Below, piece after piece: positions 1-57,531 of a stretch of 57,531 bases of DNA. The position numbers and the translations under genes are program-made. The stretch is taken from NCBI GenBank assembly GCA_943357745.1, contig CALRGN010000001.1:1-57531 (forward strand), read 5' to 3'. The notes under the pieces were generated by a model. That model did not search any database and was not told the origin of the DNA. It was given only the letters and a program-made list of their open reading frames with translations. The stretch comes from Candidatus Uhrbacteria bacterium. Its GTDB lineage: Bacteria > Patescibacteriota > Patescibacteriia > UBA9934. Positions within the stretch are counted from its first letter, which is position 1. Every line of letters starts with the position of its first letter.

Positions 1-1
1 C

Positions 2-226
2 GCCCCGTTTAAGTTGGTAAAAACCGATCCCCATGAGGCTGGTCGGATTTTGACGGTGCTAGCTCATCGAATTTGTGATATCGCTATCGCCTTAGCTCCA
101 GTAATGCCTTCCACTGCCACTCAGATCTTAGAACGCTTTCAAGGGGATAGAATTCAAATTGCTACGCCGATGTTTCCAAGAGAGGAGGAGGAAAGCCTAA
201 ATGGCTTTCCGAGTATCCGACAGTAA
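2..226 (+). CDS. metG: C-terminal fragment of a class Ia aminoacyl-tRNA synthetase, most likely methionyl-tRNA synthetase (5' end outside the window)
   Basis: The frame is open from the window edge to TAA at 224-226. APFKLVKTDP...IALAPVMPSTATQILERF resembles the MetRS anticodon-binding helical domain (PWKL.K and P.MP..A..I patterns recalled from memory). Confidence 0.5.
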   Translation, partial: APFKLVKTDPHEAGRILTVLAHRICDIAIALAPVMPSTATQILERFQGDRIQIATPMFPREEEESLNGFPSIRQ

Positions 227-246
227 TTCATTCTTAAAATATCAGT

Positions 247-744
247 ATGGTGATTGAAGGTTGGATGGTAGATGTAGCCTTAGGAATAATTTCAGCCCTG
301 CTGATCTGGCGTGGTTGGAGCAAAGGTTTCATTCATACCGCTGGATCATTAATAGTGCTAGTAGTTTCCTTGGTTACCACCGGCTGGATCTTCTGGGAGG
401 CACAAACGCGTTTTGGAGTGGCTTTGAGTGGGTTATCACCTTGGATGTTGATTGGAGGCTATGTATTATTAAGTTTTGTAATTAGTCAGCTATTAATGTT
501 TATAGTTAGAATTATTGACCTTGCTAGACGCCTATTGTCACTGCTTCCATTTATAGGAATCATGAATTCGTTCTTTGGAGCCATGGTCGGCGCCGCACAA
601 GCGGTGGCGCTAATTGCTGCGCTCACTTTTGTTTCCATCTCTTATCTACCTAGCGGGGAAGTGCGTAGGCTGATATTAGAATCTCAAGCGGTTCAATTTG
701 TGGCCAGTGTGGAACAAGAGGTGGGAATGTTAATTTTAGAATAA
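247..744 (+). CDS. cvpA: CvpA-family integral membrane protein
   Basis: 165 aa with about 4 TM helices. The N-terminal DVALGIISALLIWRGWSKGFI pattern is typical of CvpA/colicin V production proteins. Confidence 0.5.
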   Translation: MVIEGWMVDVALGIISALLIWRGWSKGFIHTAGSLIVLVVSLVTTGWIFWEAQTRFGVALSGLSPWMLIGGYVLLSFVISQLLMFIVRIIDLARRLLSLLPFIGIMNSFFGAMVGAAQAVALIAALTFVSISYLPSGEVRRLILESQAVQFVASVEQEVGMLILE

Positions 745-905
745 ATGTATAAGAACACAAACTAAATAAGAGTTGATCGGGTAACAAGATTTTAATCACC
801 GTTGATCAACAACCCCTAGCCAGCAGTGGGGTACTACTGACCGAACAACTACGCCCCAAAAAACCGCAAAATGATGTGTCGCCCAATATATCTTATGCGA
901 CACAT

Positions 906-990
906 AAGGATGATGGCAACATCAGCCAACTCATAAACTGGCTCAATCGTATTGTATAAGAAACGGTTGGTCGGTGCATTTATCTGTACT
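906..990. repeat. Copy a of two duplicated sequence modules (R1a 906-934, R2a 969-990) inside an ORF-poor spacer
   Basis: R1a aaggatgatggcaacatcagccaactcat matches 1206-1234 at 26/29 positions. R2a ggtcggtgcatttatctgtact matches 1183-1204 at 21/22 positions. Confidence 0.8.
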
Positions 991-1182
991 TAATAGAGTA
1001 CGGATAATCAAACTTGTTTCGGGAATCTTCATTAACCCAAAACATACGACCGATTTAAACGCCCTAGGAGAATCTAAAGGTAGATTAGTGCCCTTAGAAT
1101 GCGAATTACTTCTACAGTGTCTCTACATCACGGAGTAGATCTATTGCGTAATAGCCCATCGAATGACTGCTTGCAAGGAGAT

Positions 1183-1234
1183 GGTCGGTGCATTTATTTG
1201 TACTCAAGGATGATGGCGACCTCAACCAACTCAT
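1183..1234. repeat. Copy b of the same modules, in swapped and directly abutting order (R2b 1183-1204, R1b 1206-1234)
   Basis: Direct comparison with 906-990. R1b lies exactly 300 nt from R1a. Confidence 0.8.
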
Positions 1235-1464
1235 TGATCAAATCTCATGAGCTATTGTGCCAACTGAAAAAAATTAAATTACTTCCTAACCGTATATAAA
1301 AAATTTAGTAAAGCTTATCCTTAGCTGAAAATAATTTTTACTTTAAATGAAAACTACCTGGCAAATAAAAATTAATCCACCACATGTGCAACCGCTATCA
1401 CCCCTATCTCCACTCCCCCACCCCAAAACATAAATCCAATCTAGTGTCGTAAAATAATAGGGAT

Positions 1465-2352
1465 TTATTTATAAAAAAGACTATTTGCAAAGCGAAGGTC
1501 TAAATACTCGGTGGGCCAAAGATTAGTCATTTCAAAATTTTTCATAGCGGCCTTCCAGGCTTGATTAAACTCTTCAAACGGTAGAGCGGGATCAACCAAA
1601 AGGTCGTAGTGGTGGGAACTATCACCGAGCTTTACTCTAATCCATCCGATCGTAAAATCCTCAACCGCAAACTGATTAATGCTAAATCCGTTTTTTAAAA
1701 TACCAACTTGATAATTGAAAATTTGTTCCCACCAAATGGCTGAAAACTGACCGCTGGATTCAGGTGTAAATGGTTCTGGCCAGAAGAGTGAGATCGGTTG
1801 AGTGCTAGTCTCGTCAGGAGATTTGGCGGAAGGATTTTCAAGATCAGAAGCAAAAGAAGCGGGAATCAGCTTGCCCTGGTTATCTAACAAGATTTCTTCT
1901 CCAGCGGTCTCGATTCTCCAGATCGGAACTAACTGGGAAAAATTCAAAGTTAGTTCGCGACTTGCTTGGGTGATGGCAATTAGTCGACCGGGTAATTGGT
2001 GGTGGATCATTTTTAAAAGGTCATTTTTTTTCCAATCCATGGTATGACTTCTCGGCCAAATAAAAAAATCTCGTTGGTTTAAAATATCCCAAGTTAGTGA
2101 TTGAACGGTTGAATCAAGCGGCGGCTCTAATCCTATAATTTTAACGGAAGTAATGTTAGTGAATTGATGGGCCAAAAAAAGAGCGCCAATTGGTAGACCA
2201 ATTGTACAAATGATTAAAAACCAAAATTTTAGTAGCGGTAATTTATTGTTTAACCACTTACCTTTCAGTCTCGTTTTAGCGAAGAGCGGATTACGACCCC
2301 CTTCCCCACTAAACCGGTGAGAGATCCTTTTGGTTGTAAACCCCAATCTCAT
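1465..2352 (-). CDS. FtsQ/DivIB-like cell-division protein (single TM plus POTRA-like domain)
   Basis: Basic N-terminus and one TM (LLKFWFLIICTIGLPIGALFLA), followed by ITSVKIIGLEP...LTLNFSQLVPIWRIE..LLDNQGKLIP, which resembles a POTRA/FtsQ fold. Start chosen at the internal ATG 2352 (MRLGFTT), which sits 6 nt downstream of TATAAA. Confidence 0.45.
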   Translation of the reverse strand: MRLGFTTKRISHRFSGEGGRNPLFAKTRLKGKWLNNKLPLLKFWFLIICTIGLPIGALFLAHQFTNITSVKIIGLEPPLDSTVQSLTWDILNQRDFFIWPRSHTMDWKKNDLLKMIHHQLPGRLIAITQASRELTLNFSQLVPIWRIETAGEEILLDNQGKLIPASFASDLENPSAKSPDETSTQPISLFWPEPFTPESSGQFSAIWWEQIFNYQVGILKNGFSINQFAVEDFTIGWIRVKLGDSSHHYDLLVDPALPFEEFNQAWKAAMKNFEMTNLWPTEYLDLRFANSLFYK

Positions 2353-2377
2353 ATAAATTTTATAGGTAAAGTAGCCG

Positions 2378-2422
2378 ATGGTCAACTGTAATATGGTCAA
2401 TTGTAATATGATCAATTGTAAT
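2378..2422. repeat. Three tandem 15-bp repeats (atggtcaactgtaat / atggtcaattgtaat / atgatcaattgtaat)
   Basis: Read directly from the sequence. The repeats lie between the serS stop (2431) and the ftsQ-like start (2352). On the minus strand each unit contains TTGACC or TTGATC. Confidence 0.9.
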
Positions 2423-2430
2423 AAAGAGGA

Positions 2431-3693
2431 CTAATTACCAGGCACTAATCGCTCCTGCCCAAGTCTTTCAGCTAAAACTCGTGGCAGAACCACACTGCCA
2501 TCCGCTTGTTGAAAGTTTTCTAGAATCGCAATTAAAATCCGGCCAATAGCCAGCGCGGTGCCATTCACTGTATGGGCAAAATGTAATTCTTGATCTTGAG
2601 AATATCTGATATTTAGCCGTCTCGCCTGAAAGTCGGTACAATTACTGGTAGAATGAGTTTCTCTAAATCTCTCCTGACTAGGAATCCAACATTCCAAATC
2701 CCATTTTTTCGCCGCTGGTAATCCTAAGTCACCACTCACGATCGATAACAAGTGATAAGGTAACCCAAGCATGCCCAGCAATTCTTCTTCAATTGCCAAC
2801 ATCAAATCATGTTCACCACCTGATTGTTCCGCGGTACAAAAGCTAAACATTTCCACTTTAGTAAATTGATGCATCCTTAAAATACCTTTAGTATCCTTAC
2901 CATGACTCCCCGCTTCTCTCCGGTAGCAAGGTGAGAAGCCCACGTACCGCTTAGGACTGGCTAGGTCCAAAATTTCACCCTCATGCAAGGCACCCAACGC
3001 CTGTTCTGAAGTTCCAATTAAATAAAGGTTATCTTTGGGTAAATAATAAATCTCATCTTGCCCACCATGCTCTAGGAAACCCATCGCCTTCATGGTTTGA
3101 GCGGTAACCAAATGCGGCACTGATACCGGAATAAAGCCTTGAGATTCGGCCACCTCTACCGCTAGACTAACTAACGCTAGTTCTAGCTTTGCCCCTAACC
3201 CTAAAAGATAGGCGAACCTTGAGCCGCTCGCTTTAGCGGCCTGATCAAGATCGAGTATCCCCAACCCCTTAGCAATATCAACATGATCCTTAATGGGAAA
3301 ATCAAAATTCGGTCTCACGCCCACCTCTCTAAGGACTTCATTACTATCCTCACTGGCCGCCACTATCACCTCCGACAAGGGTGGATTAGGGATGCGGTAC
3401 AATTTTTCATCTAATTCACCTTCAAGTTCTTTTAAAGACTGCTCTGGCTCAATTACCTCTTTATCTAGTGCTCGCATTGCTTCAATCAGTCTAGTTTTTT
3501 CTTCTGGGCTGGACTTGGGAATAATTGCTGAAGCCTCATTTTTCTTGGCCTTAATCCCTTGAATTAGCTGTTTTAAAGCTCTTACTTTTGCATCTAATGA
3601 CAAAATGAGTTCCGCCTCCACCACCGCGCCCTTGGATGCTGCCGCCGTCACAAAAAACTCTGGGTTTTCTCTAAATTTTTTCAGATCAATCAT
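2431..3693 (-). CDS. serS: Seryl-tRNA synthetase
   Basis: MIDLKKFRENPEFF N-terminal coiled-coil arm and class II core motifs (FSPCYRREAGS, GTALAIGRILIAILEN). The true start is probably the internal Met at 3693 rather than 3789. Confidence 0.9.
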   Translation of the reverse strand: MIDLKKFRENPEFFVTAAASKGAVVEAELILSLDAKVRALKQLIQGIKAKKNEASAIIPKSSPEEKTRLIEAMRALDKEVIEPEQSLKELEGELDEKLYRIPNPPLSEVIVAASEDSNEVLREVGVRPNFDFPIKDHVDIAKGLGILDLDQAAKASGSRFAYLLGLGAKLELALVSLAVEVAESQGFIPVSVPHLVTAQTMKAMGFLEHGGQDEIYYLPKDNLYLIGTSEQALGALHEGEILDLASPKRYVGFSPCYRREAGSHGKDTKGILRMHQFTKVEMFSFCTAEQSGGEHDLMLAIEEELLGMLGLPYHLLSIVSGDLGLPAAKKWDLECWIPSQERFRETHSTSNCTDFQARRLNIRYSQDQELHFAHTVNGTALAIGRILIAILENFQQADGSVVLPRVLAERLGQERLVPGN

Positions 3694-3694
3694 A

Positions 3695-4159
3695 TTAATG
3701 GCGTAAAAGTGAAGACTTATAGATCCTCTCACGATACGGTGAGCAAACCATGGTCGGCAAATAGTTATCCCCAGCCAGGGTAGATTCAAGAGTCAACTTA
3801 AATTCTAACCAAGCCTGTTGAAGCTCCTTTTGGTCATACCCAAATCCAATTAAATCAGGATTTGCTTTTTGCGTCGCTAAAAATTTGCCATGAAAGCCCA
3901 ATGGATCACTCGGCCAGACCTCGGAAACCAATCCGGTGGCAAGCAATGCATCTGCTCTTTGAATCCACCTTTCAGTCGGGTCAACTCCCTTTAAACCCAA
4001 GATAACCTCATCTCTAGCCAAAATAACAATCAGCTCATCCTGATCGCTATTAATTGATGTTGCCATGGGATCGGTATTTACCCAAGCACTAATTTCATTG
4101 AGCAAGGCTAAGTGGCCCAAATGCAAGCAATCAAATGAGCCGAATATTAATTTTCTCAC
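3695..4159 (-). CDS. Cytidylyltransferase-like (HIGH-motif) nucleotidyltransferase family protein
   Basis: N-terminal FGSFDCLHLGH matches the G.FD..H.GH signature of the cytidylyltransferase / FAD synthetase N-domain superfamily. Substrate unknown. Confidence 0.45.
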   Translation of the reverse strand: MRKLIFGSFDCLHLGHLALLNEISAWVNTDPMATSINSDQDELIVILARDEVILGLKGVDPTERWIQRADALLATGLVSEVWPSDPLGFHGKFLATQKANPDLIGFGYDQKELQQAWLEFKLTLESTLAGDNYLPTMVCSPYRERIYKSSLLRH

Positions 4160-4179
4160 AAATGAAATTCAAAAATAAA

Positions 4180-5646
4180 TTAATCCCTGCGCTTCAAAGT
4201 TGGAAAGAGAATAACTTCTTTCAAGGTGTCACAACCACTTACAAAAGTTGCTAGCCGATCAATTCCGATCCCAACCCCAGCACAGGGGGGCAATCCGGTC
4301 TCAAGTGACTGAATGAATTCCTCATCAAAGGATTGTGCCTCCTCACTTCCCCGCTCTCGTAATAATTGTTGTTTTGAGAAGGCTGATCTCTGCCCGGCCG
4401 GATCATTCTGCTCATGATAGTATACATTCACAATCTCGGTTCCTCCCACCACTAATTGGGCGGTTGCGCTAAGTTTAGGATTAGTTCCAAGTGGTTTTGC
4501 TAGCGGTTTAATTTCTGATGGGTATTCTGTTACCCAAATCGGCCCAAGTAATAACGGTCTTGCAGTGGCTTTATAAAGGCTGTCCATTGCTTCACCAAGA
4601 CCAAAACAACCCTTAAAATCCAGGGCGAGCCCGGCATTTTTAACCGCCACTTCAAGCTCAGCTTGAGAATTAAAAGTTACCGGATCAATTCCGCAAGCAT
4701 TTTTAACCGCTTGTGAAAATGAAATCTTGGGCCAACTCTCCTCCAACGCAACCGTTTCACCATTTATAAATAATTCTGCTCTACCACTCGCGTCAACCAC
4801 TGCTTGTTTAATTAGCTTTTCAAGAAATTCTAGAAATTGTTGCGGTCTTACATAAGCCCAGTAAAGTTCTAACATGGTGAATTCAGGATTGTGAGAAAAA
4901 TCAATCCCTTCATTTCTAAAACATCGCGCGATTTCAAAAATCTTTTCAAATCCACCCACCACGAGGCGTTTCAAATAAATTTCTGGCGCAATTCGAAGAA
5001 ATAAATCAGTGCTCAGAGCATTATGATGGGTAACAAACGGTTTAGCATTGGCACCACCGGCAATTGGTTGCAAAACCGGTGTCTCCACTTCTATAAACTG
5101 CAACTCTGCCAATTGCTTTCTAATGCTAGCAATTAATTTTGATCGTTCAATAAAAATTCGCTTGGCATCTGGTCTACTAATCAAATCTAGTTCTCTTTGT
5201 CTAAACCTAATTTCAACATCTTGGAGCCCGTGCCATTTCTCTGGCAATGGTGCTAATGCTTTAACAAGTAATTTAAAATTATCCACCAATAGAGATTTTT
5301 CACCAGATTTAGTGGTCATTGGTTTGCCAGTAAATTCCGCAATATCACCAATGTCTAAATATTCTAAAAGCTCTTTATAGTCGATTTCTCCAAGCTCTTG
5401 TACCCGGACAACAATTTGAAGCTCACCAGAAAAATCCTTAAGTCGTAAAAAAGAAAGTTTACCAACTTGTCTAATTGCAATCACCCTGCCAGCCACAGAA
5501 CTACTCGCTCCAGATGATTCAAGTTTAATAAATGTATGTAGAAAATCGGCGGTAGTGTGGGTGCGATTGACATCGTCATCATATCCCAACCGACCTTTAT
5601 CCAACCATAATTGTAGTCTAGCCAACCGAGCTTCTCTCTCTTGCAT
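4180..5646 (-). CDS. lysS: Lysyl-tRNA synthetase, class II
   Basis: N-terminal OB anticodon-binding domain and class II motifs (FRNEGID..HNPEFT.LE, GIGIDRL). Confidence 0.9.
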   Translation of the reverse strand: MQEREARLARLQLWLDKGRLGYDDDVNRTHTTADFLHTFIKLESSGASSSVAGRVIAIRQVGKLSFLRLKDFSGELQIVVRVQELGEIDYKELLEYLDIGDIAEFTGKPMTTKSGEKSLLVDNFKLLVKALAPLPEKWHGLQDVEIRFRQRELDLISRPDAKRIFIERSKLIASIRKQLAELQFIEVETPVLQPIAGGANAKPFVTHHNALSTDLFLRIAPEIYLKRLVVGGFEKIFEIARCFRNEGIDFSHNPEFTMLELYWAYVRPQQFLEFLEKLIKQAVVDASGRAELFINGETVALEESWPKISFSQAVKNACGIDPVTFNSQAELEVAVKNAGLALDFKGCFGLGEAMDSLYKATARPLLLGPIWVTEYPSEIKPLAKPLGTNPKLSATAQLVVGGTEIVNVYYHEQNDPAGQRSAFSKQQLLRERGSEEAQSFDEEFIQSLETGLPPCAGVGIGIDRLATFVSGCDTLKEVILFPTLKRRD

Positions 5647-5647
5647 A

Positions 5648-6106
5648 CTATAGTATTTCTATGATTTCATAAGTGTTCTCTCCTGAGGGAGATTGAACAA
5701 CCACCCTTTCTTTCACCGCTTTATTCATGAATGCTTGTCCCAGCGGAGATACATTGCTAATCCTACCCGCCATTGGATCAGATTCAGACTCCCCCACCAA
5801 CTCATAAGTCTTCGCTCCGAGCGGACCGTTTACCCTAAATTTGGAGCCAAGAGTAATGGTGGTTGATTTATTGCCAGAAATAATCTGAAAATCTCTTAAC
5901 ATTTCTTCAATCTGTAAAACTCTAGATTCGTTAATTCCTTGTTGTTCCCGAGCTTCATGATAAGCGAAGTTTTCAGAGAGATCTCCCATTTCCTTGGCGT
6001 CGGCAATTCTTTGTGAAATCTCCAACCGAAGTCGTTTTACCCGATCAGTCAACTCATTTTTTAACTCTTCTAATGCCGGTGCCGTTAAATATACTTGTGA
6101 AGCCAT
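5648..6106 (-). CDS. greA: Transcription elongation factor GreA
   Basis: MASQVYLTAPALEELKNEL...GDLSENFAYHEAREQQ aligns with E. coli GreA from its N-terminus. Start chosen at the internal Met (6106) on that basis. Confidence 0.85.
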   Translation of the reverse strand: MASQVYLTAPALEELKNELTDRVKRLRLEISQRIADAKEMGDLSENFAYHEAREQQGINESRVLQIEEMLRDFQIISGNKSTTITLGSKFRVNGPLGAKTYELVGESESDPMAGRISNVSPLGQAFMNKAVKERVVVQSPSGENTYEIIEIL

Positions 6107-6182
6107 AATAAATTTAAGCGCCATTTTAGGCGAATACAATGAGTGTGTTATAAACTCCCTCATTCGTCAAGGGGTTACTAGC

Positions 6183-8156
6183 TCACCTCTTCTCAATCTT
6201 CAAAAATATCTCCTTAGCAATTTTGGTGGCTAAATTTTCAACCCCGCCTTCCTCCACCATCACCGCCAAGGCAACGGTTGGGTTATCGGCCGGATAATAA
6301 CCAATAAACCAAGAATGTGGCGGTGCTAAATTTGACCATTGGGCGGTACCGGTTTTAGCAGCCGCCAGTTGTGGAAGACCTAGGAGCATCCTAGCCGTAC
6401 CACTAGTAACCGCCTGTTTCATACCATCTTGAATTACCGTTAATACTTCAGAAGAAATGAGGGGCTCGTTAATTGGTACTACCGCATCAGTTAGAAGATG
6501 AGGTTGAATTAGAAGGCCTTCATTAGCGAACGCCGCCGCTACTACGGCCATCTGAAGAGGTGTTACCAGAATATCTCCCTGACCAATTGAAACATTATAA
6601 GTATCTCCCACATACCAACTCTCTCCTTTGGTCTCTTCTTTCCATTGTTTGGAAGGAAGAAAACCACTTTTTTCCCCAGGAAGGTCAATCAATGTGAGCT
6701 GGCCCAACCCAAAACTTAAGGCGGCCGTCATTAGTTTTTCCACACCCATCCCTTCAAATTCATCAGAACCACCACCGATTTGATAGAAAAATGTATTAAC
6801 AGATTCGGCGATTGCTTTATATACATTTGTTAGACCATGACCGCCCCCTTTCCAATCGGGAAAAAATCGATCACCCAATTGTAATCCCCCATTTGAAAGG
6901 AAGGTTTTACTTGGGGTAATCATACCGTTTGTTAAAGCGGCGGCGGCAAAGATTGGTTTAATGGTGGAACCGGAAGGAAATTCACCAGCTACCGCTCGGT
7001 TGAAAAACGGCTTATCAGGATCATTTAACAATTTTACATATTCATCCTGTTCCACTCCAGAAGAAAAAATATTGGCGTCAAACGCCGGAGTGGAGACCAA
7101 TGCCAAAACTTCGCCATTATTAGGGTCAAGCGCCACCACACTAGCACGGCGTAAATTTGTTGGTTCTAAAACTTCAGAGATTTTTTCATCAATCATTCTT
7201 TGCAATTCCATATCAATCGTCAGCATAATGTCTTTTCCGGAGATTGGTTCTCTTTCCTGGAGGACTCGCTGAATAATACCCGCAGAATTTACTTCCATTT
7301 GTTTCATTCCTGGCTCTCCTCTTAATTCCGATTCATACCACAATTCTATCCCCGTCTTCCCCACCAAATCAAATTTCCTATATCCTAATTTATAATATTC
7401 GGAATAAACGTCCGGTGGAATTGTCCCCGTAAACCCAAGCACATGAGAAAGTGAATTATTGTTGGCGGTTAGATAGGCTCTTCTTTGAACAGTTTCAACT
7501 CTAATACCCAACCAATCGGCAGGATTTACCATTAATATTAGGGCCACCTCATACGGCAATTGATTAGCGATCAGAATTTCTTTGTCTGATTTGTTTGCAA
7601 TAATCTTGTCAGTCATTTCAGCAAAATCTAAACCGGTCAACTTAGCCAACCGGATAATCAGTTCCGTTTGCACTTGAGGTTCTATTGGTAATTGATTGGG
7701 GGCAATCACCAGCTGAAAATTGGGTTCATTGCTAGCCAAAGTTATCCCATTTCTATCTTTTATCACTCCTCGTAATGGTAAAACAGTCTGATGAATGACT
7801 CGATTAGATTCTGCCACCAGGTAGTAGTTAGACCCCAACGAAATCTGTAAAGCAAACAACTCTATTCCGGCGTAACAGATCAGTGTCACCAAGACTCCGC
7901 CCAATAAAAATAGTCTGAGTTTATTGTATGGAGACCGTGCCCCGGGAGAGATCACTCGGCAAGTCTCAATAAAATGAGAACTTAGCTTTTCAGATCGGTT
8001 AATAGCGGACTTGTTTATCCTTCCAATATCACCAAGTGACCCAAACAAGTGAGATTGATTTTTATCTCCACCAAAGACGGCCAGAATTAATTTATTCTTA
8101 CTTTGTTTAAAAACTCGTATCAAAAAATAATACTTTTTGATTTTTCCTTTAAACAT
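6183..8156 (-). CDS. mrdA: Penicillin-binding protein 2 (elongasome transpeptidase)
   Basis: SxxK (STIKP), SxN (SVN) and KTG (KTGTAQ) motifs, an N-terminal TM anchor, and a position directly after mreBCD. Confidence 0.85.
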   Translation of the reverse strand: MFKGKIKKYYFLIRVFKQSKNKLILAVFGGDKNQSHLFGSLGDIGRINKSAINRSEKLSSHFIETCRVISPGARSPYNKLRLFLLGGVLVTLICYAGIELFALQISLGSNYYLVAESNRVIHQTVLPLRGVIKDRNGITLASNEPNFQLVIAPNQLPIEPQVQTELIIRLAKLTGLDFAEMTDKIIANKSDKEILIANQLPYEVALILMVNPADWLGIRVETVQRRAYLTANNNSLSHVLGFTGTIPPDVYSEYYKLGYRKFDLVGKTGIELWYESELRGEPGMKQMEVNSAGIIQRVLQEREPISGKDIMLTIDMELQRMIDEKISEVLEPTNLRRASVVALDPNNGEVLALVSTPAFDANIFSSGVEQDEYVKLLNDPDKPFFNRAVAGEFPSGSTIKPIFAAAALTNGMITPSKTFLSNGGLQLGDRFFPDWKGGGHGLTNVYKAIAESVNTFFYQIGGGSDEFEGMGVEKLMTAALSFGLGQLTLIDLPGEKSGFLPSKQWKEETKGESWYVGDTYNVSIGQGDILVTPLQMAVVAAAFANEGLLIQPHLLTDAVVPINEPLISSEVLTVIQDGMKQAVTSGTARMLLGLPQLAAAKTGTAQWSNLAPPHSWFIGYYPADNPTVALAVMVEEGGVENLATKIAKEIFLKIEKR

Positions 8157-8652
8157 AGTTAGTTCTTCTAATCACCATTGTTAAAAAGACGATTGCAATT
8201 GGAATCGCAAAAAATGCCTGCAAACTGGGCCCATCCCCGCAGACTCTATTAAACCATACCCCCAATGGTAAGCAACTCAAGATCACGGCAAAACTCTGAA
8301 TAATCGTTAGAAGTAGAAGTAAAGCAAATTCAGATTTAGTACCCAAATAATTAGTCACTAGTTGAGATGCGGAAAAAGAACCAAAAAGATACAATAACAA
8401 AACAATTGGAGTTCCTAAAATACCAGTAAATAGAATTCCAAATACAATGCTGTACCACCAGGCAACCGCCGATCTGTTATGCCAGTGTAAATATCCGATC
8501 ACTGTTAGGGGAACCCACCAATCATTCAAACTGGAGTCAATTTCCCAAATCAAAAGCTGAAAGATAAAGAGAAATAAACCAATAAAAAAATATTGAAGTT
8601 CTTGCCGATGAGCAACCCTTACCAGTTGAATCACTCCAAAGACCGATTTCAT
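8149..8652 (-). CDS. mreD: Rod shape-determining protein MreD (by position and topology)
   Basis: 167-aa polytopic membrane protein between mreC and PBP2, overlapping both neighbours. Confidence 0.55.
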   Translation of the reverse strand: MKSVFGVIQLVRVAHRQELQYFFIGLFLFIFQLLIWEIDSSLNDWWVPLTVIGYLHWHNRSAVAWWYSIVFGILFTGILGTPIVLLLYLFGSFSASQLVTNYLGTKSEFALLLLLTIIQSFAVILSCLPLGVWFNRVCGDGPSLQAFFAIPIAIVFLTMVIRRTNYV

Positions 8653-9470
8653 AAATTAAGTTGGGGGATAACTATCACCCAATCTAACAAAAAAATTGAG
8701 TTTGCGGTGGTGACAGTGGCAGATTGAAGAACTGATCCAGAGCTTGGAGTCAGGCCAATGATAGTCCCCACAAAAATACCGGCCGGCCAGCCCTCATCAA
8801 TCCCAGAGGTAAATAATACGTCCCCCAGTTTCAAATTAATAAAATTAGGCACAAATTCTAAGCGAAGATTTTCTCCACCAGTCCCTGAGACGATTCCAAT
8901 TATCTCATCACCATCATTCAGGGTAATAGTGAGTTTTTGCTCTTCCCCTGTAATAACAGAGACAAAACTACGATCATTGAACACTCTAGTAATCTCACCT
9001 ACCACTTGAACCATCCCCTGTTCGCTAATACTAACCACCGCGCTTCCTAATAATACTTCTTGGTTTTTTCCTTGATCCAACCAAAAACCGGTCTCCCAAT
9101 TATCATTTAAACTACCAATAACCTTAGCCGTAACTCCCATTGAGTCCAGACCATTGGTATATCCTAAAAGTCTTTTTAAAACTAAGTTTTCTTTTTGCAA
9201 CAACAGTTTTTTCGTTTCGTCGGCATCAATAGTGGTCAGAGTATCTTCACACATCCTTGCTCTAGTTAGCCAACTTTTTTCTGGATAAAACAATCTAGTA
9301 GCAAAACCACTAATCTTTTCTCCTGTCCATAACCCCACCCTAGTCACCGATTGCCACCAAGGGAAAATTAAAGTAGCCATCACCAACAATCCAAGTAAGG
9401 CAAGGTAAATGTTCTTAGATTTAGTTCTAGTTAATCCTGAGGGTAATCTTTGAAACCATTTTGGAGCCAT
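8649..9470 (-). CDS. mreC: Rod shape-determining protein MreC
   Basis: N-terminal TM, a coiled-coil segment, and the C-terminal GDVLFTSGIDEGWPAGIFVG motif typical of MreC. Confidence 0.8.
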   Translation of the reverse strand: MAPKWFQRLPSGLTRTKSKNIYLALLGLLVMATLIFPWWQSVTRVGLWTGEKISGFATRLFYPEKSWLTRARMCEDTLTTIDADETKKLLLQKENLVLKRLLGYTNGLDSMGVTAKVIGSLNDNWETGFWLDQGKNQEVLLGSAVVSISEQGMVQVVGEITRVFNDRSFVSVITGEEQKLTITLNDGDEIIGIVSGTGGENLRLEFVPNFINLKLGDVLFTSGIDEGWPAGIFVGTIIGLTPSSGSVLQSATVTTANSIFLLDWVIVIPQLNL

Positions 9471-9496
9471 AACCGATCATTTATACACATAACCGG

Positions 9497-10567
9497 TTAT
9501 CTAGATCTAGATCCGGCTTGCGGCAAAGATAGTTCATTTATCAAATCAACATTGCCAAGCAAACTGCCAGCCCCTCTGATTCCAACTGTAATTGGATCAT
9601 CCACAACTCTAACCGGGATATCAGTTTCTCTAGCGATAGTTCTATCTAATCCATGGAGCAATGAACCACCACCAGTCATAATTAAACCATTTTCATAGAT
9701 GTCAGCCACTAATTCCGCCGGCGTTAACTCTATCACTGCCTTGATATTTTCCACGAGTAGGTGCACCGATTTATAAAGAGATTCTCTTATTTGGGTATCT
9801 TGCACCACCACTTGTCTTGGCAAGCCAGTTAAGGTATACCGCCCCCTCATCTCAAATTCGGCGGGCTGTTGCCAATCTTGAGTACTCCCAATTTGGCATT
9901 TAACATCCTCAGCTACTTTTTCACCAATCACTAAATTAAAAACATCCCTAGAATATTGGATTATTTGTTTGGTAAAATCATCCCCAGCTAAAGATAAGGT
10001 GCGTTTATTAACCACACCGCCTAAAGATACCACCGCTATTTCCGTTGAACCGGCCCCGATATTAACAATCAAATTACCGGTGGATTCTCTAACCGGTAAA
10101 CCGGCTCCGAGTGCCGCCGCGATTACTCCTTCCAACAAATATACTTCTCTTGCACCGGCTGCAAACGCCGCATCTTCAACTGCCTTTCTTTCCACCTCGG
10201 TCATTTCAAGTGGTACGGTCATCACTATTCTTGGCCTAGGAATCAAACTAAAATTTTCAGAATATATTTTATCTAAAAAAAACTTCAATAATCGCTCCGT
10301 AACCTCAAAATCGGAGATCACCCCTTTGACAAGGGGTTTAGTGGTAATGATGTGAGGAGGAGTTTTTCCTAACATATCTTTGGCGGCCGTTCCCACCGCC
10401 ACAATGTTTGAATTCCGTTCATTCACCGCTACCATTGCCGGCTCATGAATTAATAATCCCTTACCTTCTAAAAATATCCTAAGATTCGCGGTTCCTAAAT
10501 CCACCGCGATATCTTTACTTGTTCCGCCCCAAAATCTCCGCCAAAGAGCCATAGGAATAGCCCCCAT
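9497..10567 (-). CDS. mreB: Rod shape-determining protein MreB (actin-like ATPase)
   Basis: DIAVDLGTANLRIF, NIGAGSTEIAV and MTGGGSLLHGLD motifs. The start may be the downstream Met at 10552. Confidence 0.9.
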   Translation of the reverse strand: MGAIPMALWRRFWGGTSKDIAVDLGTANLRIFLEGKGLLIHEPAMVAVNERNSNIVAVGTAAKDMLGKTPPHIITTKPLVKGVISDFEVTERLLKFFLDKIYSENFSLIPRPRIVMTVPLEMTEVERKAVEDAAFAAGAREVYLLEGVIAAALGAGLPVRESTGNLIVNIGAGSTEIAVVSLGGVVNKRTLSLAGDDFTKQIIQYSRDVFNLVIGEKVAEDVKCQIGSTQDWQQPAEFEMRGRYTLTGLPRQVVVQDTQIRESLYKSVHLLVENIKAVIELTPAELVADIYENGLIMTGGGSLLHGLDRTIARETDIPVRVVDDPITVGIRGAGSLLGNVDLINELSLPQAGSRSR

Positions 10568-10610
10568 TTAACCACAACCTCCGTTAAAGCTCAAATTGGC
10601 TATCCCCTAT

Positions 10611-10997
10611 TTATTTTTCCTGTCTGGCGTCAGATAGTAAGAAGACTACTTCCAAAAAAATCACTAAACTTATTACAATTGTCATGGTGAATAGTGAAAA
10701 AAGATCAACGGCTAACAAGTATAGGGAAAGCACCATTGCCCCCGAAAGTAGCAACCCCTGCCGTAACGATCTAGCAAAATGTCGGTATAAATCCTTTTCA
10801 GAGAGCTCTCCCCCTCCCCAAATTGTTCCAATGGTTGTAAAAAAACCAACTAAGAAAAATCCTAAAGTGGTATAAAAGCTGTAAATTGATAATGGCCCAC
10901 CTTCAGTGGGGTTAAAATTAAACAAAATGAAAATCAAACCAATTCCAGAAATCAGCGTACCTAGACTTAACATTCCTACATATTTACTTACGGTCAT
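10611..10997 (-). CDS. Hypothetical membrane protein (about 4 TM)
   Basis: Hydrophobic 128-aa ORF co-directional with its neighbours. No recognisable motif. Confidence 0.4.
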   Translation of the reverse strand: MTVSKYVGMLSLGTLISGIGLIFILFNFNPTEGGPLSIYSFYTTLGFFLVGFFTTIGTIWGGGELSEKDLYRHFARSLRQGLLLSGAMVLSLYLLAVDLFSLFTMTIVISLVIFLEVVFLLSDARQEK

Positions 10998-11044
10998 ATT
11001 TAAAAAAATCTAGCCAAACCACCCTTAAGCTTAGATCAATTGTA

Positions 11045-11380
11045 TCACTCCTGTGCCCGGTCGGCCGCTCTTCCAAATTTAACCTCCATTTTACTAATAT
11101 TTAATTCGGGAAATTCTTCAGTCAGTGCCGCCACCGTTCTAGGGGAAAATTTTTCTAAAGCAAATTTTGCCGGAGCAGAAAAAGCAAAGATTTTTATCAC
11201 CCCATCCTTGAAACTAACCACTCGCCAATCATCAGGCGAACTGGCTGGTAATTGCCGATTCAGATACCCAGTTGCCGCCAATACCACCGCTCTTGCAACC
11301 AAGGTAACCGCAATTGGTTTTAAATACCTGGTCCCTCTCAATAAATCAGAGATTGGTTGTAAGTTTCTATTATGCGTCAT
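11045..11380 (-). CDS. Possible DUF721 / DciA-like protein
   Basis: 111 aa. WRVVSFKDGVIKIFAFSAPAKFALEKFSPRTVAALTEEFPELNISKMEVKF resembles the DUF721 pattern (one full-length strand with conserved W, followed by L.v.v.s..w..eL). Weak call. Confidence 0.35.
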   Translation of the reverse strand: MTHNRNLQPISDLLRGTRYLKPIAVTLVARAVVLAATGYLNRQLPASSPDDWRVVSFKDGVIKIFAFSAPAKFALEKFSPRTVAALTEEFPELNISKMEVKFGRAADRAQE

Positions 11381-11428
11381 ATTTATTCAAAGTTGGGAAA
11401 TCAGATTTTTCAACAGCTTGGCACTGTT

Positions 11429-14374
11429 TTATCCCAGTTTAGCACTGGGGCAAATTTCATGGAAATCGCAGTTCCCACAAACTCTAACATCAGGCGTAGG
11501 CTCAAAAATACCGCGCTCAATTCCCTCCCCCAAGGCCCTGAAATCTTCTTCTAATCGTTCAAAATCAGAGGCTTTTGGCACAAAAGAGACGGTCTGCCCC
11601 CCAATAACATAATGATAGCTTAATCGCTCCACCGTTTTTGTTGGATACAATGCGTTCACGGCCATTGCATACAAAAGCAACTGCCGCTTATCCTTCCACC
11701 CCAGCTGTTCCTTTATTCCGCCCGTTTTATAATCAATCACCTCCACTCCACCGGAAGATAATTCGTCAATTCGATCAATCTTCCCTTGCAACTGAAATCC
11801 GGCAATCTGAAGATAGAACGGTTGTTCAAGTGCCAAAACTTGGGGCGGGTTAGCTTCCAATGAAATCAGAAACTTATTCAAAGCCTCAATCCCCTGCTCA
11901 AATCTTTGAACCCTCACTTCAACACTTGGGTACCAATCGCCAATAAACGCCCGTTCATACAACGGCCTCAAAGTTGACATCCCCGGCGTCACCGCTTCTC
12001 CACTGCGTAATAATTCCAGATAGTCATGTAGAGCGGCGTGTACGCTTTGACCAAAAGTCACCATTGGTTTCTGCCAACTTGGCACCCCAATCACATGAGC
12101 ATACCGATATTGTAGTGGGCAATTTTCAAAGGCCATTAGCTGAGAGAAACTTAACAAGACTGGTTCGGTTTTCGCTTGGGTTCCCACAAATGGAAAGCCT
12201 AGTGGATCATGGTTGGCTGGGGCTTTAACAGGATCAAGTAATTGATTTGCCCAACCCTCCGGAGCAACAACCGGGATTGTTTCCAATTCAATTCCCGCTT
12301 CATTAATAAACACTGATGGTCTTCTTGCTCTCACCCCTCCGTAACTACTGGCTCCAGTGATCATCAAACCCTGCTTAGCTCGGGTCATGGCCACATAAAA
12401 TAGCCGTCTTTCTTCCGACAAGTTTTTAATTCTAGCGTCTTCGCCACTCACCGGTAAATACCACTTCTCCCCCCGGCTATTCCCGGGAAATCTCTGTTCC
12501 ACTGCATTCACTATAAACACATATTCAAATTCCAATCCTTTTGCGGAATGTACGGTTAATAATTGGATTGCCTCTGGTGATGCTTGTAAGTCTTCAATGA
12601 TTGTCTCTTCACCCAACTCTTCAGCCGCTCTAATTTCCTCTAGAAAGTCTCGGAGACTTTTATCAAGCGCTCGTTTCTTCCAATCGTCAACCCGGCGTAA
12701 AAAACCGTTAAGCTTAGAAAAAATCAACATTTGTTCTACTTCCGGTAAAATAAGAACCTGAGTGATAATTCCGCTTTCTTTGAGAACTTTCAAAATAATC
12801 GCGGTGGGTTCATGAAGCTTCAACTCTTCCCGCCACTCATTAATCTTCGCAACTAACCGCGTGATTTTGTTAATCGCCTCTGGTGAAATTTCTTCACCAA
12901 CTCTATGGGTAAAGGAAGGTAAAAGAATTTTTTGGAGGACGGTCCAGATCGGACTAGCCTCTCGTTTGGCAATATGATTAATTACCACCGCTATTGTTTC
13001 TCCAACTCCGATTGTTTTATTAATAAGCAAACTAAAAACGCTTAAATTATGAAACGGTTCAATGATCACTCTTAAGGCCGCAATTAAATCCATTATCAGC
13101 GGTTCTCTTAGTAATTTATCTCCCCCTTGCGTGTATACTGGCCAACCAGATCTCTCTAGGGCAGTTTTAAAGGGGATTAAATGGTCGTGGGCTCTGGCAA
13201 GAATAGCAATTTCTTGCAACTGTACTCCACCCTTCAATAACTCATCAATTCTAGATCGTACCCACTCCACTTCTCCGTCACCACTCGGCAACATCCAAGC
13301 TTCCACCTGGGCGGAAATTGTGTTAGAAGTAGCGATCAACCGCTTATCAAGTTTTTCTATCACTTCTAGTCGGTTTGGATTATTTGATTGGATCAACTTG
13401 TAGGCTGAATCTAAAATCGCTTGACCACTCCGATAATTTTTCACCAAGGTCAAACTTTTTGCCTGAGGGTAGGCGGTTCTAAACTGCAAAATGTTGTCCA
13501 CCGTCGCTCCTCTAAAACCATAGATTGCTTGGTCATCATCCCCCACCACTAGCACACAGCCATCGGCGCCGGTTAATTCCTTTAGTAATTCAAATTGCAA
13601 CGGATTGGTATCTTGAAATTCATCAACCAAAAAATATCGGTATCTCTCTCGCACTAGCTTGCGTACACTTGGAACTTTCCTTAAAACATCCCTACTTTCC
13701 AGTAATAATCCGGCAAAATCCAAACACTGGGTTTCCCTAAGCATCAAGCTAAATTCATCCAAAGCACGCGCTAATTCTTCCCCTCTAAGAGTTGCGTCAA
13801 TTTTGGCCTCCGCATCCCCCTGCCAAAGATCAGTAAATTTTTTTGATTCAAGAAAATTGCGATAGCTTTCACCGGTAAAGCCCGCCTCTCTTAATCCACT
13901 AATTGCCCCATACAATTCCTTGATCAATTTTGGTGAAGGGCCACTTTCCAGAAATGGGGTCCAAAAACCAAACCTTAAAGAATGGCGTCTTAATAACAAC
14001 ATTGCGTCCGTCTCCGCTAGCCTCTGAAAATTACTCGCCCAACCCAAATGGAGGCCATATTCCCTTAGAAGATTCTCTGAAAACTTGTGGAAAGTATTCA
14101 CAGTAACCCCCCAAGTACCAAGCGGTAGAATACAATCCAATCGCTCCGCCATTTCCGTACTAGCTTTTTCGGTAAAAGTTAATGCCACAATCTCTTCCGG
14201 TTTGAAAGTTTTTTCTTGGATCAACCAAGCAATCCGTTCAGTAATCACGGTAGTTTTTCCGGTCCCAGCACCAGCAACCAGCAATAATTGATTAGATGCA
14301 AAGTGTACCGCCGCCAGCTGCTCTTGATTGAGCGGCATCTTTAAAGTCTCCGGAGCATTTATCTCATTCAACAT
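11429..14374 (-). CDS. UvrD/PcrA-type superfamily 1 helicase fused to a C-terminal PD-(D/E)XK (RecB/Cas4/AddB-like) nuclease domain with a four-Cys cluster
   Basis: Helicase motifs AGAGTGKT, DEFQD, GDDDQAIYGFRGA, NYRS, TVHSAKGLEFEYVF and YVAMTRAK. C-terminal FENCPLQY...GKIDRIDE...IDYKTG...QLLLYA...CGNCDFHEICP. Confidence 0.8.
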   Translation of the reverse strand: MLNEINAPETLKMPLNQEQLAAVHFASNQLLLVAGAGTGKTTVITERIAWLIQEKTFKPEEIVALTFTEKASTEMAERLDCILPLGTWGVTVNTFHKFSENLLREYGLHLGWASNFQRLAETDAMLLLRRHSLRFGFWTPFLESGPSPKLIKELYGAISGLREAGFTGESYRNFLESKKFTDLWQGDAEAKIDATLRGEELARALDEFSLMLRETQCLDFAGLLLESRDVLRKVPSVRKLVRERYRYFLVDEFQDTNPLQFELLKELTGADGCVLVVGDDDQAIYGFRGATVDNILQFRTAYPQAKSLTLVKNYRSGQAILDSAYKLIQSNNPNRLEVIEKLDKRLIATSNTISAQVEAWMLPSGDGEVEWVRSRIDELLKGGVQLQEIAILARAHDHLIPFKTALERSGWPVYTQGGDKLLREPLIMDLIAALRVIIEPFHNLSVFSLLINKTIGVGETIAVVINHIAKREASPIWTVLQKILLPSFTHRVGEEISPEAINKITRLVAKINEWREELKLHEPTAIILKVLKESGIITQVLILPEVEQMLIFSKLNGFLRRVDDWKKRALDKSLRDFLEEIRAAEELGEETIIEDLQASPEAIQLLTVHSAKGLEFEYVFIVNAVEQRFPGNSRGEKWYLPVSGEDARIKNLSEERRLFYVAMTRAKQGLMITGASSYGGVRARRPSVFINEAGIELETIPVVAPEGWANQLLDPVKAPANHDPLGFPFVGTQAKTEPVLLSFSQLMAFENCPLQYRYAHVIGVPSWQKPMVTFGQSVHAALHDYLELLRSGEAVTPGMSTLRPLYERAFIGDWYPSVEVRVQRFEQGIEALNKFLISLEANPPQVLALEQPFYLQIAGFQLQGKIDRIDELSSGGVEVIDYKTGGIKEQLGWKDKRQLLLYAMAVNALYPTKTVERLSYHYVIGGQTVSFVPKASDFERLEEDFRALGEGIERGIFEPTPDVRVCGNCDFHEICPSAKLG

Positions 14375-14385
14375 AATCCAAGCAA

Positions 14386-15972
14386 TTATAAATCACCTCG
14401 GCGCCAAATCAAACTCGCCAAAATCAATTCTAAATCTCCAACCTTTTCTCCTTCTGCCGCCAATGTTAACGCCGGTAAATTAAAACGCCCCGGAAAACCA
14501 TATTCAACTTGAATAATTTTCCCCTGCTCCACTTTCCACCAAGTAAAAACCGTACCAGCCGCTGTTTCTATCCCCGCCGCCGTTTCGCCACTAAGTGATC
14601 GCAATTTTTCCAAAACAGATTTGTCCCACGGTTCAGTTGGTTTTATCACTACCAGATTCTCTCTAATCAATCTTAATCCGTCCTTGATTTCATCAATCAT
14701 GATTTCAACTCTTGCTACTACATCTCCGTTTGTCCTGATAAAACGATGTGGCTTAATCACCGCAAACCCCACCTGAAGATCATCTCTCCTCGTATCAAAA
14801 TCTAAACCAACGGCCTTAGCAATCGGGCCCATTAAATTATATTCTAGCGCCTCAACTCTAGTAATAGATCCCAAGCCTTCTAATCTATCCTGCACCACTT
14901 CTCTATACCAACCCAACTTCAACAATCTATTAAAATCAACTTCGAATTCCTTCAATTTAACTTTAATCATTTTTAGTTCAGTTTCACCAACCGTAATATT
15001 CACCCCAAAAATAATTAGTGCCCCCAAACCAAATCTATTCCCACAAATTAAAAATAGCAGTTGTCTAATTGTTTCTATTAATTCTAGAGCTAATGCCACT
15101 AAACTAAAGATCCCCAGTGCCCGATAAATTTCCATAATCACCTCAAGAAATCTAGTTAGCCGTTCTAATTCCAAAAGAATCACTCGCCAGGCAATGGCAT
15201 CCCCAGATAGAAAATCCCTTTTCTCTATCAGTTGATTTTCAAACAATCTCTCCCACGCCTGGACAGTTGAAAGCGCCAAACTAATCGCCCGCAGTGGCTG
15301 TCTTCTCCCCTGAACTGCGAGCGCCTTATCTAACGACATGCCAATTATCAGCTCCTCTCTTTCTCTCGTCGGCAAATGTTGATCAAGTTTAACCGCTAAT
15401 ATTCTCCCACGGTTCCTCTGCAAAGGAACTTGTCCGTAATCTCTCCAAGGCGGATAACTCTCCAAACTTCTTTCTACCGGAACATTAGGAAACCGCTCTC
15501 CCAACAACTTGGGCCACATTCCAATTGGGTTAATCTCTAATCGATTTGCAACCGCCCGCTCCTCCCACCACGCCCCGGGAGAAACAGTAAAAATTCCTTC
15601 ATAACTCTGTCCCGATATCACCAAACTAGATAGTTTCACCAATTCGCCTGTCTCCGGATACAACAATAATACCGATAAGGTGCCCGTCGGCGCTTCTGTA
15701 AAGATTTTGACCAACTTCAATCCCCCTCCGGTCAATCCCCCACCGGTCAACCCCCCACCGGACCTGCCACCACCAGCCAGTCCGCTGACAGTAAGTCCGC
15801 CACCGATCAATTCACCGCCCACCAAACCACCATCGGTCAAAGTTCTACAATTAATCAATTCATCAACAACCTTGGTAAGTTTTGAAATTAAAACCTCCCC
15901 CACCCAAAATCCATTAGACCTAGAGGTAATTGTAACCCCAGTAAGAATTTGAATCAGTTCTGATACATTCAT
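14386..15972 (-). CDS. Highly divergent NuoC-NuoD fusion-like protein (complex I 30-kDa plus 49-kDa / group-4 hydrogenase large-subunit-like) lacking NiFe or quinone-site cysteines
   Basis: SPGAWWEERA resembles NuoC PAANWYEREA. WRVILLELERLTRFL, ICGNRFGLGALIIFGV, GLGSITRVEALEYNLMGPIAKAVGLDFDTRR, GDVVARVEIMIDEIKDGLRLIRENL and the C-terminal FPGRFNLPALT...DLELILASL parallel Thermus Nqo4 / E. coli NuoD blocks. Only 2 Cys in the protein. The ATG at 15972 forms an ATGA overlap with the upstream stop. Confidence 0.7.
   Translation of the reverse strand: MNVSELIQILTGVTITSRSNGFWVGEVLISKLTKVVDELINCRTLTDGGLVGGELIGGGLTVSGLAGGGRSGGGLTGGGLTGGGLKLVKIFTEAPTGTLSVLLLYPETGELVKLSSLVISGQSYEGIFTVSPGAWWEERAVANRLEINPIGMWPKLLGERFPNVPVERSLESYPPWRDYGQVPLQRNRGRILAVKLDQHLPTREREELIIGMSLDKALAVQGRRQPLRAISLALSTVQAWERLFENQLIEKRDFLSGDAIAWRVILLELERLTRFLEVIMEIYRALGIFSLVALALELIETIRQLLFLICGNRFGLGALIIFGVNITVGETELKMIKVKLKEFEVDFNRLLKLGWYREVVQDRLEGLGSITRVEALEYNLMGPIAKAVGLDFDTRRDDLQVGFAVIKPHRFIRTNGDVVARVEIMIDEIKDGLRLIRENLVVIKPTEPWDKSVLEKLRSLSGETAAGIETAAGTVFTWWKVEQGKIIQVEYGFPGRFNLPALTLAAEGEKVGDLELILASLIWRRGDL
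15718..15834 (-). repeat. In-frame G+C-rich tandem repeat encoding DGGLVGGELIGGGLTVSGLAGGGRSGGGLTGGGLTGGGL in the NuoC-like N-terminus
   Basis: Repeating ccaccggtcaa / cccccaccgg units on the plus strand and a GGGLT periodicity in the translation. Confidence 0.85.
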
Positions 15973-17390
15973 AGTCTCCACCACTCACTTGTGGTTAATG
16001 CCCCCATCAACCCAAAATCAAACCCGATCAAAAGCCAAAAAATAAAGGCATAAATTTTATTGGTTGATCTATCCTCATTGAATGATAGATGTTTCAGAGA
16101 TTTTTTTGGCGATTTATTTTTTGTAATCTCCCTAAACCAAGCCAGCAAAGATAATCTTAAAAAGTATAGCCAAATAATGGTCCAGATCCAAACCGCCCCA
16201 GCCGAAATTGTAATTCCGGTACCCCACCAAAGAATAATAATTAATCCTAGCAATGATCCTGGTAGGCCTAATTTACACCAAAGATAGGCGGTGCGCATTC
16301 TAGGATACTGCTTAGGATTATCAATCTTTACCAAAGAAATACCGGATTTAATCCAAAACCAATAAGCACCAATCAGTAACCATTCATGAAAGAAAATCAG
16401 AATCACAATTGGTGAAACCGCTCCGGTAATCAGAGCAAAGAGTGGCGCTAGCCCTAAACTAAGTGAGGCAATTCTAAGATCTAATCCGTAAAAGTTATCA
16501 CCATAAAAAATCTCTTCGCCCAAAACGGTTTTTTTGGTTTTATAATTGCGCCACGGTACTATGATGGTTACGGATAAAAATATTAGAAATGTGACCAGCG
16601 CAATAACTCTTAGGTGATCGGTGGGCCAACCCAGACTTCCTAACTTGGTCATTATTGCTAGCCACCAACTTATTAATGAGTATTGTAACCAAATCGGGAT
16701 AATAATTGAAATCCAGCGATTACTCCTTATCACACCAATTTCACTCCAAGTTGTGTATGGCCACCAGCCTAATTCCAACAAGATTCCTACCGATATTAAG
16801 ATCCAGGAAAGATCATTGGACCAAACTCCACCCAATGGCCAATAGATCGTCATCAATCCACCGCCAAGACACAAAAAAGCTACCATGTGCAATTTAAATG
16901 CTCGCCAAACAACCGCCATATCCATACCATCTCCGCCACGCGCGATCCCTTCCAAGCCACAGATAGCAATCAGTTGAACCAATAGAAATTTTGCAAGATC
17001 ATTTTCCAAAAAAGAACTAGTAATTAACCCGATTATCAAGACAAGCCAAATTAATTTTTCTCCCGTCATTTCACTATTCAATAATAACTTGCTTTGATAT
17101 TTGTTTGGATTAGAGACTGCCACTGATCCAATCATAGACAATCCAATCGCCACGAGCAGGAAGGCATAATCCCAACCATCTAAATTGATCTCTGGTAGAT
17201 TAAGTAACGTTGATAAAATAAATCTCCCCTCACCACTCCAAATAGCCACTCCAAGCTCAATCCCAATCAACAGCAACCCCACTTCCACCAAAAAAAGCCA
17301 CGGAATCCTGGCCGCTTTAACAGCGGGCAACGGCAACAGTCCCCAGACAATCGCCAGGAACAATAAAATTAAACCAAATATCATTAACAT
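15969..17390 (-). CDS. Polytopic membrane protein, possibly NuoL/M/N-MrpD antiporter-like subunit
   Basis: 473 aa with at least 12 predicted TM segments. A mid-membrane Glu (LIAICGLEGIA), GWWPYTTW and KLGLPGS stretches are reminiscent of the proton-conducting transporter family. Operon context. Confidence 0.4.
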   Translation of the reverse strand: MLMIFGLILLFLAIVWGLLPLPAVKAARIPWLFLVEVGLLLIGIELGVAIWSGEGRFILSTLLNLPEINLDGWDYAFLLVAIGLSMIGSVAVSNPNKYQSKLLLNSEMTGEKLIWLVLIIGLITSSFLENDLAKFLLVQLIAICGLEGIARGGDGMDMAVVWRAFKLHMVAFLCLGGGLMTIYWPLGGVWSNDLSWILISVGILLELGWWPYTTWSEIGVIRSNRWISIIIPIWLQYSLISWWLAIMTKLGSLGWPTDHLRVIALVTFLIFLSVTIIVPWRNYKTKKTVLGEEIFYGDNFYGLDLRIASLSLGLAPLFALITGAVSPIVILIFFHEWLLIGAYWFWIKSGISLVKIDNPKQYPRMRTAYLWCKLGLPGSLLGLIIILWWGTGITISAGAVWIWTIIWLYFLRLSLLAWFREITKNKSPKKSLKHLSFNEDRSTNKIYAFIFWLLIGFDFGLMGALTTSEWWRL

Positions 17391-17391
17391 A

Positions 17392-18033
17392 TTAGCGATC
17401 TATTTCAATTTCCGGATTAACGGAATCATAATTTAATTGATAGTGACAAATAGCATTCCAAAGCAACCACCAATGAATCAAACCTATCACTAATATGATC
17501 ATTTGCAAATAGTCTGATTCAGTTGATTTTAATCCAATGATCCCCACCAAACCCAACCAAAATACGCCAAACCCAATCCCCGCCTCTGCTCCGCGCCCCA
17601 CATAAAATCTTACCAACCCCACTACCGTAGCCAGGCTCGCCACCAACCACCACCAGTCAAAAAATTCTAAATTTTCTTTTGGAATTGACAACCCGTAGTA
17701 TCCAATCATCACCCCAATTAGAACAATTATAAATCGTTCCTCAAAATGTCGTTTGAATTGAGTTCTATATTTGATCAACCTTTTACCCCGTTTATCGTAG
17801 AATAGCTTGTAAAGGACGGTTATGCCCCAAATTAGATAGCATCCAAACATCAACACCATATTTAACCTTCCCTCGGTATTGATCACTTGCCAAATACCAA
17901 GAATTACAATCAAAGAGAGCAAACTATTTCCAAGCGGGATCGCCCTAGTCTTACTCATGAAGGAAAAGAGAAAAATGATTCCAACTACCGCTAACCACTC
18001 TCCATTGAATCCATAAAAAATTTCGTTTAGCAT
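17392..18033 (-). CDS. Small polytopic membrane protein of the Nuo-like operon
   Basis: 213 aa with about 6 TM segments, 1 nt from the next gene. No motif recognised. Confidence 0.35.
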   Translation of the reverse strand: MLNEIFYGFNGEWLAVVGIIFLFSFMSKTRAIPLGNSLLSLIVILGIWQVINTEGRLNMVLMFGCYLIWGITVLYKLFYDKRGKRLIKYRTQFKRHFEERFIIVLIGVMIGYYGLSIPKENLEFFDWWWLVASLATVVGLVRFYVGRGAEAGIGFGVFWLGLVGIIGLKSTESDYLQMIILVIGLIHWWLLWNAICHYQLNYDSVNPEIEIDR

Positions 18034-18068
18034 ATATTTTGCTTATATTCAGCCTACAGCCTTAATCT

Positions 18069-18953
18069 TTAATAAAAATTTGATAACCAAACCACTAGAG
18101 CTAATGTTTCCATCAGAGCAACAAATCCCAAGTACCGCCACAAAAAACCGGTATCGCGTTTGCAAGTAATTAATTCAAAAATTGCAAATATGAGCAGACC
18201 CAAACCTCCGGAAATAATAAGAGCGGATTGGCTCAGCCAATTGAGCTGACTGAGTATTAGAGAAATAAACAGATACCCGGCCAATGTGATCTGCATCCAC
18301 TCCCCCCACACTTGGCCACAGATTAACCAATTATAATCTTCTGAAATATGGTTGTCTAAAAAAAAGTCTTGCCGTTTTCTAAAGGGCGAACTGCCTAATA
18401 CAATTGGTAATAGAATCGCTCCAGAAATCCCAAGCAGAATTAAAGCGGTGCTTGTTTCCTGACTAAAGTCTGTTTGTATGATGGCGCCCCAATCACCAGA
18501 GACAAATAGGGATAGTAACCAAGCTCCAAAAAACCAGAACGGGGAGCTAACCCAAAACCGGAGCGATTGCTCATAATTATCATCCTTGATAAATTCCCCG
18601 GCTCGTAAAAGATTACTCCCCAGCATAAGTACCCACGCTAACCACCACCAACCAACCAAAGTCCAATAATCACCCCCAGGTAAAGCCGTATAATCCCAGT
18701 TATACCACGGTAGGCTTAAGAAAATTATAATTAAAGCTAAATTAGCTAAAATTATCATCCCGCCACTTACTCTCTCTTTTAGTGATAACCCTTTCCAACT
18801 AACAGTAATATTAAGGCTCCATCTGATTTGACTAAAACCGTGCCAAAGCAAATCGTGCAATAATTTACCAAATAACCCCACCGTAAAGACAATAAAAAGC
18901 CAGCCCAGCAATTGAACACTCCCAAGCACCAGCCACTTTAATACTTCAACCAT
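18069..18953 (-). CDS. Polytopic membrane protein, weakly NuoH/HycD-like
   Basis: SSPFRKRQDFFLDNHISEDYNWLICGQVWGEWMQITLAGYLFISLIL loosely parallels Nqo8 [37 protein letters not shown]. Start placed at the internal Met (18953). The ORF track start is 19004. Confidence 0.3.
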   Translation of the reverse strand: MVEVLKWLVLGSVQLLGWLFIVFTVGLFGKLLHDLLWHGFSQIRWSLNITVSWKGLSLKERVSGGMIILANLALIIIFLSLPWYNWDYTALPGGDYWTLVGWWWLAWVLMLGSNLLRAGEFIKDDNYEQSLRFWVSSPFWFFGAWLLSLFVSGDWGAIIQTDFSQETSTALILLGISGAILLPIVLGSSPFRKRQDFFLDNHISEDYNWLICGQVWGEWMQITLAGYLFISLILSQLNWLSQSALIISGGLGLLIFAIFELITCKRDTGFLWRYLGFVALMETLALVVWLSNFY

Positions 18954-20506
18954 AAAATTCCAGCAATTATCGCGAGTAAACAATAAAAAGGGACCAACGA
19001 CCAATCAAGTTTAGCGAGAACTTTTGTGCTATGGGTTTTAAATATTTTACAAAATTTATCAAAAAAATGATAAACCTTAAAATAAATCCACCCCCCTTTA
19101 AAACCGATGGCGTTAAAATTTTCTAACCAAAGCTCATTCCTTCCTGATTTCACTCCAATTAGTCCAAGATACCAGCCACCTAACATCCCAATTCCAAGTA
19201 GATACACCAATAATTGGCACCAAATCAGAATTATCATCGCTACGCCAATCCCATTAATTTCAAGGACGCCATCGGCCCAACTTCTCCAAATATCATCAGA
19301 TAAAAACAAATTTAATTGAATTTGGATAATTTTCCAACTTAGAGCTGTTGGCATAAACCAAAAGAATAAAATCACCAATCCAAAACCTCCAAGGAGAGTA
19401 GCGTTGCCCTTCCGCCACCAGCTGGAACACCACTGCCCACCCATTACCGTAAAAAGAAAAATTAGACTTATCCAAAGCGACTGCCTAATTCCTGACTCCG
19501 CCAACGGATTCAAGGCGGTAGCGGATAGCATCCCTTGAATAATTACGGTATTAAAAATAAAAAGTAACATCAAATCACTCCAACTTCTAACCCCCAAGTT
19601 GCGATAGTTCCTTAAGCGAGTCAACAAAACAGCAATTCCACCAACATTTAGAACAAGCACCGTTATAAGAAAGATTGGGGTATTGGCAGGGTTTAACCAA
19701 AAAAATATAATTCTAAAAATTAGATACAAGCTGGTTAGGATCTGAAGTATGCTCACCAGGTCAAACCCCCACTCATCAACAATCGGTTCATTTTCTTTGG
19801 CAGTGGTTTTCCCCCAGTCCCGGCTGATTGTTCTAAAATAACAACCCATCAAAATAGTCCCCACCAAGCAAACATTAAACCAATTAGTGAAACCAAACAA
19901 ACCCATATCAACCACCGCCACTTCTACAAATAGTCCACCGCTAAATACGGTTACCGTTGTAAATACAATTAAGACTGTAAAAATCAGCATCCAATCTTTA
20001 CCGGGGAGGACATGTTTTTCCGTCTGGCCTGCCAGAATCGACTGTGATCTCCACTCCATGATTGCTAAACCGAATAATAATAAAGCTAACATTATTATAT
20101 TTCCAGCCAATAAAAAACTATTCATCAAACCCAAATAGATCAAAGTCCATCCCCCCGACACTCTCATTGACCCGTTGTTTTTCTCTTTCCACCTCTGAAG
20201 CTGATGGAACAAAAAACTGAGCGAACTAATCCCCAAAAAATGTCCGGCAAATCTATCCAGATGCCAGTTCATACCAAACATAACCGGATTGAAAACTCCC
20301 CATTGGTAGGGCCAAATCAAGCCATCATTCCCACCAAAAACCACTATCACAGAAACAATTATTCCTAAAACCGCACTTAGTATCACAATCCTTCCACTCC
20401 AACCTCCTCTTCGGCCGTACTCCAATCCTAACCCAAGCCACGGCAATCCTATTACTCCTATCAGCAAACAACCAAGTAATAGGTCATTCATAAATATTAA
20501 TTTCAA
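18938..20506 (-). CDS. Polytopic membrane protein, possibly NuoL/MrpA antiporter-like subunit
   Basis: 522 aa with many TM segments. WHLDRFAGHFLGISSLSFLF...LLAGNIIMLALLLFGLAIMEW resembles the N-terminal D.lS..f...WE region of Nuo L/M/N. ATGA overlap with the NuoB-like gene. Confidence 0.4.
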   Translation of the reverse strand: MKLIFMNDLLLGCLLIGVIGLPWLGLGLEYGRRGGWSGRIVILSAVLGIIVSVIVVFGGNDGLIWPYQWGVFNPVMFGMNWHLDRFAGHFLGISSLSFLFHQLQRWKEKNNGSMRVSGGWTLIYLGLMNSFLLAGNIIMLALLLFGLAIMEWRSQSILAGQTEKHVLPGKDWMLIFTVLIVFTTVTVFSGGLFVEVAVVDMGLFGFTNWFNVCLVGTILMGCYFRTISRDWGKTTAKENEPIVDEWGFDLVSILQILTSLYLIFRIIFFWLNPANTPIFLITVLVLNVGGIAVLLTRLRNYRNLGVRSWSDLMLLFIFNTVIIQGMLSATALNPLAESGIRQSLWISLIFLFTVMGGQWCSSWWRKGNATLLGGFGLVILFFWFMPTALSWKIIQIQLNLFLSDDIWRSWADGVLEINGIGVAMIILIWCQLLVYLLGIGMLGGWYLGLIGVKSGRNELWLENFNAIGFKGGWIYFKVYHFFDKFCKIFKTHSTKVLAKLDWSLVPFYCLLAIIAGILWLKY

Positions 20507-21048
20507 ACGCGTCTAATTAATTGAGCTAGTTCATTTGGGCCTTCCTCACCAATCATCCAATTTACAGGGATAAGCTTAATTTTAAAATCAGCCGATATTC
20601 CACCGATTCTTTCCTCCTCCCGCTTCACCTTAGCGGCCTCGCTTTCAGCATCCTCCATCCCCCATTTCACTTCACTCTCAATCCCAACTGGCAGATCATT
20701 GTCTGAAGGCTTGATCCAAATCACCTTCAATTCACTCTCACCGCCCCATCTACTTTTCAATCTTCCTAAAACCGCCTGCAGTTGATCCCAATCAAAACCA
20801 ACCAAAATCCAAATCTGAGCCAATTCCGGTTTAGAGACAAATTTAATGCGCTCTGGCAAATGGGCGTATTCAATTCCGTATAACGCGCGGAGTTCTTGTC
20901 CAAATGCCTCCCCACCTACTGCAATTTCCGTATAGATACAAATTCTAGCGTCTCTAAAAAAATCCGCCCAAACCTTCATTGGCCCCCGTTTTGCAATTCT
21001 CTTCCAAGCTAACCACCAAGTAAGATAGATAAGCTTCAACCAGGTCAT
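20503..21048 (-). CDS. NuoB / Nqo6 / MbhJ-like small subunit homologue lacking the [4Fe-4S] cysteine ligands
   Basis: VWADFFRDARICIYTEI, YGIEY, SKPELAQIWILVGFDWDQL, ELKVIWI and IKLIPVNWMIGEEGPNELAQLI are colinear with Nqo6 LWPATFGLACCAIEM, ...RFG, SPRQADVMIVAGRLSKKM, PKWVISM and VDVYVPGCPPRPEALIYAV. Only one Cys in 181 aa. Confidence 0.55.
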   Translation of the reverse strand: MTWLKLIYLTWWLAWKRIAKRGPMKVWADFFRDARICIYTEIAVGGEAFGQELRALYGIEYAHLPERIKFVSKPELAQIWILVGFDWDQLQAVLGRLKSRWGGESELKVIWIKPSDNDLPVGIESEVKWGMEDAESEAAKVKREEERIGGISADFKIKLIPVNWMIGEEGPNELAQLIRRV

Positions 21049-21175
21049 ATAATTTCCTGAAGTTTACAGGCTAAAAACCAATTCGGTCAACTGTATCCTC
21101 AGATTTTTTTGTCAAACCCAAACAAAACCAAAATTTTCAACAGTCCCCACCCAAGGCCTACAAGCGTTAAAATTT

Positions 21176-22639
21176 ATGCTATGCTTTAACCCTATGAATC
21201 CATCAAATACACCCCATAATTTAGATAAATCAACCAATCCTGACTCAACCCCAAAGCCAGGGGAATCTCCTTCCAACCGCGTCCCTTCAACTCCAATCGC
21301 GCCCTCCACTCCATTAAAAACCACCCCCCTTTCTATGGCCGAAAAAAATCCCGGGCTGTTGATTGCCAGTATTCTAGGAGTGGTTTTGCTAGCATTAGTC
21401 ACCATGCTCACCATTAACATTAGCAAGAATGTTAATAGCAATGATGGCGATACTGTTGATCCTCGGCAAACAAATAATCAAATCAGACTCAACACCAACA
21501 ATGACCGCGATGCCAGTCAATCCAGCACCAAAACCAGCACCGATAAAAACAAATTTCAAGATCCCGATCAAAATTCCGTCAGTCCCAAATCTTTGAGCGG
21601 TGCGCTTATCAAAAGAACAGTGCCCAATGCTCAATCATCAAAAGCGATTTGCAACGACGGTACTGATTACACCTATTACACTCGCCCGGGGAGTCCGGAA
21701 AATTCCGATAGATGGATTGTGTATTTTCAAGGTGGCGCGGCTTGCAGTTCTGTGGACGCTTGCACTTCCCGTGCCGAGGAAGATCCTGATCTTATTACGG
21801 CGGACACTCAGGCTAGTCGTCTCTCAGACGGAATCCTTTCCAGGGACGAGTCTCATAACCCGGATTTCAATGATTGGAGCCATGTCTTTCTCCCCTATTG
21901 CAGTTCAGATACATGGGCAGGTGATACCACCCACCAAATTGCCAGCGACACTTGGTATTTCTACGGCCACCATATAGTTACAGCCGTGGTGGACGAACTT
22001 TTAAACGGGGTAGGCGACATGCCCAAGTTAAGTGATTCTACTGATCTGATGGTGGTGGGCAGTTCAGCTGGAGGTGGTGGTGTTCAGCTGAATTTAGATC
22101 GAATCTCTGAAACCGTCCATGCTGTTGATTCAGCTGTCAGGATTACCGGCGTACTCGATAGCGTTTGGGGTTTCCTCGTTGAACCATACGCTAGTCGAGA
22201 AGATGCTTATGGAAATGTGCTGTCAGAAGGAGAAGCGATCGAATTCCACAACACCATTGGCGATCAAAGTTGTGAAGCCGCCTCTTCTGCCAACGATGAC
22301 GGCTGTAAAAGTACTGACACCCTGTTGCCGTACTTGAGTACTCCCGTTTTTATTTATATCGATCAGCGGGATAGTTTAAAACTTTCCCGAGTGGGGATTG
22401 ATAATATGGGTAAGGATCCAGCTCAACGTGCCTATTGGGAGGAAACATGGCAACCAAATTTACTCGCTTCGCTTGAAGGTCTTACTGGACTTTTTGCACC
22501 AGTGATCGGAAAGCATACATCCTTAACCAGCGATCGTTTCTACACCGTAAAAATAGACGGCCTTAACTTTGCTGATGTGTTAGGCAACTGGTATTTTGAT
22601 CGATCAGGCCCCAAATCTGTCATTGCAGAACAACCTTAA
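21176..22639 (+). CDS. Membrane-anchored pectin acetylesterase / Notum-like (PAE family) carbohydrate esterase
   Basis: CNDGTDYTYY..WIVYFQGGAACSS, GILS...NPDF.DWSHVFLPYCSSDTWAGD, YFYGHHIV and GSSAGGGG (GxSxG) are colinear with plant PAE motifs. A Pro/Ser/Thr-rich N-terminal region is followed by one TM. The true start is uncertain (21176, 21194 or 21335). Confidence 0.6.
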   Translation: MLCFNPMNPSNTPHNLDKSTNPDSTPKPGESPSNRVPSTPIAPSTPLKTTPLSMAEKNPGLLIASILGVVLLALVTMLTINISKNVNSNDGDTVDPRQTNNQIRLNTNNDRDASQSSTKTSTDKNKFQDPDQNSVSPKSLSGALIKRTVPNAQSSKAICNDGTDYTYYTRPGSPENSDRWIVYFQGGAACSSVDACTSRAEEDPDLITADTQASRLSDGILSRDESHNPDFNDWSHVFLPYCSSDTWAGDTTHQIASDTWYFYGHHIVTAVVDELLNGVGDMPKLSDSTDLMVVGSSAGGGGVQLNLDRISETVHAVDSAVRITGVLDSVWGFLVEPYASREDAYGNVLSEGEAIEFHNTIGDQSCEAASSANDDGCKSTDTLLPYLSTPVFIYIDQRDSLKLSRVGIDNMGKDPAQRAYWEETWQPNLLASLEGLTGLFAPVIGKHTSLTSDRFYTVKIDGLNFADVLGNWYFDRSGPKSVIAEQP

Positions 22640-23931
22640 ACCAACCGTCGCGCCACTTGATCAACATCACCCGCTCCCATCACCAGTAAAACATCTTTTG
22701 GTAGGATAATTTGACGGAGCAACGCTTCGGCCACCTCAAGATTCAAGGCGTAATGTCCGTGCGGATGGTTTGTGGCTTCTAGCAATTGCTTGCTACTCAC
22801 CGTTTCAGTGGCCGTTGTCCGACCAGTAACGCCGTATATTTCGGACAAAACGAGTTCATCCGCCAAATCAAAACTTTTAGAAAATTCCTCAAAAAAATCC
22901 ATCGTCCGCCGGTGCTGATGGGGCTCAAATAACAAAACAATCCTCCGATCAGGATAAAATTCCCGCACTGCTTTAAGAGTAGCCTTAATTGCGGTTGGAT
23001 GATGGGCGTAGTCAGAAATCACCGTTGCCCCCTTAAACTCTCCCACCACTTCAAATCGTCGCCAAATTCCGCGATAATTTTGCAAAGCGATATCAATATT
23101 AGTGCGATCGGAGTCAGCACTCAGCCAATTAACCACCGCCCGCGCCCCCGCCGCATTGGCGCGATTAAAGATTCCTGGCACCAATAATTTCAATTCGCCA
23201 AGATCAGACGCGCTATATTCCACCAGCCGATTACCACTCAATTGCGCACTATGAACATCATCCTTATTAACAAACACCACGCTAGTAGTCTGCTCCGCCA
23301 ATTGCTGAAACCCAGCCACCACGCCACTCAGATCACCATAAATCTCCAGATGATCCGCTTCAATATTAGTGATTAGAGTAATCGCTGGCCGTAAACTCAA
23401 CATCTTCCGCTTATATTCATCCCCCTCTATCAACAAGATCCCCTTTCCTTCATTCTGTACCTTGCCTATTCTCAAATTCCCCAGTTTCCACCCCGGCACC
23501 ACCGACCCCACAAATACAGTGGGATCCATTCCAAGCGCAATCAAACACTCCGCCAACATCGCCGTTGTGGTGGACTTACCATGCGTTCCAGTAACACAAA
23601 TAACGAAATAATTATTGGCTAATTCCCCAAAGAATTCAAAGTGTCCCAGCGTTTTGATGCTCCTTTTTTTTGCGGATATTAACACTACATCGGTGATAGG
23701 AACCGCTTCCGAGTAAACCACCAGATCAACCCCAGTAGGCAGTTCAGTTGGACTTTGACCAATCGTAATCTCACCGCCCAGCGCTAGCACCGCATTAGTC
23801 TGATCACTTACCACCAGGTCACATCCAGATACGCGTTTCCCGTTTGCCAAAGAAAACTTAGCAACGGCACTAATTCCAATCCCACCCGCTCCAACCGCAT
23901 AGAGATGAGTGAATTCATCAAGAAAACTCAT
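22636..23931 (-). CDS. murC: UDP-N-acetylmuramate--L-alanine ligase
   Basis: GAGGIGISAVA Rossmann N-terminus, GTHGKSTTTAM P-loop and Mur ligase central/C-terminal domains. Confidence 0.85.
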   Translation of the reverse strand: MSFLDEFTHLYAVGAGGIGISAVAKFSLANGKRVSGCDLVVSDQTNAVLALGGEITIGQSPTELPTGVDLVVYSEAVPITDVVLISAKKRSIKTLGHFEFFGELANNYFVICVTGTHGKSTTTAMLAECLIALGMDPTVFVGSVVPGWKLGNLRIGKVQNEGKGILLIEGDEYKRKMLSLRPAITLITNIEADHLEIYGDLSGVVAGFQQLAEQTTSVVFVNKDDVHSAQLSGNRLVEYSASDLGELKLLVPGIFNRANAAGARAVVNWLSADSDRTNIDIALQNYRGIWRRFEVVGEFKGATVISDYAHHPTAIKATLKAVREFYPDRRIVLLFEPHQHRRTMDFFEEFSKSFDLADELVLSEIYGVTGRTTATETVSSKQLLEATNHPHGHYALNLEVAEALLRQIILPKDVLLVMGAGDVDQVARRLV

Positions 23932-23933
23932 AT

Positions 23934-24236
23934 CTAATCCGGTTTTCGTTTTGCAATTTGATTCTTCAGTTGATCCTTAGCTAAATCAATCGCCGCATAC
24001 AGATCATCTTTCACTATCCGCAAATGAATACTTGGCCCGGGTAAAATACAATTTACTTCCGCAAAGAAAATCTCGCCCTTTGCATGGTGTTTGCTATCCT
24101 TACCAACTCTAATTTCCAAATCAAACGGTTGATACCGAACCGTCATTTTTTCTAGTTGACCAAATTTCAATTCAATAAACTGATTAATCGCTGGAGTGAG
24201 TTCTAAATTCTGCCCTTCAATTTTTATAATACGCAT
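23934..24236 (-). CDS. hpf: Ribosome hibernation-promoting factor / RaiA family (short form)
   Basis: 100 aa. The MRI.I.G.N.ELTPAI..FIE.K...L pattern is typical of the sigma-54 modulation protein / S30EA family. Confidence 0.75.
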   Translation of the reverse strand: MRIIKIEGQNLELTPAINQFIELKFGQLEKMTVRYQPFDLEIRVGKDSKHHAKGEIFFAEVNCILPGPSIHLRIVKDDLYAAIDLAKDQLKNQIAKRKPD

Positions 24237-24240
24237 AGAT

Positions 24241-25227
24241 TCATATTTCTAAATTAAGTCCAATCAAACTTAATTCCTCTTGTAATCTAATTCCAAATTT
24301 CTCATAAATTCCCCTTTTAATTAATTTTATTAATTGAGAGATTTCGCTCGCTCTAGCCTGACCCAGATTAACCAAAAAATTTCCATGACTTAATGATACC
24401 TCCGATTGACCGACTCTGGTTCCTTTAAACCCCGCCTGTTCAATCAACCAACCAGCCCCCAAACGATGCGCTTGGAGCATCTTGGCAGGAACGATAGTGA
24501 CTTTAAGTATGCGTTGTAATTGCTCCTCGGTAAAATTTTCAACATTCACAAACACACATCCAGCTGATGAAGTACCAAACGGTTGCGTTAATTTTCTCTG
24601 CTGTAAAAAATCAGAAAGCTTTGCCACACACCTCTTTGGGTCCGCTGGTGCTAACTGAAATTCCGCCACAACAACAATCGTCTGCTTGTAGTCCTTATTT
24701 TTCAGAATTGAATGACGATAGCTAAATTCCAGTTTTTCTTTTTCCCACTGTTCAATCACCCCATTATGGAGCACCGTAACAGCAAGTAGATGATCGGAAA
24801 TTTCTCCTCCAAAACAGCCGGCATTGCCCCGCACCGCTCCCCCAATCGTTCCCGGAAGTGAAATCGCCCATTCTAATCCGGTCAATCCCTGCTCGGACGC
24901 TTGCCTAGCCACCGAGGCAGTGATTGCCCCCGCTTCCGCCACTAGTCGATCTCCCTCAATCTTCACTTCTCTAAAAGCAATCTTTATCACTAGTCCCAGA
25001 TAACCTTCATCCGACGCCAAAGTATTTGATCCTCCCCCTAAAACCACCCAATCAACAGCAAGGTCATTCGCCATTTTAACCCCCGCTTCTAAATCAGCCC
25101 CGCTTCTCACTTCTAAAAAATAACGCGCCGGGCCCCCCACTCTAAAATTCAAATGCCTAGAGAGCGGTTCATTCTCCTTAAACTGGGCGCCAAATCGCTC
25201 TCTAAATCGTTGCGGAGCGGTATACAT
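24241..25227 (-). CDS. murB: UDP-N-acetylenolpyruvoylglucosamine reductase
   Basis: FRVGGPARYF, VLGGGSN and GAGWLIEQAGFKG motifs. TATAAT lies 6 nt upstream of the ATG. Confidence 0.85.
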   Translation of the reverse strand: MYTAPQRFRERFGAQFKENEPLSRHLNFRVGGPARYFLEVRSGADLEAGVKMANDLAVDWVVLGGGSNTLASDEGYLGLVIKIAFREVKIEGDRLVAEAGAITASVARQASEQGLTGLEWAISLPGTIGGAVRGNAGCFGGEISDHLLAVTVLHNGVIEQWEKEKLEFSYRHSILKNKDYKQTIVVVAEFQLAPADPKRCVAKLSDFLQQRKLTQPFGTSSAGCVFVNVENFTEEQLQRILKVTIVPAKMLQAHRLGAGWLIEQAGFKGTRVGQSEVSLSHGNFLVNLGQARASEISQLIKLIKRGIYEKFGIRLQEELSLIGLNLEI

Positions 25228-25270
25228 ATCCCTATTATATTACAATATATCCGGAAATTAGCCAAATAAT

Positions 25271-25298
25271 TTGACGGCATCTATATTTCTGCTACACT
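25271..25298 (+). promoter_or_regulatory. Sigma-70-type promoter (TTGACG - 16 nt - TACACT) for the G+C-rich ORF at 25331
   Basis: Hexamers read directly from the sequence. The same TAYACT -10 form recurs upstream of rplU, glyA and the other orphan ORFs. Confidence 0.5.
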
Positions 25299-25330
25299 AT
25301 CTGCGCTCAACCCACAACCTAGGAGGGACC

Positions 25331-25666
25331 TTGAGCGTTACCATCCAGCTATTTTTGAACCCACCCCCCGCCTTAAGCAAGCGAAAAAAAGAACGATTCG
25401 TGACAGCGGTCCGGAGGGAGTTTTTCACTCACTGTACCGCGCTCGCTCTGGCCCCCGAGTTCCACAACGTGGATCACGGTCCCTACAAGCTCGAGCTCAA
25501 GTTCCGTTCCGATCAGCCCGACGGAAGCGGTGTCCGTATTGACGGCGCCACTGCGCTCGATGGCAGCAGCCTTGAACGGCTCACCACTTGGGCAACTGGG
25601 GTTTACTCAGCCCGGATCGCCAACTGCCCAGGTGCGTCCGTCTCTGAGGCACAACCGTCGGTCTAG
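25331..25666 (+). CDS. Orphan hypothetical protein (111 aa), G+C-rich cassette A
   Basis: AGGAGG at 25321-25326, 4 nt before a TTG start that is in frame with the 25271 ORF. 37/60 G+C in line 25441-25500. Followed by a strong hairpin. No recognisable domain. Confidence 0.45.
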   Translation: MSVTIQLFLNPPPALSKRKKERFVTAVRREFFTHCTALALAPEFHNVDHGPYKLELKFRSDQPDGSGVRIDGATALDGSSLERLTTWATGVYSARIANCPGASVSEAQPSV

Positions 25667-25690
25667 TCCCGTCGTTCTCTCCCCCCCCTT

Positions 25691-25730
25691 CGCCCGCCCC
25701 GCGTCTCTTCGCGTGGCGGGCGCTTCATTT
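25691..25730 (+). terminator. G+C-rich hairpin (about 13 bp stem) followed by a weak T-tract, downstream of cassette A
   Basis: cgcccgcc-ccgcg-tctctt-cgcg-t-ggcgggcg followed by cttcatttcc. Confidence 0.5.
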
Positions 25731-25766
25731 CCATAAAAACAACCTTTCCCGTATACTTCAGAACAT

Positions 25767-27017
25767 ATGTCCATCACACCAAACTCCCCTTTATCAATCC
25801 AAGATCCGGCCATTGCCTCCGCCATCAACGCCGAGGCGCACCGTCAACAAACCTCCCTAGAACTAATCCCCTCAGAAAACTTTGTCTCCCCCGCCGTATT
25901 AGAGGCGCTTGGTTCGGTCGCCACCAATAAATATGCGGAAGGGTATCCCGGCAAAAGATATTACGGTGGTTGTGAAAATGTTGATGTGATGGAAGACCTC
26001 GCCCGAGATCGCGCTAAAGCGATTTACGGCGCTGAGCATGTCAATGTCCAATCTCATTCCGGCGCCCCCGCTAACATTGCCGTTTACGCCGCCCTACTCT
26101 CCCCCGGAGACACCGTGCTAGGAATGGATCTCTCTCACGGCGGTCATCTCACCCATGGTCATCCCGTTACGGACTCCGCCCAGCGGTATAACTTTCTTAG
26201 ATATAAAACTACTCCGGAAGGAACGATTGATTATGATGCTCTCGAGGCCACCGCCAAAGAACACAAACCTAAATTAATTTTGGTAGGCTACTCCGCCTAT
26301 TCAAGAGAAATTGATTACAAGCGGGTCAAAGAAATCGCTGAAAGCGTGGGCGCTTTTGCGATGGCAGACATTGCCCACATCGCCGGTTTGATTGCCGGCG
26401 GTGAAATGAATAATCCGGTACCATTTTTTGATGTCGTTACCACCACCACTCACAAAACTTTAAGAGGTCCGCGTGGTGGCATGATCATGTGTCAGTCCGC
26501 CCTCGCCAAACAAATTGATAAAGCGGTCTTCCCACTATTGCAAGGTGGACCACATATGAACACTATCGCCGCCAAAGCGGTCGCCTTTGGTGAAGCTCAA
26601 GAACCAGCCTTCAAGCTCTACGCCAAACAAATCAAAGCAAACGCTCAAGCCCTCGCCACCGCACTTACCACTCGTGGCTTTAAGCTAGCGTTTGGTGGAA
26701 CGGAGAATCATTTAATGTTGCTCGACCTCACGAGTAAAGCCATCACTGGCGGAATTGCCCAAACCGCTCTAGACTCCGCCGGCATCACTTGCAACAAAAA
26801 CATGATTCCGGACGATCCCCGATCGCCAATGGATCCTTCCGGTTTACGGCTCGGCACGCCCGCTATTACTACTAGAGGTCTTAAAGCCGAGCAGATGGCC
26901 AATATCGCCCATTGGATTGATCAAGCTATTCAAAATCATGCTAACCCCATCGCCCTCGCCAACATCAAGGCTGAAGTAGCGGATTTCATGAACCCTTATC
27001 CGTTGTTTCAAAAATAA
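25767..27017 (+). CDS. glyA: Serine hydroxymethyltransferase
   Basis: [22 protein letters not shown] and [14 protein letters not shown] (PLP lysine) motifs. Confidence 0.95.
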
Positions 27018-27054
27018 TTTTGAGTTATCAATCACTCCCACCTCAATTTCAAAT

Positions 27055-27918
27055 ATGACGGAAATTATTCGCGGTCGCTTGCTAGCAAAAAACATTTTAG
27101 AAAAAACCAAGGCCCGTCTCCCCGCTCCACCGCCAGGTAGAACCACTCCCGCTAATCCTCCCGGCCTAGGTGTAATCCTAATTGGCGCCGATCCCGCTTC
27201 CACTTTATATGTCAAGCTAAAAACTCAAGCCGCCAAAGAAGTGGGGCTATATGTGGAAATCGTAAATTTTGATAAATCGGTGGATCAAAAACTTGTTCTC
27301 ACTAAAATTGCCGAGTGGAATCTTCGCACCGATATCAACGGCATCTTAGTACAATTCCCCGTGCCTAAAGAATTTGATGGCGATCTACTAGTCAAAGCGA
27401 TTCACCCCAATAAAGATGTGGACGGTTTCCATCCCGAGAATCGAGCCGCGCTCTTAAACGGCAAAGCTAATTTAGTGCCACCGGTAGCGCTAGCAATCAT
27501 GCGCCTAATTCAAGCCACCCATCTACCGCTCACCAATAAACATGCCTTGATCATTTCAAAGAGCACGGTTTTTGCTGAACCGTTAATTGAATTAATGAAA
27601 GAGGCCGGGCTAGTGGGCAGTAGAATCTCACCACGTTCCGCCACTCTCAAGCCCCAGGCACAATCCGCCGATCTCATTGTGGTCGCCGTCGGGAAGGCCG
27701 GTTTTTTGACCAAAGAGCTCGTCAAACCAGGGGCAATTATCATTGATGTTGGTACCAACCGAGAAAACGGCAAAGTAGTAGGAGACACTGCCCCAGACGC
27801 CGCCGCTCTGGCCGCCTTCATCTCCCCCGTTCCCGGCGGCGTTGGTCCTCTCACCGTGGCCTATTTAGTTTTGAATGTGATTAGAGCCCAAGAAAAACAA
27901 ACCAATCAATTAAAATAA
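27055..27918 (+). CDS. folD: Bifunctional methylenetetrahydrofolate dehydrogenase / methenyl-THF cyclohydrolase
   Basis: YVKLK, GILVQFPVPK, DVDGFHP and PVPGGVGPLTVA motifs. Confidence 0.9.
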   Translation: MTEIIRGRLLAKNILEKTKARLPAPPPGRTTPANPPGLGVILIGADPASTLYVKLKTQAAKEVGLYVEIVNFDKSVDQKLVLTKIAEWNLRTDINGILVQFPVPKEFDGDLLVKAIHPNKDVDGFHPENRAALLNGKANLVPPVALAIMRLIQATHLPLTNKHALIISKSTVFAEPLIELMKEAGLVGSRISPRSATLKPQAQSADLIVVAVGKAGFLTKELVKPGAIIIDVGTNRENGKVVGDTAPDAAALAAFISPVPGGVGPLTVAYLVLNVIRAQEKQTNQLK

Positions 27919-29270
27919 GCTAGATCCATACCCCTCACTAGCTGCCTAATAAACTCATCCAAGCCACCAACGATCATAAATATAAACAATCCGCCCGCCG
28001 CGATTCGCCAACCTCTTCCCACTACCGCTTCTCTAGCACTCCAAACCCCATTTTTCGCCGCCGCACCGTGCGCTAAGACCAGCAATAACCCAATCAAACC
28101 ACCAAAAATACCAGCGGTAACAACAATTACTGTGTGTATTGGGATAAGAGTTTGAGCCACCAAAAACGGCGGGAGCAAACTAAGCGCCATAGACTCCCAA
28201 AACCGCAATTTAAAATCCTTCATCAGAGACTCTTGCAAATTCATGGCATTCGCCACCGCCGCATTAATAATCACTAAGCCCACAAATCCTAAGGCGATTT
28301 TTGCAATTATTGGGGACCAAAGATAATTCACCCCCAAAATTGCTAGCTCCGGCGTTAAGGAACCAAACAATCTAATCATCGCAATAATAAAAAGAAAGTA
28401 AATCGCCGTCGTAATTCCATAGCCCAGCCAAACCGCCCGTTTGGCCACCGCGATCTTTCCCGATACCGCAACCAACAGTTCCGGCGCACTCGGCAAGCCA
28501 AAAAACGCAAATAACCACAAGGTAAATACCGGGGTTAAGGCGGAAAATGGAAGCAAGAACTGGGAAAATAACCTCCAAAAAACAGCTGTCAAACCTTCAA
28601 AACCAGACTGCCAACCTTCCCATGACAAAGCACCGGCAATTGGCTGTAATTCGGCGGGATCATGAATTAAACCCATAACCACAAGAACGATTAACAATAA
28701 CATCAGCAACGGCCACAAAATTCGTCTAAAATAATTTACTCCAGCCGAACCCAGCAAAAATAAACCAGTAATCACTAAAAAACCTAAGCTAATTCCCACC
28801 CTACTCGACATTGCATCCAAACCAACCGTTCCAATATCCATTACTCCCCCATTTATCACTCTAAAAAACATCGGGATCACTTGCAAATAAGCAACAATCG
28901 CTCCCCAAATAAAAATGAGCCAAGCCCCCACCCCCAAATACCCCGCCACTGGTCCTAAATGACCCTCAATTAAGCCAAAAAATCGTTTATCGCCCACTAT
29001 TCCGCCTGCCTGCCCCCGCTTACCGCCCGTTGAATTTCCGTCTCTATCGCCCCTGTCACTGCTGGTCAAATCAAGCCACATCAAAAGCGTATGAAGGCTG
29101 ATCAATCCGATTATCACCCCACTCCCAAGCCCCCACCACCAACCGCTCATCACCACCGCCGCCGGCAGTAACAACCAACCTACTCCCACTGCAATACTTA
29201 CCACTTCCCCCGCCCCACGCAATTCACTTTTATCAAAGTTAAACATACCCCCAAAGTATACACCGTTCAT
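27906..29270 (-). CDS. Amino-acid permease-like polytopic membrane protein (AAAP / Trp-Tyr permease-like)
   Basis: About 11 TM segments. The N-terminal SIAVGVGWLLLPAAVVMSGWWWGLGSGVIIGLIS resembles the Aa_trans signature. A charged Gly-rich insert (SSDRGDRDGNSTGGKRGQAGG) follows TM2. Confidence 0.4.
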   Translation of the reverse strand: MNGVYFGGMFNFDKSELRGAGEVVSIAVGVGWLLLPAAVVMSGWWWGLGSGVIIGLISLHTLLMWLDLTSSDRGDRDGNSTGGKRGQAGGIVGDKRFFGLIEGHLGPVAGYLGVGAWLIFIWGAIVAYLQVIPMFFRVINGGVMDIGTVGLDAMSSRVGISLGFLVITGLFLLGSAGVNYFRRILWPLLMLLLIVLVVMGLIHDPAELQPIAGALSWEGWQSGFEGLTAVFWRLFSQFLLPFSALTPVFTLWLFAFFGLPSAPELLVAVSGKIAVAKRAVWLGYGITTAIYFLFIIAMIRLFGSLTPELAILGVNYLWSPIIAKIALGFVGLVIINAAVANAMNLQESLMKDFKLRFWESMALSLLPPFLVAQTLIPIHTVIVVTAGIFGGLIGLLLVLAHGAAAKNGVWSAREAVVGRGWRIAAGGLFIFMIVGGLDEFIRQLVRGMDLAYFN

Positions 29271-29337
29271 CCCCTTCCCCTTCCCTCCGGAAGCGGTTAC
29301 TCTATCCTCATCCCCGCTTCCAAGTTCAGCCCCAAAA

Positions 29338-30858
29338 GTGTCTCAAAATCCCTTTACTTTTATGCCCAATGATTTCAAATTACCTCCCCATAATTTAGAA
29401 GCCGAGCGGTCAATTCTTGGAGCGATTCTTTTAGATACTGAAGCCTTGATTAAGATTGGTGATACTTTGCAACCAACCGATTTTTATAACCAAACCAATC
29501 GGATTCTTTTTGAAACCATGTTAGATCTCTTTGCTAAACACATGCCAATTGATGTTCTCACCTTGGGAAATAGATTAGAAGAAAAACATCTTATCAAACA
29601 AACTGGCGGCCGCTCGGGACTTATAGAAATTGCCAACTCCGTTACTACTGCCAGTAACATTACTCACTACGCCCAGATCATCAGCAAAAAAGCCGCTCTA
29701 AGACGCCTGATTCAAGCCGCCAGCACCATCACAGAACTGGGCTATGATGAAAATCAAGAACTAGATCTCACGCTAGATACCGCCGAACAAACTCTTTTCA
29801 ATGTTTCCACAAATTTTATTAAGCAGAGTTTTATTCCTTTAAAAAATATTCTCACTTCTGCTTTTGACAGAATTGATGAACTCCACAAACATCGCGGTAC
29901 TCTCCGTGGTCTCTCTTCCGGCTATACCGGCCTAGACAATCTCCTGGGCGGATTACAGCGCTCTGATTTAATCATTCTCGCCGCTCGACCCTCGGTTGGA
30001 AAAACCGCCTTAGCTCTGGATATCATTAGAAATGTCGCCATCCGTACCCGTCAACCAGTGGGGTTTTTCTCTCTAGAAATGTCTAAAGAGCAATTAGTAG
30101 ATCGAATGATTTGCGCTGAAGCCAATTTGGATCTCTGGAAATTAAGAACCGGTCGGCTGTCAGATACCGAGAACGATTACCCAAAAATAGGCGATGCCTT
30201 GGGTCGGCTTTCGGAAGCGCCCATCTTCATTGATGACTCCCCCATCGCTTCAATCATGACCATTCGCACTAAAGCGCGGCGCCTGCAGAGTGAACACGGC
30301 TTAAGTATGATTGTGGTTGATTATCTTCAGCTCATGGAAGCGCGTAATAGCTCAAATTCCGATAATCGCGTTCAAGAGGTGGCGGAAATTTCCCGTGGTT
30401 TAAAACAAATCGCTAGAGAATTAAATATCCCCGTGCTCGCTCTCGCCCAGTTGTCTAGAGCAGTTGAGCTCACCAAACCAGCCATCCCTCGGCTTTCTCA
30501 CTTAAGAGACTCTGGTTCTATTGAGCAAGATGCCGATGTGGTAATGTTTTTGTATCGTAAAGCGGCCGATAGAAATTATCAGCAGGAGGAGCTCACTCCA
30601 GAAGAGAAAACTCTGGCTGAAGTTCACATTGCTAAACACCGTAATGGTCCAACTGGTATGGTTAAACTGTTCTGGGATAGCACCCGCGCCTCATTCAAAA
30701 ATTTAGAAACAAGGAATGTTACTCAACCAATGAATTCCCCCGGATCCATTAACAACGCATCCACAGGCTCAAATCAAAAGCTAGCCCCCGGCCTGCCACC
30801 TAAAGGCTATGTGCCAACAAACCTCGTCGCTCTTCCCCAATCAAAGTCAATCAGCTAA
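29338..30858 (+). CDS. dnaB: Replicative DNA helicase DnaB
   Basis: PHNLEAERSILGAIL, GARPSVGKTA (Walker A), VVDYLQLM and IAKHRNGPTG motifs, with an extra low-complexity C-terminal tail of about 50 aa. The start may be the ATG at 29362. Confidence 0.9.
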   Translation: MSQNPFTFMPNDFKLPPHNLEAERSILGAILLDTEALIKIGDTLQPTDFYNQTNRILFETMLDLFAKHMPIDVLTLGNRLEEKHLIKQTGGRSGLIEIANSVTTASNITHYAQIISKKAALRRLIQAASTITELGYDENQELDLTLDTAEQTLFNVSTNFIKQSFIPLKNILTSAFDRIDELHKHRGTLRGLSSGYTGLDNLLGGLQRSDLIILAARPSVGKTALALDIIRNVAIRTRQPVGFFSLEMSKEQLVDRMICAEANLDLWKLRTGRLSDTENDYPKIGDALGRLSEAPIFIDDSPIASIMTIRTKARRLQSEHGLSMIVVDYLQLMEARNSSNSDNRVQEVAEISRGLKQIARELNIPVLALAQLSRAVELTKPAIPRLSHLRDSGSIEQDADVVMFLYRKAADRNYQQEELTPEEKTLAEVHIAKHRNGPTGMVKLFWDSTRASFKNLETRNVTQPMNSPGSINNASTGSNQKLAPGLPPKGYVPTNLVALPQSKSIS

Positions 30859-30888
30859 ACTGTCCCCAACTCTTTATTTTTTTATAAT

Positions 30889-31185
30889 ATGTTTCAAAAA
30901 CTAAAACAATTCAAAGAATTACGGGATCAAGGTAAACAAATGAAATCACTGATGGATGAGGTGATAATTGTTGGATCAGACAAAGCCAACTTAGTGATGA
31001 TTACCTTAAACGGTAGTCATGAAGTTCTGGGAGTAAAGGTGGCCCCAGATCAAGAACCGGCTGTTTTAGAACAAGCCATCAAACAAGCGCTCACCGATGC
31101 CAACTCAAAGTTGCAGAAAGAAATGGTCTCGCAAATGCAAAAAAACGGTGGCGCAATGGAATTTTTAAAAAAGCTCGGTACCTAA
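30889..31185 (+). CDS. ybaB: YbaB/EbfC family nucleoid-associated protein
   Basis: 98 aa in the conserved ybaB-recR arrangement. MFQKLKQFKELRDQGKQMK start and a coiled pattern. Confidence 0.75.
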   Translation: MFQKLKQFKELRDQGKQMKSLMDEVIIVGSDKANLVMITLNGSHEVLGVKVAPDQEPAVLEQAIKQALTDANSKLQKEMVSQMQKNGGAMEFLKKLGT

Positions 31186-31218
31186 TCATCCCCACTTCGG
31201 TACATAATCATCCCCACT
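31175..31218. repeat. Tandem 22-nt duplication (tcggtacctaatcatccccact / tcggtacataatcatccccact) spanning the ybaB stop codon
   Basis: Read directly from the sequence, 21/22 identity. Confidence 0.9.
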
Positions 31219-31247
31219 AACGATAACTCCCAATCGGTCCTAAACAC

Positions 31248-31847
31248 ATGAGAAAATTTCCGGAACCAATTCAAATCGCCACCGCCGCTCTAAACCGACT
31301 CCCTGGAGTGGGGCCCAAAACCGCCCTCCGTTATGTTTACGCCTTGGTAAAACGGCCCGCTAAAGAGTTAGAGACAATTGCCCAAGCTATTAAAGCGTTG
31401 GCCCACTTAAAAGTCTGCGAAAAATGTTTTACCTATTCCAATGATTCGATTTGTGAATATTGTAGTAACCCCGCTCGAGACAAACGCTTACTCTGCGTAG
31501 TCTCTGAACCCAGAGATATCGCCACCATAGAATCAACCGGTGAGTATAAAGGGCTTTATTTTGTTTTAGGTGGTGTTCTAAATCCAATTGATGGTCAAAC
31601 CGTAGAAATGTTAAGAATCAAAGAATTAGAAGCTCTCCTTGCTAAATCAGAAATTATTTCAGAAATTATCCTCGCCTTCTCTCCCAACATTCACGGGGAA
31701 ACTACGATTTTATTTCTCACTAAACTCCTTAACAACTTAAATAAAAAGACCAGTCGCTTAGCGACCGGTCTTCCCATGGGAGCAGAACTGGAATATGCCG
31801 ATGAAGTCACTCTCATGAACGCCATCAAAGGCCGAACTAAAATTTGA
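31248..31847 (+). CDS. recR: Recombination protein RecR
   Basis: LPGVGPKTALR helix-hairpin-helix, a C4 zinc finger (CEKCFTYSNDSICEYC) and a Toprim domain. Confidence 0.9.
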   Translation: MRKFPEPIQIATAALNRLPGVGPKTALRYVYALVKRPAKELETIAQAIKALAHLKVCEKCFTYSNDSICEYCSNPARDKRLLCVVSEPRDIATIESTGEYKGLYFVLGGVLNPIDGQTVEMLRIKELEALLAKSEIISEIILAFSPNIHGETTILFLTKLLNNLNKKTSRLATGLPMGAELEYADEVTLMNAIKGRTKI

Positions 31848-31890
31848 TAGCAACCCTAAAGTTTGACCGATGCAAAGTTTTACCAATACC

Positions 31891-31917
31891 AAAACGCCAC
31901 CCAATCGGTGGCGTTTA
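31891..31917. terminator. Bidirectional intrinsic terminator between convergent recR and rplU
   Basis: Perfect 10-bp stem aaacgccacc / ggtggcgttt with a 5-nt loop. An A-run lies on the left and a T-run on the right. Confidence 0.7.
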
Positions 31918-31930
31918 GTATTCAGTGCCA

Positions 31931-32242
31931 TTAGACAATCGCGGTAATTTCAATCGCGGTAAATGGTTGTCTATGACCAACATTCCGACGATATCTCACC
32001 TTAGGCTTAAATTTAATGACGGAAATTTTGTCGGCTCGGCCTTGCTCCACCACTTTAGCGGTTACCTTGGCACCAACCACTGTTGGCAAACCAAGTTTCA
32101 AAGCCGATCCATTCTCATCAGTAACAAGCAACGGCTCAAAACTAATCTCCTCCCCAACCGCTTGTTCTAATTTTTCCACCTTTAAAGTTTGACCAACTTT
32201 AACAAAATATTGTTTTCCACCGGTCTGAATCACTGCGTACAT
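31931..32242 (-). CDS. rplU: 50S ribosomal protein L21
   Basis: MYAVIQTGGKQYFV...FKPKVRYRRNVGHRQPFT is canonical L21. Confidence 0.95.
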   Translation of the reverse strand: MYAVIQTGGKQYFVKVGQTLKVEKLEQAVGEEISFEPLLVTDENGSALKLGLPTVVGAKVTAKVVEQGRADKISVIKFKPKVRYRRNVGHRQPFTAIEITAIV

Positions 32243-32368
32243 AGGTTATTTGACTGCTCGGGCGGGTCTAGGCTAGGCCTGACCACTTGAAATAAAGGGT
32301 CCGTCGACAAATAACAATTTGACGATCAGTCCAACTAGCCCTACGCAAGTCGTTAAAAATACCGGAAT

Positions 32369-32397
32369 AGTGTACCAGAACAATAAAAATAAAGCAA
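32369..32397 (-). promoter_or_regulatory. Candidate rplU promoter (TTGCTT - 17 nt - TACACT), giving a leader of about 120 nt
   Basis: Hexamers read on the minus strand immediately after the cassette B terminator hairpin. Confidence 0.4.
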
Positions 32398-32405
32398 ATT
32401 AAAAG

Positions 32406-32465
32406 CCCCAGGCATCAGCGGACGCCTGGGGAACTCTATCTCCAGGCATCAGCCGACGCCTGGGG
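32406..32465 (-). terminator. Two tandem copies of a hairpin (ccccaggc-atcagcggac-gcctgggg and ccaggc-atcagccgac-gcctgg). The distal copie is followed by a T-rich tract on the minus strand.
   Basis: Stems read directly from the sequence. On the minus strand hairpin 1 is followed by cttttaatttgctttattttt. Confidence 0.65.
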
Positions 32466-32479
32466 GAGAAGAATAGGAA

Positions 32480-33109
32480 CTAGTAGTCGGAGCGACGGTG
32501 GCTCGGTTTGGCGGCCGTTCCGGTCCCACCTTTCAATGCTTCCTCCTTATCCAAAGCCTCTTTGCGGAGGCGTTGATTTACCAGCGCCTGATTCCAGCGG
32601 GCATCCGAATTGGCTTTCTCGGTCTCTCTTGACCGCGCCGCCAATCGGCGCGCTAGACTTTCGGCTGCCCTCGCCCGAACTTCGGCCATTTGAGCCAAAC
32701 GGTCATCCTCCTTGCAACGAATCTGCCCCAGCCAGATCAACCGATCGTAGACTACCTGCGCCGCCGGACGGTCCGTAAGCTGGCGCCCGTACTCGTTAAT
32801 ATAGTCACCACGCAACTCCACCCGCTGGCCATTGAAAAGGAGGGTACCGTGATTGAAGTCGGACGACAGGTTCATCGCCTCTAGGATCGCCTCGACCCAA
32901 TTGAGCCAATATTGGACCGGTTTATTCCGTGTCAACAAGTCAGCGAGCAAGAGCAGGAGGGTTTCTTTAAGCTCCTCCTGTGCCTCAGTCGGCGGCGCAA
33001 AGCGCTGTACCCGTTCAATCATCATTTGAGTTGGACGGGTCACAGCTGTGACACTTCGGGGGGGATTGTGCGCGGGTGAACCGAACACGAGGGGGGTAAC
33101 AAGTCTCAT
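32480..33109 (-). CDS. Orphan hypothetical protein (209 aa), G+C-rich cassette B
   Basis: GAGGTG lies 7 nt upstream of the ATG. 38/60 G+C in line 32581-32640. Own promoter and terminator. The C-terminal third is Arg/Ala/Glu-rich and helical. No recognisable domain. Confidence 0.55.
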   Translation of the reverse strand: MRLVTPLVFGSPAHNPPRSVTAVTRPTQMMIERVQRFAPPTEAQEELKETLLLLLADLLTRNKPVQYWLNWVEAILEAMNLSSDFNHGTLLFNGQRVELRGDYINEYGRQLTDRPAAQVVYDRLIWLGQIRCKEDDRLAQMAEVRARAAESLARRLAARSRETEKANSDARWNQALVNQRLRKEALDKEEALKGGTGTAAKPSHRRSDY

Positions 33110-33155
33110 TGAAACACCTCAGTGAATTGCTCGGGCGGAATGCCAAAGCGGTCAA

Positions 33156-33183
33156 AGTATAGCAGAAATATGAAATATGGCAA
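33156..33183 (-). promoter_or_regulatory. Sigma-70-type promoter (TTGCCA - 16 nt - TATACT) for cassette B
   Basis: Hexamers read on the minus strand. It abuts the stop codon of the upstream DUF192 gene. Confidence 0.5.
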
Positions 33184-33189
33184 ATATTT

Positions 33190-33804
33190 CTACCATTCCA
33201 CTTCATCCCCCACTTCAAAACCCCACCTCGCCGCCACCCCAGTGCTGACTTCCAAAACAGCGTCAATCTCCCCCGGGGAGTCCAAAAACGGGCCATCATC
33301 ACTCATATTAGGCTCGATCCCCGTATCAATTCGCACAATTTTACCTTCCCCAATCCAAATAAAATCTAAAGCAAAGGTCATTTTTCGCATTGTAAAAGTT
33401 ACCGATCGGGCCGGATCATAAGTAAACAATAGACCCCGATCAATCCAGTCTTCTTCTTTTTCTTGAGAGAGTCCTTGATACTGCTCGGCCGGCGTATCGG
33501 CAATCGTAATCGCTAATCTGCTCTTCTCAACCATCTCGTCAAACACGCCCCCATCAATCGCGCTCATCCCAACCTCATAAAACCAACCCGATTCCCGGAC
33601 AGTCTGATCATATTTATTCTCAACTTGACTAGAAAGTTTGAGCGCCCACCAGACTAGCCCAATGCAAATAAAACTAATTCCCACCACTAGCACTATGGTA
33701 AGTTTAGTCAGTTTCCCTAATTTAGAAGGTTTAGAAAAATTATTTTGTTGGTCAACCATATTTTTAGCCAAAGCTACTTGGCGACAGACCCTATAACTGA
33801 TCAA
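33190..33804 (-). CDS. DUF192 (COG1430) family protein with an N-terminal membrane anchor
   Basis: ADTPAEQYQGLS...GLLFTY....FTMRKMTFALDFIWI..GKIV...AVLEVSTG...GDEV matches the DUF192 pattern. Confidence 0.6.
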   Translation of the reverse strand: MISYRVCRQVALAKNMVDQQNNFSKPSKLGKLTKLTIVLVVGISFICIGLVWWALKLSSQVENKYDQTVRESGWFYEVGMSAIDGGVFDEMVEKSRLAITIADTPAEQYQGLSQEKEEDWIDRGLLFTYDPARSVTFTMRKMTFALDFIWIGEGKIVRIDTGIEPNMSDDGPFLDSPGEIDAVLEVSTGVAARWGFEVGDEVEW

Positions 33805-34828
33805 GTTTTTTCCCGACCGATTTAATCGCTATCACTGCCGCCACCAAAAGAATCAACAAACCAGTCCACTTCAACCACGGCACGGTGAGCAAAGTAGTCG
33901 CTCCAAATACTCCCCCCACCACCACATACAAGATCGTAACTTGAATCGGTCGCCAACCACTATCCAATAGGCGGAGGTGCCAATGAGTGCGGTCACCAAT
34001 CCAGATTGGTTGCGACCGTTTAATTCTTTCAAAAATCACTATCACCAAGTCAACCGCCGGCAAACCCAACACCAAGGCTATGGTCAACAATTTACTACCG
34101 GCGATAATGGCCAGCGCCCCCAACCAATACCCCACCAAAGTACTCCCCCCTTCTCCCAGATACGCCTTGGCGGGCGGTTTATTCCAACCCAAAAATCCTA
34201 AGAGCACCGCAATTAAAATCAGCGCTAGTCCCGCCACCGTTGGTTGTAAAAAAACAGTGGAGGTGGTGAGCAAAATAATCGCCAGACTTCCGCTCACTCC
34301 CACTCCGCCCGTCAGTCCATCAACTCCATCAGTAAGTTTACTTAAATAGGTAATTGTTAATAACCAAATCCCAGCCGTAATAATTCCTAAAACTTCGCCA
34401 ACTTCCACTCCCCCTCCTAAGATTGGATTAGTAATTTTGCTAACTTCTAATCCCCCAATCAGCGCCAAGAGCACCGCCAACAAGGGGGCAACAACGGTTT
34501 TGCTCGCCGGCCAGCAATACCGATCATCCAAAAACCCACCGATTAGTAAGATCAAACCACCCACCGTTAAAGCAAAAATCTTTTGCGCCGTTATTGCATC
34601 AATTATCGTAGGATCGGTAATTCCAATAAACAGCAGTCCGGCAGATAACCCCATCCAAATTCCCACTCCCCCCACTAGCGGTGTAGGGGTGAAATTTGAT
34701 TTCCGACTAGGGTTTGGTTGATCCACCAACCCCAACCGTTTGGCGATCGGGATCAGCCCACCAATTACAATCGTCGCTACCCCTCCCGCAATCAAGGCTC
34801 CCAACCACCAACTGCTCGCGATTAGCAT
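33791..34828 (-). CDS. Glycosyltransferase family 4 polyprenyl-phosphate phospho-sugar transferase (MraY/WecA family)
   Basis: About 10 TM segments, FLDDRY, and a LTDGVDGLTGG (N.xDG.DGL-like) motif. I cannot tell MraY from WecA/TagO by eye. Confidence 0.65.
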   Translation of the reverse strand: MLIASSWWLGALIAGGVATIVIGGLIPIAKRLGLVDQPNPSRKSNFTPTPLVGGVGIWMGLSAGLLFIGITDPTIIDAITAQKIFALTVGGLILLIGGFLDDRYCWPASKTVVAPLLAVLLALIGGLEVSKITNPILGGGVEVGEVLGIITAGIWLLTITYLSKLTDGVDGLTGGVGVSGSLAIILLTTSTVFLQPTVAGLALILIAVLLGFLGWNKPPAKAYLGEGGSTLVGYWLGALAIIAGSKLLTIALVLGLPAVDLVIVIFERIKRSQPIWIGDRTHWHLRLLDSGWRPIQVTILYVVVGGVFGATTLLTVPWLKWTGLLILLVAAVIAIKSVGKKLDQL

Positions 34829-34851
34829 AAAACTTTGATGATTTCCGGCAA

Positions 34852-36021
34852 CTATTTGCTCTCAGCATGATTCCCTCCCGCCATAATCACTCCCCTAAGT
34901 TCACTCATCATCCGCAAATAAAACCCCAGATTAATTCCGCTAGCCAGTCTTAATCCCAACAGCTCCTCGGCTCTAAAAAGATGTCTCAAATAAGCACGAG
35001 AGTACTGCTGTCCCGGCAAATAATCCGACCACTGATCAAGCGGACTAGCATCTAAAATATAACACTCATTTGTAATGTTAACCTTATTGTATAACGCCTC
35101 CGCCACTGCTTCAGACGGTGCCTCCGTCTGTGCTAAGGCAAACGCCTTTTTTACCGCCTCTTTAGGGTCTTCCTTCCAAAGAAAAATCTGACCGTGCCTA
35201 GCGTTTCTTGTAGGCAAAACACAATCAAACATATCCACCCCTTGGCTCACATAATATAAAATCTCTTCCGGCATTCCCCCACCCATAAAATAGCGCGGTT
35301 GATCAACCGGCAAAAGCGCTGCAATCTTCTTCACTACGCGGTAGCAATCAGCCCGCTCTTCACCCACCGAGAGTCCACCAATCGCATAACCGTCAAAGCC
35401 AAGCAACTTCAATCCTTCCGCGGACCGTTCCCGCAAATCCAAAAAACTACCACCCTGCACAATCCCAAACAATAATCGGTGGGGATAATCACTATCGCGA
35501 GTAGTCAAACATCTCTCCGCCCAACGCAGAGAACGTTCCATCGCCAATTTTGAATCAGCATAATCCGCTCCCCCCGCTAACACCTGATCCAGTTGCATCA
35601 TGATGTCGGCACCAATAATCCCTTGAGCTTGAATAGAGGATTCTGGTGTAAGCAATAATTTAGAACCGTCTAAATGGGAGGAAAATTCTACCCCCTCTTC
35701 CCTTAATTTTGTAAGTTTAGATAAGCTATAAACTTGATAACCACCACTATCGGTCAGTAACGGCCCGCTCCAATTCATCAAATTCTTAATTCCCCCAAGT
35801 TTTTTCAACGCTTCAAGACCCGGTCTAAGAATCAAATGGTAGGTATTGCTCAAAATTATTTGTGCCCCTAAATCAGCCACCTCTTCAGCTAACATCCCCT
35901 TCACCGCTCCGGCAGTAGCAATTGGCATAAACACCGGAGTATTCACTCTTCCGGATATAGTGGTCAAAGCGCCCGCCCGCGCCGCGCCCTGTTGATTCAA
36001 AATCGCAAACTCGTTTGCCAT
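34852..36021 (-). CDS. tgt: tRNA-guanine transglycosylase (queuine tRNA-ribosyltransferase) homologue lacking the zinc-site ligands
   Basis: TDSGGYQV, GGLSVGE, MFDCVLPTRNARHG and YSRAYLRHL are conserved. The CxCxxC...H zinc motif is replaced by ECYILDASPLDQWSDYLPGQ...GIN. Confidence 0.8.
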   Translation of the reverse strand: MANEFAILNQQGAARAGALTTISGRVNTPVFMPIATAGAVKGMLAEEVADLGAQIILSNTYHLILRPGLEALKKLGGIKNLMNWSGPLLTDSGGYQVYSLSKLTKLREEGVEFSSHLDGSKLLLTPESSIQAQGIIGADIMMQLDQVLAGGADYADSKLAMERSLRWAERCLTTRDSDYPHRLLFGIVQGGSFLDLRERSAEGLKLLGFDGYAIGGLSVGEERADCYRVVKKIAALLPVDQPRYFMGGGMPEEILYYVSQGVDMFDCVLPTRNARHGQIFLWKEDPKEAVKKAFALAQTEAPSEAVAEALYNKVNITNECYILDASPLDQWSDYLPGQQYSRAYLRHLFRAEELLGLRLASGINLGFYLRMMSELRGVIMAGGNHAESK

Positions 36022-36046
36022 AAACAATTTTAGGCGCGAGCAATAC

Positions 36047-36721
36047 TCAAGTTCTTAAACTAAATAACACCAAACTAGCAGCCACCAATACATTCAAAGA
36101 TTCTACCGCTTGAGCATGCGGGATAAAAATTGATTCACCTTCAATTTCTAACCTGATTCCTTGCCCTTCATTTCCCACAATCACCAGTCTTGATTGTTTC
36201 TCAGGTATAGCAGTCAACTCACGCGCGCCGTTTCTCTTCTCCAACCGCCAAATCTCTCTACCAAACCCACTCAAAATCTCTTCTGCCCCCTCGCGATTAA
36301 GGGTGACCCAGGGAGTTTTGAAAATCCCCCCGGCACTAGCTCTAATAGTTTTAGGATTGCTAACTTCCGCGCATTCCACCAGTATCACCCCGGCACCAAA
36401 GGCCGCCGCCGATCGTAACAACCCGCCCACATTTCCCGGATCCTGAATCCCATCCAACACCAAAACGGTTCCCGTAGCATTTACCTCATCCATTGAAAAT
36501 TGCGGGATCCTGGCCACGGCCGCTAATCTTGGCAAACTTTCGGCGTGAATCACTTCTCTAAAATTTGGCGTATCCTTGGCGGAAAAAATAAATTCAATCC
36601 AGTCTTTACATTCTTTTACTAATTTCTCCCCCTCAATAATACAAAGACCTTTATCTTCACGCTCCGTTCTTTTCTGTAACGCTAATAATAATCTTGATTT
36701 ACTTTTTTCTAACATAATCAA
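36047..36721 (-). CDS. SpoU/TrmH-family RNA 2'-O-methyltransferase
   Basis: DGIQDPGNVGGLLRSAAAFG, IVGNEGQGI and ESLNVLVAASLVLF motifs of SPOUT methylases. Confidence 0.75.
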   Translation of the reverse strand: MIMLEKSKSRLLLALQKRTEREDKGLCIIEGEKLVKECKDWIEFIFSAKDTPNFREVIHAESLPRLAAVARIPQFSMDEVNATGTVLVLDGIQDPGNVGGLLRSAAAFGAGVILVECAEVSNPKTIRASAGGIFKTPWVTLNREGAEEILSGFGREIWRLEKRNGARELTAIPEKQSRLVIVGNEGQGIRLEIEGESIFIPHAQAVESLNVLVAASLVLFSLRT

Positions 36722-36727
36722 CCAGGG

Positions 36728-37645
36728 TTAGATTTTTAGATGTTTCCTCATTGACCAAATAATCGTTATAGCTACGCAGACCGCCATAATCAAATACTCG
36801 GCGGTAAGGTAGAAAACTAGATCAGGTATGGTAATTGCACCGGCAATAAAGTGATAATCCCCAACAAATCGCTCTAAACTAGGTAAGCCATAGTGCCACA
36901 ACCCCCACCCTATCAGATTAACTATCACCACCGCAACCGTCACCAAGATTAAACCCTCTACCACAAACGGACCCTTAATAAACCAGTCCTTAGCCCCCAC
37001 TAGCTTCATTACCCCGATTTCTTCTCTTCGCACGTAAATTCCTAATCTGATTGAGTTGAAAATAATCATCAAACTAATCAATCCAAATAAAATTGAGATT
37101 GACCAACCGCCCACCGTTACTCGATTGGTTATCTCTCCCAAACGAGTAGCGATCGGTGCATAATCAGAGAGTGAAGTTGACTCTATCAAACTGGAGAATT
37201 CCGGACTACCGGAGACCGCTTCTAAAATCAAAGGGAAATTCAAGGGATCCTTGGCGGCTACTCTTATCATCGGTCCAAACGGATTTTCTCCCACCTCTCC
37301 TAAACCGGCTAATATTTGTTCATCATCAGCGTGTCTAAGTTTGAATGCTTCAAGATTTTCTTCAGCGTCAATCAGTACCACCCTTTTAGTTTCAGGCAAA
37401 GTAGTTAAGTATCCATACAACGCCCCTTGTTCTGCCACAGTAACACCGCTATTCAAGAATATTTGAGCCGTGATTTCTTCACCTAGCTTGCCCGCTAGAG
37501 CCTGACTCAATACTGAGATTCCCAAAATAAGATTCACACTCAACAAAGTTAAAATCAACAGAAATAAAGTTACTACACTCAACCAAAAATTACGAAACAA
37601 CCCCTGAAGCGAATACTTGATCATTCTAATAATTGATCGCATCAT
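36728..37645 (-). CDS. ftsX: Cell-division ABC transporter permease-like protein FtsX
   Basis: 4-TM topology with a large first extracytoplasmic loop, MKLVGA motif, directly downstream of ftsE with an overlap. Confidence 0.8.
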   Translation of the reverse strand: MMRSIIRMIKYSLQGLFRNFWLSVVTLFLLILTLLSVNLILGISVLSQALAGKLGEEITAQIFLNSGVTVAEQGALYGYLTTLPETKRVVLIDAEENLEAFKLRHADDEQILAGLGEVGENPFGPMIRVAAKDPLNFPLILEAVSGSPEFSSLIESTSLSDYAPIATRLGEITNRVTVGGWSISILFGLISLMIIFNSIRLGIYVRREEIGVMKLVGAKDWFIKGPFVVEGLILVTVAVVIVNLIGWGLWHYGLPSLERFVGDYHFIAGAITIPDLVFYLTAEYLIMAVCVAITIIWSMRKHLKI

Positions 37646-38322
37646 AGATGGTACTGACCATGCAAAACATCATTAGAAACCTTGCCGTCCTTGAGAGTAA
37701 TCACTCGCCGGCGCAAACGATTGACAATCTCCCGATCATGAGTAACTAATAATACTGTAGTTCCGAATTCATTTATTTTCTTTAGGAGCTCAATGATCTC
37801 CCCCGCATTAATGGCGTCCAGGTTACCGGTTGGTTCATCCGCTAACAAGATTTTTGGCCGATGCGCTAATGCTCTAGCAATTGAAACTCTCTGTTGCTCT
37901 CCACCAGAAAGTTGATGCGGATACCGGTTTGCAACTCCGGTTAAATTCACAATTTTCAAAACTTGTGGCGCAATTTCCAAAATTTGCCTCCGGGTGGTTC
38001 CGGATACTTCAAGGGCGAACGCAACATTTTCATAAGCAGTTCTATTGGGTAACAATTTGAAATCCTGAAAAACCACTCCCACCTGTCGTCTTAAATCCGG
38101 CACCTCTCCCCTTGAAATCTTGTTAATTTCCCAGTCACCTAATTTAATTTTTCCTGATGTTGGTTTTTCCTCTGCCAACAACAATTTGCCAAGAGTAGTT
38201 TTGCCAGAACCGCTTGCACCCACAATAGAAACAAATTCCCCTGGTTTAATATGAAAACTAACCCCGTCTAAGACTTTAATTTTTGGCGGGTAAACCTTAA
38301 CTACATCTTCAAAAGTAATCAT
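37642..38322 (-). CDS. ftsE: Cell-division ATP-binding protein FtsE
   Basis: GASGSGKTT Walker A, LSGGEQQRVSIARAL signature and LLADEPTGNLD Walker B. Start at 38322 (MITFEDV), 6 nt downstream of TATAAT (38329-38334), with CTGACA at -35. Confidence 0.9.
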   Translation of the reverse strand: MITFEDVVKVYPPKIKVLDGVSFHIKPGEFVSIVGASGSGKTTLGKLLLAEEKPTSGKIKLGDWEINKISRGEVPDLRRQVGVVFQDFKLLPNRTAYENVAFALEVSGTTRRQILEIAPQVLKIVNLTGVANRYPHQLSGGEQQRVSIARALAHRPKILLADEPTGNLDAINAGEIIELLKKINEFGTTVLLVTHDREIVNRLRRRVITLKDGKVSNDVLHGQYHL

Positions 38323-38354
38323 GCCTAGATTATAGCAAAATTTTATCGGTATGT

Positions 38355-38391
38355 CAGAAAACAAAAACGCGCCCCCTTTCCGGGTGACGCG
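38355..38391 (-). terminator. Intrinsic terminator downstream of cassette C (G+C stem followed by TTTTTGTTTT on the minus strand)
   Basis: Minus strand reads gcgcgtcaccc-ggaaa-gggggcgcg followed by tttttgtttt. Confidence 0.65.
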
Positions 38392-38411
38392 CTACTTACG
38401 CCGAACGCCGA

Positions 38412-39005
38412 TCAATCAGGAAATTCCAAGTAACACGGCCGATTGCCACAACCATAGTTATGCCAATATGATCCTCCGCTTTCTGAGGAATGAAGCGTAA
38501 AGGTTTGAAGAGCAATTCCCGGAATGCTGATTGTGCACTCCGTAGTCACCCTCTCAGGACCAGTCACTTCTTTATAGCAAGTGATGCTTCCGGTGGTACC
38601 AGTCGTACTGGCAGTCCTGGTACCACAACGCAACCGCACTGGCTTAGTCAAGGCCAATAACGCCGACGGAACCGAACCTGGCGATACGACCCCCTTAATA
38701 GTGAGTGGCCATCCAGTAAGCATTGTTTCCGTAGCTCGCTGAACACTCTCACCATCAGCAGAAGCTACCGCCATCAAGGTAAAATCCCCCGAGACAACGG
38801 ATTCTCCGCTGGGGACTCGGTCCGATACTCTAATCCGCTGTTGCCCTAGCTGGTAACATCCATCTCTGTCAACGGCCGGCAATACCCTCACAATCCGAGT
38901 CAACGCTACCGCCAGACGCTCCAAGTGGGTGCTAAATCCATAGGCAACCAAATCTCCCGGTTGTGCCCGCCGGAGATCCAAACCAAAATATGAACGATCA
39001 GTCAT
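38412..39005 (-). CDS. Orphan hypothetical protein (197 aa), G+C-rich cassette C
   Basis: AAGGGAG lies 5 nt upstream of the ATG at 39005. 35/60 G+C in line 38581-38640. Ser/Thr/Gly-rich, with several Cys near the C-terminus (ITCYKE, TTECTIS, YGCGNRPCY). No recognisable domain or signal peptide. Confidence 0.5.
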   Translation of the reverse strand: MTDRSYFGLDLRRAQPGDLVAYGFSTHLERLAVALTRIVRVLPAVDRDGCYQLGQQRIRVSDRVPSGESVVSGDFTLMAVASADGESVQRATETMLTGWPLTIKGVVSPGSVPSALLALTKPVRLRCGTRTASTTGTTGSITCYKEVTGPERVTTECTISIPGIALQTFTLHSSESGGSYWHNYGCGNRPCYLEFPD

Positions 39006-39027
39006 GCAATCTCCCTTGTGGGCAATA

Positions 39028-39056
39028 ACCCTATCAGAAAATCCAATAAATAGCAA
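39028..39056 (-). promoter_or_regulatory. Candidate promoter for cassette C (TTGCTA - 17 nt - TAGGGT)
   Basis: Hexamers read on the minus strand. The region overlaps the divergent bcp promoter (TGcTATAAT at 39061-39069). Confidence 0.3.
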
Positions 39057-39081
39057 ATCCTGCTATAATTGTAAAGACTAT

Positions 39082-39543
39082 ATGACCATTGGCCAAAACG
39101 CCCCAACATTTTCACTCCTAGATCAAAACTCCATCCCCCACACCTTAACCGACTATCGTGGCCAGTGGGTTTTGCTTTATTTTTATCCTAAAGATGATAC
39201 CCCGGGTTGCACCAAGGAGGCTTGTGGGTTCCGAGATTCATTTGCCCAATTCAAAAAGAATAACGCCGTGATATTGGGAGTAAGTCCCGATAGCGTCAAA
39301 AGCCATGATAAGTTTCAAGCTAAATACGCTTTGCCGTTTCCCTTACTATCAGATTCAGAAAAAACGGTCGTAAAACTCTATCAGGTTTGGGCACCCAAGA
39401 AATTTATGGGTCGAGAATTTATCGGCACCTTGCGGTCTTCTTTCCTAATTGACCCCACCGGAAAAATTGCCAAGATTTATGAAAAAGTTAAACCAGACGG
39501 TCACGCCACCCAAGTGCTCTCTGATATCAAAATCCTAACATGA
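39082..39543 (+). CDS. bcp: Thiol peroxidase, Bcp-type peroxiredoxin
   Basis: LYFYPKDDTPGCTKEAC peroxidatic-Cys motif. Start taken at the internal Met (MTIGQNAPTF). Confidence 0.85.
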   Translation: MTIGQNAPTFSLLDQNSIPHTLTDYRGQWVLLYFYPKDDTPGCTKEACGFRDSFAQFKKNNAVILGVSPDSVKSHDKFQAKYALPFPLLSDSEKTVVKLYQVWAPKKFMGREFIGTLRSSFLIDPTGKIAKIYEKVKPDGHATQVLSDIKILT

Positions 39544-39550
39544 TTTTTAG

Positions 39551-39769
39551 CTAATGATAATCTTGCCGGCCGCTCATCAGCGTACGGGCCCTCACCAGCC
39601 CTTCTTCCGGCGTAATTTTTCCCTCGCCCACTTTAGCAATCAAGTCAGTTAAACTCTCTCGTTCAGTATCCCCTGCTCCCGTAACCGCCAAGTCACCAAG
39701 CATCGCCGTGATTTCCAGCACGGCCTCATTGATAGTAGGATTTCCCCGTCCTGATTCAAATTTAGACAT
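39551..39769 (-). CDS. Small hypothetical protein (72 aa)
   Basis: ORF co-directional with the upstream tRNAs. No motif recognised. Start at the internal Met (MSKFESG). Confidence 0.35.
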   Translation of the reverse strand: MSKFESGRGNPTINEAVLEITAMLGDLAVTGAGDTERESLTDLIAKVGEGKITPEEGLVRARTLMSGRQDYH

Positions 39770-39830
39770 AAAAATAAATATATAGTTTTCCCCAACCAAA
39801 CTACAACGGGCTCTAAACCTTTTAATTGAA

Positions 39831-39902
39831 GCCGATGGTGGGAATCGAACCCACGACCTCTACTTTACGAAAGTATTGCTCTACCAGCTGAGCTACATCG
39901 GC
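39831..39902 (-). tRNA. tRNA-Thr (anticodon CGU)
   Basis: The reverse complement folds into a cloverleaf: GCCGATG acceptor, GCTC/GAGC D-stem, anticodon loop TTCGTAA, GTGGG-TTCGATT-CCCAC T-arm. CCA is not encoded. Confidence 0.85.
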
Positions 39903-39943
39903 AAAAAAACAACTAACCTCTAAGACCAAAAACTAACGGGATT

Positions 39944-40017
39944 TGGAGCGGAATACGAGAATCGGACTCGCGTCTTCAGCTTGGGAAGCTGACATACTAC
40001 CATTGTACTAATCCCGC
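39944..40017 (-). tRNA. tRNA-Gly (anticodon CCC) with encoded CCA and a non-canonical T-loop (UCCGAUU, C at position 55)
   Basis: The reverse complement folds as GCGGGAT acceptor, anticodon arm TCAGC-TTCCCAA-GCTGA, T-arm GCGAG-TCCGATT-CTCGT, and 3' ATTCCGC-T-CCA. Confidence 0.8.
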
Positions 40018-40070
40018 CTAAATTGTAACCGATCGTATTTTATCGTGATAAAACAATTATTACAAATCAA

Positions 40071-40946
40071 TCAACCTTTTAAACGCCATCTAATTTTTGG
40101 GGACCAAATTCTTTGGGTCCCAAATTGCGTTTTAAATAGCGAATATCCAGGGGTTACATACCAACCCAATGGCCAGGGATACCATTGCGATAACTCTCCA
40201 AAGGAATGTGATCTCATTTCTTTTTCCAAGCCTAAATTAAACCACCAATTTATCAGCCCCACCATCCCATGTTTATTACCATGCTTCACATCAAACGCTC
40301 CGGTCAAATAGTAAGAATGTTTGAGTTCATTTAACCAACCCACCACCATAATTGCGATTGGCTCACCGGAATACTCCGCCACTAAATAAGATAGCTCTTC
40401 CGGGTTTAGTAAATGATGCTTCCTACTAAGCTCTATATAAATTTTCCTTATCCCTCTTGGCACCTGAGACCGCTTCATTAAAATCTCAAGATCTGCCTCA
40501 TCACCATATCTAAATTTTACTCCAGTTTTTTCACATTGCTTCAGCTGGCGTCTGGCAGACGCGCCCCAATTTTTTGTGACCGGTGCCGATAAAAGCGTAA
40601 CTCCTTCATATAACCTTGCCGGCAAAGAAATCCAACCTGGTATGGCCGGACTATCCAGAGTAGGCGCCCACTCTCTTAGCGTAAACCAGCTGGTACTTTC
40701 TGGCCATTGATGCGGTTCTTTTTTTAATGTAAAAGCTCTAAACCAACAAAAAATTCGGTTTTTGATCACGGTAATCACATAGCCATCTTCAATGTCTAAA
40801 ATTGGCATTACCGATCTGGCTACTCGCTTTTGCCATTTTGACGGCCAATGATTCAAAGGAAATCTTGAATCAATCGCACAGCCATCGTTAACCCACTTAA
40901 GGCGTGATAATTTCATAATCCAATCGATCGTACCAAGGCGAACCAT
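40071..40946 (-). CDS. FemAB-like / GNAT (Acetyltransf_6-like) family protein
   Basis: ARRQLKQCEKTGVKFRYG..., LVAEYSGEPIAIMVVGW..HSYYLTGAFD...GLINWW resembles FemAB/BioF2-like acyl- or aminoacyl-transferases. The start could be 40916. Confidence 0.4.
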   Translation of the reverse strand: MVRLGTIDWIMKLSRLKWVNDGCAIDSRFPLNHWPSKWQKRVARSVMPILDIEDGYVITVIKNRIFCWFRAFTLKKEPHQWPESTSWFTLREWAPTLDSPAIPGWISLPARLYEGVTLLSAPVTKNWGASARRQLKQCEKTGVKFRYGDEADLEILMKRSQVPRGIRKIYIELSRKHHLLNPEELSYLVAEYSGEPIAIMVVGWLNELKHSYYLTGAFDVKHGNKHGMVGLINWWFNLGLEKEMRSHSFGELSQWYPWPLGWYVTPGYSLFKTQFGTQRIWSPKIRWRLKG

Positions 40947-41268
40947 CTATAAATCGCCATCGATTTTCTTGCCATTCAACTGGTCGGCTGTAATCTTCCC
41001 CCACCTTGGGCCAAAAATGAATTTCTCCCACTTCAGAATGCTTAATAAGATTGAAAGTAAACTTACCTTCACTTTTTAGATTAGGATAGCCATTAAGATT
41101 ATATTTATTTCCGTGAAATGTATAGAGTTGATATCCTAGTCTATCTTCACTGCGCCATCCCCACTCTCCGCTCAACTTTGTAGGACGATTAATTATGAAC
41201 AAAATTGGCAAGATTAAAAAAAACAGCAATCCAAAAAATGCCAAGATTTTAGACCACCAGTTTCTCAT
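40897..41268 (-). CDS. Hypothetical membrane-anchored protein (123 aa)
   Basis: N-terminal TM (ILAFFGLLFFLILPILFII) and an aromatic-rich domain. ATGA-type overlap with msrA. Confidence 0.4.
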   Translation of the reverse strand: MRNWWSKILAFFGLLFFLILPILFIINRPTKLSGEWGWRSEDRLGYQLYTFHGNKYNLNGYPNLKSEGKFTFNLIKHSEVGEIHFWPKVGEDYSRPVEWQENRWRFIDGSPWYDRLDYEIITP

Positions 41269-41903
41269 ACTAGGTCTGGCTTCAACAATTCTTGATAACT
41301 CTCTCTCAACTTAGAAAGCTTTGGAGAAATCACCGCCACGCAATACCCTTGCTCCGGATTACGATCATAATAATTCTGATGATACTCCTCCGCCGGATAA
41401 AAATTAGCCAACGGTTCCACCGTGGTAACGATTTTGCCGCTAAATATCTGGTTCGTCGTTAGTTGGGCAATGAATTTTTCACTTTCTTGTTTTCCTTGGT
41501 CTGAAGAATAAAAGATTGTCGACCGGTATTGCCTTCCCACATCCGGGCCCTGTCTATTCAAAGTGGTTGGGTCATGAAGGGTAAAAAAAATAGTCAGTAA
41601 TTTTTGGTAAGAAATAATCTTAGCATCAAAAAAAACTGCTATCGTTTCCACGAAATCAGTTTTTCCGGTGGAGATTTGATCGTAGGTCGGAGAGACGCTC
41701 GGCGGGACGGTCGTCGGAGGGACGCTCGGCGGGACGGTCGGCGGGACGGTCGGCAGGACGGTCGGCGACACCATCGTCGGCGTGATTGGCACGGCAATCG
41801 CATAACCAGAGATCACTTTTTCAACACCAATCACCCGTTTAAAAACCGCATCCATGCACCAAAAACATCCGCCCCCAAAGTAGGCAATCATCAGTTTTTC
41901 CAT
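41265..41903 (-). CDS. msrA: Peptide methionine (S)-S-oxide reductase MsrA with a Pro/Thr/Val-rich insertion
   Basis: GGGCFWC catalytic motif, HDPTTLNRQGPDVGRQYRS and EEYHQNY, with a 37-aa insertion between GY and PTY. Confidence 0.8.
   Translation of the reverse strand: MEKLMIAYFGGGCFWCMDAVFKRVIGVEKVISGYAIAVPITPTMVSPTVLPTVPPTVPPSVPPTTVPPSVSPTYDQISTGKTDFVETIAVFFDAKIISYQKLLTIFFTLHDPTTLNRQGPDVGRQYRSTIFYSSDQGKQESEKFIAQLTTNQIFSGKIVTTVEPLANFYPAEEYHQNYYDRNPEQGYCVAVISPKLSKLRESYQELLKPDLV
41691..41801 (-). repeat. In-frame G+C-rich 12-nt tandem repeat (gacggtcggcgg-type units) encoding AIAVPITPTMVSPTVLPTVPPTVPPSVPPTTVPPSVS
   Basis: Plus strand reads gacgctcggcgggacggtcgtcggagggacgctcggcgggacggtcggcgggacggtcggcaggacggtcggcgac. 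Confidence 0.85.
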
Positions 41904-42068
41904 AGTAAAATCAGTATAACATAGTGCTTATTAAGACTTCTAGCCTCAAGCGGTGGACTAAAAAATTCTTACCATTTGCTCCCGCCGTTTTTGATCCAAT
42001 CTTTCTGAGCAAGACCCACCAAACTTTCTTGACTTTAGATTCAACTTCCGCTATCATTCCGGAGCTTT

Positions 42069-43862
42069 ATGGAATTTAGAAACCTCGCTATCATTGCCCA
42101 CGTTGACCATGGTAAAACTACTCTGGTAGACGCCATGCTAAAACAGACCAACTCTTTTGCTGATCGTACTGATCCCGGGGTTTTAATAATGGATAACAAT
42201 GAGCTGGAGCGAGAGCGCGGGATTACTATTTACGCTAAAAATACGGCCGTTGTTTACAAGGGCGTAAAGATTAATATCGTGGACACCCCGGGTCACGCCG
42301 ATTTTGGTTCAGAAGTAGAGCGAGTATTACGGATGGTTGACTCTGTTCTTCTGCTGGTAGACGCTTATGAAGGCCCAATGCCACAAACCAAGTTCGTTTT
42401 AAGAAAGTCGCTGGCGCTTGGGTTAAAACCAATCGTGGTTATTAACAAAATTGATAAACCCACCGCTCGTCCTGATGCCGTGCTAAACATGATTTTTGAC
42501 CTCTTCGTGGAGCTTGGTGCCAAAGATGACCAGCTTGATTTCAAGTATATTTACGCCATTGGCAAACAAGGAATTTCTAAACTATCCCTCACGGATGACA
42601 ATCAAGATCTCACCTCACTATTCGATTTAATTCTTGCCACTGTCCCCCCCGCCGCCAGCGATATTTCAAAACCAATGCGCTTGCAGATCGCCAACTTAAA
42701 ATACGATAACTATGTTGGCAGAATCGGAGTTGGTAGGATTGTTGAAGGTACTTGCAAAATGGGAATGACCGCCACCGTTATTAAGTCAGATGGGGTACGG
42801 TATACCGGCAAAATCAGCAAGCTCTACACTCATGAGGGTCTTCAGCGAGTAGAGGTGAGTGAAGCCTTTGCCGGTGATATTGTTCAGATTGCCGGATTTC
42901 CGGAAATTTATGTGGGAGAAACAGTCGCCGAATCAGCTACGGCTGATGCCCTCCCAACACTAGCAATCGATGGACCCACTTTGACCATGAATTTCATGCC
43001 CAATACTTCTCCCTTTGCAGGAAGAGAAGGGTCATTAGTAACTTCAAGGCAGATCAGAGAAAGATTAGAGCGCGAGTTGGAAATCAATGTTGGCTTGCAA
43101 GTTGAATTTCCCACCTCTGATGGCGAATTTAAAGTTTCTGGCCGAGGTGAAATGCATCTTGCGGTGTTAATTGAGCAGATGCGCCGCGAAGGGTTTGAGC
43201 TTCAAGTCAGTCAACCTCAAGTAATTCTCAAACAAGAAAATGGGGTTCAAATGGAGCCAATGGAAACAGTCATCATTGATCTACCAGATAATTTTGCCGG
43301 CACCGTGATTGAAAAGCTAGGAAAGAGAAAAGGGGAGATGACCAACTTAACTACAGAAAACGGTTCCACTCGGCTTGAATACACCATTCCTACTAGAGGC
43401 ATACTTGGTCTAAGAACTGAATTCATGACCGATACCAAGGGAGAAGGAACATTCTCCCACATCTTTTCTAATTACGCTCCTCATAAAGGTGAAATTAGTC
43501 GGCGTACTGGTGGTTCCATCATCTCCGGTGATCAAGGCAAAACCACCCCGTATGCTTTAGCGATGATTCAAGAACGCGGCCCGCTTTTTATAGCACCCGG
43601 AACGGAAATTTATGAAGGGATGGTGATTGGCGCCAGCATGAAGGAATCAATGACAGTGAATGCTGTTAGAGAGAAAAAGCTCACCAACATGCGCGCCTCA
43701 AGTGCAGATCATATTGTAGTAATCACTCCCGCCATAGATATGAATCTAGAGCGAGCTTTGGAATATATTGATATTGATGAATATGTTGAAGTTACCCCCC
43801 AAAATATCAGAATCAGAAAAAAGCATCTTAAAGAAACAGATCGCCGAAGGTTTGACCGGTAA
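42069..43862 (+). CDS. typA: Translational GTPase TypA/BipA
   Basis: AHVDHGKTT, DTPGHADF and NKID GTPase motifs, with the BipA-specific C-terminal domain. TTGACT-17-TATCAT promoter and GGAG upstream. Confidence 0.9.
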   Translation: MEFRNLAIIAHVDHGKTTLVDAMLKQTNSFADRTDPGVLIMDNNELERERGITIYAKNTAVVYKGVKINIVDTPGHADFGSEVERVLRMVDSVLLLVDAYEGPMPQTKFVLRKSLALGLKPIVVINKIDKPTARPDAVLNMIFDLFVELGAKDDQLDFKYIYAIGKQGISKLSLTDDNQDLTSLFDLILATVPPAASDISKPMRLQIANLKYDNYVGRIGVGRIVEGTCKMGMTATVIKSDGVRYTGKISKLYTHEGLQRVEVSEAFAGDIVQIAGFPEIYVGETVAESATADALPTLAIDGPTLTMNFMPNTSPFAGREGSLVTSRQIRERLERELEINVGLQVEFPTSDGEFKVSGRGEMHLAVLIEQMRREGFELQVSQPQVILKQENGVQMEPMETVIIDLPDNFAGTVIEKLGKRKGEMTNLTTENGSTRLEYTIPTRGILGLRTEFMTDTKGEGTFSHIFSNYAPHKGEISRRTGGSIISGDQGKTTPYALAMIQERGPLFIAPGTEIYEGMVIGASMKESMTVNAVREKKLTNMRASSADHIVVITPAIDMNLERALEYIDIDEYVEVTPQNIRIRKKHLKETDRRRFDR

Positions 43863-43879
43863 AAGGCTCGCCTTTTACC
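43858..43879. terminator. Hairpin between convergent typA and a small ORF (ggtaaaagg-ctcg-ccttttacc)
   Basis: Perfect 9-bp stem overlapping the typA stop codon. Confidence 0.5.
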
Positions 43880-43887
43880 AAGGTCTC

Positions 43888-44040
43888 TTAGTTACCCCAT
43901 TGCCACTCTTTAAAAGCCAGTCCGATTACCACTATATTTAAAATTATCAGCCACCAACTTGCCGTTCCAGAAACCACCAGCAAAACATTGATCGCAATCA
44001 AAATTAAGGCTAGATAAAGGAGACCGGAAAATTTACTCAT
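43888..44040 (-). CDS. Small two-TM membrane protein (50 aa), not in the supplied ORF track
   Basis: My translation is MSKFSGLLYLALILIAINVLLVVSGTASWWLIILNIVVIGLAFKEWQWGN*. It fills the rpoD-typA gap. Confidence 0.4.
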   Translation of the reverse strand: MSKFSGLLYLALILIAINVLLVVSGTASWWLIILNIVVIGLAFKEWQWGN

Positions 44041-44055
44041 ATTAATAATCTTTTA

Positions 44056-45483
44056 TTAGTAGTCTCTTAATTTCTGGATAATTTCTTTTTGTTGAATTTT
44101 CTCAATTGCCTTGGCTTCAATTTGTCTAATACGTTCCCGAGTAACATCAAATTCTTTACCCACCTCCTCTAGCGTATGAGAAACCCCGTCCTCTAAACCA
44201 AATCTAAGTTCTAAAATCTTTTGTTCCCTAGCGGTAAGATCTTGCATTGCTTCCTTAACATAATCTTTAAGCAATTGTCGGGCGGCCGCTTTATCTGGCG
44301 GTAGATTTTTTACATCCTCAATAAAGTCCTCTAGCTTGGAATCTTCATCATCATCACCCACCGAAGTATCTAAAGAAACCGTCTCTTGGGAGATTTTTTG
44401 AATATGTTGAACTTTATCAAGTGGCATCTCCAACTCTGCCGCCAATTCTTCAAGCAAAGGCTCTCTTCCTAGGTCTTGAATCAACCTTCGCTCTACTTGT
44501 TTAAAGCGATTAATGGTCTCCACCATGTGCACCGGAATTCTGATCGTCCGACTTTGATCTGCCAACGCTCTAGTGATTGCTTGCCTAATCCACCAAGTTG
44601 CATAAGTGGAGAATTTAAACCCTTTCCTGTATTCAAATTTTTTGACCGCTCTAAATAACCCAACATTTCCTTCCTGAATCAAATCAAGTAATGACAACTG
44701 CTTACCCACAAACCGTTTGGCAATTGAAACCACTAATCGCAAATTAGCTTCAATTAACCGTCGTTCCGCCTCTTTATCACCGCGTTCCTTTCGGCGTGAT
44801 AGTGCCACTTCATCCTCCGTGGTGAGTAAAGGGATTTTTCCAATTTCTCTAAGATACATTTGGATGCTATCTTGAGTGAGCTCTGTATTTACCGCCGATT
44901 CCGCCCTCTTCTCCACCGACATTCTAAGCTTACCAAACACCTCTTCTCTAGATTGATGACCACCCAAAAATCCTTCCTTAGACTCAACAAAATGCAAGCC
45001 CTTCTTCTCAATTGAATTTAGAAATTCTTCGAATAGATCTAGGTGATCCTCCAAGTAACCAAAACCAAACAAGACTTCATTATCCGTAATAAACCCGCGC
45101 GTCATCCCTTTTTCTAAAATTCTAGCCAAAGTTTCCGGAGTTGGCGGTGGACTTTTCTTATCCAAAACCAATTTTATTTTAATCACCGATTTGACTTTGA
45201 TTTTTTTTGCGGATTTAGTAGCAAGCGGTTTTTTTGAACTTAATTTGGGAGCAAACTTACTAATTTTGGGAGCAAACCTACTAGCTGAAGGCCGATTATT
45301 ACCCTTAGACTTATTATTAAAAGAAGCGACCGCCTTGGGAGAACTTATTTTAGGACCAGATTTATTCAACCTTGGTTTATTCAAACCAGATTTATTCAAA
45401 CTAGATTTGTTCAAGCTAGATTTCTTAAAAACTGTTTTAGTTTTTCCTAATTTTGCTTTAGTGCTCAGGTGTTTTTGAATCAT
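44056..45483 (-). CDS. rpoD: RNA polymerase primary sigma factor (sigma-70 family)
   Basis: [59 protein letters not shown] and [20 protein letters not shown]. Lys/Ser-rich repetitive N-terminus. dnaG-rpoD arrangement. Confidence 0.9.
45355..45420 (-). repeat. In-frame 15-nt tandem repeat encoding [22 protein letters not shown]
   Basis: Plus strand reads ttattcaaaccagatttattcaaactagatttgttcaagctaga. Confidence 0.8.
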
Positions 45484-45486
45484 AAA

Positions 45487-47358
45487 CTAATCTTTCATTA
45501 GTGATTGAAATTTATTCATAAGGAGATCAAGTTGAGTTTGATCACCCCGTCTTTCCGCCTCCCTAATCTCCGCTTCAAGCTCACGCTTACGGAGATTTTT
45601 GGAAATTTTTATAAAATACCCTAACCCTTTTAGCATCTCCTCTTCCGCTAACTTTGGCGATAGACCGGCAAAGATCTCGTCTGTATAGAGCACGGCGCTA
45701 TCTAAGGCCTGCACGGCCGGTGATAGGGAATGCTCATCAAGATATGCCCGTAATCGTTGATAAAAATCAGTGGTGAATTCACCCTGATCGATTTGGGTGC
45801 TATTATAAACCGCTTCTCCGGCGCTGTAAAGAGTTGCCCACAACTCGGGCAAATCGGTTAGAATTGGTGATTTTACCCGCTCTAGCCAAATCGCTGGGTT
45901 TTTCACCCCCAACCCCACCCACACCGCCCCCGCCCGCCAACTTGGATCTAATTGGGACGGCTTAAATTTAGCGGCGCTGGTAGTGGTAAAAGTCGAGCTA
46001 GCTTTCACGATTGTTCTGGTTGTTTGTGTAACCATTGTTCTAAGAATATCCTGGCTCACTTGAGTAAGATCAGCTAATCGTAATAAATAGAGGTGGAGTA
46101 AGTCCGGCCGCCTAATCAGTCTAAGATAGGGGATCAAATTATCAATCAGCTTTGCTTTAAGCTCCTCTTTACCTCCGCCCGGGGCTATAACCGCTGTTTC
46201 AAAACGCTCTAATTCAAGCTCAAAGAAATAATCCACCACTGGTTTGGATTGAAGTACAATTCTTCGCCACTGTTCTGAATCCTTGGCAATTAGCTCATCT
46301 GGATCTTTTCCAAATTCTTGGGACCAACCAATCACTCGAACTTCAAGATCATCACTCAATTTAGATTCAACTTGCTGGTCATTAAAAGCATAGACTAAAT
46401 TAATCACCCGTTTCAATGCTTCATCTCCCGCCTTATCATGATCTAAACAAAAAATAATTCGCTTACAATATCTAGTCAAAAGTTTCAATTGATCATGAGT
46501 GATGGCGGTACCAGAACTACCCACCACATTCTCCACCCCCGCCCGATGGGAGGCAATCACATCTAAATTTCCTTCCACTACTATCACTTCTTGTAATTTT
46601 TTAATGGCAGTTTTGGCTAAATGAAGACCGTATAACAACTTACCTTTATGATACACCTCTGACTCCGGAGAGTTAATATATTTAGCTTGTTCAGTATCCC
46701 CACCTGGAAGTTGTCTAGCCGTGAACCCCACCACCCCACCATTCAAATCACACAAAGGGATCATTAATCTATTTCTAAATCGGTCGTAAAACCCAATTGC
46801 ATTGACCCGCTTAGAAATCAATCCCGCTTTAAGCATAGTCTCTGGTGTAACCCCCCTACCAGCCAATGCGCTAAATAATCCGGTCCATGCGAGCGGCGCC
46901 ACTCCCAATCTGAATCTCTCGCAATCAGAAGTGGTAATCCCCCTTTGTTCTAAATATTGTCTAGCAAATTCCCCCGACTCGGTGGCATTTAAGATGGCCT
47001 GATAATATTTAGCGGCTAGTTCCAAAGCCTGACTCACTAGCGCCGTGCTAGCGGTTTTAATCTCATTGGGACGGTTTTTTGGAAGTTCAACTCCAGATTT
47101 TTCCGCTAATTGTTTTAACGCTTCCGGAAAATCTATCCCTTCCATCTCCATCAAAAAAGTAAAAATATCTCCGCCCTTATCACAACCAAAACATTTAAAA
47201 ATCTGCCTCTCCTTAGAAACATGGAAAGATGGCGTTCTCTCCGCATGAAAAGGACACAAACCCTTAAATGAACCCACGCCCGATGATTTCAAGACAAGAT
47301 AGCCGGAGATTAGATCGGCTATATCCACCTTAGACTTAATTAACTCCTTTGCATCCAT
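45487..47358 (-). CDS. dnaG: DNA primase
   Basis: CPFHAERTPSFHVS...FKCFGC zinc finger and a Toprim domain (VVEGNLDVIA, DHDKAGDEA). Confidence 0.9.
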   Translation of the reverse strand: MDAKELIKSKVDIADLISGYLVLKSSGVGSFKGLCPFHAERTPSFHVSKERQIFKCFGCDKGGDIFTFLMEMEGIDFPEALKQLAEKSGVELPKNRPNEIKTASTALVSQALELAAKYYQAILNATESGEFARQYLEQRGITTSDCERFRLGVAPLAWTGLFSALAGRGVTPETMLKAGLISKRVNAIGFYDRFRNRLMIPLCDLNGGVVGFTARQLPGGDTEQAKYINSPESEVYHKGKLLYGLHLAKTAIKKLQEVIVVEGNLDVIASHRAGVENVVGSSGTAITHDQLKLLTRYCKRIIFCLDHDKAGDEALKRVINLVYAFNDQQVESKLSDDLEVRVIGWSQEFGKDPDELIAKDSEQWRRIVLQSKPVVDYFFELELERFETAVIAPGGGKEELKAKLIDNLIPYLRLIRRPDLLHLYLLRLADLTQVSQDILRTMVTQTTRTIVKASSTFTTTSAAKFKPSQLDPSWRAGAVWVGLGVKNPAIWLERVKSPILTDLPELWATLYSAGEAVYNSTQIDQGEFTTDFYQRLRAYLDEHSLSPAVQALDSAVLYTDEIFAGLSPKLAEEEMLKGLGYFIKISKNLRKRELEAEIREAERRGDQTQLDLLMNKFQSLMKD

Positions 47359-47411
47359 TTTAAATTTTCAGCCCTATTAAATATCCGTTAAACCGGTAAA
47401 TCCTTCAATCC

Positions 47412-47906
47412 TTAAATCCGTTTCATTTTTTTAATTTTTGCTTTTAAATCCGCCCGTTCTTCTTTACTAATCCTTTGATATCTCCCAAACAGCGCCGTTT
47501 CAGAGATGATATGTCCCACCATCGCCTCATCCACCGCATGTCTAGGAGCACCAGAGACTAGATCTAGCTTAATGTCCAAAGCATAAATTGTAAAGCGATA
47601 CTCATGTTCTCCAAAACTAGGGCAAGGGCCACCATAACCCACTTCACTAAAATCCGTTTCACCTTCCACTGCCCCCTGCGGAACCGAATCTCGTTCAATA
47701 ATCTTAGTAGCTACATCTATATTCCAAATACACCAATGTAACCAATTTCCGCTTGGAGATTCTGGGTCATCAACTATTAGCGCCAGACTCACTGCCAGTT
47801 TAGGAACATCGTGCAGGTGCAATTCAGGATTCACATCTTCACCATCACAAGTGTAGAGCGGTGGAATCAATTCTCCATTTTTGAACTCCGGTGAGTTTAA
47901 GCGCAT
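47412..47906 (-). CDS. YbhB/YbcL (PEBP / Raf-kinase-inhibitor-like) family protein
   Basis: IPPLYTCDGEDVNPEL, LALIVDDPESPSGNWLHW and YRFTIYALD motifs. Confidence 0.75.
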   Translation of the reverse strand: MRLNSPEFKNGELIPPLYTCDGEDVNPELHLHDVPKLAVSLALIVDDPESPSGNWLHWCIWNIDVATKIIERDSVPQGAVEGETDFSEVGYGGPCPSFGEHEYRFTIYALDIKLDLVSGAPRHAVDEAMVGHIISETALFGRYQRISKEERADLKAKIKKMKRI

Positions 47907-48022
47907 AGGCTTACAGTTTTACTAAAATCATCCTAAGAATTAATCAGCTTGAGTATAAAAATTCTTCACTTAATTAGCAAGTCAGTTCCCCACAACCTTA
48001 AAGGGTCTGTCGCCGGAGCAAT

Positions 48023-49411
48023 TTATGGAACCCTAACAAGCGCTCCCCAGATTTCACTCCAAGTGGGATACGCCCGAAAAATACTTTGAAAATCATGCCA
48101 TTTGATTCCCATTTTAATTGCCAATGAAATTTCATGAATCAACTCGCCCGCGTTCTCACACCAGGCCACCGCTCCTAAAATTGAGTCATTCTCCGCATCC
48201 ACCACCACTCGCACCGTTCCCACCGATTTTCCCTCAATCAACGCCCGCCCGAGCACTCTAACCGGTGCGGCAAAGGTTGTAATTTTTCTCCCCTCCCGCC
48301 CCAAAGCAAAACTACTCCCACCCACCGCCGCCAATTCTGGTTCAATAAAAGTTATTCTGGGTACTAGATCAAGATCATGTTTTAGCAATTTTCGTTTCTT
48401 TAAAGATTGTTGACCAGCGTTATAACCGGCCACATATCCCTCTCTAACAGCAGTGTTTGTAAATTGATAAGACCCAGCCGCGTCGCCCGCCAGCCATACC
48501 CCGTGAGCTAGCCGTTGATAGTCGTCGGTTCTAAGGAATTTAGTTTCAATCCCTAAATTGGTCAATTCTAGTTTTTGCACTCTTGGCACTCTTCCCGCTG
48601 AGAGAATAATCTTCTCACCAAACACGGTTCGTCTTGGTTTAGAACCAACTTGAAAAACAACTTCCTGTTTTATTGTCGACCGATAGTTAATCGCTAGCGC
48701 TCTGGCATTGGTAATAATTACCACTCCCTCCCTACGCAATTTCGCTTCAATTAGAGCCGAGATCTCGGGCTCTTCTTTTCTTAAGATGACTCCCTGTTCT
48801 TCTAATATCGTCACCTTGGCTCCCAATCCACTAAACGCCGTTGCCAATTCCAATCCCACCGGACCGCCACCTAAAATCACCACCGAGTCCGGCCAAACCG
48901 GAAAAGAAAAAATATCTCTAGTTACAATTAGCTCTGCTTTTTTACCCATCGTGAGATCTAATTCCCGTTCAATGCTACCAGTAGCAATCACCACTTGGTC
49001 AAACTTTAAATAATGATTGTCAACCTTTAAAGTATTCTGATCTATAAATTTACCCCAACCCTGAAATAACTTCACCCCTTTTTTTAATAAGTCAACCCTA
49101 ATTCTCTCTCCATTTCCTGTTAACGCCTGTTCCACTCCTCGCCATCGAGATTTTAAAGCTTTTAAATCAAAGCTGGATGACTTTACTCTGATCCCGTATC
49201 GGCCAGCCGATAATATATCCTGTTGCAACCGGGCGGATTTCAGCCAGACTTTGGTGGGCACGCAAGCCCAATGCGGACATTCACCACCTAGTTTATCCCC
49301 TTCCACCAAGGCAATCCGTTTCACCCCCGCCTTGAGGGCGCCGTCTACTGCCGCTAAACCAGCGGCCCCTCCGCCAACCACCAAGACTTGATACGGTTCC
49401 CCCTTGCTCAT
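48023..49411 (-). CDS. Class I pyridine nucleotide-disulfide oxidoreductase (dihydrolipoyl dehydrogenase / glutathione / mercuric reductase-like)
   Basis: VVGGGAAG FAD site, redox-active GGECPHWACVPTK, and a second Rossmann fold ILGGGPVGLE. The C-terminal interface motif reads AYPTWSE instead of AHPT.SE. Confidence 0.7.
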   Translation of the reverse strand: MSKGEPYQVLVVGGGAAGLAAVDGALKAGVKRIALVEGDKLGGECPHWACVPTKVWLKSARLQQDILSAGRYGIRVKSSSFDLKALKSRWRGVEQALTGNGERIRVDLLKKGVKLFQGWGKFIDQNTLKVDNHYLKFDQVVIATGSIERELDLTMGKKAELIVTRDIFSFPVWPDSVVILGGGPVGLELATAFSGLGAKVTILEEQGVILRKEEPEISALIEAKLRREGVVIITNARALAINYRSTIKQEVVFQVGSKPRRTVFGEKIILSAGRVPRVQKLELTNLGIETKFLRTDDYQRLAHGVWLAGDAAGSYQFTNTAVREGYVAGYNAGQQSLKKRKLLKHDLDLVPRITFIEPELAAVGGSSFALGREGRKITTFAAPVRVLGRALIEGKSVGTVRVVVDAENDSILGAVAWCENAGELIHEISLAIKMGIKWHDFQSIFRAYPTWSEIWGALVRVP

Positions 49412-49427
49412 AACTTAAATTATTGGC

Positions 49428-51044
49428 TTAAATTTCCTCTTTTTTATTTCTAACAAAGGCAATCCAGCCTTCAATAAATTCAATCGCCACTTTTAACGGC
49501 GCTTCAATAATAAAATCAAAGAAATAGATAAAAATATTAATCTTAGAAACTTTGGCGCTCAACCAAGAACCCGCACGCACAATTGGGATTAATAAAATAT
49601 CAAAGATGGTTCCGAATAGGCCCGATCTTACATCTTTAGCCACAATATCTTTTACCGAATATCTTATTCTAATGCCAAAGAAAGTTACCAGTGAAAGGAA
49701 GAATAGAAAGAAGGCAATAGAAACCACATTAAAATTGGCAAGATGTAGACCGATCGCGATTCCGGCGTAAATGGCCACAAATAAAACCCCATAGATTGCA
49801 TCAAAAACCTTCTTCAAAGAACTCCGGTGGTTGGTTCTAATCCTCAGATGCAAGGCGGCGTGGTCTGCTTTCACCGCTAACGCTCTCACCACTTCCTGAT
49901 AGACTTGGGTATTTTTCTTTTCCGGAACACCCACCGTCAAGCCAATCAAGGCGAGAAGGAGAGGTGGAAAAAGAATATTAATTCCCAGCGGGTACAAAAT
50001 GATTTCGCCCTGATGAAGTAATAGATCGTATGGCAACTCAAATAAAATTGCGAGAATCATTTTGGTGAGGAACATAAATAATACCGTCCTCACCACCGTT
50101 CGGCGCAACCGTACCCTAAACTCCTTGGTTCTTAAAGCCAAAGATTGGGCCACAGCGCTATCAATCACCTCCGGGTCAGCCCAGTCTACTCCGGATTTTT
50201 TTTCTCCATTGTTTCCCTTTGCTTTAGAACCGCTTTCAGTTTTCTGTAGAGTGATCAAAGCCTCGCCTAGAACTCTAAAGATACCGGCTTTACGCCTCAA
50301 TAACTTAGAAACACGATCTGTTAGCGGTGAGAAAATCTGTCTCTCCACTGCCAAATAAATCTCCCCCAAGTGGAGGGCTAGTTGTTCAACCAACTTTTCA
50401 TCAGCCGCGCCCACCCATTTTGGGTAATACAAGGTCAATACTCGGTAGCGCAAAATCGCATGGTTAGATTTAACCAATGCCTTGTGTACCGCAATAAACA
50501 AAGTCAGATCTCGTTGCTCCTCCGTGATTTTAAGCCCCGGATCCCAATCAGATCTCTGCTTAATCTCATCATACATATACGCCACCAACGCCTCCTCCCC
50601 TTGATTTGGTGCTACTGTATATTCAATTTCTGTAGCTAATACATCTAAAATCCATTGGTAAACCGCCTCTCTTCTCTCCCCCATTCCATCCGCCGCTTTA
50701 AATAGCGGGGTATATTTAGAGAGAATCGGATTCAAATCCTCTCCCAGTTGCATTGGGATTTCCTGACCAGGGAAATACTTAGCCCAAACCAACTCCTTAA
50801 TCAAATCCGGACCAACATCGTGTAGATTTTCGCTCTCACTAAGGTATCGTTTGACTATTCTCAAGATGGCGTTTCTTCTTAGCAAATGCTCTTCCTGATA
50901 ATCTAAAGTATTTCTCACTCGTTCATAAATAGCCGCCGCGGTACTCACCGGCACACTTACCTCCACCAACTCCTGGCCCTCGTGGTTCATTTTTGCCGGT
51001 TGGGTGGTAAGTTGTTTGGCCAATAATTTAAATTTATCGCTCAT
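49428..51044 (-). CDS. Hypothetical protein with a soluble N-terminal half of about 300 aa and a C-terminal multi-TM domain
   Basis: 538-aa ORF with about 6 TM segments in the C-terminal half. No family confidently recognised. Confidence 0.4.
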   Translation of the reverse strand: MSDKFKLLAKQLTTQPAKMNHEGQELVEVSVPVSTAAAIYERVRNTLDYQEEHLLRRNAILRIVKRYLSESENLHDVGPDLIKELVWAKYFPGQEIPMQLGEDLNPILSKYTPLFKAADGMGERREAVYQWILDVLATEIEYTVAPNQGEEALVAYMYDEIKQRSDWDPGLKITEEQRDLTLFIAVHKALVKSNHAILRYRVLTLYYPKWVGAADEKLVEQLALHLGEIYLAVERQIFSPLTDRVSKLLRRKAGIFRVLGEALITLQKTESGSKAKGNNGEKKSGVDWADPEVIDSAVAQSLALRTKEFRVRLRRTVVRTVLFMFLTKMILAILFELPYDLLLHQGEIILYPLGINILFPPLLLALIGLTVGVPEKKNTQVYQEVVRALAVKADHAALHLRIRTNHRSSLKKVFDAIYGVLFVAIYAGIAIGLHLANFNVVSIAFFLFFLSLVTFFGIRIRYSVKDIVAKDVRSGLFGTIFDILLIPIVRAGSWLSAKVSKINIFIYFFDFIIEAPLKVAIEFIEGWIAFVRNKKEEI

Positions 51045-51053
51045 AATAGCTCC

Positions 51054-51800
51054 TTAAAAAGACAATCTCTCCTTAGACCGTTGCACAATTTCAAACGCCG
51101 CTTCAGCACTATCAACTAAGGTAAATAAAGAGAGATCGGCCCGCTCAATCGCCCCTTCTTGTTCTAACATCGCATCCGTAATCCATCGTATCAATGGTCT
51201 CCAATATTCCTCTCCCACCAAAATAAGCGGGAACCGTTCTGATTTTTGGGTCTGGATCAAAGTCAAAACTTCAAATAGTTCGTCCATGGTACCGTAACCG
51301 CCCGGAAAGAAAACATACGCTTGCGCACTGGCCGCCAACATTACCTTACGGGTAAAAAAATAGTAAAACGCTTTGCTATGAGTAACATAGGGGTTAATCC
51401 GTTGTTCTTTGGGCAGTTGGATATTCAAGCCAACTGACATTGCTCCGGTTTCATACGCCCCTTTGTTGGCCGCTTCCATAATTCCCGGTCCACCTCCAGT
51501 CACCACCGTAAATTTTCCCGTACCGAGCAGTCGGCCCAACTTTTCCGCTTCTAAGTACCATTTGCTACCAGCCGGAAATCTAGAAGACCCAAAAATTGAC
51601 ACCTCCCGTTTAGTTGCTGATAGAAACTGAAATCCCTCCACAAATTCCGCCATGATCCTAAAAATGCGCCAAGTAAGATCAGACAACTCTGGCGAATATT
51701 GACCACTACGGCAAAGCTCCTGCTCCTCTGGAGTCAGCGGAATTCTGGCTCGGGATGATTCATTTTTGCTACTCAAACCAGTCCCATTTGGCCATGGCAT
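51054..51800 (-). CDS. LOG-family (TIGR00730) Rossmann-fold nucleotide-binding protein
   Basis: GGGPGIMEAANKGA and PGGYGTMDELFE signature motifs. Confidence 0.8.
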   Translation of the reverse strand: MPWPNGTGLSSKNESSRARIPLTPEEQELCRSGQYSPELSDLTWRIFRIMAEFVEGFQFLSATKREVSIFGSSRFPAGSKWYLEAEKLGRLLGTGKFTVVTGGGPGIMEAANKGAYETGAMSVGLNIQLPKEQRINPYVTHSKAFYYFFTRKVMLAASAQAYVFFPGGYGTMDELFEVLTLIQTQKSERFPLILVGEEYWRPLIRWITDAMLEQEGAIERADLSLFTLVDSAEAAFEIVQRSKERLSF

Positions 51801-51832
51801 AATTCCTCCCTATTTTATCACAGTTAAGGAAA

Positions 51833-53125
51833 TTAGGTAATCAGTTTAAATCCGGCTTTATTCACCACCTTCGCTAAATACAACCTCCGACCGTCCCCAA
51901 TTATTTCTCCGTGATACAAAGCGGACACCCGTTCCCAATCCAAATTTATAAATTCTGGCTCTGCCGTTAAAACCATTAACAGATCAGCTTGGGAGAGCAC
52001 CGCGGTAGCGTCATCCAAACTTGTTATTCCTAGTTTCTCCGCCTGTATTTTGACCACCAGCGGATCAAACGCCACCACCATTCCCCCCGCGTTCCGCCAT
52101 CGTTCAATAATTTCAAGTGCAGGTGCCGATCTTAGATCGTCCGTCCCTTCCTTATAAGCCAGCCCTAATATTCCTAATCGTTTCCCCACCGGATCACCAA
52201 ATGCACTCACTACTCTATTATAAAAACCGATCACCGCCTGTTGGTTCACCTCCACCACTGCTTCCAATAAACCGGTCTTAATCCCAATCGTCTTAGCATA
52301 ATTAATTAACGAGTTGGTGTCCTTGGGAAAACAACCACCCCCAAAACCAACCCCCGCTTTCAAAAAATTCGGCCCAATTCTAGGATCCAAACCAATAATT
52401 TTAGCGACCAAATTAATGTCCCCCCCCACCTTGTCCGCCACTAGCGCCAATTCATTGATGAATGAAATCCTACTCGCCAGCATGGCATTGGCCGCCAATT
52501 TTGACAGTTCCGCCGAGCGAATATCAGTAATCACAATCGGTACTGCTTCCGGTGTAACCGATTTGAAAAATTTAACGACCAAATTTTCTTGATCCAACCC
52601 CTCGCCACCCAAAACCACTCGACTTGGTGCGAGCGTATCTCTTAGCGCTGATCCTTCAGAGAGAAACTCCGGACTAAAATATACTCCCCCCTTAAACACC
52701 AACCCGCGTTCTTCACAACCCAACCGCACCTCCTCCAAAACTTTATCACTCATTTTTGGCAATACAGTTGACTTAATAACAACTTGTAAATTTGCATCGC
52801 CCAACATTCCCACCATTCGGGCTGACTCCAAAAGATACTGGTCGTTTAATAATCCATCAACCCCGATTGGTGTCCCAACACAAATAAAAACCAGCTCCAA
52901 GGTTGAGTCGGCAACCAGAGTTTCCACAAAAGTTAGCCTACCGGATTGCATCGCTTCCGCTAAAGCCGAATGCAGTCCTGGTTCAAAAAACGGCGCTTCC
53001 CCCGCCAATAATCGTTGCAATTTTTCGCTATTATTTTCCACTCCAATCACGGTATGCCCCAGATTGGTCCATACCACCGCACTCACCAAGCCAACATATC
53101 CCATGCCGATTACTGCAATCTTCAT
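51833..53125 (-). CDS. ugd: UDP-glucose 6-dehydrogenase family protein
   Basis: MKIAVIGMGYVG N-terminus and the catalytic GFGGGCFPKD motif. Confidence 0.8.
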   Translation of the reverse strand: MKIAVIGMGYVGLVSAVVWTNLGHTVIGVENNSEKLQRLLAGEAPFFEPGLHSALAEAMQSGRLTFVETLVADSTLELVFICVGTPIGVDGLLNDQYLLESARMVGMLGDANLQVVIKSTVLPKMSDKVLEEVRLGCEERGLVFKGGVYFSPEFLSEGSALRDTLAPSRVVLGGEGLDQENLVVKFFKSVTPEAVPIVITDIRSAELSKLAANAMLASRISFINELALVADKVGGDINLVAKIIGLDPRIGPNFLKAGVGFGGGCFPKDTNSLINYAKTIGIKTGLLEAVVEVNQQAVIGFYNRVVSAFGDPVGKRLGILGLAYKEGTDDLRSAPALEIIERWRNAGGMVVAFDPLVVKIQAEKLGITSLDDATAVLSQADLLMVLTAEPEFINLDWERVSALYHGEIIGDGRRLYLAKVVNKAGFKLIT

Positions 53126-53210
53126 AAATGCAAAATTACCTTAGCCAAACCCCAATAAAAGGAATAACCGCTCCTTAGAATAAGCTCCTTAGAATTACCG
53201 CCCCTTGCGT

Positions 53211-53783
53211 TTATTCCGCAAATTCCGCCGTCGCTACTCTAACACCATTTTGAATATTTTGGGAAGACAGTTCCTCTCTTCTGATGGTTACCGCTCTATA
53301 ATCGGCTGGATTAATCACGCCGGTTTCAGGACCAGCCACAAAGCTTGCTTGCCAAGTACCGTCTGCTCTTGGTGTTAATTCTCCCATCAGCTGTACATCT
53401 GCCAATCCGGTCATCAAAAGCCAAACCCCAAATCGTTCCGTGTTTAAATCAATCGCCGGCAAATTTGCCACTACCTCATATTCCTCGCCGCGCGGTCCGG
53501 CATAGCGTTTCACTTTACCAATCACCGATTGATCAAAACTATTCACTAGCGTCGTCTCCACCAACACCGGTCTTGGCGAAATATCTTCCGTATCAACAAT
53601 CGTCGCACCACTCCACCCCGCATTCACCAAACTTCTGGCCGCATCCTGCCTAAACCAGGTCACTGCGCCATAAAAAACTCCCACTCCACTTCCCATTACA
53701 ATACTCATCGCAAACAATTTAAAAAAAAGTCCTCCACCGGTTCTAGAATACCGATTATTGTGTTTCCTCCTGTATGACCCCAT
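53211..53783 (-). CDS. Hypothetical membrane-anchored protein (possibly with an RskA-like extracytoplasmic domain)
   Basis: Basic N-terminus, one TM (LFFKLFAMSIVMGSGVGVFYGAV), and a beta-rich domain with FGVWLL...G. Weak call. Confidence 0.3.
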   Translation of the reverse strand: MGSYRRKHNNRYSRTGGGLFFKLFAMSIVMGSGVGVFYGAVTWFRQDAARSLVNAGWSGATIVDTEDISPRPVLVETTLVNSFDQSVIGKVKRYAGPRGEEYEVVANLPAIDLNTERFGVWLLMTGLADVQLMGELTPRADGTWQASFVAGPETGVINPADYRAVTIRREELSSQNIQNGVRVATAEFAE

Positions 53784-53794
53784 AAGTGTAATAA

Positions 53795-55840
53795 TTATAT
53801 CACAGCTTCATCATCATTTGCAGTTTGGTCAATCGTTGTTTCCGGCCAAAAACCGTCGGTTGATTCCCCAGCACCGCTCATTCCCAAACTTTTCAGTCCG
53901 TAGTTTCCAAGAAATTGATTTTTCCCGCGCATGTTAGGAACGCTAAATCTTTCCCCTTGTTTAAAAAGACTCGGAGAAAGTTCCTCCAAAAATATAGATT
54001 TACGTTTATACTCAAACTCCTCTCTGGTGCTAGTGGTAGGATAAGTAATCGTCAATTTTAATTTTGCTCTAGTGACTGCCACATATAACAACCGTCGTTC
54101 CTCCGATAATTCCAAGTCTGATTGAAACGCCCTTGGATGTGGAAAATATCCTTCAGCTAAATGGATTAAATAAACACTCTCCCACTCCAACCCCTTGGCT
54201 TGATGAATAGTAGACAGCACCACTTTCGCACCATATTGTCGTCTTGCCGCTTTTTCTCCCCCCTCCCACTCTCCGGTAAGCGTCACCGCCTCTAATAATT
54301 TATCCAAATCAGGATAGTCTTGACAGAACCTAGCAAACTGTTCTAGATCATCAAATCTATCTTCAGCGTTTGGATATTGTGCCACCAAATATTCCCGATA
54401 ACTCACCGATGCGGTGAGCGCTCTTAAACTCGCACTTAAATCAGGCGCCGCCAAGGCTTGCTTTAAAATCATCTTCGCCCTCTGCCAACCTAGGTCGGCT
54501 TTCTTTCCCCAACTAACCGACACCTCCAAACACGCCTGCAAAGAAACCTGACTGATCGCCCAGTCCCCCATTTTTCCAGCCGTCGCCGGTCCCACTCCCG
54601 CTTGCCATCTTAGAATCCTAGTCCAGGCTAATAAATCTTTATGATTTCCCAATAGCCGTAAAACACAAACCGCATCTTTAATATGGGCTCTATCAAAAAA
54701 CCGTAACCCACCCCGATAGTCATAGGCCACTCCCTGTTGCGTGAGTTCAAATTCCAAATATTGAGAGTGATAGGCCGCTCTGAATAAAACCGCTATTTCG
54801 GATGGACCCCTACCTTCCTGAATTTCCCGCAGAATCGCTTGTGTTAAAAATTTCGCCTCGGCGCGATCATCAATAAGATCCACCATTCTAGGGCGTTCTC
54901 CACTTGGCAAAACTGCTTTCAGATCTTTTTGAAATTGACCAGGATTATTATCCAACAGCTCATTGGCAACTGCTAAAATTTCTGGAGTTGACCGATAATT
55001 AACAACTAATTTAAAAATCTTCGCTCCCGGATATTCTTTTTGAAATTCTAGAATATTTTTCACCTCGGCCGCTCTAAATGAATAAATACTTTGAGCATCA
55101 TCTCCCACCACCAACAAATTTTTATGCACCGAGGCCAATAATTTCACAAGCCGTGCTTGCACTAAATTTGTATCCTGATACTCATCCACCAAGACATAAA
55201 GCAATCCTCCAGAAATTCGCTCAGTACTCCCCCCTTCAAGCAGTGCCAATGAATCCGTCAGTAAGTCATCAAAGTCCTTACCTTGTTGAGAGATTTTGAT
55301 GGACCGATAGCGCTGTAACACCTCCTCAATCTCGCCTCCAATGTGACACCAACTTGAATACTTATCTGCCAATAACTCAATAATTTTTAATCCGGTATTA
55401 GCAGCATAAGAGTTAATTGCTTTTAGTAAAGCTGGCGCCGGAAACTTTCGCAAATTCAAGGCAAACCCGCTTTCCTTGACCGCCATCTTCATTAACTCTA
55501 AAGCATCGTCCTCATCAAAAATACCGAAACTAGCCCCTTGCTCTCGCCGTAATAATCGGTTACACCAAGAATGAAAAGTTCCCGCTTGTACTCCACTAGC
55601 TCTATCGCCCAAAATAGTTTGCAACCGATTAATCATCTCTTTAGCCGCCTTGTTGGTGAAGGTAAGTAAGAGAATTTCTTCCGGCTTAACCCCTTGTCCC
55701 AACAAATAAGCTACTCTATATATTATCGTTCTAGTCTTACCACTCCCTGCCCCCGCCAATACCAAAGCATAGCCATCCCCTCCTAAAACCACCGCCCGCT
55801 GCTCTTCATTCAATCCTCCTAACAAATCATCGGTCATCAT
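53795..55840 (-). CDS. UvrD/PcrA/Rep-type superfamily 1 DNA helicase
   Basis: AGAGSGKT, VDEYQDTN, GDDAQSIYSFRAA, NYRS, TIHQAKGLEWESVY and YVAVTRAK motifs. No nuclease domain. Confidence 0.85.
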   Translation of the reverse strand: MMTDDLLGGLNEEQRAVVLGGDGYALVLAGAGSGKTRTIIYRVAYLLGQGVKPEEILLLTFTNKAAKEMINRLQTILGDRASGVQAGTFHSWCNRLLRREQGASFGIFDEDDALELMKMAVKESGFALNLRKFPAPALLKAINSYAANTGLKIIELLADKYSSWCHIGGEIEEVLQRYRSIKISQQGKDFDDLLTDSLALLEGGSTERISGGLLYVLVDEYQDTNLVQARLVKLLASVHKNLLVVGDDAQSIYSFRAAEVKNILEFQKEYPGAKIFKLVVNYRSTPEILAVANELLDNNPGQFQKDLKAVLPSGERPRMVDLIDDRAEAKFLTQAILREIQEGRGPSEIAVLFRAAYHSQYLEFELTQQGVAYDYRGGLRFFDRAHIKDAVCVLRLLGNHKDLLAWTRILRWQAGVGPATAGKMGDWAISQVSLQACLEVSVSWGKKADLGWQRAKMILKQALAAPDLSASLRALTASVSYREYLVAQYPNAEDRFDDLEQFARFCQDYPDLDKLLEAVTLTGEWEGGEKAARRQYGAKVVLSTIHQAKGLEWESVYLIHLAEGYFPHPRAFQSDLELSEERRLLYVAVTRAKLKLTITYPTTSTREEFEYKRKSIFLEELSPSLFKQGERFSVPNMRGKNQFLGNYGLKSLGMSGAGESTDGFWPETTIDQTANDDEAVI

Positions 55841-55884
55841 AGTAATTATTATTATGCCAAATTTTGGTTAACAAAACTAGCCCA

Positions 55885-56069
55885 AGAATTAAGGGATTGT
55901 TTAAGGGTGGTCGCCAAAGAGCAATTTAAGATAAACCTTAGAATTTTGGAATAGAATCAACTTATAAATTTTGAGGTTTAGCTGGGCTAAGCTGAAAAAT
56001 TTTAAGCTGATTATAGCTAAAATTATAAGGTTTAGATAATTGCCAATTTGGCGACCGACCCTTAATTCT
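55885..56069. repeat. Imperfect inverted repeat (about 18-23 nt arms: agaattaaggg...ttaagggtggtcgccaaa versus tttggcgaccgacccttaattct) bracketing 128 nt of AT-rich sequence
   Basis: The reverse complement of 56047-56069 is agaattaagggtcggtcgccaaa. The left arm is at 55885-55895 plus 55901-55918. The right arm overlaps the -35 region of a TATAAT (56072-56077) promoter. Confidence 0.7.
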
Positions 56070-56134
56070 GCTATAATCCAACCATTAATCATTTATGCCC
56101 TGAGTCCCTTGTAAAACGGGCTCCAGTAGACCAT

Positions 56135-56731
56135 ATGAATCATTCAATGAATAAGTATCTTGCCGAGGCGGTTGGTACTTTTGGTTTAGCGTTTGCAGTT
56201 GCCCTCGCCGTTAGTCAAAGTTTTGGACTCACTCCATTCTTGGCCGCGTTAGTGTTAGGTGGCTTTGTTTACTCCATTGGCTCAATTTCCGGAGCTCATA
56301 TTAATCCCGCCATCACGCTTGGACTTTTCTCAATCAATAAAATCTCATCTGGCGAGGCGGTTAGATATATCCTAGCCCAAGGAGTTGGTGGGGGAATCGC
56401 TTTACTAGTTTTGATGGGAATGGGAATTACCGCTACCGTTTCAGGATCAGAATTTTCTTGGCCCATCGCCATTGCAGAAACGGTTGGTACCTTCTTCTTT
56501 GCCTTTGGCGTTGCTTCCGTAGCTACAGGCAAAGCACCAGAGAGCATGTCTGGCATAGTGGTTGGCAGTTCTCTACTGATCGGAATCATCATTGCATCTC
56601 TCCTTGGATCAGCCGGAGTCCTCAATCCCGCCGTCAGTATTGGCCTAAACTTCATCAATCCTAGTTACTTCCTCGGCCCAATCGTGGGTGCCATCCTAGG
56701 CATGCAAGTCTATAAAAAATTGCAGGGATAA
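56135..56731 (+). CDS. MIP-family channel (short aquaporin / glycerol-facilitator-like)
   Basis: Two NPA boxes (HINPAITLG and LNPAVSIG) and 6 TM segments in 198 aa. Confidence 0.85.
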   Translation: MNHSMNKYLAEAVGTFGLAFAVALAVSQSFGLTPFLAALVLGGFVYSIGSISGAHINPAITLGLFSINKISSGEAVRYILAQGVGGGIALLVLMGMGITATVSGSEFSWPIAIAETVGTFFFAFGVASVATGKAPESMSGIVVGSSLLIGIIIASLLGSAGVLNPAVSIGLNFINPSYFLGPIVGAILGMQVYKKLQG

Positions 56732-56763
56732 CGGAACGCGTCTAAGTGACCTGGTCTACAATC

Positions 56764-56788
56764 AGTTTGCTTTGCAAACTCCATTTTT
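56764..56788 (+). terminator. Intrinsic terminator after the MIP channel gene
   Basis: agtttgc-ttt-gcaaact stem-loop followed by ccattttt. Confidence 0.65.
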
Positions 56789-56811
56789 AAGGAACCGTTA
56801 TACACCCCAGC

Positions 56812-56841
56812 TTGACTTTTTGGGGATTTTTTGGATATACT
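56812..56841 (+). promoter_or_regulatory. Sigma-70-type promoter (TTGACT - 18 nt - TATACT) for cassette D
   Basis: Hexamers read directly from the sequence. Followed by AAGGGAGG 5 nt before the ATG at 56864. Confidence 0.5.
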
Positions 56842-56863
56842 ACTAACACCAAGGGAGGCAAAG

Positions 56864-57531
56864 ATGTCAGAACTGAACATTGCTACCCTTCGTAGAAGGG
56901 TAGAGTTTCGCTGGCAACGGTTCTCTGGTGCAAGGCAAGCCAAGAATTTGCGCATGCCTATCAGTGCCCTAAAACTCACCGAGGATCCAAATCCAACTGA
57001 AATTGAGGGCGCAAGGGAACGCAAGAAATTGTTCATTTACGCAATTTGCGAGGGTAGGTATTACGAGGCCGTCAGACTACGGCCAGTGAAAATTAGCGCC
57101 TCGGCTAATGATTTCTTCCGGATCGGTGATTTGCACTTTGGCGATGAGGAAGCTAATGGCTACGCCACCGATCCCGAAAGCCACCTTTTTACCCTTCTAC
57201 TAGATGCCCAAACCCTCGTCACGCTTGGGCCACCGGTACGATTTTTGGATGAATTGGATGCCCTCCTGCAATCCGGAACCGCCCAGGCGATTCTGGAAAA
57301 ACTTCAAGAGGTGAAGCATGGCTCTAATGGGAACTGTGAATGTCCAATCTCATATCGCTCTCTCCCACCGACCGATCCCAATCGCTGGTGGCATGACCAT
57401 CATGAGGTCTTCAATCAGTACCTCATTGCCAGAATTGGCCAGGCGCACTGCAGGGCAAAAATTCTGAGAAAGCTACAGGAGTGGGAAGATGGTGGGAATA
57501 ATGTAACCCCACTCTTCAGCGGATCCCCAAT
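56864..57531 (+). CDS. Orphan hypothetical protein, cassette D (at least 222 aa, runs off the window end; absent from the ORF track because it has no stop)
   Basis: My translation is MSELNIATLRRRVEFRWQRFSGARQAKNL...NGNCECPISYRSLPPTDPNRWWHDHHEVFNQYL..., open to the window edge. Strong Shine-Dalgarno. 31/60 G+C in line 57061-57120. Confidence 0.55.
   Translation, partial: MSELNIATLRRRVEFRWQRFSGARQAKNLRMPISALKLTEDPNPTEIEGARERKKLFIYAICEGRYYEAVRLRPVKISASANDFFRIGDLHFGDEEANGYATDPESHLFTLLLDAQTLVTLGPPVRFLDELDALLQSGTAQAILEKLQEVKHGSNGNCECPISYRSLPPTDPNRWWHDHHEVFNQYLIARIGQAHCRAKILRKLQEWEDGGNNVTPLFSGSP

Follow-up and report, generated by a model that had tools for sequence, protein, structure and literature searches.

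A six-gene Ehr-type operon in a groundwater Patescibacteria genome: a putative redox-dead, hyper-diverged membrane complex

Can a relative of complex I and the group 4 [NiFe]-hydrogenases be retained once its redox cofactors are gone and most of its subunits have become unrecognisable? The question is raised by a six-gene membrane-complex operon in a Patescibacteria MAG from Hainich groundwater, located in a stretch of 57,531 nucleotides (the window). A sequence-only reading had placed six tightly packed, co-directional minus-strand ORFs among housekeeping genes. The setting, a reduced Patescibacteria genome, and the coordinates are borne out, and an independent gene caller returned the same six minus-strand ORFs on the public contig (W1–W6 in the order of transcription, Table 1). 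At the junctions, the ATGA overlap at 15969–15972, the 16-nt overlap at 18938–18953 and two gaps, one of 35 nt and one of 1 nt, were found as described, but the supposed ATGA at 20503–20506 is TTGA, and the second gene may start at either of two codons. Ahead of W1, a sigma-70-like site (TTGACC-18-TAAACT, 21090–21061) and an AGGAAA Shine–Dalgarno-like element before the ATG were recognised solely by their fit to the consensus, and promoter-like sites in the upstream region do not outnumber the shuffled expectation. A UvrD–PDDEXK gene begins 11 nt past W6.

Table 1. Coordinates of the operon genes and associated features in the window
Feature	Position	Strand	Description	Basis
W1	20503..21048	-	181 aa, soluble; EhrS (NuoB/hydrogenase small subunit) position	ORF, synteny
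W2	18938..20506	-	517 aa (ATG 20491) or 522 aa (TTG 20506), polytopic; EhrA (NuoL/HyfB-like) position	
W3	18069..18953	-	294 aa (longest ORF reaches 19004, 311 aa), polytopic; EhrB (NuoH-like) position	
W4	17392..18033	-	213 aa, ~6 TM; EhrC (HyfE-like) position	
W5	15969..17390	-	473 aa, polytopic, 14 predicted long helices; EhrD (NuoM/N/HyfF-like) position	
W6	14386..15972	-	528 aa; EhrL, NuoC-NuoD fusion, group-4 large-subunit family	profile HMMs
15-nt tandem repeat, 3 copies	15717..15761	-	encodes GGGLT repeats of the W6 Gly-rich insert	
Upstream intergenic region	21049..21175	-	common to W1 and a divergently transcribed PAE-like gene	
UvrD-helicase + PDDEXK nuclease	11429..14374	-	981 aa; synteny landmark, not a subunit	Pfam

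One recognisable subunit and five orphans

The interpretation of the last ORF as a NuoC–NuoD fusion is well supported. W6 matches PF00346 in Pfam (4e-20), the Ehr-family CD HMM (E=1.4e-47) and, by hhalign, the Ehr CD family (5.5e-34, residues 104–521), and its PDB matches include MbhL (6cfw_L, 4.4e-9, the best solved relative), MbsL and Nqo4 (2fug_4, 1.2e-8); NCBIfam NuoD models match far below every equivalog cut-off. By these matches, W6 is without ambiguity a homologue of the Ehr/group-4 large subunit, with 25–29% identity overall and about 26% to canonical Patescibacteria Ehr. In the alignment, the NuoC ERE-type motif region is kept and a Gly-rich insert appears in the NuoC part, while three conserved elements are missing: the N-terminal beta segment of NuoD, GEGVxEIPVGPVHAGxIEPGHFRF, and the two Ehr motifs of canonical Patescibacteria, ERxSGDxxxGH and NKSFNLSYSGNDL. 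Because all Ehr clades are about equally far from W6 (74–92 bits) and its clade-signature residues are not enriched for Patescibacteria (5/33, versus 4/20 for another clade), descent from the Patescibacteria clade lacks phylogenetic demonstration.

The profile searches that identified W6 left the other five proteins undetected, whether by Pfam, NCBIfam, custom Ehr-family HMMs (30–73 members per matching Ehr subunit family) or hhalign. W1 has a sole database relative, 97% identical and annotated 'hypothetical protein [Patescibacteria group bacterium]', and the hhalign comparison of W1 with the B family (P=0.087) was equalled by 20 of 300 shuffles. For W2, hhalign against the L family gave P=0.008 over 104 N-terminal columns; an exhaustive phmmer scan of 1.84e9 proteins returned nothing beyond W2 itself, and neither W2 nor W5 had a match in the PDB. 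W4 offers a single sequence hint, a marginal match to the NCBIfam MrpC model (E=0.065), and no window protein matched the MrpA/D (PF00361) profiles. At family-invariant columns, W1–W5 match no more often than shuffled or reversed sequences do, and no residual paralogy was found between W2 and W5 (canonical L and M subunits share 31% identity, E=2e-28). Earlier suggestions that the first ORF is colinear with NuoB, that two proteins of about 500 aa resemble NuoL/M/N-Mrp subunits and that one of about 300 aa has a weak NuoH-like stretch therefore find no support in these searches, the by-eye likeness being no better than shuffled controls. AF2 models of W1 and W5 were both of low confidence (pLDDT 44 and 48) and uninformative. 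The single-sequence W5 model has 14 helices and its Foldseek output was meaningless; W1 has a hydrophobic or amphipathic N-terminal helix, and its model has a predicted beta-alpha-beta-beta-alpha-beta order compatible with, but not diagnostic of, a NuoB-like fold. Against the reading preferred below, no statistical sequence evidence ties W1–W5 to the Ehr subunit families.

The hydropathy profiles of W2–W5 are collinear with those of the families expected at their positions, segment-permuted controls scoring as well in 1, 1, 0 and 0 of 60 cases, respectively. W2 follows positions 4–556 of 678 of family L and is shorter than canonical EhrA by about 120–140 C-terminal residues, W3 follows the full H profile (4–294 vs 1–312) and W5 the full M profile. 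W4 scores 0.83, as true family members do (0.81–0.93); canonical EhrC (x) subunits match PF00420 in 8 of 10 cases as well as MbhG (6cfw_G), their C-terminal half being NuoK/MrpC/MbhG-like. The Ehr assignment of W1–W5 can be shown neither by sequence nor by the low-confidence models, and rests on synteny, gene sizes and this collinearity.

Comparison with Ehr operons and related complexes

This set of six genes also makes up the canonical Ehr operons of 80 reference genomes. The B-first order, with which the position of W1 agrees, occurs in Patescibacteria (loci L039, L040, L042 and L086–L088) and in some Chloroflexota, Actinomycetota and Rokubacteria. The subunits measure 181/517/294/213/473/528 aa in the window and 178/660/311/215/492/512 aa in L086. 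Together with the homology of W6 and the topology, this order and these sizes uphold the proposal of an Ehr-type operon related to complex I and group-4 hydrogenases. The closest known systems are those of the Patescibacteria (CPR) Ehr clade, for example Kaiserbacteria CP066682.1 (L087) and Patescibacteria H51-bin007_1 (L086/L040), which share with the window the phylum-level group, the groundwater habitat (Hainich well H51), the six positions in order and near-equal lengths. The large subunit of this clade was described by Jaffe et al. 2020 (PMC7304191). A UvrD–PDDEXK family gene (27% identity over 882 aa, E=2e-73) also follows the canonical operon in L086/L040 and a PDDEXK fragment follows it in L087; the downstream-helicase synteny holds in just one or two of five Patescibacteria loci examined. 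Genes for DnaG and sigma-70, upstream on the same strand, adjoin the operon in L039, L040 and L087 but lie 23 kb away here. Canonical Patescibacteria Ehr subunits are 39–70% identical between genera (L086 vs L087), with clear PF01058, PF00361 and PF00146 matches that the window lacks; no identity of W1–W5 to the subunits of either locus can be detected, and the window proteins contain 3- to 7-fold more Trp.

The window is not alone in its cofactor-less state. The cysteine counts given previously hold: W1 has one (C37) and W6 two (C42 and C310). None falls in a ligand column, where W6 has QRIR in place of the S/A-T/S-S-G of Ehr and the CCCC of true hydrogenases, and neither a NiFe site nor an N2-type cluster could be ligated. 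The loss of Fe-S ligands from the NuoB homologue had been put forward as novel to this locus; it is in fact fixed in a large, well-conserved Patescibacteria Ehr clade, the four cysteines being absent, with T/N/S-E-G-D instead, in 120 of the 120 closest EhrS/NuoB proteins, and it occurs sporadically outside that clade. The absence of NiFe cysteines from CPR Ehr large subunits was reported in 2020 (Jaffe et al. 2020, PMC7304191). Further, the absence of NuoI, NuoE/F/G, ferredoxin, hyp and quinone genes, claimed for the adjacent genes, extends across the annotation of the whole window, and none of these lies beside canonical Patescibacteria Ehr operons. Outside the 57.5-kb window, the genome may encode a partner enzyme, or a canonical Ehr complex as a second copy.

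Ehr operons of other phyla resemble the window in having NuoL-, NuoH-, HyfE-, NuoM/N-, NuoCD- and NuoB-like subunits and a large subunit without CxxC NiFe motifs. However, the small subunit retains all four [4Fe-4S] cysteines in 72 of 79 operons, and most of the 79 have the order L-H-x-M-CD-B. With the group 4 [NiFe]-hydrogenases (Hyf/Hyc formate hydrogenlyase and Mbh; PDB 7z0s, 6cfw), the window has in common a homologous large subunit and the overall modular plan, in which a peripheral arm sits on a membrane arm of Mrp type, but it lacks the NiFe ligands, proximal cluster, NuoI/HycF-type ferredoxin subunit and hyp genes. W6 also recalls complex I (NuoA–N) in its NuoD profile matches, its Nqo4 match and its NuoC ERE-type region, whereas the N2 cluster, the Q-site beta1-beta2 loop, the N-module, NuoI, A and J are missing. 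Mrp-type antiporters resemble the window through the marginal W4 match, and canonical EhrC through its C-terminal half; they have MrpB/E/F/G but no NuoB, NuoCD or NuoH homologues.

Purifying selection and the competing explanations

The six-gene operon is under purifying selection. Between the window and a second assembly from a different study (L085, 96–98% nucleotide identity), the six genes give a pN/pS of 0.17 (P=5e-19), and the five orphans among them 0.185 (P=1.6e-14), values resembling those of murB and murC, and no frame disruption was found. Housekeeping genes of the window are 27–53% identical to their relatives (sigma-70 48%, DnaG 36% and helicase 27% against L086). They can be recognised and five Ehr subunits cannot, and by this comparison the hyper-divergence is operon-specific and particular to this locus. 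We consider it fairly probable that the locus is a redox-dead, still-functional derivative of a six-gene Patescibacteria Ehr operon that has hyper-diverged.

The main competitor is non-orthologous replacement, wherein the NuoCD-like gene alone derives from Ehr and the other five, encoding one soluble and four membrane proteins, are unrelated lineage-specific orphans; they would form a different membrane complex that recruited or kept the NuoCD-like protein as a soluble subunit. The silence of every sequence method on W1–W5, invariant columns and the missing W2/W5 paralogy included, speaks for this explanation. The composition is very unusual (Trp 4.7–7.5%, with 6.1% in W1 and 7.5% in W3, and depleted His), and with at least seven further orphan ORFs in the window, such genes are no rarity in this genome. 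It would, however, require five unrelated genes to match EhrS-A-B-C-D by coincidence in number, order, lengths, soluble/membrane pattern and hydropathy, and in placement relative to the UvrD–PDDEXK gene. W6, with its low identity and lost motifs, trends equally to extreme divergence and is a plausible half-way stage. We consider replacement unlikely.

A decaying relic, useless after cofactor loss and drifting under relaxed constraint to pseudogenisation, would account for the acceleration of the operon relative to housekeeping genes, the disappearance of signature motifs, N-terminal NuoD segment and invariant residues, and the slippage-prone repeat within W6. Yet all six ORFs are intact across 6.6 kb with their translational-coupling junctions preserved, and the low pN/pS speaks for constraint. 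Moreover, canonical cofactor-less Patescibacteria Ehr is highly conserved, with identities of 62% or more in at least 120 clusters, so that losing the cofactors does not by itself remove constraint. We regard decay as improbable.

It is likewise improbable that the complex is coupled to redox chemistry, hydrogen or ferredoxin through non-cysteine ligands or a cofactor-bearing partner encoded elsewhere. FDH–Ehr complexes have been proposed in Margulisbacteria and Saganbacteria, and docking of Ehr onto separate oxidoreductases is suspected in other phyla (PMC6349859). The view of the genome is limited to 57.5 kb, and a Pyr_redox_2 flavoprotein gene lies 27 kb from the operon. W1 and W6 nevertheless have no cysteine at a ligand position, His is depleted, the NuoB–NuoD interface segment is deleted from W6, and the usual partner genes are missing here and near canonical Patescibacteria Ehr. 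In the architecture of complex I and MBH, without a cluster at the NuoB position, no wire is known to us that would link a docked partner with the membrane interface. Spurious ORFs from misassembly, a wrong genetic code or a wrong frame, which five consecutive orphans of odd composition, with a coding strand rich in G+T and a high Trp content, might suggest, are effectively refuted by the two independent assemblies and the concentration of substitutions at synonymous sites of the annotated frames, with TGA serving as stop at gene ends and neighbouring housekeeping genes reading normally under table 11.

A possible history and function

As a redox-dead Ehr derivative, the locus would descend from an EhrS-A-B-C-D-L operon (NuoB-like, NuoL-like, NuoH-like, HyfE/NuoK-like, NuoM/N-like and a NuoC–NuoD fusion) in the B-first order common among Patescibacteria. 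The NiFe ligands and the four [4Fe-4S] cysteines would have been lost earlier, in the Patescibacteria clade. A later burst of accelerated divergence, affecting the whole operon in this lineage only, may then have erased recognisable sequence in five subunits and stripped W6 of its beta segment and Ehr signature motifs, while subunit number, order, length and transmembrane topology survived. Since the six genes appear to be expressed as one translationally coupled unit and are under purifying selection, their products probably still assemble as an L-shaped, redox-inert membrane complex.

With no electron-accepting cofactor, any work would have to be driven by an ion gradient or ligand binding. 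Of the earlier proposal of a redox-dead ion-translocating module, the first part stands; ion translocation is weakened by the depletion of His and by the buried Lys/Glu/His, which are invariant in antiporter-, NuoH- and NuoK-like families and kept in canonical Patescibacteria Ehr, but whose retention in the window proteins is not demonstrable at aligned columns. Among the well-understood members of the complex-I superfamily, to our knowledge only the Mrp antiporter does without redox chemistry, and it offers a functional analogy for the cofactor-less Ehr membrane arm. Our best guess, weaker for the window than for canonical Patescibacteria Ehr with its traceable buried charges, is that the complex may carry out a secondary, Mrp-like cation/proton exchange or act as a gated ion leak, with the NuoB and NuoCD remnants serving as a structural or regulatory cap.

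Layout of the operon and its recognisable subunit

The region at 14386-21048 holds six co-directional genes on the minus strand, designated W1 to W6 in transcription order, and an independent gene caller returned the identical six on a public contig (ENA ERZ27280310 k141_46689, 57.9 kb). The closely packed junctions described in the sequence-only reading are as claimed except at 20503-20506, which reads TTGA rather than ATGA; W2 starts either at the TTG there or at the ATG at 20491. The window comes from a Patescibacteria MAG. A metagenome scan for relatives returned a single copy of the operon, with 96-98% nucleotide identity, from a Hainich groundwater metagenome (well H51), and nothing else.

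Features of the operon and of the surrounding window
Feature	Coordinates	Strand	Length	Assignment or remark
W1	20503-21048	-	181 aa	EhrS (NuoB-like) position
W2	18938-20491/20506	-	517/522 aa	EhrA (NuoL-like) position
W3	18069-18953	-	294 aa	EhrB (NuoH-like) position
W4	17392-18033	-	213 aa	EhrC (HyfE/NuoK-like) position
W5	15969-17390	-	473 aa	EhrD (NuoM/N-like) position
W6	14386-15972	-	528 aa	EhrL (NuoC-NuoD fusion) position
Tandem repeat	15717-15761		15 nt, 3 copies	93% matches; encodes GGGLT repeats of the W6 Gly-rich insert
Pectin-acetylesterase-family protein	21176-22639	+	487 aa	PF03283; divergent from operon
DnaG + sigma-70	44056-47358	-		
Oxidoreductase	48023-49411	-	462 aa	Pyr_redox_2 + Pyr_redox_dim; 27 kb from operon
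Orphan ORF	1465-2415	-		
Orphan ORF	27906-29270	-		
Orphan ORF	32480-33109	-		
Orphan ORF	38412-39056	-		
Orphan ORF	40071-40946	-		
Orphan ORF	49428-51044	-		
Orphan ORF	53211-53783	-		

Among the six products, only W6 is recognisable by its sequence. Its earlier assignment as a NuoC-NuoD fusion held up, with matches to PF00346 (4e-20) and to an HMM of 59 NuoC-NuoD (CD) proteins of the energy-converting hydrogenase-related (Ehr) type (E = 1.4e-47). In hhalign (5.5e-34), residues 104-521 align with profile positions 73-516, the ERE region of NuoC included. Matches to the NuoD, FpoD and NdhH models of NCBIfam fall far under the cut-offs (47-80 bits for the NuoD equivalogs against cut-offs of 360-1156). 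A word-indexed search of 5.8 billion clusters brought up, beyond W6 itself or near-identical copies, 13 distantly related NuoC-NuoD fusions (25-29% identity); the Gly-rich low-complexity stretch of W6 may have saturated this search. The closest solved relatives are MbhL, MbsL and Nqo4. W6 lies at the same distance from every Ehr clade, and a test of signature residues for placing it in the Patescibacteria clade did not discriminate (5/33 versus 4/20 for another clade).

The predicted cysteine counts of the two peripheral-arm subunits, one in W1 and two in W6, were borne out. The NiFe-ligand columns of W6 are occupied by Q, R, I and R, and both of its cysteines (C42 and C310) lie elsewhere. The Ehr motifs ERxSGDxxxGH and NKSFNLSYSGNDL, kept in the CD proteins of about 65 of 84 fetched comparison loci, are lost in W6, where the window reads GRRQPLRAISL and ILASLIWRRGDL. 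Missing from W6 is the conserved beta segment at the N-terminus of NuoD, and the NuoC-like part holds a Gly-rich insert of about 45 residues.

Identity of the five remaining subunits

Searches of Pfam, NCBIfam, PHROGs and PADLOC gave nothing credible for W1-W5. HMMs of the Ehr subunit families B, L, H, x, M and CD (EhrS, A, B, C, D and L, respectively), drawn from 80 reference-genome loci, matched none of the five, the sole match of the six custom models being that of CD to W6. The scan that collected the reference-genome loci used motif patterns absent from W6 itself, so close relatives could not be recovered by it. Further, phmmer searches of the PDB with W2 and W5 found no match, and only self or near-identical copies were returned for W2 when all 1.84 billion representatives were scanned with HMMER and for W1 in a word-indexed search. 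The hhalign comparisons were marginal, with P = 0.008 for W2 against L and P = 0.087 for W1 against B, the latter score being equalled by 20 of 300 shuffles. A paralogy test between W2 and W5 was negative; canonical L and M, from the ordinary, recognisable Ehr operons, are clear paralogues (E = 2e-28). AlphaFold2 models of W1 (two sequences, pLDDT 44) and W5 (single sequence, pLDDT 48, 14 predicted helices) were set aside, their Foldseek matches in the PDB being meaningless.

The sequence-only reading had also likened W1 to NuoB and W2 and W5 to antiporter-like subunits, and had seen a weak NuoH-like stretch in W3. These by-eye homologies are not evidence, because shuffled or reversed W1-W5 match the invariant columns of the families no less often than the real sequences. 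Sequence tests of W2, W3 and W5 gave no significant hit, and the hhalign score of W1 does not rise above its shuffles. A MAFFT alignment of W1 with NuoB, attractive by eye, was rejected on the same grounds.

The case for the five proteins lies in their position. The distant NuoCD relatives of W6 sit in six-gene operons of the form NuoB (PF01058)-PF00361-NuoH (PF00146)-protein of about 215 aa-PF00361-NuoCD, the set named EhrA-D, L and S in Geobacter. Among the fetched loci (80 from reference genomes and three from metagenomes), most have the order L-H-x-M-CD-B and a minority, including all Patescibacteria examples, place B first. The B-L-H-x-M-CD pattern of the window, with no NuoI, is the same as in L002-4, L039, L040, L042 and L086-88. 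Compared with L086, from Patescibacteria H51-bin007_1, the soluble/membrane pattern of the six subunits is the same and the lengths are 181/517/294/213/473/528 aa in the window versus 178/660/311/215/492/512 aa. W1 agrees with EhrS only in position, size (181 versus 172-178 aa), solubility and order of secondary structure, its AlphaFold2 model having a pLDDT of 44.

Crude Kyte-Doolittle counts of transmembrane segments proved too noisy, and hydropathy was instead compared by profile alignment with permutation controls. W2-W5 are collinear, end to end, with the hydropathy profiles of their positional families; segment-permuted controls scored as well in 1/60 cases for W2 and W3 and in 0/60 for W4 and W5. 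The score of W4 falls inside the range of true family members, and W2 is without the last ~120 positions of the L profile. The single weak database match of W4, to MrpC (E = 0.065), agrees with the C-terminal half of the canonical x subunit, which is NuoK/MrpC/MbhG-like, and thus gives a weak independent hint.

The flanks point in the same direction. The canonical operon of L086/L040, a locus from the same Hainich well, is directly followed by a UvrD+PDDEXK gene of about 988 aa, which shares 27% identity over 882 aa with the gene starting 11 nt past W6; this helicase synteny is clear in one other genome and partial in a second. Upstream of the Ehr operon, DnaG and sigma-70 are encoded in L086/L040 (L086:6699-9789) and in Kaiserbacteria CP066682.1 (L087, 4011-7096), and sigma-70 in L039 (1237-1995). 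The DnaG and sigma-70 genes of the window share the operon's strand but are 23 kb upstream of it, a distance that points to an insertion or rearrangement in between. From gene order, lengths, hydropathy, the x-subunit hint and the flanks, we think that W1-W6 are all Ehr subunits by position.

Next to the operon, the divergent PF03283 gene is among the few plus-strand genes nearby. It encodes a long low-complexity N-terminus rich in Ser, Pro, Thr and Asn, and at its 3' end it runs 4 nt into the end of murC.

Cofactor loss in the clade and divergence of the window operon

Ehr complexes, which are related to complex I and to energy-converting hydrogenases, occur widely. Jaffe et al. 2020 (PMC7304191) described CPR Ehr large subunits without NiFe cysteines. 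Among the fetched loci, the NiFe-ligand columns read CCCC in true hydrogenases and S/A-T/S-S-G in Ehr, the latter residues being embedded in ERxSGDxxxGH and NKSFNLSYSGNDL. That large subunits without NiFe cysteines share these replacement motifs implies a conserved non-NiFe site.

In the small subunit, all four cluster cysteines are kept in 72 of 79 operons. W1 has a single cysteine (C37) and none of the CxxC...C...C-P-P ligands of the proximal [4Fe-4S] cluster. Such a loss in a NuoB homologue had been put forward as new at this locus, a claim that did not survive. All Patescibacteria examples among the fetched loci are without the small-subunit cluster cysteines. Further, a search seeded with the L040 EhrS protein (L040:3707-4240) gave a best 120 clusters (P0017-P0136, at least 62% identity) whose named members are Kaiserbacteria, Parcubacteria, Minisyncoccota or Patescibacteria; the four ligand columns read T/N/S-E-G-D in 120/120, and 102/120 contain at most one cysteine. 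The loss is not peculiar to the window, because all of these best 120 clusters are without ligand cysteines, and the conserved replacements suggest a new, selected role for the former cluster pocket. Cysteines of the small subunit are also lost in Thermoleophilia (L026, TCDGD), Methanosarcinales (L057, DPDGN) and Planctomycetales (L080, NEEGW) MAGs; with their differing replacement residues, these look like independent losses. Judged from the ligand columns, full cofactor loss is conserved across a large clade of Patescibacteria Ehr, which keeps essentially all invariant buried Lys, Glu and His of the L, H, x and M families. No description of a cluster-less Ehr small subunit was found in the openly searchable literature.

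The window operon has diverged well beyond this clade. Sigma-70 is 48-53% identical between the window and L086/L087 (78% between L086 and L087), DnaG 34-36% (50%), and the helicase 27% between the window and L086 (not comparable between L086 and L087). The Ehr subunits are 39-70% identical between L086 and L087; in the window W6 reaches ~26% and the other five are undetectable. As sigma-70 and DnaG bracket the rates of the Ehr subunits in the L086-L087 comparison, about 30-45% identity would be expected between window and canonical subunits. By these identities, the excess divergence is confined to the Ehr operon. W1-W5 are His-poor and contain 4.7-7.5% Trp (canonical subunits 0-2%; other membrane proteins of the window 0.5-3.6%), and the AT skew of their region (15969-21048), at 0.17-0.20, is the window's most extreme.

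Despite this divergence, there is no decay in the six genes. Compared with the second assembly, they give a pN/pS of 0.17 together (P = 5e-19), and the five orphans one of 0.185 (P = 1.6e-14), similar to murB and murC, and no frame is disrupted between the two assemblies. Misassembly or recoding as the source of the ORFs was considered and rejected on the second assembly and the pN/pS pattern.

This genome is rich in orphan genes: the window holds seven more ORFs of 190-538 aa, all encoded by the minus strand, for which Pfam gives no match at E ≤ 0.001. The pyridine-nucleotide-disulphide oxidoreductase that adjoins the 538-aa orphan is the only obvious redox enzyme of the window. Because GC skew is negative in every 2-kb window but the first (cumulative -5.96) and the minus strand carries ~80% of ORFs of at least 150 aa, the contig probably lies within one replichore.

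With Ehr complexes, W6 shares homology to the NuoD/group 4 large subunit, a NuoC-like domain and the lack of the NiFe CxxC pair, and the window shares a six-gene operon without NuoI in one of two conserved orders; the two replacement motifs set W6 apart. Group 4 [NiFe]-hydrogenases differ in having the four NiFe cysteines and the proximal [4Fe-4S] ligands, and neither hyp maturation genes nor the endopeptidase occur in the 57.5-kb window. Respiratory complex I differs in its N2 ligands, its Q-site beta1-beta2 loop, the NuoD N-terminal beta segment and NuoI/E/F/G, the reported absence of which was confirmed by gene annotation of the 57.5 kb. Apart from the marginal MrpC match of W4, no PF00361 or Mrp model matches in the window, and Mrp antiporters are without a peripheral arm whereas the window has a NuoCD homologue, so that the likeness is one of functional analogy. 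The window locus is probably an extreme variant of an already cofactor-less Patescibacteria Ehr; the sequence-only reading is confirmed in part as to what was observed and supported in part as to its interpretation.

A possible complex-I scaffold without redox chemistry

The operon joins a NuoCD-family protein that has no metal ligands to five further proteins of Ehr-like order, size and topology, all five under purifying selection, and the 57.5 kb of housekeeping context hold no gene for a redox partner. The six products probably come together as a redox-inert membrane complex of the complex-I type. Without electron input, such a complex could be driven only by an ion gradient or by ligand binding, and the nearest precedent in the superfamily would be secondary cation/proton exchange of the Mrp type. 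By this analogy, ion exchange would be a reasonable function for the canonical Patescibacteria Ehr, because the buried charges are kept. It would be a weaker one for the window, because these charges are untraceable and His is depleted.

A more far-reaching reading, held tentatively and with more doubt than confidence, is that Patescibacteria Ehr would be a cofactor-free complex-I-type machine, a conformational device driven by a gradient or a ligand, and that the window lineage would have re-engineered this device, rebuilding all but the NuoCD core while keeping architecture and selection. The rebuilt form would be Trp-rich and His-poor, with EhrA shortened and the NuoB-NuoD interface remodelled. 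If true, this would amount to a new, non-proton-relay function for the complex-I scaffold.

The window locus alone proves little; of value is the cofactor-less state across the clade, taken together with a hyper-diverged but constrained derivative. Operons of this kind would be invisible to HMM-based metabolic annotation, which is a warning. If the reading is true, the Patescibacteria clade has lost the last, small-subunit cluster, and its scaffold must work without electron transfer, because the Fe-S cluster is gone and the membrane-arm charges are otherwise intact. The window would then be a natural experiment on which scaffold features are dispensable, with architecture and selection kept and identity erased. 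This would bear on how peripheral-arm events are coupled to ion movement in complex-I-type machines and on the handling of ion gradients by ultra-small bacteria that lack respiration. Collectively, the clade and the window make the role of a complex-I scaffold without redox chemistry concretely testable.

Follow-up and report, generated by a model that had tools for sequence, protein, structure and literature searches.

The last gene of a six-gene operon in a 57.5-kb stretch of bacterial DNA (the window) probably encodes an EhrL-type large subunit of a membrane complex of the energy-converting hydrogenase-related (Ehr) type, one that is apparently free of cofactors and would serve as a structural cap. 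Greater confidence attaches to the identity of the protein and to the loss of its catalytic residues, both of which are very likely. In the proposed mechanism, the complex would be unable to perform hydrogenase chemistry, quinone-reductase chemistry or electron transfer of the kind served by an N2-type cluster. EhrL and EhrS would form a cytoplasmic structural cap over the NuoH-like subunit of the membrane module, and that module would work independently of redox input; it could plausibly be a secondary translocator of cations and protons, similar to Mrp. The ion-translocating function of the complex is a guess to which we would give about one chance in three. The formulation that selection keeps a complete but cofactor-free Q-module remnant (NuoB-, NuoC- and NuoD-like), with a truncated coupling loop, on a membrane arm of the Ehr type is tentative and, if anything, slightly more doubtful. 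The protein is read here as an extreme variant of the cysteine-less Ehr large subunits that have already been published. The absence of an Fe-S small subunit, the shortened junction and the extreme divergence are new in degree; this is not a new kind of system.

Gene, domains and fold of the large subunit

The gene begins with ATG, with GGAG 6 nt 5' of the start, and overlaps the preceding gene by ATGA. The public gene call is the identical 528-residue protein, which NCBI names 'hypothetical protein'. The only cysteines are C42 and C310, and there are two histidines in total. The coordinates of the gene, of its parts and of its neighbours are collected in Table 1.

Table 1 Features of the large-subunit gene and its operon (window positions)
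Feature	Coordinates	Strand	Remarks
EhrL-like gene, fused NuoC-NuoD / HycE-type large subunit	14386..15972	-	528 aa, 2 Cys
NuoC-like N-terminal domain, residues 1-152	15517..15972	-	contains conserved 'WWEER' motif
Gly-rich insertion, residues 44-85	15718..15843	-	within NuoC-like domain
Shortened NuoC-NuoD junction, residues 153-183	15424..15516	-	WPKLLGERFPNVPVERSLESYPPWRDYGQVP
NuoD / [NiFe]-large-subunit-like domain, residues 184-528	14389..15423	-	profile, PF00346 and PDB matches
Position of L1 motif (RxCGxCxxxH)	15277..15312	-	reads QGRRQPLRAISL; columns of alignment A2
C-terminus, position of L2 motif (DPCxxCxxR)	14389..14430	-	ELILASLIWRRGDL; no Cys
473-aa polytopic membrane protein, EhrD position (NuoM/N-like)	15969..17390	-	order, size, TM count
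213-aa protein, ~7 TM, EhrC position (HyfE-like)	17392..18033	-	synteny, size
294-aa protein, ~7 TM, EhrB position (NuoH-like)	18069..18953	-	synteny, size and TM count only
517-aa protein, ~11 TM, EhrA position (NuoL-like)	18938..20491	-	synteny
181-aa soluble protein with amphipathic N-terminal helix, probable NuoB/EhrS-type	20503..21048	-	single Cys, C37

A preliminary description of this DNA had proposed a fused NuoC-NuoD-like subunit with two cysteines, and both the fold and the cysteine count agree with that proposal. With the Pfam family PF00346, that of NuoD, the 49-kDa subunit and the [NiFe]-hydrogenase large subunit, the protein scored 72.5 bits (E 4e-20) where the gathering cut-off is 24; the similarity is not spurious. 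A profile built from 66 fused homologs matched the NuoD part with an E value of 3.5e-65 and the NuoC part (residues 88-156) with a domain E value of 5e-6. Searches with phmmer found 794 homologs at E<=1e-3. In the PDB, E values for MbhL, MBS-L and Nqo4 were about 1e-8 to 1e-9, and HycE was also among the sequence matches. The NCBIfam NuoD, FpoD and NdhH models all matched far below their cut-offs, the NuoD equivalogs scoring 70-80 bits vs cut-offs of 360-522.

The NuoC-like half of the proposal fared less evenly. PF00329 gave no match even at E<=10, either with the whole protein or with the N-terminal 184 aa, and it was the fused-homolog profile that recovered the domain. Given that profile and the whole-chain structural matches, the N-terminal part is read as a diverged NuoC-like domain despite the missing PF00329 match. 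The 'ER' of its WWEERA motif is invariant across alignment A1. The Gly-rich insertion in this domain is missing in every homolog of alignment A1 and is modelled with a pLDDT below 50. It holds a 15-bp tandem repeat encoding GGGLT three times (15717-15761, TRF), of which the sister strain has one unit fewer.

The AlphaFold2 (AF2) model of the protein was confident (pLDDT 85.9, pTM 0.89). Its best structural match in Foldseek was HycE (7z0s_E, TM 0.78, 0.78/0.78), and E. coli NuoCD (7p7l_C) gave a TM of 0.77. These whole-chain values for fused proteins compare with about 0.6 for NuoD-only chains, and many 49-kDa chains were matched with a probability of 1.0 and a TMt of about 0.8. The predicted structure, a check that the preliminary description had suggested, indicates that the protein retains the two-domain HycE/NuoCD fold.

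Catalytic positions and the NuoC-NuoD junction

Ligand positions were read from the columns of alignment A2, in which the protein is set against hydrogenase-type and NuoD-type homologs. The two cysteines of the L1 motif are replaced by Q225 and R228 and its histidine by L232, and P226 occupies the column of the complex I tyrosine (Nqo4 Y87). Both C42 and C310 lie away from the L1 and L2 ligand positions. The C-terminus reads ...ASLIWRRGDL, with neither DPCxxC nor an equivalent in the alignments, as had been noticed beforehand. The four cysteines from L1 and L2 that mark a group 4 [NiFe]-hydrogenase are absent, and so are the GPQHPxxHG loop histidine and the quinone tyrosine that mark a complex I NuoD, there being no GPxH motif and a proline at position 226. 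The protein is without all NiFe cysteines, the L1 histidine, the complex I quinone tyrosine and the beta1-beta2 loop motif.

In one respect the preliminary description was mistaken: it had placed KLDQHLPTRE at the position of the RxCGxC / GPQHPSxHG motif, and this segment aligns instead with a third motif, (Y/F)xH(R/K)GxEK. Realignment brought no catalytic residue to light in the quinone-site or NiFe cysteine columns. Because the known NiFe- and quinone-binding residues are missing, the sequence points to a likely structural rather than catalytic role. The loss of ligands, from which such a role was first suggested, and the retention of the fold were both borne out; the role itself is what we infer from them.

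A second departure from the homologs lies at the junction of the two domains. The distance from the NuoC 'ER' to the HRGxE motif is 67 residues, vs 74-122 (median 101) in 54 fused homologs, which makes this segment the shortest of the 55 fused proteins. In the profile alignment, 31 residues of the protein stand opposite 65 model positions, a shortfall of about 34. A gap of about 30 residues had been proposed before, between KLDQHLPTRE and the WRVILLELERL helix. Its size was about right and its location was not, as the missing residues fall upstream of KLDQHLPTRE, at the NuoC-NuoD junction; the interval to the helix is 62 residues vs 50-59 in homologs, and so slightly longer.

The junction, WPKLLGERFPNVPVERSLESYPPWRDYGQVP, stands where homologs have a NuoC tail, a linker and a beta1-loop-beta2 hairpin (GPxHxxxxEPGHF). 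In complex I, the beta1-beta2 loop motif carries the quinone histidine and provides the coupling between that site and the membrane arm. In the AF2 model the junction is of low confidence and the beta1 strand is absent. A clean deletion of the hairpin was considered and dropped, since the gap is placed differently by the three alignments: A1 removes the hairpin, A2 matches the hairpin to VPVERSLESYPPWRDY and removes the linker (both MAFFT), and the fused-homolog profile leaves the entire junction unaligned. What is robust in these sequence alignments is only the shortfall of about 34 residues and the loss of the motif.

The operon, its host and its possible roles

The operon provides a context that the preliminary description did not contain, and it extends the family reading made there, the large subunit being located in a probable Ehr-type operon. 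The CPR host and the published cysteine-less Ehr large subunits were likewise no part of that description. The six genes overlap or nearly abut, the stop of the 473-aa gene overlapping the start of the large-subunit gene. They encode, in order, proteins of 181 aa (probably EhrS/NuoB-like), 517 (EhrA position), 294 (EhrB position), 213 (EhrC position), 473 (EhrD position) and 528 aa (EhrL). Loci of the nearest relatives have the arrangement A(655-696)-B(316-335)-C(190-217)-D(446-496)-L(528-546)[-S 177-253], and PF00361, PF00146 and PF01058 are matched wherever a sequence can still be recognised. In gene order, sizes and TM counts the operon agrees with four reference Ehr loci; the 517-aa protein is about 150 aa shorter than the EhrA of other Ehr loci. 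A scan of the operon for promoters and terminators gave the same counts as shuffled sequences, and a weak -35/-10 pair 5' of the first gene was the sole promoter-scan feature. Rfam and tRNA scans found just two tRNAs, both distant from the locus.

The EhrA, EhrB and EhrD assignments are made by position, from synteny, size and topology. The 517-, 294- and 473-aa proteins showed no similarity to NuoL/M/N, NuoH, Mrp or Ehr subunits in Pfam (E<=10), NCBIfam, PDB, Ehr-profile or shuffle comparisons. For the 517- and 473-aa proteins, neither PF00361 at E<=10 nor profiles from Ehr A and D subunits gave a match, and BLASTP of the five neighbours against Ehr neighbours found nothing significant. HMMs of the Ehr A, B, C, D and S subunits were built from four to five loci, and also from the two closest loci only. 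When they were run against 1,800 control shuffles, the S profile alone placed its cognate first. With hhalign, S gave P=0.02 (2% probability), C gave P=0.03 and B gave nothing, and pairwise shuffle z-scores flagged only the 181-aa protein with EhrS and the 213-aa protein with EhrC. The 517-aa protein reached a weak z of 3.5 against the EhrA of one alphaproteobacterial locus (L084). The 213-aa protein was a weak reciprocal best match of EhrC from a metagenomic locus (L092; E 9.5e-4 and 2e-4, not colinear) and had a sub-threshold MrpC-like NCBIfam match (E 0.065); in Pfam and the PDB it had no match. Paralogy between the 517- and 473-aa proteins was not detectable, and the same holds for A and D of degenerate Entomobacter-type loci. 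The antiporter signature residues, a Glu in TM5, a Lys in TM7 and a Lys/Glu in TM12, could not be verified by sequence in any membrane protein of the operon with PF00361 or the Ehr profiles.

By eye and without statistics, 'GLEGIA' and 'ELGWWPYTTW' in the 473-aa protein look like the TM5 and TM7 motifs of antiporters.

The 181-aa protein had no match in Pfam (PF01058 included), NCBIfam or the PDB. It is colinear with the PF01058-positive EhrS of L092 and L084 (semi-global z 6.9 and 5.8; 0/500 shuffles), and its register against the EhrS profile is the same as in the pairwise alignment. Compared with EhrS it was the top match of 1295 ORFs (E 0.008), and in the reciprocal search it came top of the 219 ORFs of the window (E 0.0013). 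These values, about 1e-2 to 1e-3 in small databases, give the assignment moderate significance. The four [4Fe-4S] cysteine positions are occupied by F, N, I or a gap. An AlphaFold model from a two-sequence alignment reached a pLDDT of 44, and its Foldseek matches were meaningless. From these alignments, the protein is probably an EhrS/NuoB-type small subunit without Fe-S ligands; if it is not EhrS, the operon is without any small subunit. A PF01058 protein with a [4Fe-4S] cluster, by which EhrS is recognised, is absent from the operon in either case. None of the six proteins contains a Cys pair, the operon holds no ferredoxin-like subunit, and the 57.5-kb window holds no hydrogenase, Hyp or FDH gene.

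By sequence identity the host, a small groundwater bacterium, is Uhrbacteria-like and belongs to the Patescibacteria (CPR). Its TypA is 85-86% identical to that of Patescibacteria and Ca. Uhrbacteria MAGs, and the NCBI label of the sister copy is 'Patescibacteria group bacterium'. This second strain comes from Hainich groundwater, and in it all six ORFs are intact and conserved in length. Between the contig and the Hainich strain, the six genes have dN/dS values of 0.10-0.31, in the range of MurB, MurC and UvrD; the substitutions behind these values are few, with dS at about 0.03-0.06. Judged from these rates, the operon is under purifying selection in the two strains. Relatives of the large subunit above about 32% identity were found nowhere among 15 billion proteins. 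A word-index search of 5.8 billion proteins returned its own cluster and matches at 25-29% identity only, and in an exhaustive phmmer search of 1.84 billion cluster representatives the next-best match had an E value of 5e-20 and 32% identity. The clusters of the top matches bore the names Binatia, Aquificota, Aquicultor, Deltaproteobacteria and Entomobacter; none was CPR. A GTDB genome scan with the protein found nothing. The operon is missing from related Patescibacteria genomes and is located at a synteny break.

Isolation of this degree fits a reading of the operon as a decaying relic, a cluster of the Ehr or hydrogenase type that was once redox-active, lost its function in a reduced CPR genome and now drifts. 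The loss of all catalytic ligands and the divergence of the membrane subunits past recognition fit it too. Against such decay stand six intact and tightly packed ORFs of conserved length in two strains and dN/dS values like those of housekeeping neighbours. The confident AF2 model implies that the fold has been kept, and streamlined CPR genomes rarely retain 6.6 kb of dead genes, which leaves a relic improbable, at roughly one chance in eight. The opposite error, that the NuoC/NuoD similarity is spurious or the ORF not a gene, could appeal to the missing PF00329 match and to scores far under the NCBIfam equivalog cut-offs. It can hardly be correct when PF00346 scores three times its gathering threshold, the fused-homolog profile and hundreds of homologs agree with it, the model reaches a TM of 0.78 to HycE, and the ORF is conserved with low dN/dS.

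Among functional readings, a redox enzyme working through unconventional ligands or cofactors, or through an input module encoded elsewhere, would draw on the FDH or NuoEF-like partners proposed for Ehr (PMC6349859, PMC7894505) and on the limitation of the view to 57.5 kb of the genome. It is very improbable, as the large subunit has neither Cys nor His at ligand positions and only two of each in total, the single Cys of the probable small subunit is at none of the four cluster positions, and the beta1-beta2 loop motif, any Cys pair, a ferredoxin-like subunit and nearby hydrogenase, Hyp or FDH genes are all absent. A functional, non-redox complex that does not translocate ions, acting as a scaffold or organiser, a sensor or another transporter with the NuoCD-like protein as a binding platform, is the least unlikely of these alternatives, although still unlikely. 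Purifying selection without a recognisable antiporter signature is compatible with it, the variable, disordered Gly-rich loop of the NuoC-like domain could serve in interactions, and the protein at the EhrA position is short by the margin given above. No positive evidence favours any specific role of this kind, and the characterised relatives with such an architecture (complex I, MBH, MBS, FHL and Mrp) all translocate ions.

If the reading of a cofactor-free structural cap is true, the operon would be a natural experiment that separates redox from transport within the complex I architecture, and one in which a peripheral 'catalytic' module is kept on an ion-translocating membrane arm for structure or gating alone. 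In complex I itself, the way in which the peripheral site drives the membrane arm is still a matter of debate. An intact, conserved operon without redox ligands or the loop motif would demonstrate a role for the NuoB/C/D cap apart from electron transfer, and would offer a minimal, metal-free target for structural work. CPR bacteria lack respiratory chains, and in them a redox-independent ion-handling complex would form part of the management of membrane potential or pH. Were the operon a slow relic, it would be a curiosity only.

Comparison with Ehr complexes and related systems

Mrp-type cation/proton antiporters can be likened to the proposed complex in function only, as a redox-independent module of several membrane subunits with kinship to the complex I membrane arm. 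Mrp has no NuoB-, NuoC-, NuoD- or NuoH-like subunits, and the PF00361 match that marks Mrp subunits is not found in the operon proteins. Complex I NuoCD, or Nqo4 with Nqo5 (7P7L chain C; 7Q5Y chain B, A. aeolicus; 2FUG chain 4, T. thermophilus), has the same fold (TM 0.77) and no NiFe site, and in known structures NuoCD rests on NuoB and NuoH. Complex I reduces quinone with a beta1-beta2 loop histidine and a tyrosine beside cluster N2, whereas the present protein has a non-alignable or shortened junction and P226. E. coli HycE (7Z0S chain E) and HyfG share with it the NuoC-NuoD fusion and a similar length, at 16% identity, and the order of the Hyf operon (L-like, H-like, ..., HyfE, HyfF, HyfG) resembles that found here. 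HycE binds NiFe through its L1 and L2 cysteines, depends on Hyp maturation and has the Fe-S partners HycB, F and G; none of these ligands, maturation genes or partners occurs at the present locus.

The closest correspondence is with Ehr complexes, which are widespread relatives of complex I and hydrogenases. In the naming used for Geobacter (PMC7894505), EhrL denotes the large subunit and EhrS the small one, while EhrA is NuoL-like and EhrC HyfE-like; partnership with formate dehydrogenase or NuoEF-like modules has been proposed (PMC6349859, PMC7894505). Ehr large subunits lack the NiFe cysteines (PMC6349859, PMC10284858), and a group-4-like large subunit without them, as in Ehr, is what was found here. 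The Cys-less fused large subunit is shared with Geobacter sulfurreducens GSU0739-45 (EhrA-D, EhrL, EhrS), of which kind are also two of the loci compared (L082, L093), and the nearest relatives of the protein, among them P0015, P0018, P0020 and P0022, are likewise fused, without Cys and encoded in loci of the Ehr type. Ehr loci have NuoL-, NuoH-, HyfE- and NuoN-like subunits followed by the large subunit, with sizes and TM counts akin to those of the present operon (PMC7894505, PMC6349859, PMC10284858). The differences are several. A typical Ehr small subunit has four [4Fe-4S] cysteines, often with a fused 2x[4Fe-4S] domain, and the 181-aa candidate has none; the small-subunit gene is typically last, after EhrL, whereas here it is first. 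A typical EhrL has a GPxH...EPGHF hairpin, whereas the present protein lacks this motif and has a junction shortened by 34 residues. PF00361 and PF00146 are matched by EhrA, B and D of typical loci and by none of the counterparts here.

Two loci can be described as 'degenerate' Ehr, those of Entomobacter blattae CP060244 (P0022, L084) and of a related metagenomic contig (P0134, L092). Both have the genes A-B-C-D-L-S, four membrane subunits without a Pfam match and an EhrL without Cys, as in the present operon, and they are the only reciprocal best matches to the 181-aa and 213-aa proteins. Their EhrS retains all four cluster cysteines and a PF01058 match, neither of which the 181-aa protein has, their EhrL has a beta1-beta2 hairpin of normal length where ours is shortened, and they are alphaproteobacterial rather than CPR. 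In host, the nearest counterpart is the monophyletic Ehr-like clade without NiFe cysteines reported from CPR, which 'likely cannot interact with H2' (Jaffe et al. 2020, BMC Biol, PMC7304191). Its large subunits are group-4-related and Cys-less like the present protein, and their patchy distribution suggests gene transfer, as does that of the present operon. The operon, the small subunit and the hairpin are not described for that clade in that paper, and the relatives of the present protein all lie at or below about 32% identity.

A fused NuoC-NuoD-type protein without known catalytic residues

The EhrL-like large-subunit gene is a real gene with a 528-aa product, which is also the public gene call and carries the NCBI name 'hypothetical protein'. 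Its ATG at 15972 is preceded by GGAG and overlaps the stop codon of the upstream gene (ATGA); a GTG four codons 5' of this ATG gives the 532-aa ORF of the mechanical listing. The product contains two histidines and two cysteines (C42 and C310), the cysteine count being that of the preliminary description.

Pfam searches of the protein identified PF00346 (Complex1_49kDa; 72.5 bits, cut-off 24, E 4e-20) and gave no match to PF00329 (NuoC) even at E<=10. The NCBIfam NuoD, FpoD and NdhH models scored 70-80 bits, far under their equivalog cut-offs of 360-522, and the top PDB sequence matches were MbhL (6CFW), the MBS large subunit (6U8Y), Nqo4 (2FUG) and HycE (7Z0S). On this sequence evidence the protein is assigned to the NuoD / hydrogenase large-subunit family. 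A profile built from 66 fused homologs without the protein itself matched a NuoC part at residues 88-156 (E 5e-6) and a NuoD part at residues 188-525 (E 3.5e-65) in the numbering of the 532-aa ORF, from which four is subtracted to give the 528-aa numbering of all other positions. An AlphaFold2 model with an input alignment of 150 homologs was confident (pLDDT 85.9, pTM 0.89). Its closest structures were fused chains, namely E. coli HycE (TM 0.78/0.78) and E. coli and Aquifex NuoCD (TM 0.76-0.77); NuoD-only chains covered just ~0.6 of the model. Because the profile and the structural matches cover both domains, the proposed NuoC-NuoD fusion is real.

Within the NuoC-like domain lies a 42-residue Gly-rich insertion, disordered in the AlphaFold model. 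A 15-bp tandem repeat inside it (3 copies, 93% matches) encodes GGGLT three times; the Hainich groundwater sister strain has one unit fewer and a product of 523 rather than 528 aa.

About 30 residues had been described as missing downstream of KLDQHLPTRE, a motif equated with the RxCGxC / GPQHP site. The size of this shortfall held, but its place did not: it lies upstream of KLDQHLPTRE, at the NuoC-NuoD junction, and KLDQHLPTRE aligns instead with the (Y/F)xH(R/K)GxEK motif. From there to the ELERL helix the protein has 62 residues, compared with 50-59 in 110 homologs, whereas its segment running from NuoC 'ER' to HRGxE counts 67, the shortest when set against 54 fused homologs (74-122, median 101). 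At the junction, 31 of its residues stand opposite 65 positions of the fused-homolog profile; in homologs this region comprises the NuoC tail, a variable linker and a beta1-loop-beta2 hairpin (GPxHxxxxEPGHF). The hairpin was wholly deleted in a first MAFFT alignment, whereas a second placed it on VPVERSLESYPPWRDY and deleted the linker instead. The AlphaFold2 model has low confidence here, with the beta1 strand absent. A junction ~34 residues short, in which the beta1-beta2 loop motif is unrecognisable, is robust. In complex I, this motif includes a His that binds quinone.

Ligand positions were read from alignment columns mapped against hydrogenase-type and NuoD-type homologs. The site of the L1 motif RxCGxCxxxH reads QGRRQPLRAISL, with Q225 and R228 at the Cys positions and L232 at the His position. 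P226 stands where complex I has its quinone Tyr (Nqo4 Y87, within 'DRxDY'). The C-terminus (...ASLIWRRGDL) contains no L2 cysteines. The protein has the HycE/NuoCD fold and lacks any known catalytic residue.

An Ehr-type gene arrangement and its small-subunit candidate

Six minus-strand genes lie close together, the large-subunit gene being the last; they encode 181, 517, 294, 213, 473 and 528 aa, and the middle four specify polytopic membrane proteins with ~11, 7, 7 and 12 TM segments, respectively. Searches of Pfam, NCBIfam and PDB sequences gave no match for any of the five neighbours. Loci of the nearest relatives share one architecture, in which A (~655-696 aa), B (~316-335), C (~190-217) and D (~446-496) precede a fused large subunit, usually together with a NuoB-type small subunit (PF01058); Pfam identified PF00361 in A where recognisable, PF00146 (NuoH) in B, nothing in C and PF00361 in D. 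Counting TM segments in these loci with the same crude procedure gave A 13-15, B 7-8, C 6-7 and D 10-14, in agreement with the operon, which has an Ehr-type (energy-converting hydrogenase-related) gene arrangement. Sequence homology of the 517-, 294- and 473-aa proteins to Ehr subunits was undetected by any method applied, and all six operon proteins lack a CxxC-like pair. By eye only, 'GLEGIA' near E147 and 'ELGWWPYTTW' near E208 of the 473-aa protein recall the TM5 'WEGVG' and TM7 'KLGxxPFHxW' of NuoL/M/N; if this likeness holds, the TM7 Lys is replaced by Glu.

The sole copy of the 181-aa protein in public data is 97% identical, and AlphaFold gave no usable model. It is colinear with the PF01058-positive small subunits of two Ehr loci, L084 from Entomobacter blattae (CP060244.1) and L092 from a related metagenomic contig, aligning as 'IAVGG-EAFGQELRALYG...FVSKPELAQIWILVG' with 'IATGGCGACGQELSALSG...FVRTPQQAHYLLLTG', and an EhrS profile aligned it in the same register. 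Semi-global z-scores against the L092 and L084 subunits were 6.9 and 5.8, and 0/500 shuffles scored as high. The searches were reciprocal: the Ehr small subunit ranked first among 1,295 ORFs of unrelated loci (E 0.008), and in the other direction the 181-aa protein ranked first among 219 window ORFs (E 0.0013). An hhalign comparison with EhrS was unconvincing (P 0.02). These similarities make the 181-aa protein a probable NuoB/EhrS homolog. Non-Cys residues occupy all four cluster-ligand positions, its single Cys being located elsewhere, and the partner of the large subunit is probably a cluster-less NuoB homolog. The 213-aa protein showed a reciprocal match to EhrC of L092 that was weaker than the EhrS match and non-colinear.

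L084 and L092 are the only loci with reciprocal best hits to the 181- and 213-aa proteins. Both (4942-12168 and 4134-11183, respectively) contain six genes, and their four membrane subunits are likewise without Pfam match or detectable homology to Ehr subunits; A and D show no detectable paralogy, and none of the four Fe-S cysteines is missing from the small subunit. The two loci may exemplify a broader group of degenerate Ehr complexes.

Host, selection and genomic surroundings

TypA is 85-86% identical to that of Patescibacteria / Candidatus Uhrbacteria MAGs, and the host is a CPR bacterium. The rest of the window carries ordinary CPR housekeeping genes, with no hydrogenase, Hyp, FDH or respiratory genes in its 57.5 kb. 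Along the plus strand the GC skew stays negative (cumulative value -6 across 57 kb), and the minus strand holds most genes; the window therefore probably lies within one replichore.

Coordinates of features in the window
Feature	Position	Strand	Remarks
Membrane protein	10611-10997		128 aa; adjoins 111-aa gene; protein sequence identical in both strains
Hypothetical protein	11045-11380	-	111 aa; no Pfam match; dN/dS ~1.2 between two strains, very few substitutions
UvrD/PcrA-type helicase	11429-14374	-	969-981 aa; directly downstream of large-subunit gene; C-terminal PD-(D/E)XK nuclease domain, AddA-like
EhrL-like large subunit	14386..15972	-	528 aa
Tandem repeat	15717-15761	-	within Gly-rich insertion
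Membrane protein, D position	15969-17390	-	473 aa
Esterase-domain protein	21176-22639	+	487 aa; divergent to operon; PF03283 (pectin acetylesterase), E 8e-47; N-terminal region low-complexity, Ser/Pro/Thr/Asn-rich; called length by strain 481, 480, 410 aa
RecR-YbaB-DnaB-(454 aa)-FolD-GlyA-MurB-HPF-MurC	22636-31847		syntenic block
Two tRNAs	39830-40017		Thr-CGT, Gly-CCC
Second UvrD-type helicase	53795-55840

In the Hainich sister strain the entire operon is present with all ORFs intact. The dN/dS values of the six genes between the strains (0.10-0.31) fall within the range of the adjacent MurB, MurC and UvrD, which is modest evidence of constraint because divergence between the strains is small; to that extent, the operon is under short-term purifying selection. 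The RecR-to-MurC block is syntenic in two more distant Patescibacteria loci (MurC 45-46%, DnaB 70%, GlyA 74% identity). After MurC come SecA/SecDF in these loci, in place of the window's esterase gene, Ehr-like operon and UvrD-like helicase, which puts the operon at a synteny break, compatible with lineage-specific acquisition.

Interpretation and comparison with other Ehr complexes

A structural, non-catalytic role had been proposed for the large subunit. Its loss of catalytic residues is confirmed; the role itself we infer from the missing residues. The complex would be incapable of hydrogenase, quinone-reductase or N2-type electron-transfer chemistry. On this reading its large and small subunits would be retained to cap the NuoH-like subunit structurally, and ion movement through the membrane part would not depend on redox input. 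Such ion movement would be the most plausible function, conjectured by analogy to Mrp and to the membrane arm of every characterised relative; one alternative is some other non-redox role of the complex. The absence of all ligand-type residues speaks against an unconventional redox enzyme, and a functionless relic is likewise disfavoured, the ORFs being intact and constrained in a streamlined genome.

Ehr complexes with cysteine-less large subunits are an established group, to our knowledge without functional characterisation. Such complexes are defined by large subunits without NiFe cysteines (PMC6349859, PMC10284858), and the layout of the operon and its nearest-relative loci is the EhrA-B-C-D-L-S of 'Ech/energy-converting hydrogenase-related' complexes, with subunit names from Geobacter (PMC7894505). 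Jaffe et al. 2020 described a CPR-specific clade of cysteine-less Ehr large subunits that 'likely cannot interact with H2' (PMC7304191). Beyond that description, the Fe-S cluster of the small subunit has apparently been lost in the operon and the small-subunit gene is relocated, and the large subunit has a shorter NuoC-NuoD junction without the coupling-loop motif and a variable Gly-rich insert. The divergence of the large subunit is also extreme: it is an orphan at 50% identity, and among 1.84 billion representatives it is a singleton, with its own cluster of four sequences and the next best match at E 5e-20 and 32% identity.

Follow-up and report, generated by a model that had tools for sequence, protein, structure and literature searches.

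A probably cofactor-free Ehr-type operon in a groundwater Patescibacteria genome, headed by a putative NuoB-type protein without iron-sulfur ligands

Those members of the complex I / group 4 hydrogenase / Ehr superfamily that have been characterised are generally regarded as linking ion movement to a redox reaction at the interface of NuoB and NuoD. What, then, is a gene that stands in the place of the NuoB-type small subunit and encodes a protein with a single cysteine? Such a gene lies in the window analysed here, by which we mean the whole stretch of 57,531 nt of contig CALRGN010000001.1, from a Patescibacteria genome from groundwater. The 181-aa ORF (20503..21048, minus strand) starts with ATG, ends with TGA and has an AGGA-type ribosome-binding site 6-11 nt 5' of its start; it occupies the small-subunit (NuoB/HycG/MbhJ) slot of an operon and carries no Fe-S ligand set. 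An earlier note had described it as a NuoB-like protein with exactly one Cys, and this count was confirmed from the sequence and in independent assemblies: there is one Cys (C37, codon TGT, 20938..20940) and one His (H63). The Cys content of the genome is 0.74%, which gives an expectation of 1.3 Cys per 181 residues, so that the one found is average and would be remarkable only if the protein truly descended from a NuoB-type subunit. With one Cys and one His a [4Fe-4S] cluster is impossible under any alignment, and, judged from its composition, the protein cannot accommodate an iron-sulfur cluster. We also considered whether a frameshift or sequencing error hides a cysteine-containing version, as the earlier note had allowed. 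The identical protein recurs on 6 contigs, and other samples of Hainich groundwater yielded an allele of 97% identity on 4 contigs; since the gene is intact on all these independent contigs such an error is excluded. The other five frames at the locus contain 5-20 stops each and no NuoB-like signal, and a six-frame scan of the window revealed no hidden or frameshifted canonical NuoB.

Six genes make up the operon that this ORF opens; they encode the small protein, three large membrane proteins, one membrane protein of 213 aa and, as the last, a NuoC-NuoD/HycE-like protein. A sigma-70-like promoter match just 5' of the first gene (TTGACC-18-TAAACT, 21061..21090, minus strand) is a match to the consensus only, the number of such sites in the region being not above chance. 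Distantly related large subunits (24-32% identity) are encoded in operons of the same order, namely a PF01058 protein of 168 aa, a NuoL-like protein of 690-702 aa, a PF00146 NuoH-like protein of 316 aa, a protein of 213-218 aa, a PF00361 protein of 486 aa and a NuoCD-like protein of 525 aa; the same slots in the window measure 181, 517-522, 294-311, 213, 473 and 528-532 aa. Further loci with this six-gene arrangement were found, and the canonical first gene shows the CxxC...C...C pattern, its matches to MbhJ and HycG reaching about 1e-38. The gene list of M. tuberculosis rv0082-rv0087 equals that of the syntenic operons (PMC6901956). The operon of the window encodes no ferredoxin-like subunit, no electron donor or acceptor module is encoded nearby, and NuoI, NuoE, NuoF and NuoG are missing from both operon and window. 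Searches with the large subunit, full-length and without its Gly-rich insert, returned no Patescibacteria intermediates; a scan of 185,579 species genomes gave at least 80 loci, non-CPR, with no Patescibacteria intermediate among the matches listed, and a scan of JGI metagenomes returned the same Hainich contig only.

The homology of the last gene to NuoCD/HycE is certain. Its product, a fused NuoC-NuoD/HycE-like large subunit of 528-532 aa (14386..15984, minus strand), matched PF00346 at E=4e-20 and an Ehr profile at E=5.5e-74 (hhalign 4.6e-46), and its AF2 model (pLDDT 74, pTM 0.77) had HycE (7z0s_E) as its best Foldseek match, with E=7.5e-19 and TM 0.68. The large subunit is at the same time degenerate. 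In the alignment it has no Cys at the L1 or L2 NiFe motif positions, and its two Cys both lie outside the active-site motifs. A conserved 28-column N-terminal block containing VGPVHAG.IEPGHF, which we take to include the quinone-site His region of complex I, is deleted, and 66 of the 101 family-conserved columns are changed or deleted, 35 being kept. A Gly-rich insertion in the NuoC-like domain, modelled at pLDDT below 50, holds a 15-nt tandem repeat coding for GGGLT units (15717..15761, minus strand), the unit occurring three times here and twice in the sister strain.

Even at E<=10 Pfam recognised none of the four membrane subunits, all on the minus strand, and hydropathy segmentation was used solely for their polytopic character. 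For the NuoL-like slot (L; 18938..20506), position, size and hydropathy point to a polytopic protein of 517-522 aa, with no family match; where the family carries 'lrlDalsalfll' it keeps an 'HLDRF..FL' motif, and it has a weak co-linear profile match over aa 77-142. The NuoH/HycD-like slot (H; 18069..19004; 294-311 aa, 316 in relatives) is assigned by position and a weak profile match. The 213-aa protein (17392..18033; 213-218 aa in relatives) takes the HycP-like slot (X) by position, with an NCBIfam hint to MnhC/NuoK-like proteins at E=0.065, and the 473-aa protein (15969..17390; 486 aa in relatives) takes by position the NuoM/N-like (HycQ) slot (M), with an 'INLDGW..FLL' motif at the family position. 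Against hydropathy-preserving shuffles, the family profiles gave p values of 0.026 (H), 0.19 (M), 0.65 (L) and 0.48 (X), so that for the L, X and M slots similarity to the presumed counterparts is not significant. BLASTP of the L-slot against the M-slot protein, for which antiporter-like paralogy is expected, returned nothing significant, and homology of the membrane proteins of the window to antiporter subunits was not demonstrable with Pfam or family profiles. Since the membrane subunits are unmatched, the positional argument rests on gene order, size, membrane character and one securely homologous gene. The remnant of the 'LD..fL' motif, together with slot, size and polytopic character, agrees with the family of Ehr membrane subunits.

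We then come to the small protein itself. Pfam returned no family for it at E<=10, NCBIfam no match, and PDB sequence searches with the single sequence and with a two-sequence profile nothing at E<=10. Its single-sequence AF2 model has low confidence (pLDDT 52.9), and Foldseek with this model against the PDB yielded nothing at E<=0.001 and no NuoB; the matches that appeared (F1-ATPase gamma and similar) are noise and were rejected as meaningless. The earlier note had named the want of any significant PF01058 or structural match as grounds against its own proposal, and Pfam, NCBIfam, PDB and Foldseek all came out in this way. In a word-indexed search of 5.8 billion proteins and a full HMMER search of 1.8 billion representatives the sole true relative was the 97% allele, leaving the protein an orphan, that allele aside, among about 15 billion proteins. 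A match to a 2732-aa protein spans the acidic stretch and was rejected as spurious. Against a profile of 77 Ehr small subunits the 181-aa ORF ranked first among the 181 ORFs of the window, at 2.1 bits (E=1.1 for 181 ORFs), and hhalign against the same 77 sequences gave P=0.088.

Similarity of the NuoB type above chance was found in one segment, aa 43-85 (20794..20922, minus strand; AVGGEAFGQELRALYGIEYAHLPERIKFVSKPELAQIWILVGF), which aligns with profile positions 50-92. This segment, around FVSKPELAQIWILVG, beats shuffled sequences at p about 0.002-0.04, the real score being reached by 14 of 5000, 11 of 5000 and 4 of 1000 shuffles, for an empirical p of 0.002-0.004; none of 80 natural decoy fragments reached it, the best of them (17.8 bits) coming close to the real 18.7 bits. 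The register is the same when 16 type-a (p 0.04) and 61 type-b sequences (p 0.002) are profiled separately. The matching stretch is the most conserved motif of the Ehr small-subunit family and covers helix alpha1 and the 'FVASPRHAD...VTG' strand of the family core. Anchored on this segment, the alignment assigns the ligand columns to G46, F49, about S115/D116 and about E169, none of them Cys, while in the reference set each ligand column is Cys in 72-77 of the 77 Ehr small subunits. The four blocks on which the earlier note was built are present in the order that it gave (aa 26-42, 72-85, 106-117 and 157-178). Their spacing, claimed to be that of Nqo6, disagrees with the anchor at aa 43-85 and with about 20 extra residues between blocks 3 and 4, and the ligand columns placed by the note at R35-I36-C37 shift 11-13 residues downstream, to G46 and F49, in the supported register. 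Blocks 1, 3 and 4 did no better than chance in the shuffle test (p = 0.49, 0.95 and 0.22, respectively). C37 lies in a predicted beta-strand (36-39, AF2 model), N-terminal to the ligand positions in the register set by the aa 43-85 anchor. The extra residues are the acidic stretch aa 130-150, ahead of the last strand. The low-confidence model runs strand, helix 46-57, strand 78-83, helix 87-101, strand 106-113 and C-terminal helix, an order that, anchored on aa 43-85, presumably follows that of the NuoB fold. At the N-terminus, aa 1-22 (20983..21048, minus strand; MTWLKLIYLTWWLAWKRIAKRG) form a Trp-rich amphipathic helix (3-21 in the same model), which hydropathy did not call transmembrane and which would lie at the membrane interface. 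We consider homology of the small protein to the NuoB/HycG/MbhJ-type subunit probable, and its fold may be NuoB-like.

The operon was compared in its two alleles. All six ORFs (181-532 aa) are intact in both, with tight or overlapping junctions. The alleles differ by 109 substitutions, 68 synonymous and 41 non-synonymous, giving a pooled dN/dS of 0.17, with 0.10-0.19 for the five larger genes and 0.39 for the small gene, the last value coming from only 10 substitutions. The two alleles of the small protein agree throughout their first 122 residues. The operon as a whole is under purifying selection.

Taken together, we favour, with reasonable though not strong confidence, the reading that the operon is an extremely diverged, cofactor-free and probably non-redox derivative of an Ehr operon of the rv0082-rv0087 type, and that the small protein is a NuoB-type descendant. 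The four ligands of the proximal [4Fe-4S] cluster would all have disappeared from the small subunit, leaving a 43-residue core remnant that can still be recognised. The large subunit keeps the HycE/NuoCD fold and has neither the NiFe ligands nor the N-terminal block. A peripheral module with no cluster, no NiFe ligands and no ferredoxin subunit is without an evident redox cofactor, which would exclude electron transfer, and this complex-I-like machine probably no longer moves electrons. The proposal of a cluster-less NuoB descendant is carried by the slot in an Ehr-type operon, the aa 43-85 signal and the missing ligands, and finds no backing in the direct family and fold tests; the absence of Fe-S ligands is real, but as a peculiarity of one subunit it was too narrowly drawn, as cofactor sites are gone across the whole module. 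By analogy with NuoB, the small protein may be structural: it would connect the NuoCD-like protein with the NuoH-like one in the membrane, its Trp-rich N-terminal helix possibly sitting at the membrane surface. Selection might then keep the complex for a non-redox job, most plausibly secondary (Mrp-like) ion translocation, or else a purely structural function in the membrane. That a complete Ehr-type complex of an ultra-small Patescibacteria cell has lost every recognisable redox-cofactor site together with its antiporter signatures, and is selected purely for such a non-redox function in ion transport or membrane architecture, we put forward only tentatively, as a possibility that falls somewhat short of probable.

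It may be argued that the first gene is lineage-specific and unrelated to NuoB, having replaced the small subunit or been recruited beside the NuoCD-like gene, so that the resemblance is positional only. The orphan status of the protein save for its 97% allele, the want of Pfam, NCBIfam, PDB, HMMER or Foldseek support, the hhalign P of 0.088, the chance-level scores of blocks 1, 3 and 4 and a best decoy nearly equal to the real score all speak for such a displacement. We nevertheless consider it unlikely, since the order, number and sizes of the six genes copy the canonical operon, the matching region is the most conserved motif of the family in a register consistent between two profile subsets, and the protein ranks first of 181 ORFs. 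Moreover, the drift is far-reaching in the large subunit and in the remaining slots too, so that extreme divergence is the rule of this operon and no sign of replacement.

The same drift could mean that the operon is a non-functional relic heading for loss, in which the small protein has no role: neither peripheral subunit retains cofactor ligands, the large subunit has changes or deletions in 66 of 101 family-conserved columns, the membrane subunits can no longer be recognised, an in-frame Gly-rich repeat varies in copy number, and the small gene has a dN/dS of 0.39. Against this, six long ORFs have stayed open in two alleles that are 109 substitutions apart, dN/dS is 0.17 pooled and 0.10-0.19 for five genes, and over its first 122 residues the small protein has not changed between alleles. 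CPR genomes are small, and dead genes would be expected to be shed from them. We regard such decay as improbable. Far less credible still is a redox cofactor bound through non-cysteine ligands or ligands of a neighbouring subunit, with electron transfer persisting. Fe-S clusters with His, Asp or Ser ligands exist in other proteins, and nothing more direct speaks for one here, whereas the one Cys and one His among the 181 residues are both away from the ligand columns, both Cys of the large subunit lie outside the active-site motifs, and neither a ferredoxin-like subunit in the operon nor a donor or acceptor module nearby is encoded.

Returning to the favoured reading of a cofactor-free Ehr derivative, its nearest counterpart is the Ehr six-gene type of M. 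tuberculosis rv0082-rv0087 and of many Actinomycetota, Acidobacteriota and Rokubacteria MAGs. Gene order is shared and gene sizes are near-identical, and that type also has a fused NuoC-NuoD/HycE-like large subunit without NiFe-ligand Cys and no NuoI/HycF-like ferredoxin gene. On the other hand, its canonical first gene is clearly PF01058, with four Cys near-invariant in 77 sequences, and its membrane subunits match PF00146 and PF00361, whereas the small protein of the window lacks the ligands, the small and the four membrane proteins match no family, and the large subunit has additionally lost a conserved block. CPR Ehr large subunits without metal-binding cysteines, related to group 4 and probably unable to interact with H2, have been described in the text of Jaffe et al. 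2020 (PMC7304191); the host group and the large subunit without metal-binding Cys are as in our case. In the main text and supplementary passages of that paper small subunits are treated for group 3b only, and no mention of Ehr small or membrane subunits was found. The literature searched, which did not extend to the original description of Ehr (Marreiros et al. 2013), gave no account of an Ehr small subunit lacking its cluster.

The small protein resembles NuoB/Nqo6/NDUFS7, HycG and MbhJ in size (160-190 aa), in its NuoD/HycE-like operon partner, in the 43-residue alpha1-beta2 core stretch 'FV.sP..A....v.G' and in the alternating strand/helix pattern of its low-confidence model. It differs in having no significant HMM or fold match, none of the four ligands, about 20 extra acidic residues and a Trp-rich N-terminal helix. 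From complex I/NDH-1 it is set apart by lacking the Cys pair for the tandem-Cys N2 cluster, and the locus by the missing NuoI, NuoE, NuoF and NuoG. Mrp cation/proton antiporters are multi-subunit assemblies related to the membrane arm of complex I and work without a redox cofactor. They offer a functional analogy for a cofactor-free Ehr complex, and differ in having no NuoB/NuoD-like peripheral subunits.

If our reading is true, a peripheral 'adaptor' module can persist under selection for a non-redox purpose, and nature would have supplied, in this operon, a 'redox-dead' control against which to judge models of the gating of the membrane arm by the module. We would also learn more of how CPR bacteria, whose energy metabolism is minimal, repurpose inherited machinery. 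HMM annotation detects one gene of the six, which makes such operons invisible in standard CPR metabolic reconstructions. An independent precedent for the loss of ligands is the HycF-HycG fusion L088 of the Planctomycetota MAG BP6.bin28, the only exception among the reference sequences. It too sits in an Ehr-type operon, and its ligand columns read S/C/E/W, three of the four ligands of the proximal cluster being gone. Unlike the small protein of the window it is still obviously of the PF01058 type, is close to its Planctomycetota neighbours and keeps an eight-Cys ferredoxin domain; its ligand loss is recent and local, outside any general erosion.

The last gene of the operon securely encodes a NuoC-NuoD/HycE-type protein, the large subunit. 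It matched PF00346 (E=4e-20) and the profile built from 88 relatives (E=5.5e-74; hhalign 4.6e-46), and its AF2 model from a 25-sequence alignment (pLDDT 74, pTM 0.77) retrieved with Foldseek E. coli HycE as the best match (7z0s_E, E=7.5e-19, TM 0.68), followed by the fused E. coli and Aquifex NuoCD proteins. Its relatives, only 24-32% identical among the matches listed, have no Cys at either NiFe motif, with 'SGDT.VGHA' in place of RxCGxCxxxH and 'DFPLCNKSF' in place of DPCxxCxxR, and are of the energy-converting-hydrogenase-related (Ehr) type. One set among them has an operon that runs PF01058 protein (168 aa), NuoL-like protein (690-702), PF00146 protein (316), a 213-218-aa protein, PF00361 protein (486) and NuoCD (525), the same gene list as that of M. 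tuberculosis rv0082-rv0087 (PMC6901956). The canonical first gene carries CxxC...C...C and matches MbhJ and HycG at ~1e-38 and NuoB/NDUFS7 at ~1e-27. The window has six co-directional, tightly packed genes of 181, 517-522, 294-311, 213, 473 and 528-532 aa in identical order, four of the six sizes lying within 13 residues of those in the PF01058-first operons; no ferredoxin-like subunit is encoded in the operon.

The first of these genes (20503..21048, minus strand) is an ATG-to-TGA ORF of 181 aa, with an AGGA-type Shine-Dalgarno sequence 6-11 nt upstream of its start and a promoter-like consensus match, TTGACC-18-TAAACT, at 21090-21061 (minus); the remaining five frames across the interval are interrupted by 5-20 stop codons. 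The protein has a single Cys, as the earlier note had counted, at C37 (codon 20938-20940); it also has a single His, H63. Six contigs encode the identical protein, and a 97%-identical allele (P0001, NCBI MEK7132032.1, 'Patescibacteria group bacterium') is carried by four from other Hainich H51 groundwater samples, which excludes that a Cys-containing version is masked by a frameshift or a sequencing error. The alleles differ at six amino acids, all in aa 123-181 (20503-20682), residues 1-122 being identical. One Cys is what a 181-aa protein has on average in this genome (0.74% Cys, 1.3 expected), and the number is telling only for a descendant of a NuoB-type subunit. Housekeeping genes flank the operon, including a pectin-acetylesterase-like protein, Mur ligases, an AddA-like helicase-nuclease and MreBC. 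A putative 109-aa ORF (21112-21441, minus) overlaps the part of the pectin-acetylesterase-family gene (21176-22639, plus) that codes for a Pro/Ser/Thr-rich extension at the N terminus; gene calls for this region differ on the sister contigs, with an acetylesterase of either 410 or 480 aa and a further gene of 96 aa.

The earlier note had taken this protein to be NuoB-like, with four blocks in the order and spacing of Nqo6. Direct searches with it returned no family in Pfam at E<=10, no match in NCBIfam and none at E<=10 in PDB sequence searches with either the single sequence or a two-sequence profile, while HMMER against 1.8 billion representatives found the 97% allele, one spurious match over an acidic stretch and nothing else. 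A single-sequence AlphaFold2 model (pLDDT 52.9) gave only noise in Foldseek (best E 0.047, F1-ATPase gamma). With no significant PF01058 or structural match, the NuoB-like assignment would fall if judged by these direct tests. Using profiles for the six operon slots built from 88 loci, we found the ORF at the top of 181 window ORFs with the small-subunit profile, yet at 2.1 bits (E=1.1), a score reached by 14/5000 global, 11/5000 local and 4/1000 window-20 shuffles; scanning all six frames of the window with a small-subunit profile gave no match. Our own gapped alignment scored 18.7 bits against 12.0 +/- 1.8 in shuffles, and none of 80 natural window fragments reached 18.7 (best 17.8), and hhalign gave P=0.088. 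The signal is confined to one ungapped block, aa 43-85, AVGGEAFGQELRALYGIEYAHLPERIKFVSKPELAQIWILVGF, aligned to the 43-letter profile consensus, and the same register was obtained with two independent subsets of Ehr small subunits, 16 type-a (p=0.04) and 61 type-b (p=0.002) alone. This sole NuoB-like block falls inside the allele-invariant residues 1-122. It places the CxxC ligand columns on G46 and F49, and not at R35-I36-C37 as earlier proposed; blocks 1, 3 and 4 of that proposal were at chance level (p=0.49, 0.95 and 0.22), and as for its spacing, block 3 is out of line by no more than two residues and block 4 requires a ~20-residue insertion. Anchored on aa 43-85, the strand and helix order of the low-confidence model fits that of the NuoB fold, a generic pattern. 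Taken together, the ORF probably descends from a small subunit, most of the weight coming from synteny; a non-homologous replacement of the small subunit, with which the silent direct searches would agree and with which the conserved gene order and the aa 43-85 register sit less easily, is unlikely.

Judged from its sequences, the whole module appears eroded, the large subunit and the four membrane proteins included. The large subunit retains 35 of the 101 columns conserved at >=90% in 24 relatives, 17 of the 101 lying in a deletion which removes the 'VGPVHAG.IEPGHF...GE' block. The four consecutive membrane proteins (15969-20506, minus; 522, 311, 213 and 473 aa), in the NuoL-, NuoH-, HycP- and NuoM/N-like slots (L, H, X and M), are all polytopic by hydropathy. 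None had a Pfam match with the cutoff relaxed to E<=10, whereas Pfam readily detects such subunits in related loci. Against the slot profiles they gave p=0.026 (H), 0.19 (M), 0.65 (L) and 0.48 (X), and the only recognisable remnants are short 'LD..fL' motifs, 'HLDRF..FL' (L) and 'INLDGW..FLL' (M) where the family has 'lrlDalsalfll'. Erosion of this extent might suggest a decaying relic, which we consider improbable: the six ORFs are uninterrupted in both the window and the sister-strain locus L006 and share 96.7-99.1% identity, with a pooled Nei-Gojobori dN/dS of 0.17 (68 synonymous, 41 non-synonymous differences), 0.10-0.19 in the five larger genes and 0.39 in the small gene, which has ten differences only. 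A 15-nt tandem repeat (15717-15761, minus) encoding GGGLT units in the Gly-rich insertion of the NuoC-like domain (aa ~50-95, low confidence) is polymorphic in copy number while staying in frame, being present three times in the window and twice in L006. That a cofactor is bound through non-Cys ligands is very improbable. Our best reading, drawn from one lineage (two alleles), is that the operon encodes a cofactor-free derivative of an Ehr complex, in which the small protein, with a putative NuoB-like fold, may persist to link the NuoCD-like subunit structurally to the NuoH-like one. Such a complex would fill a non-redox role, with secondary ion translocation, by analogy with Mrp, as the obvious candidate.

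Large subunits of Ehr complexes that lack NiFe ligands have been described before, also from CPR bacteria (PMC7304191; PMC6349859; PMC4758237); in the literature searched we found no report of a cluster-less Ehr small subunit. Among 77 distinct Ehr small subunits, the ligand Cys are near-invariant at all four columns, the sole exception being that of a Planctomycetota MAG (BP6.bin28, JAJXXL010000299.1; L088:4258-5397), with S/C/E/W in the columns of the proximal-cluster ligands ('GGSGACE', 'VGAEAISGG', 'PGWPPHP'). This small subunit, well conserved in other respects, is joined to a HycF-like ferredoxin domain with eight Cys; its cluster seems to have been lost independently and recently, a precedent which indicates that such loss is possible in this family. 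Ehr-type large subunits of L009-L088 occurred, among the matches listed, in two operon layouts: the rv0082-87 type, with the small subunit five genes upstream of the large subunit, and one with a longer small subunit (250-380 aa) directly downstream, which in L088, the one case inspected, carries a fused ferredoxin-like domain. Several genomes (L011, L016, L080) had both layouts among the matches listed. Another compact arrangement, in a Logan contig (ERR14788555; L004:9136-12969), runs from a 126-aa gene and a PF01058 protein of only 137 aa through a divergent large subunit (510 aa, matched by PF00346 alone) to a NuoH-like gene and a ferredoxin; a LarC-like gene for Ni insertion and genes for Fe-S assembly are close by.
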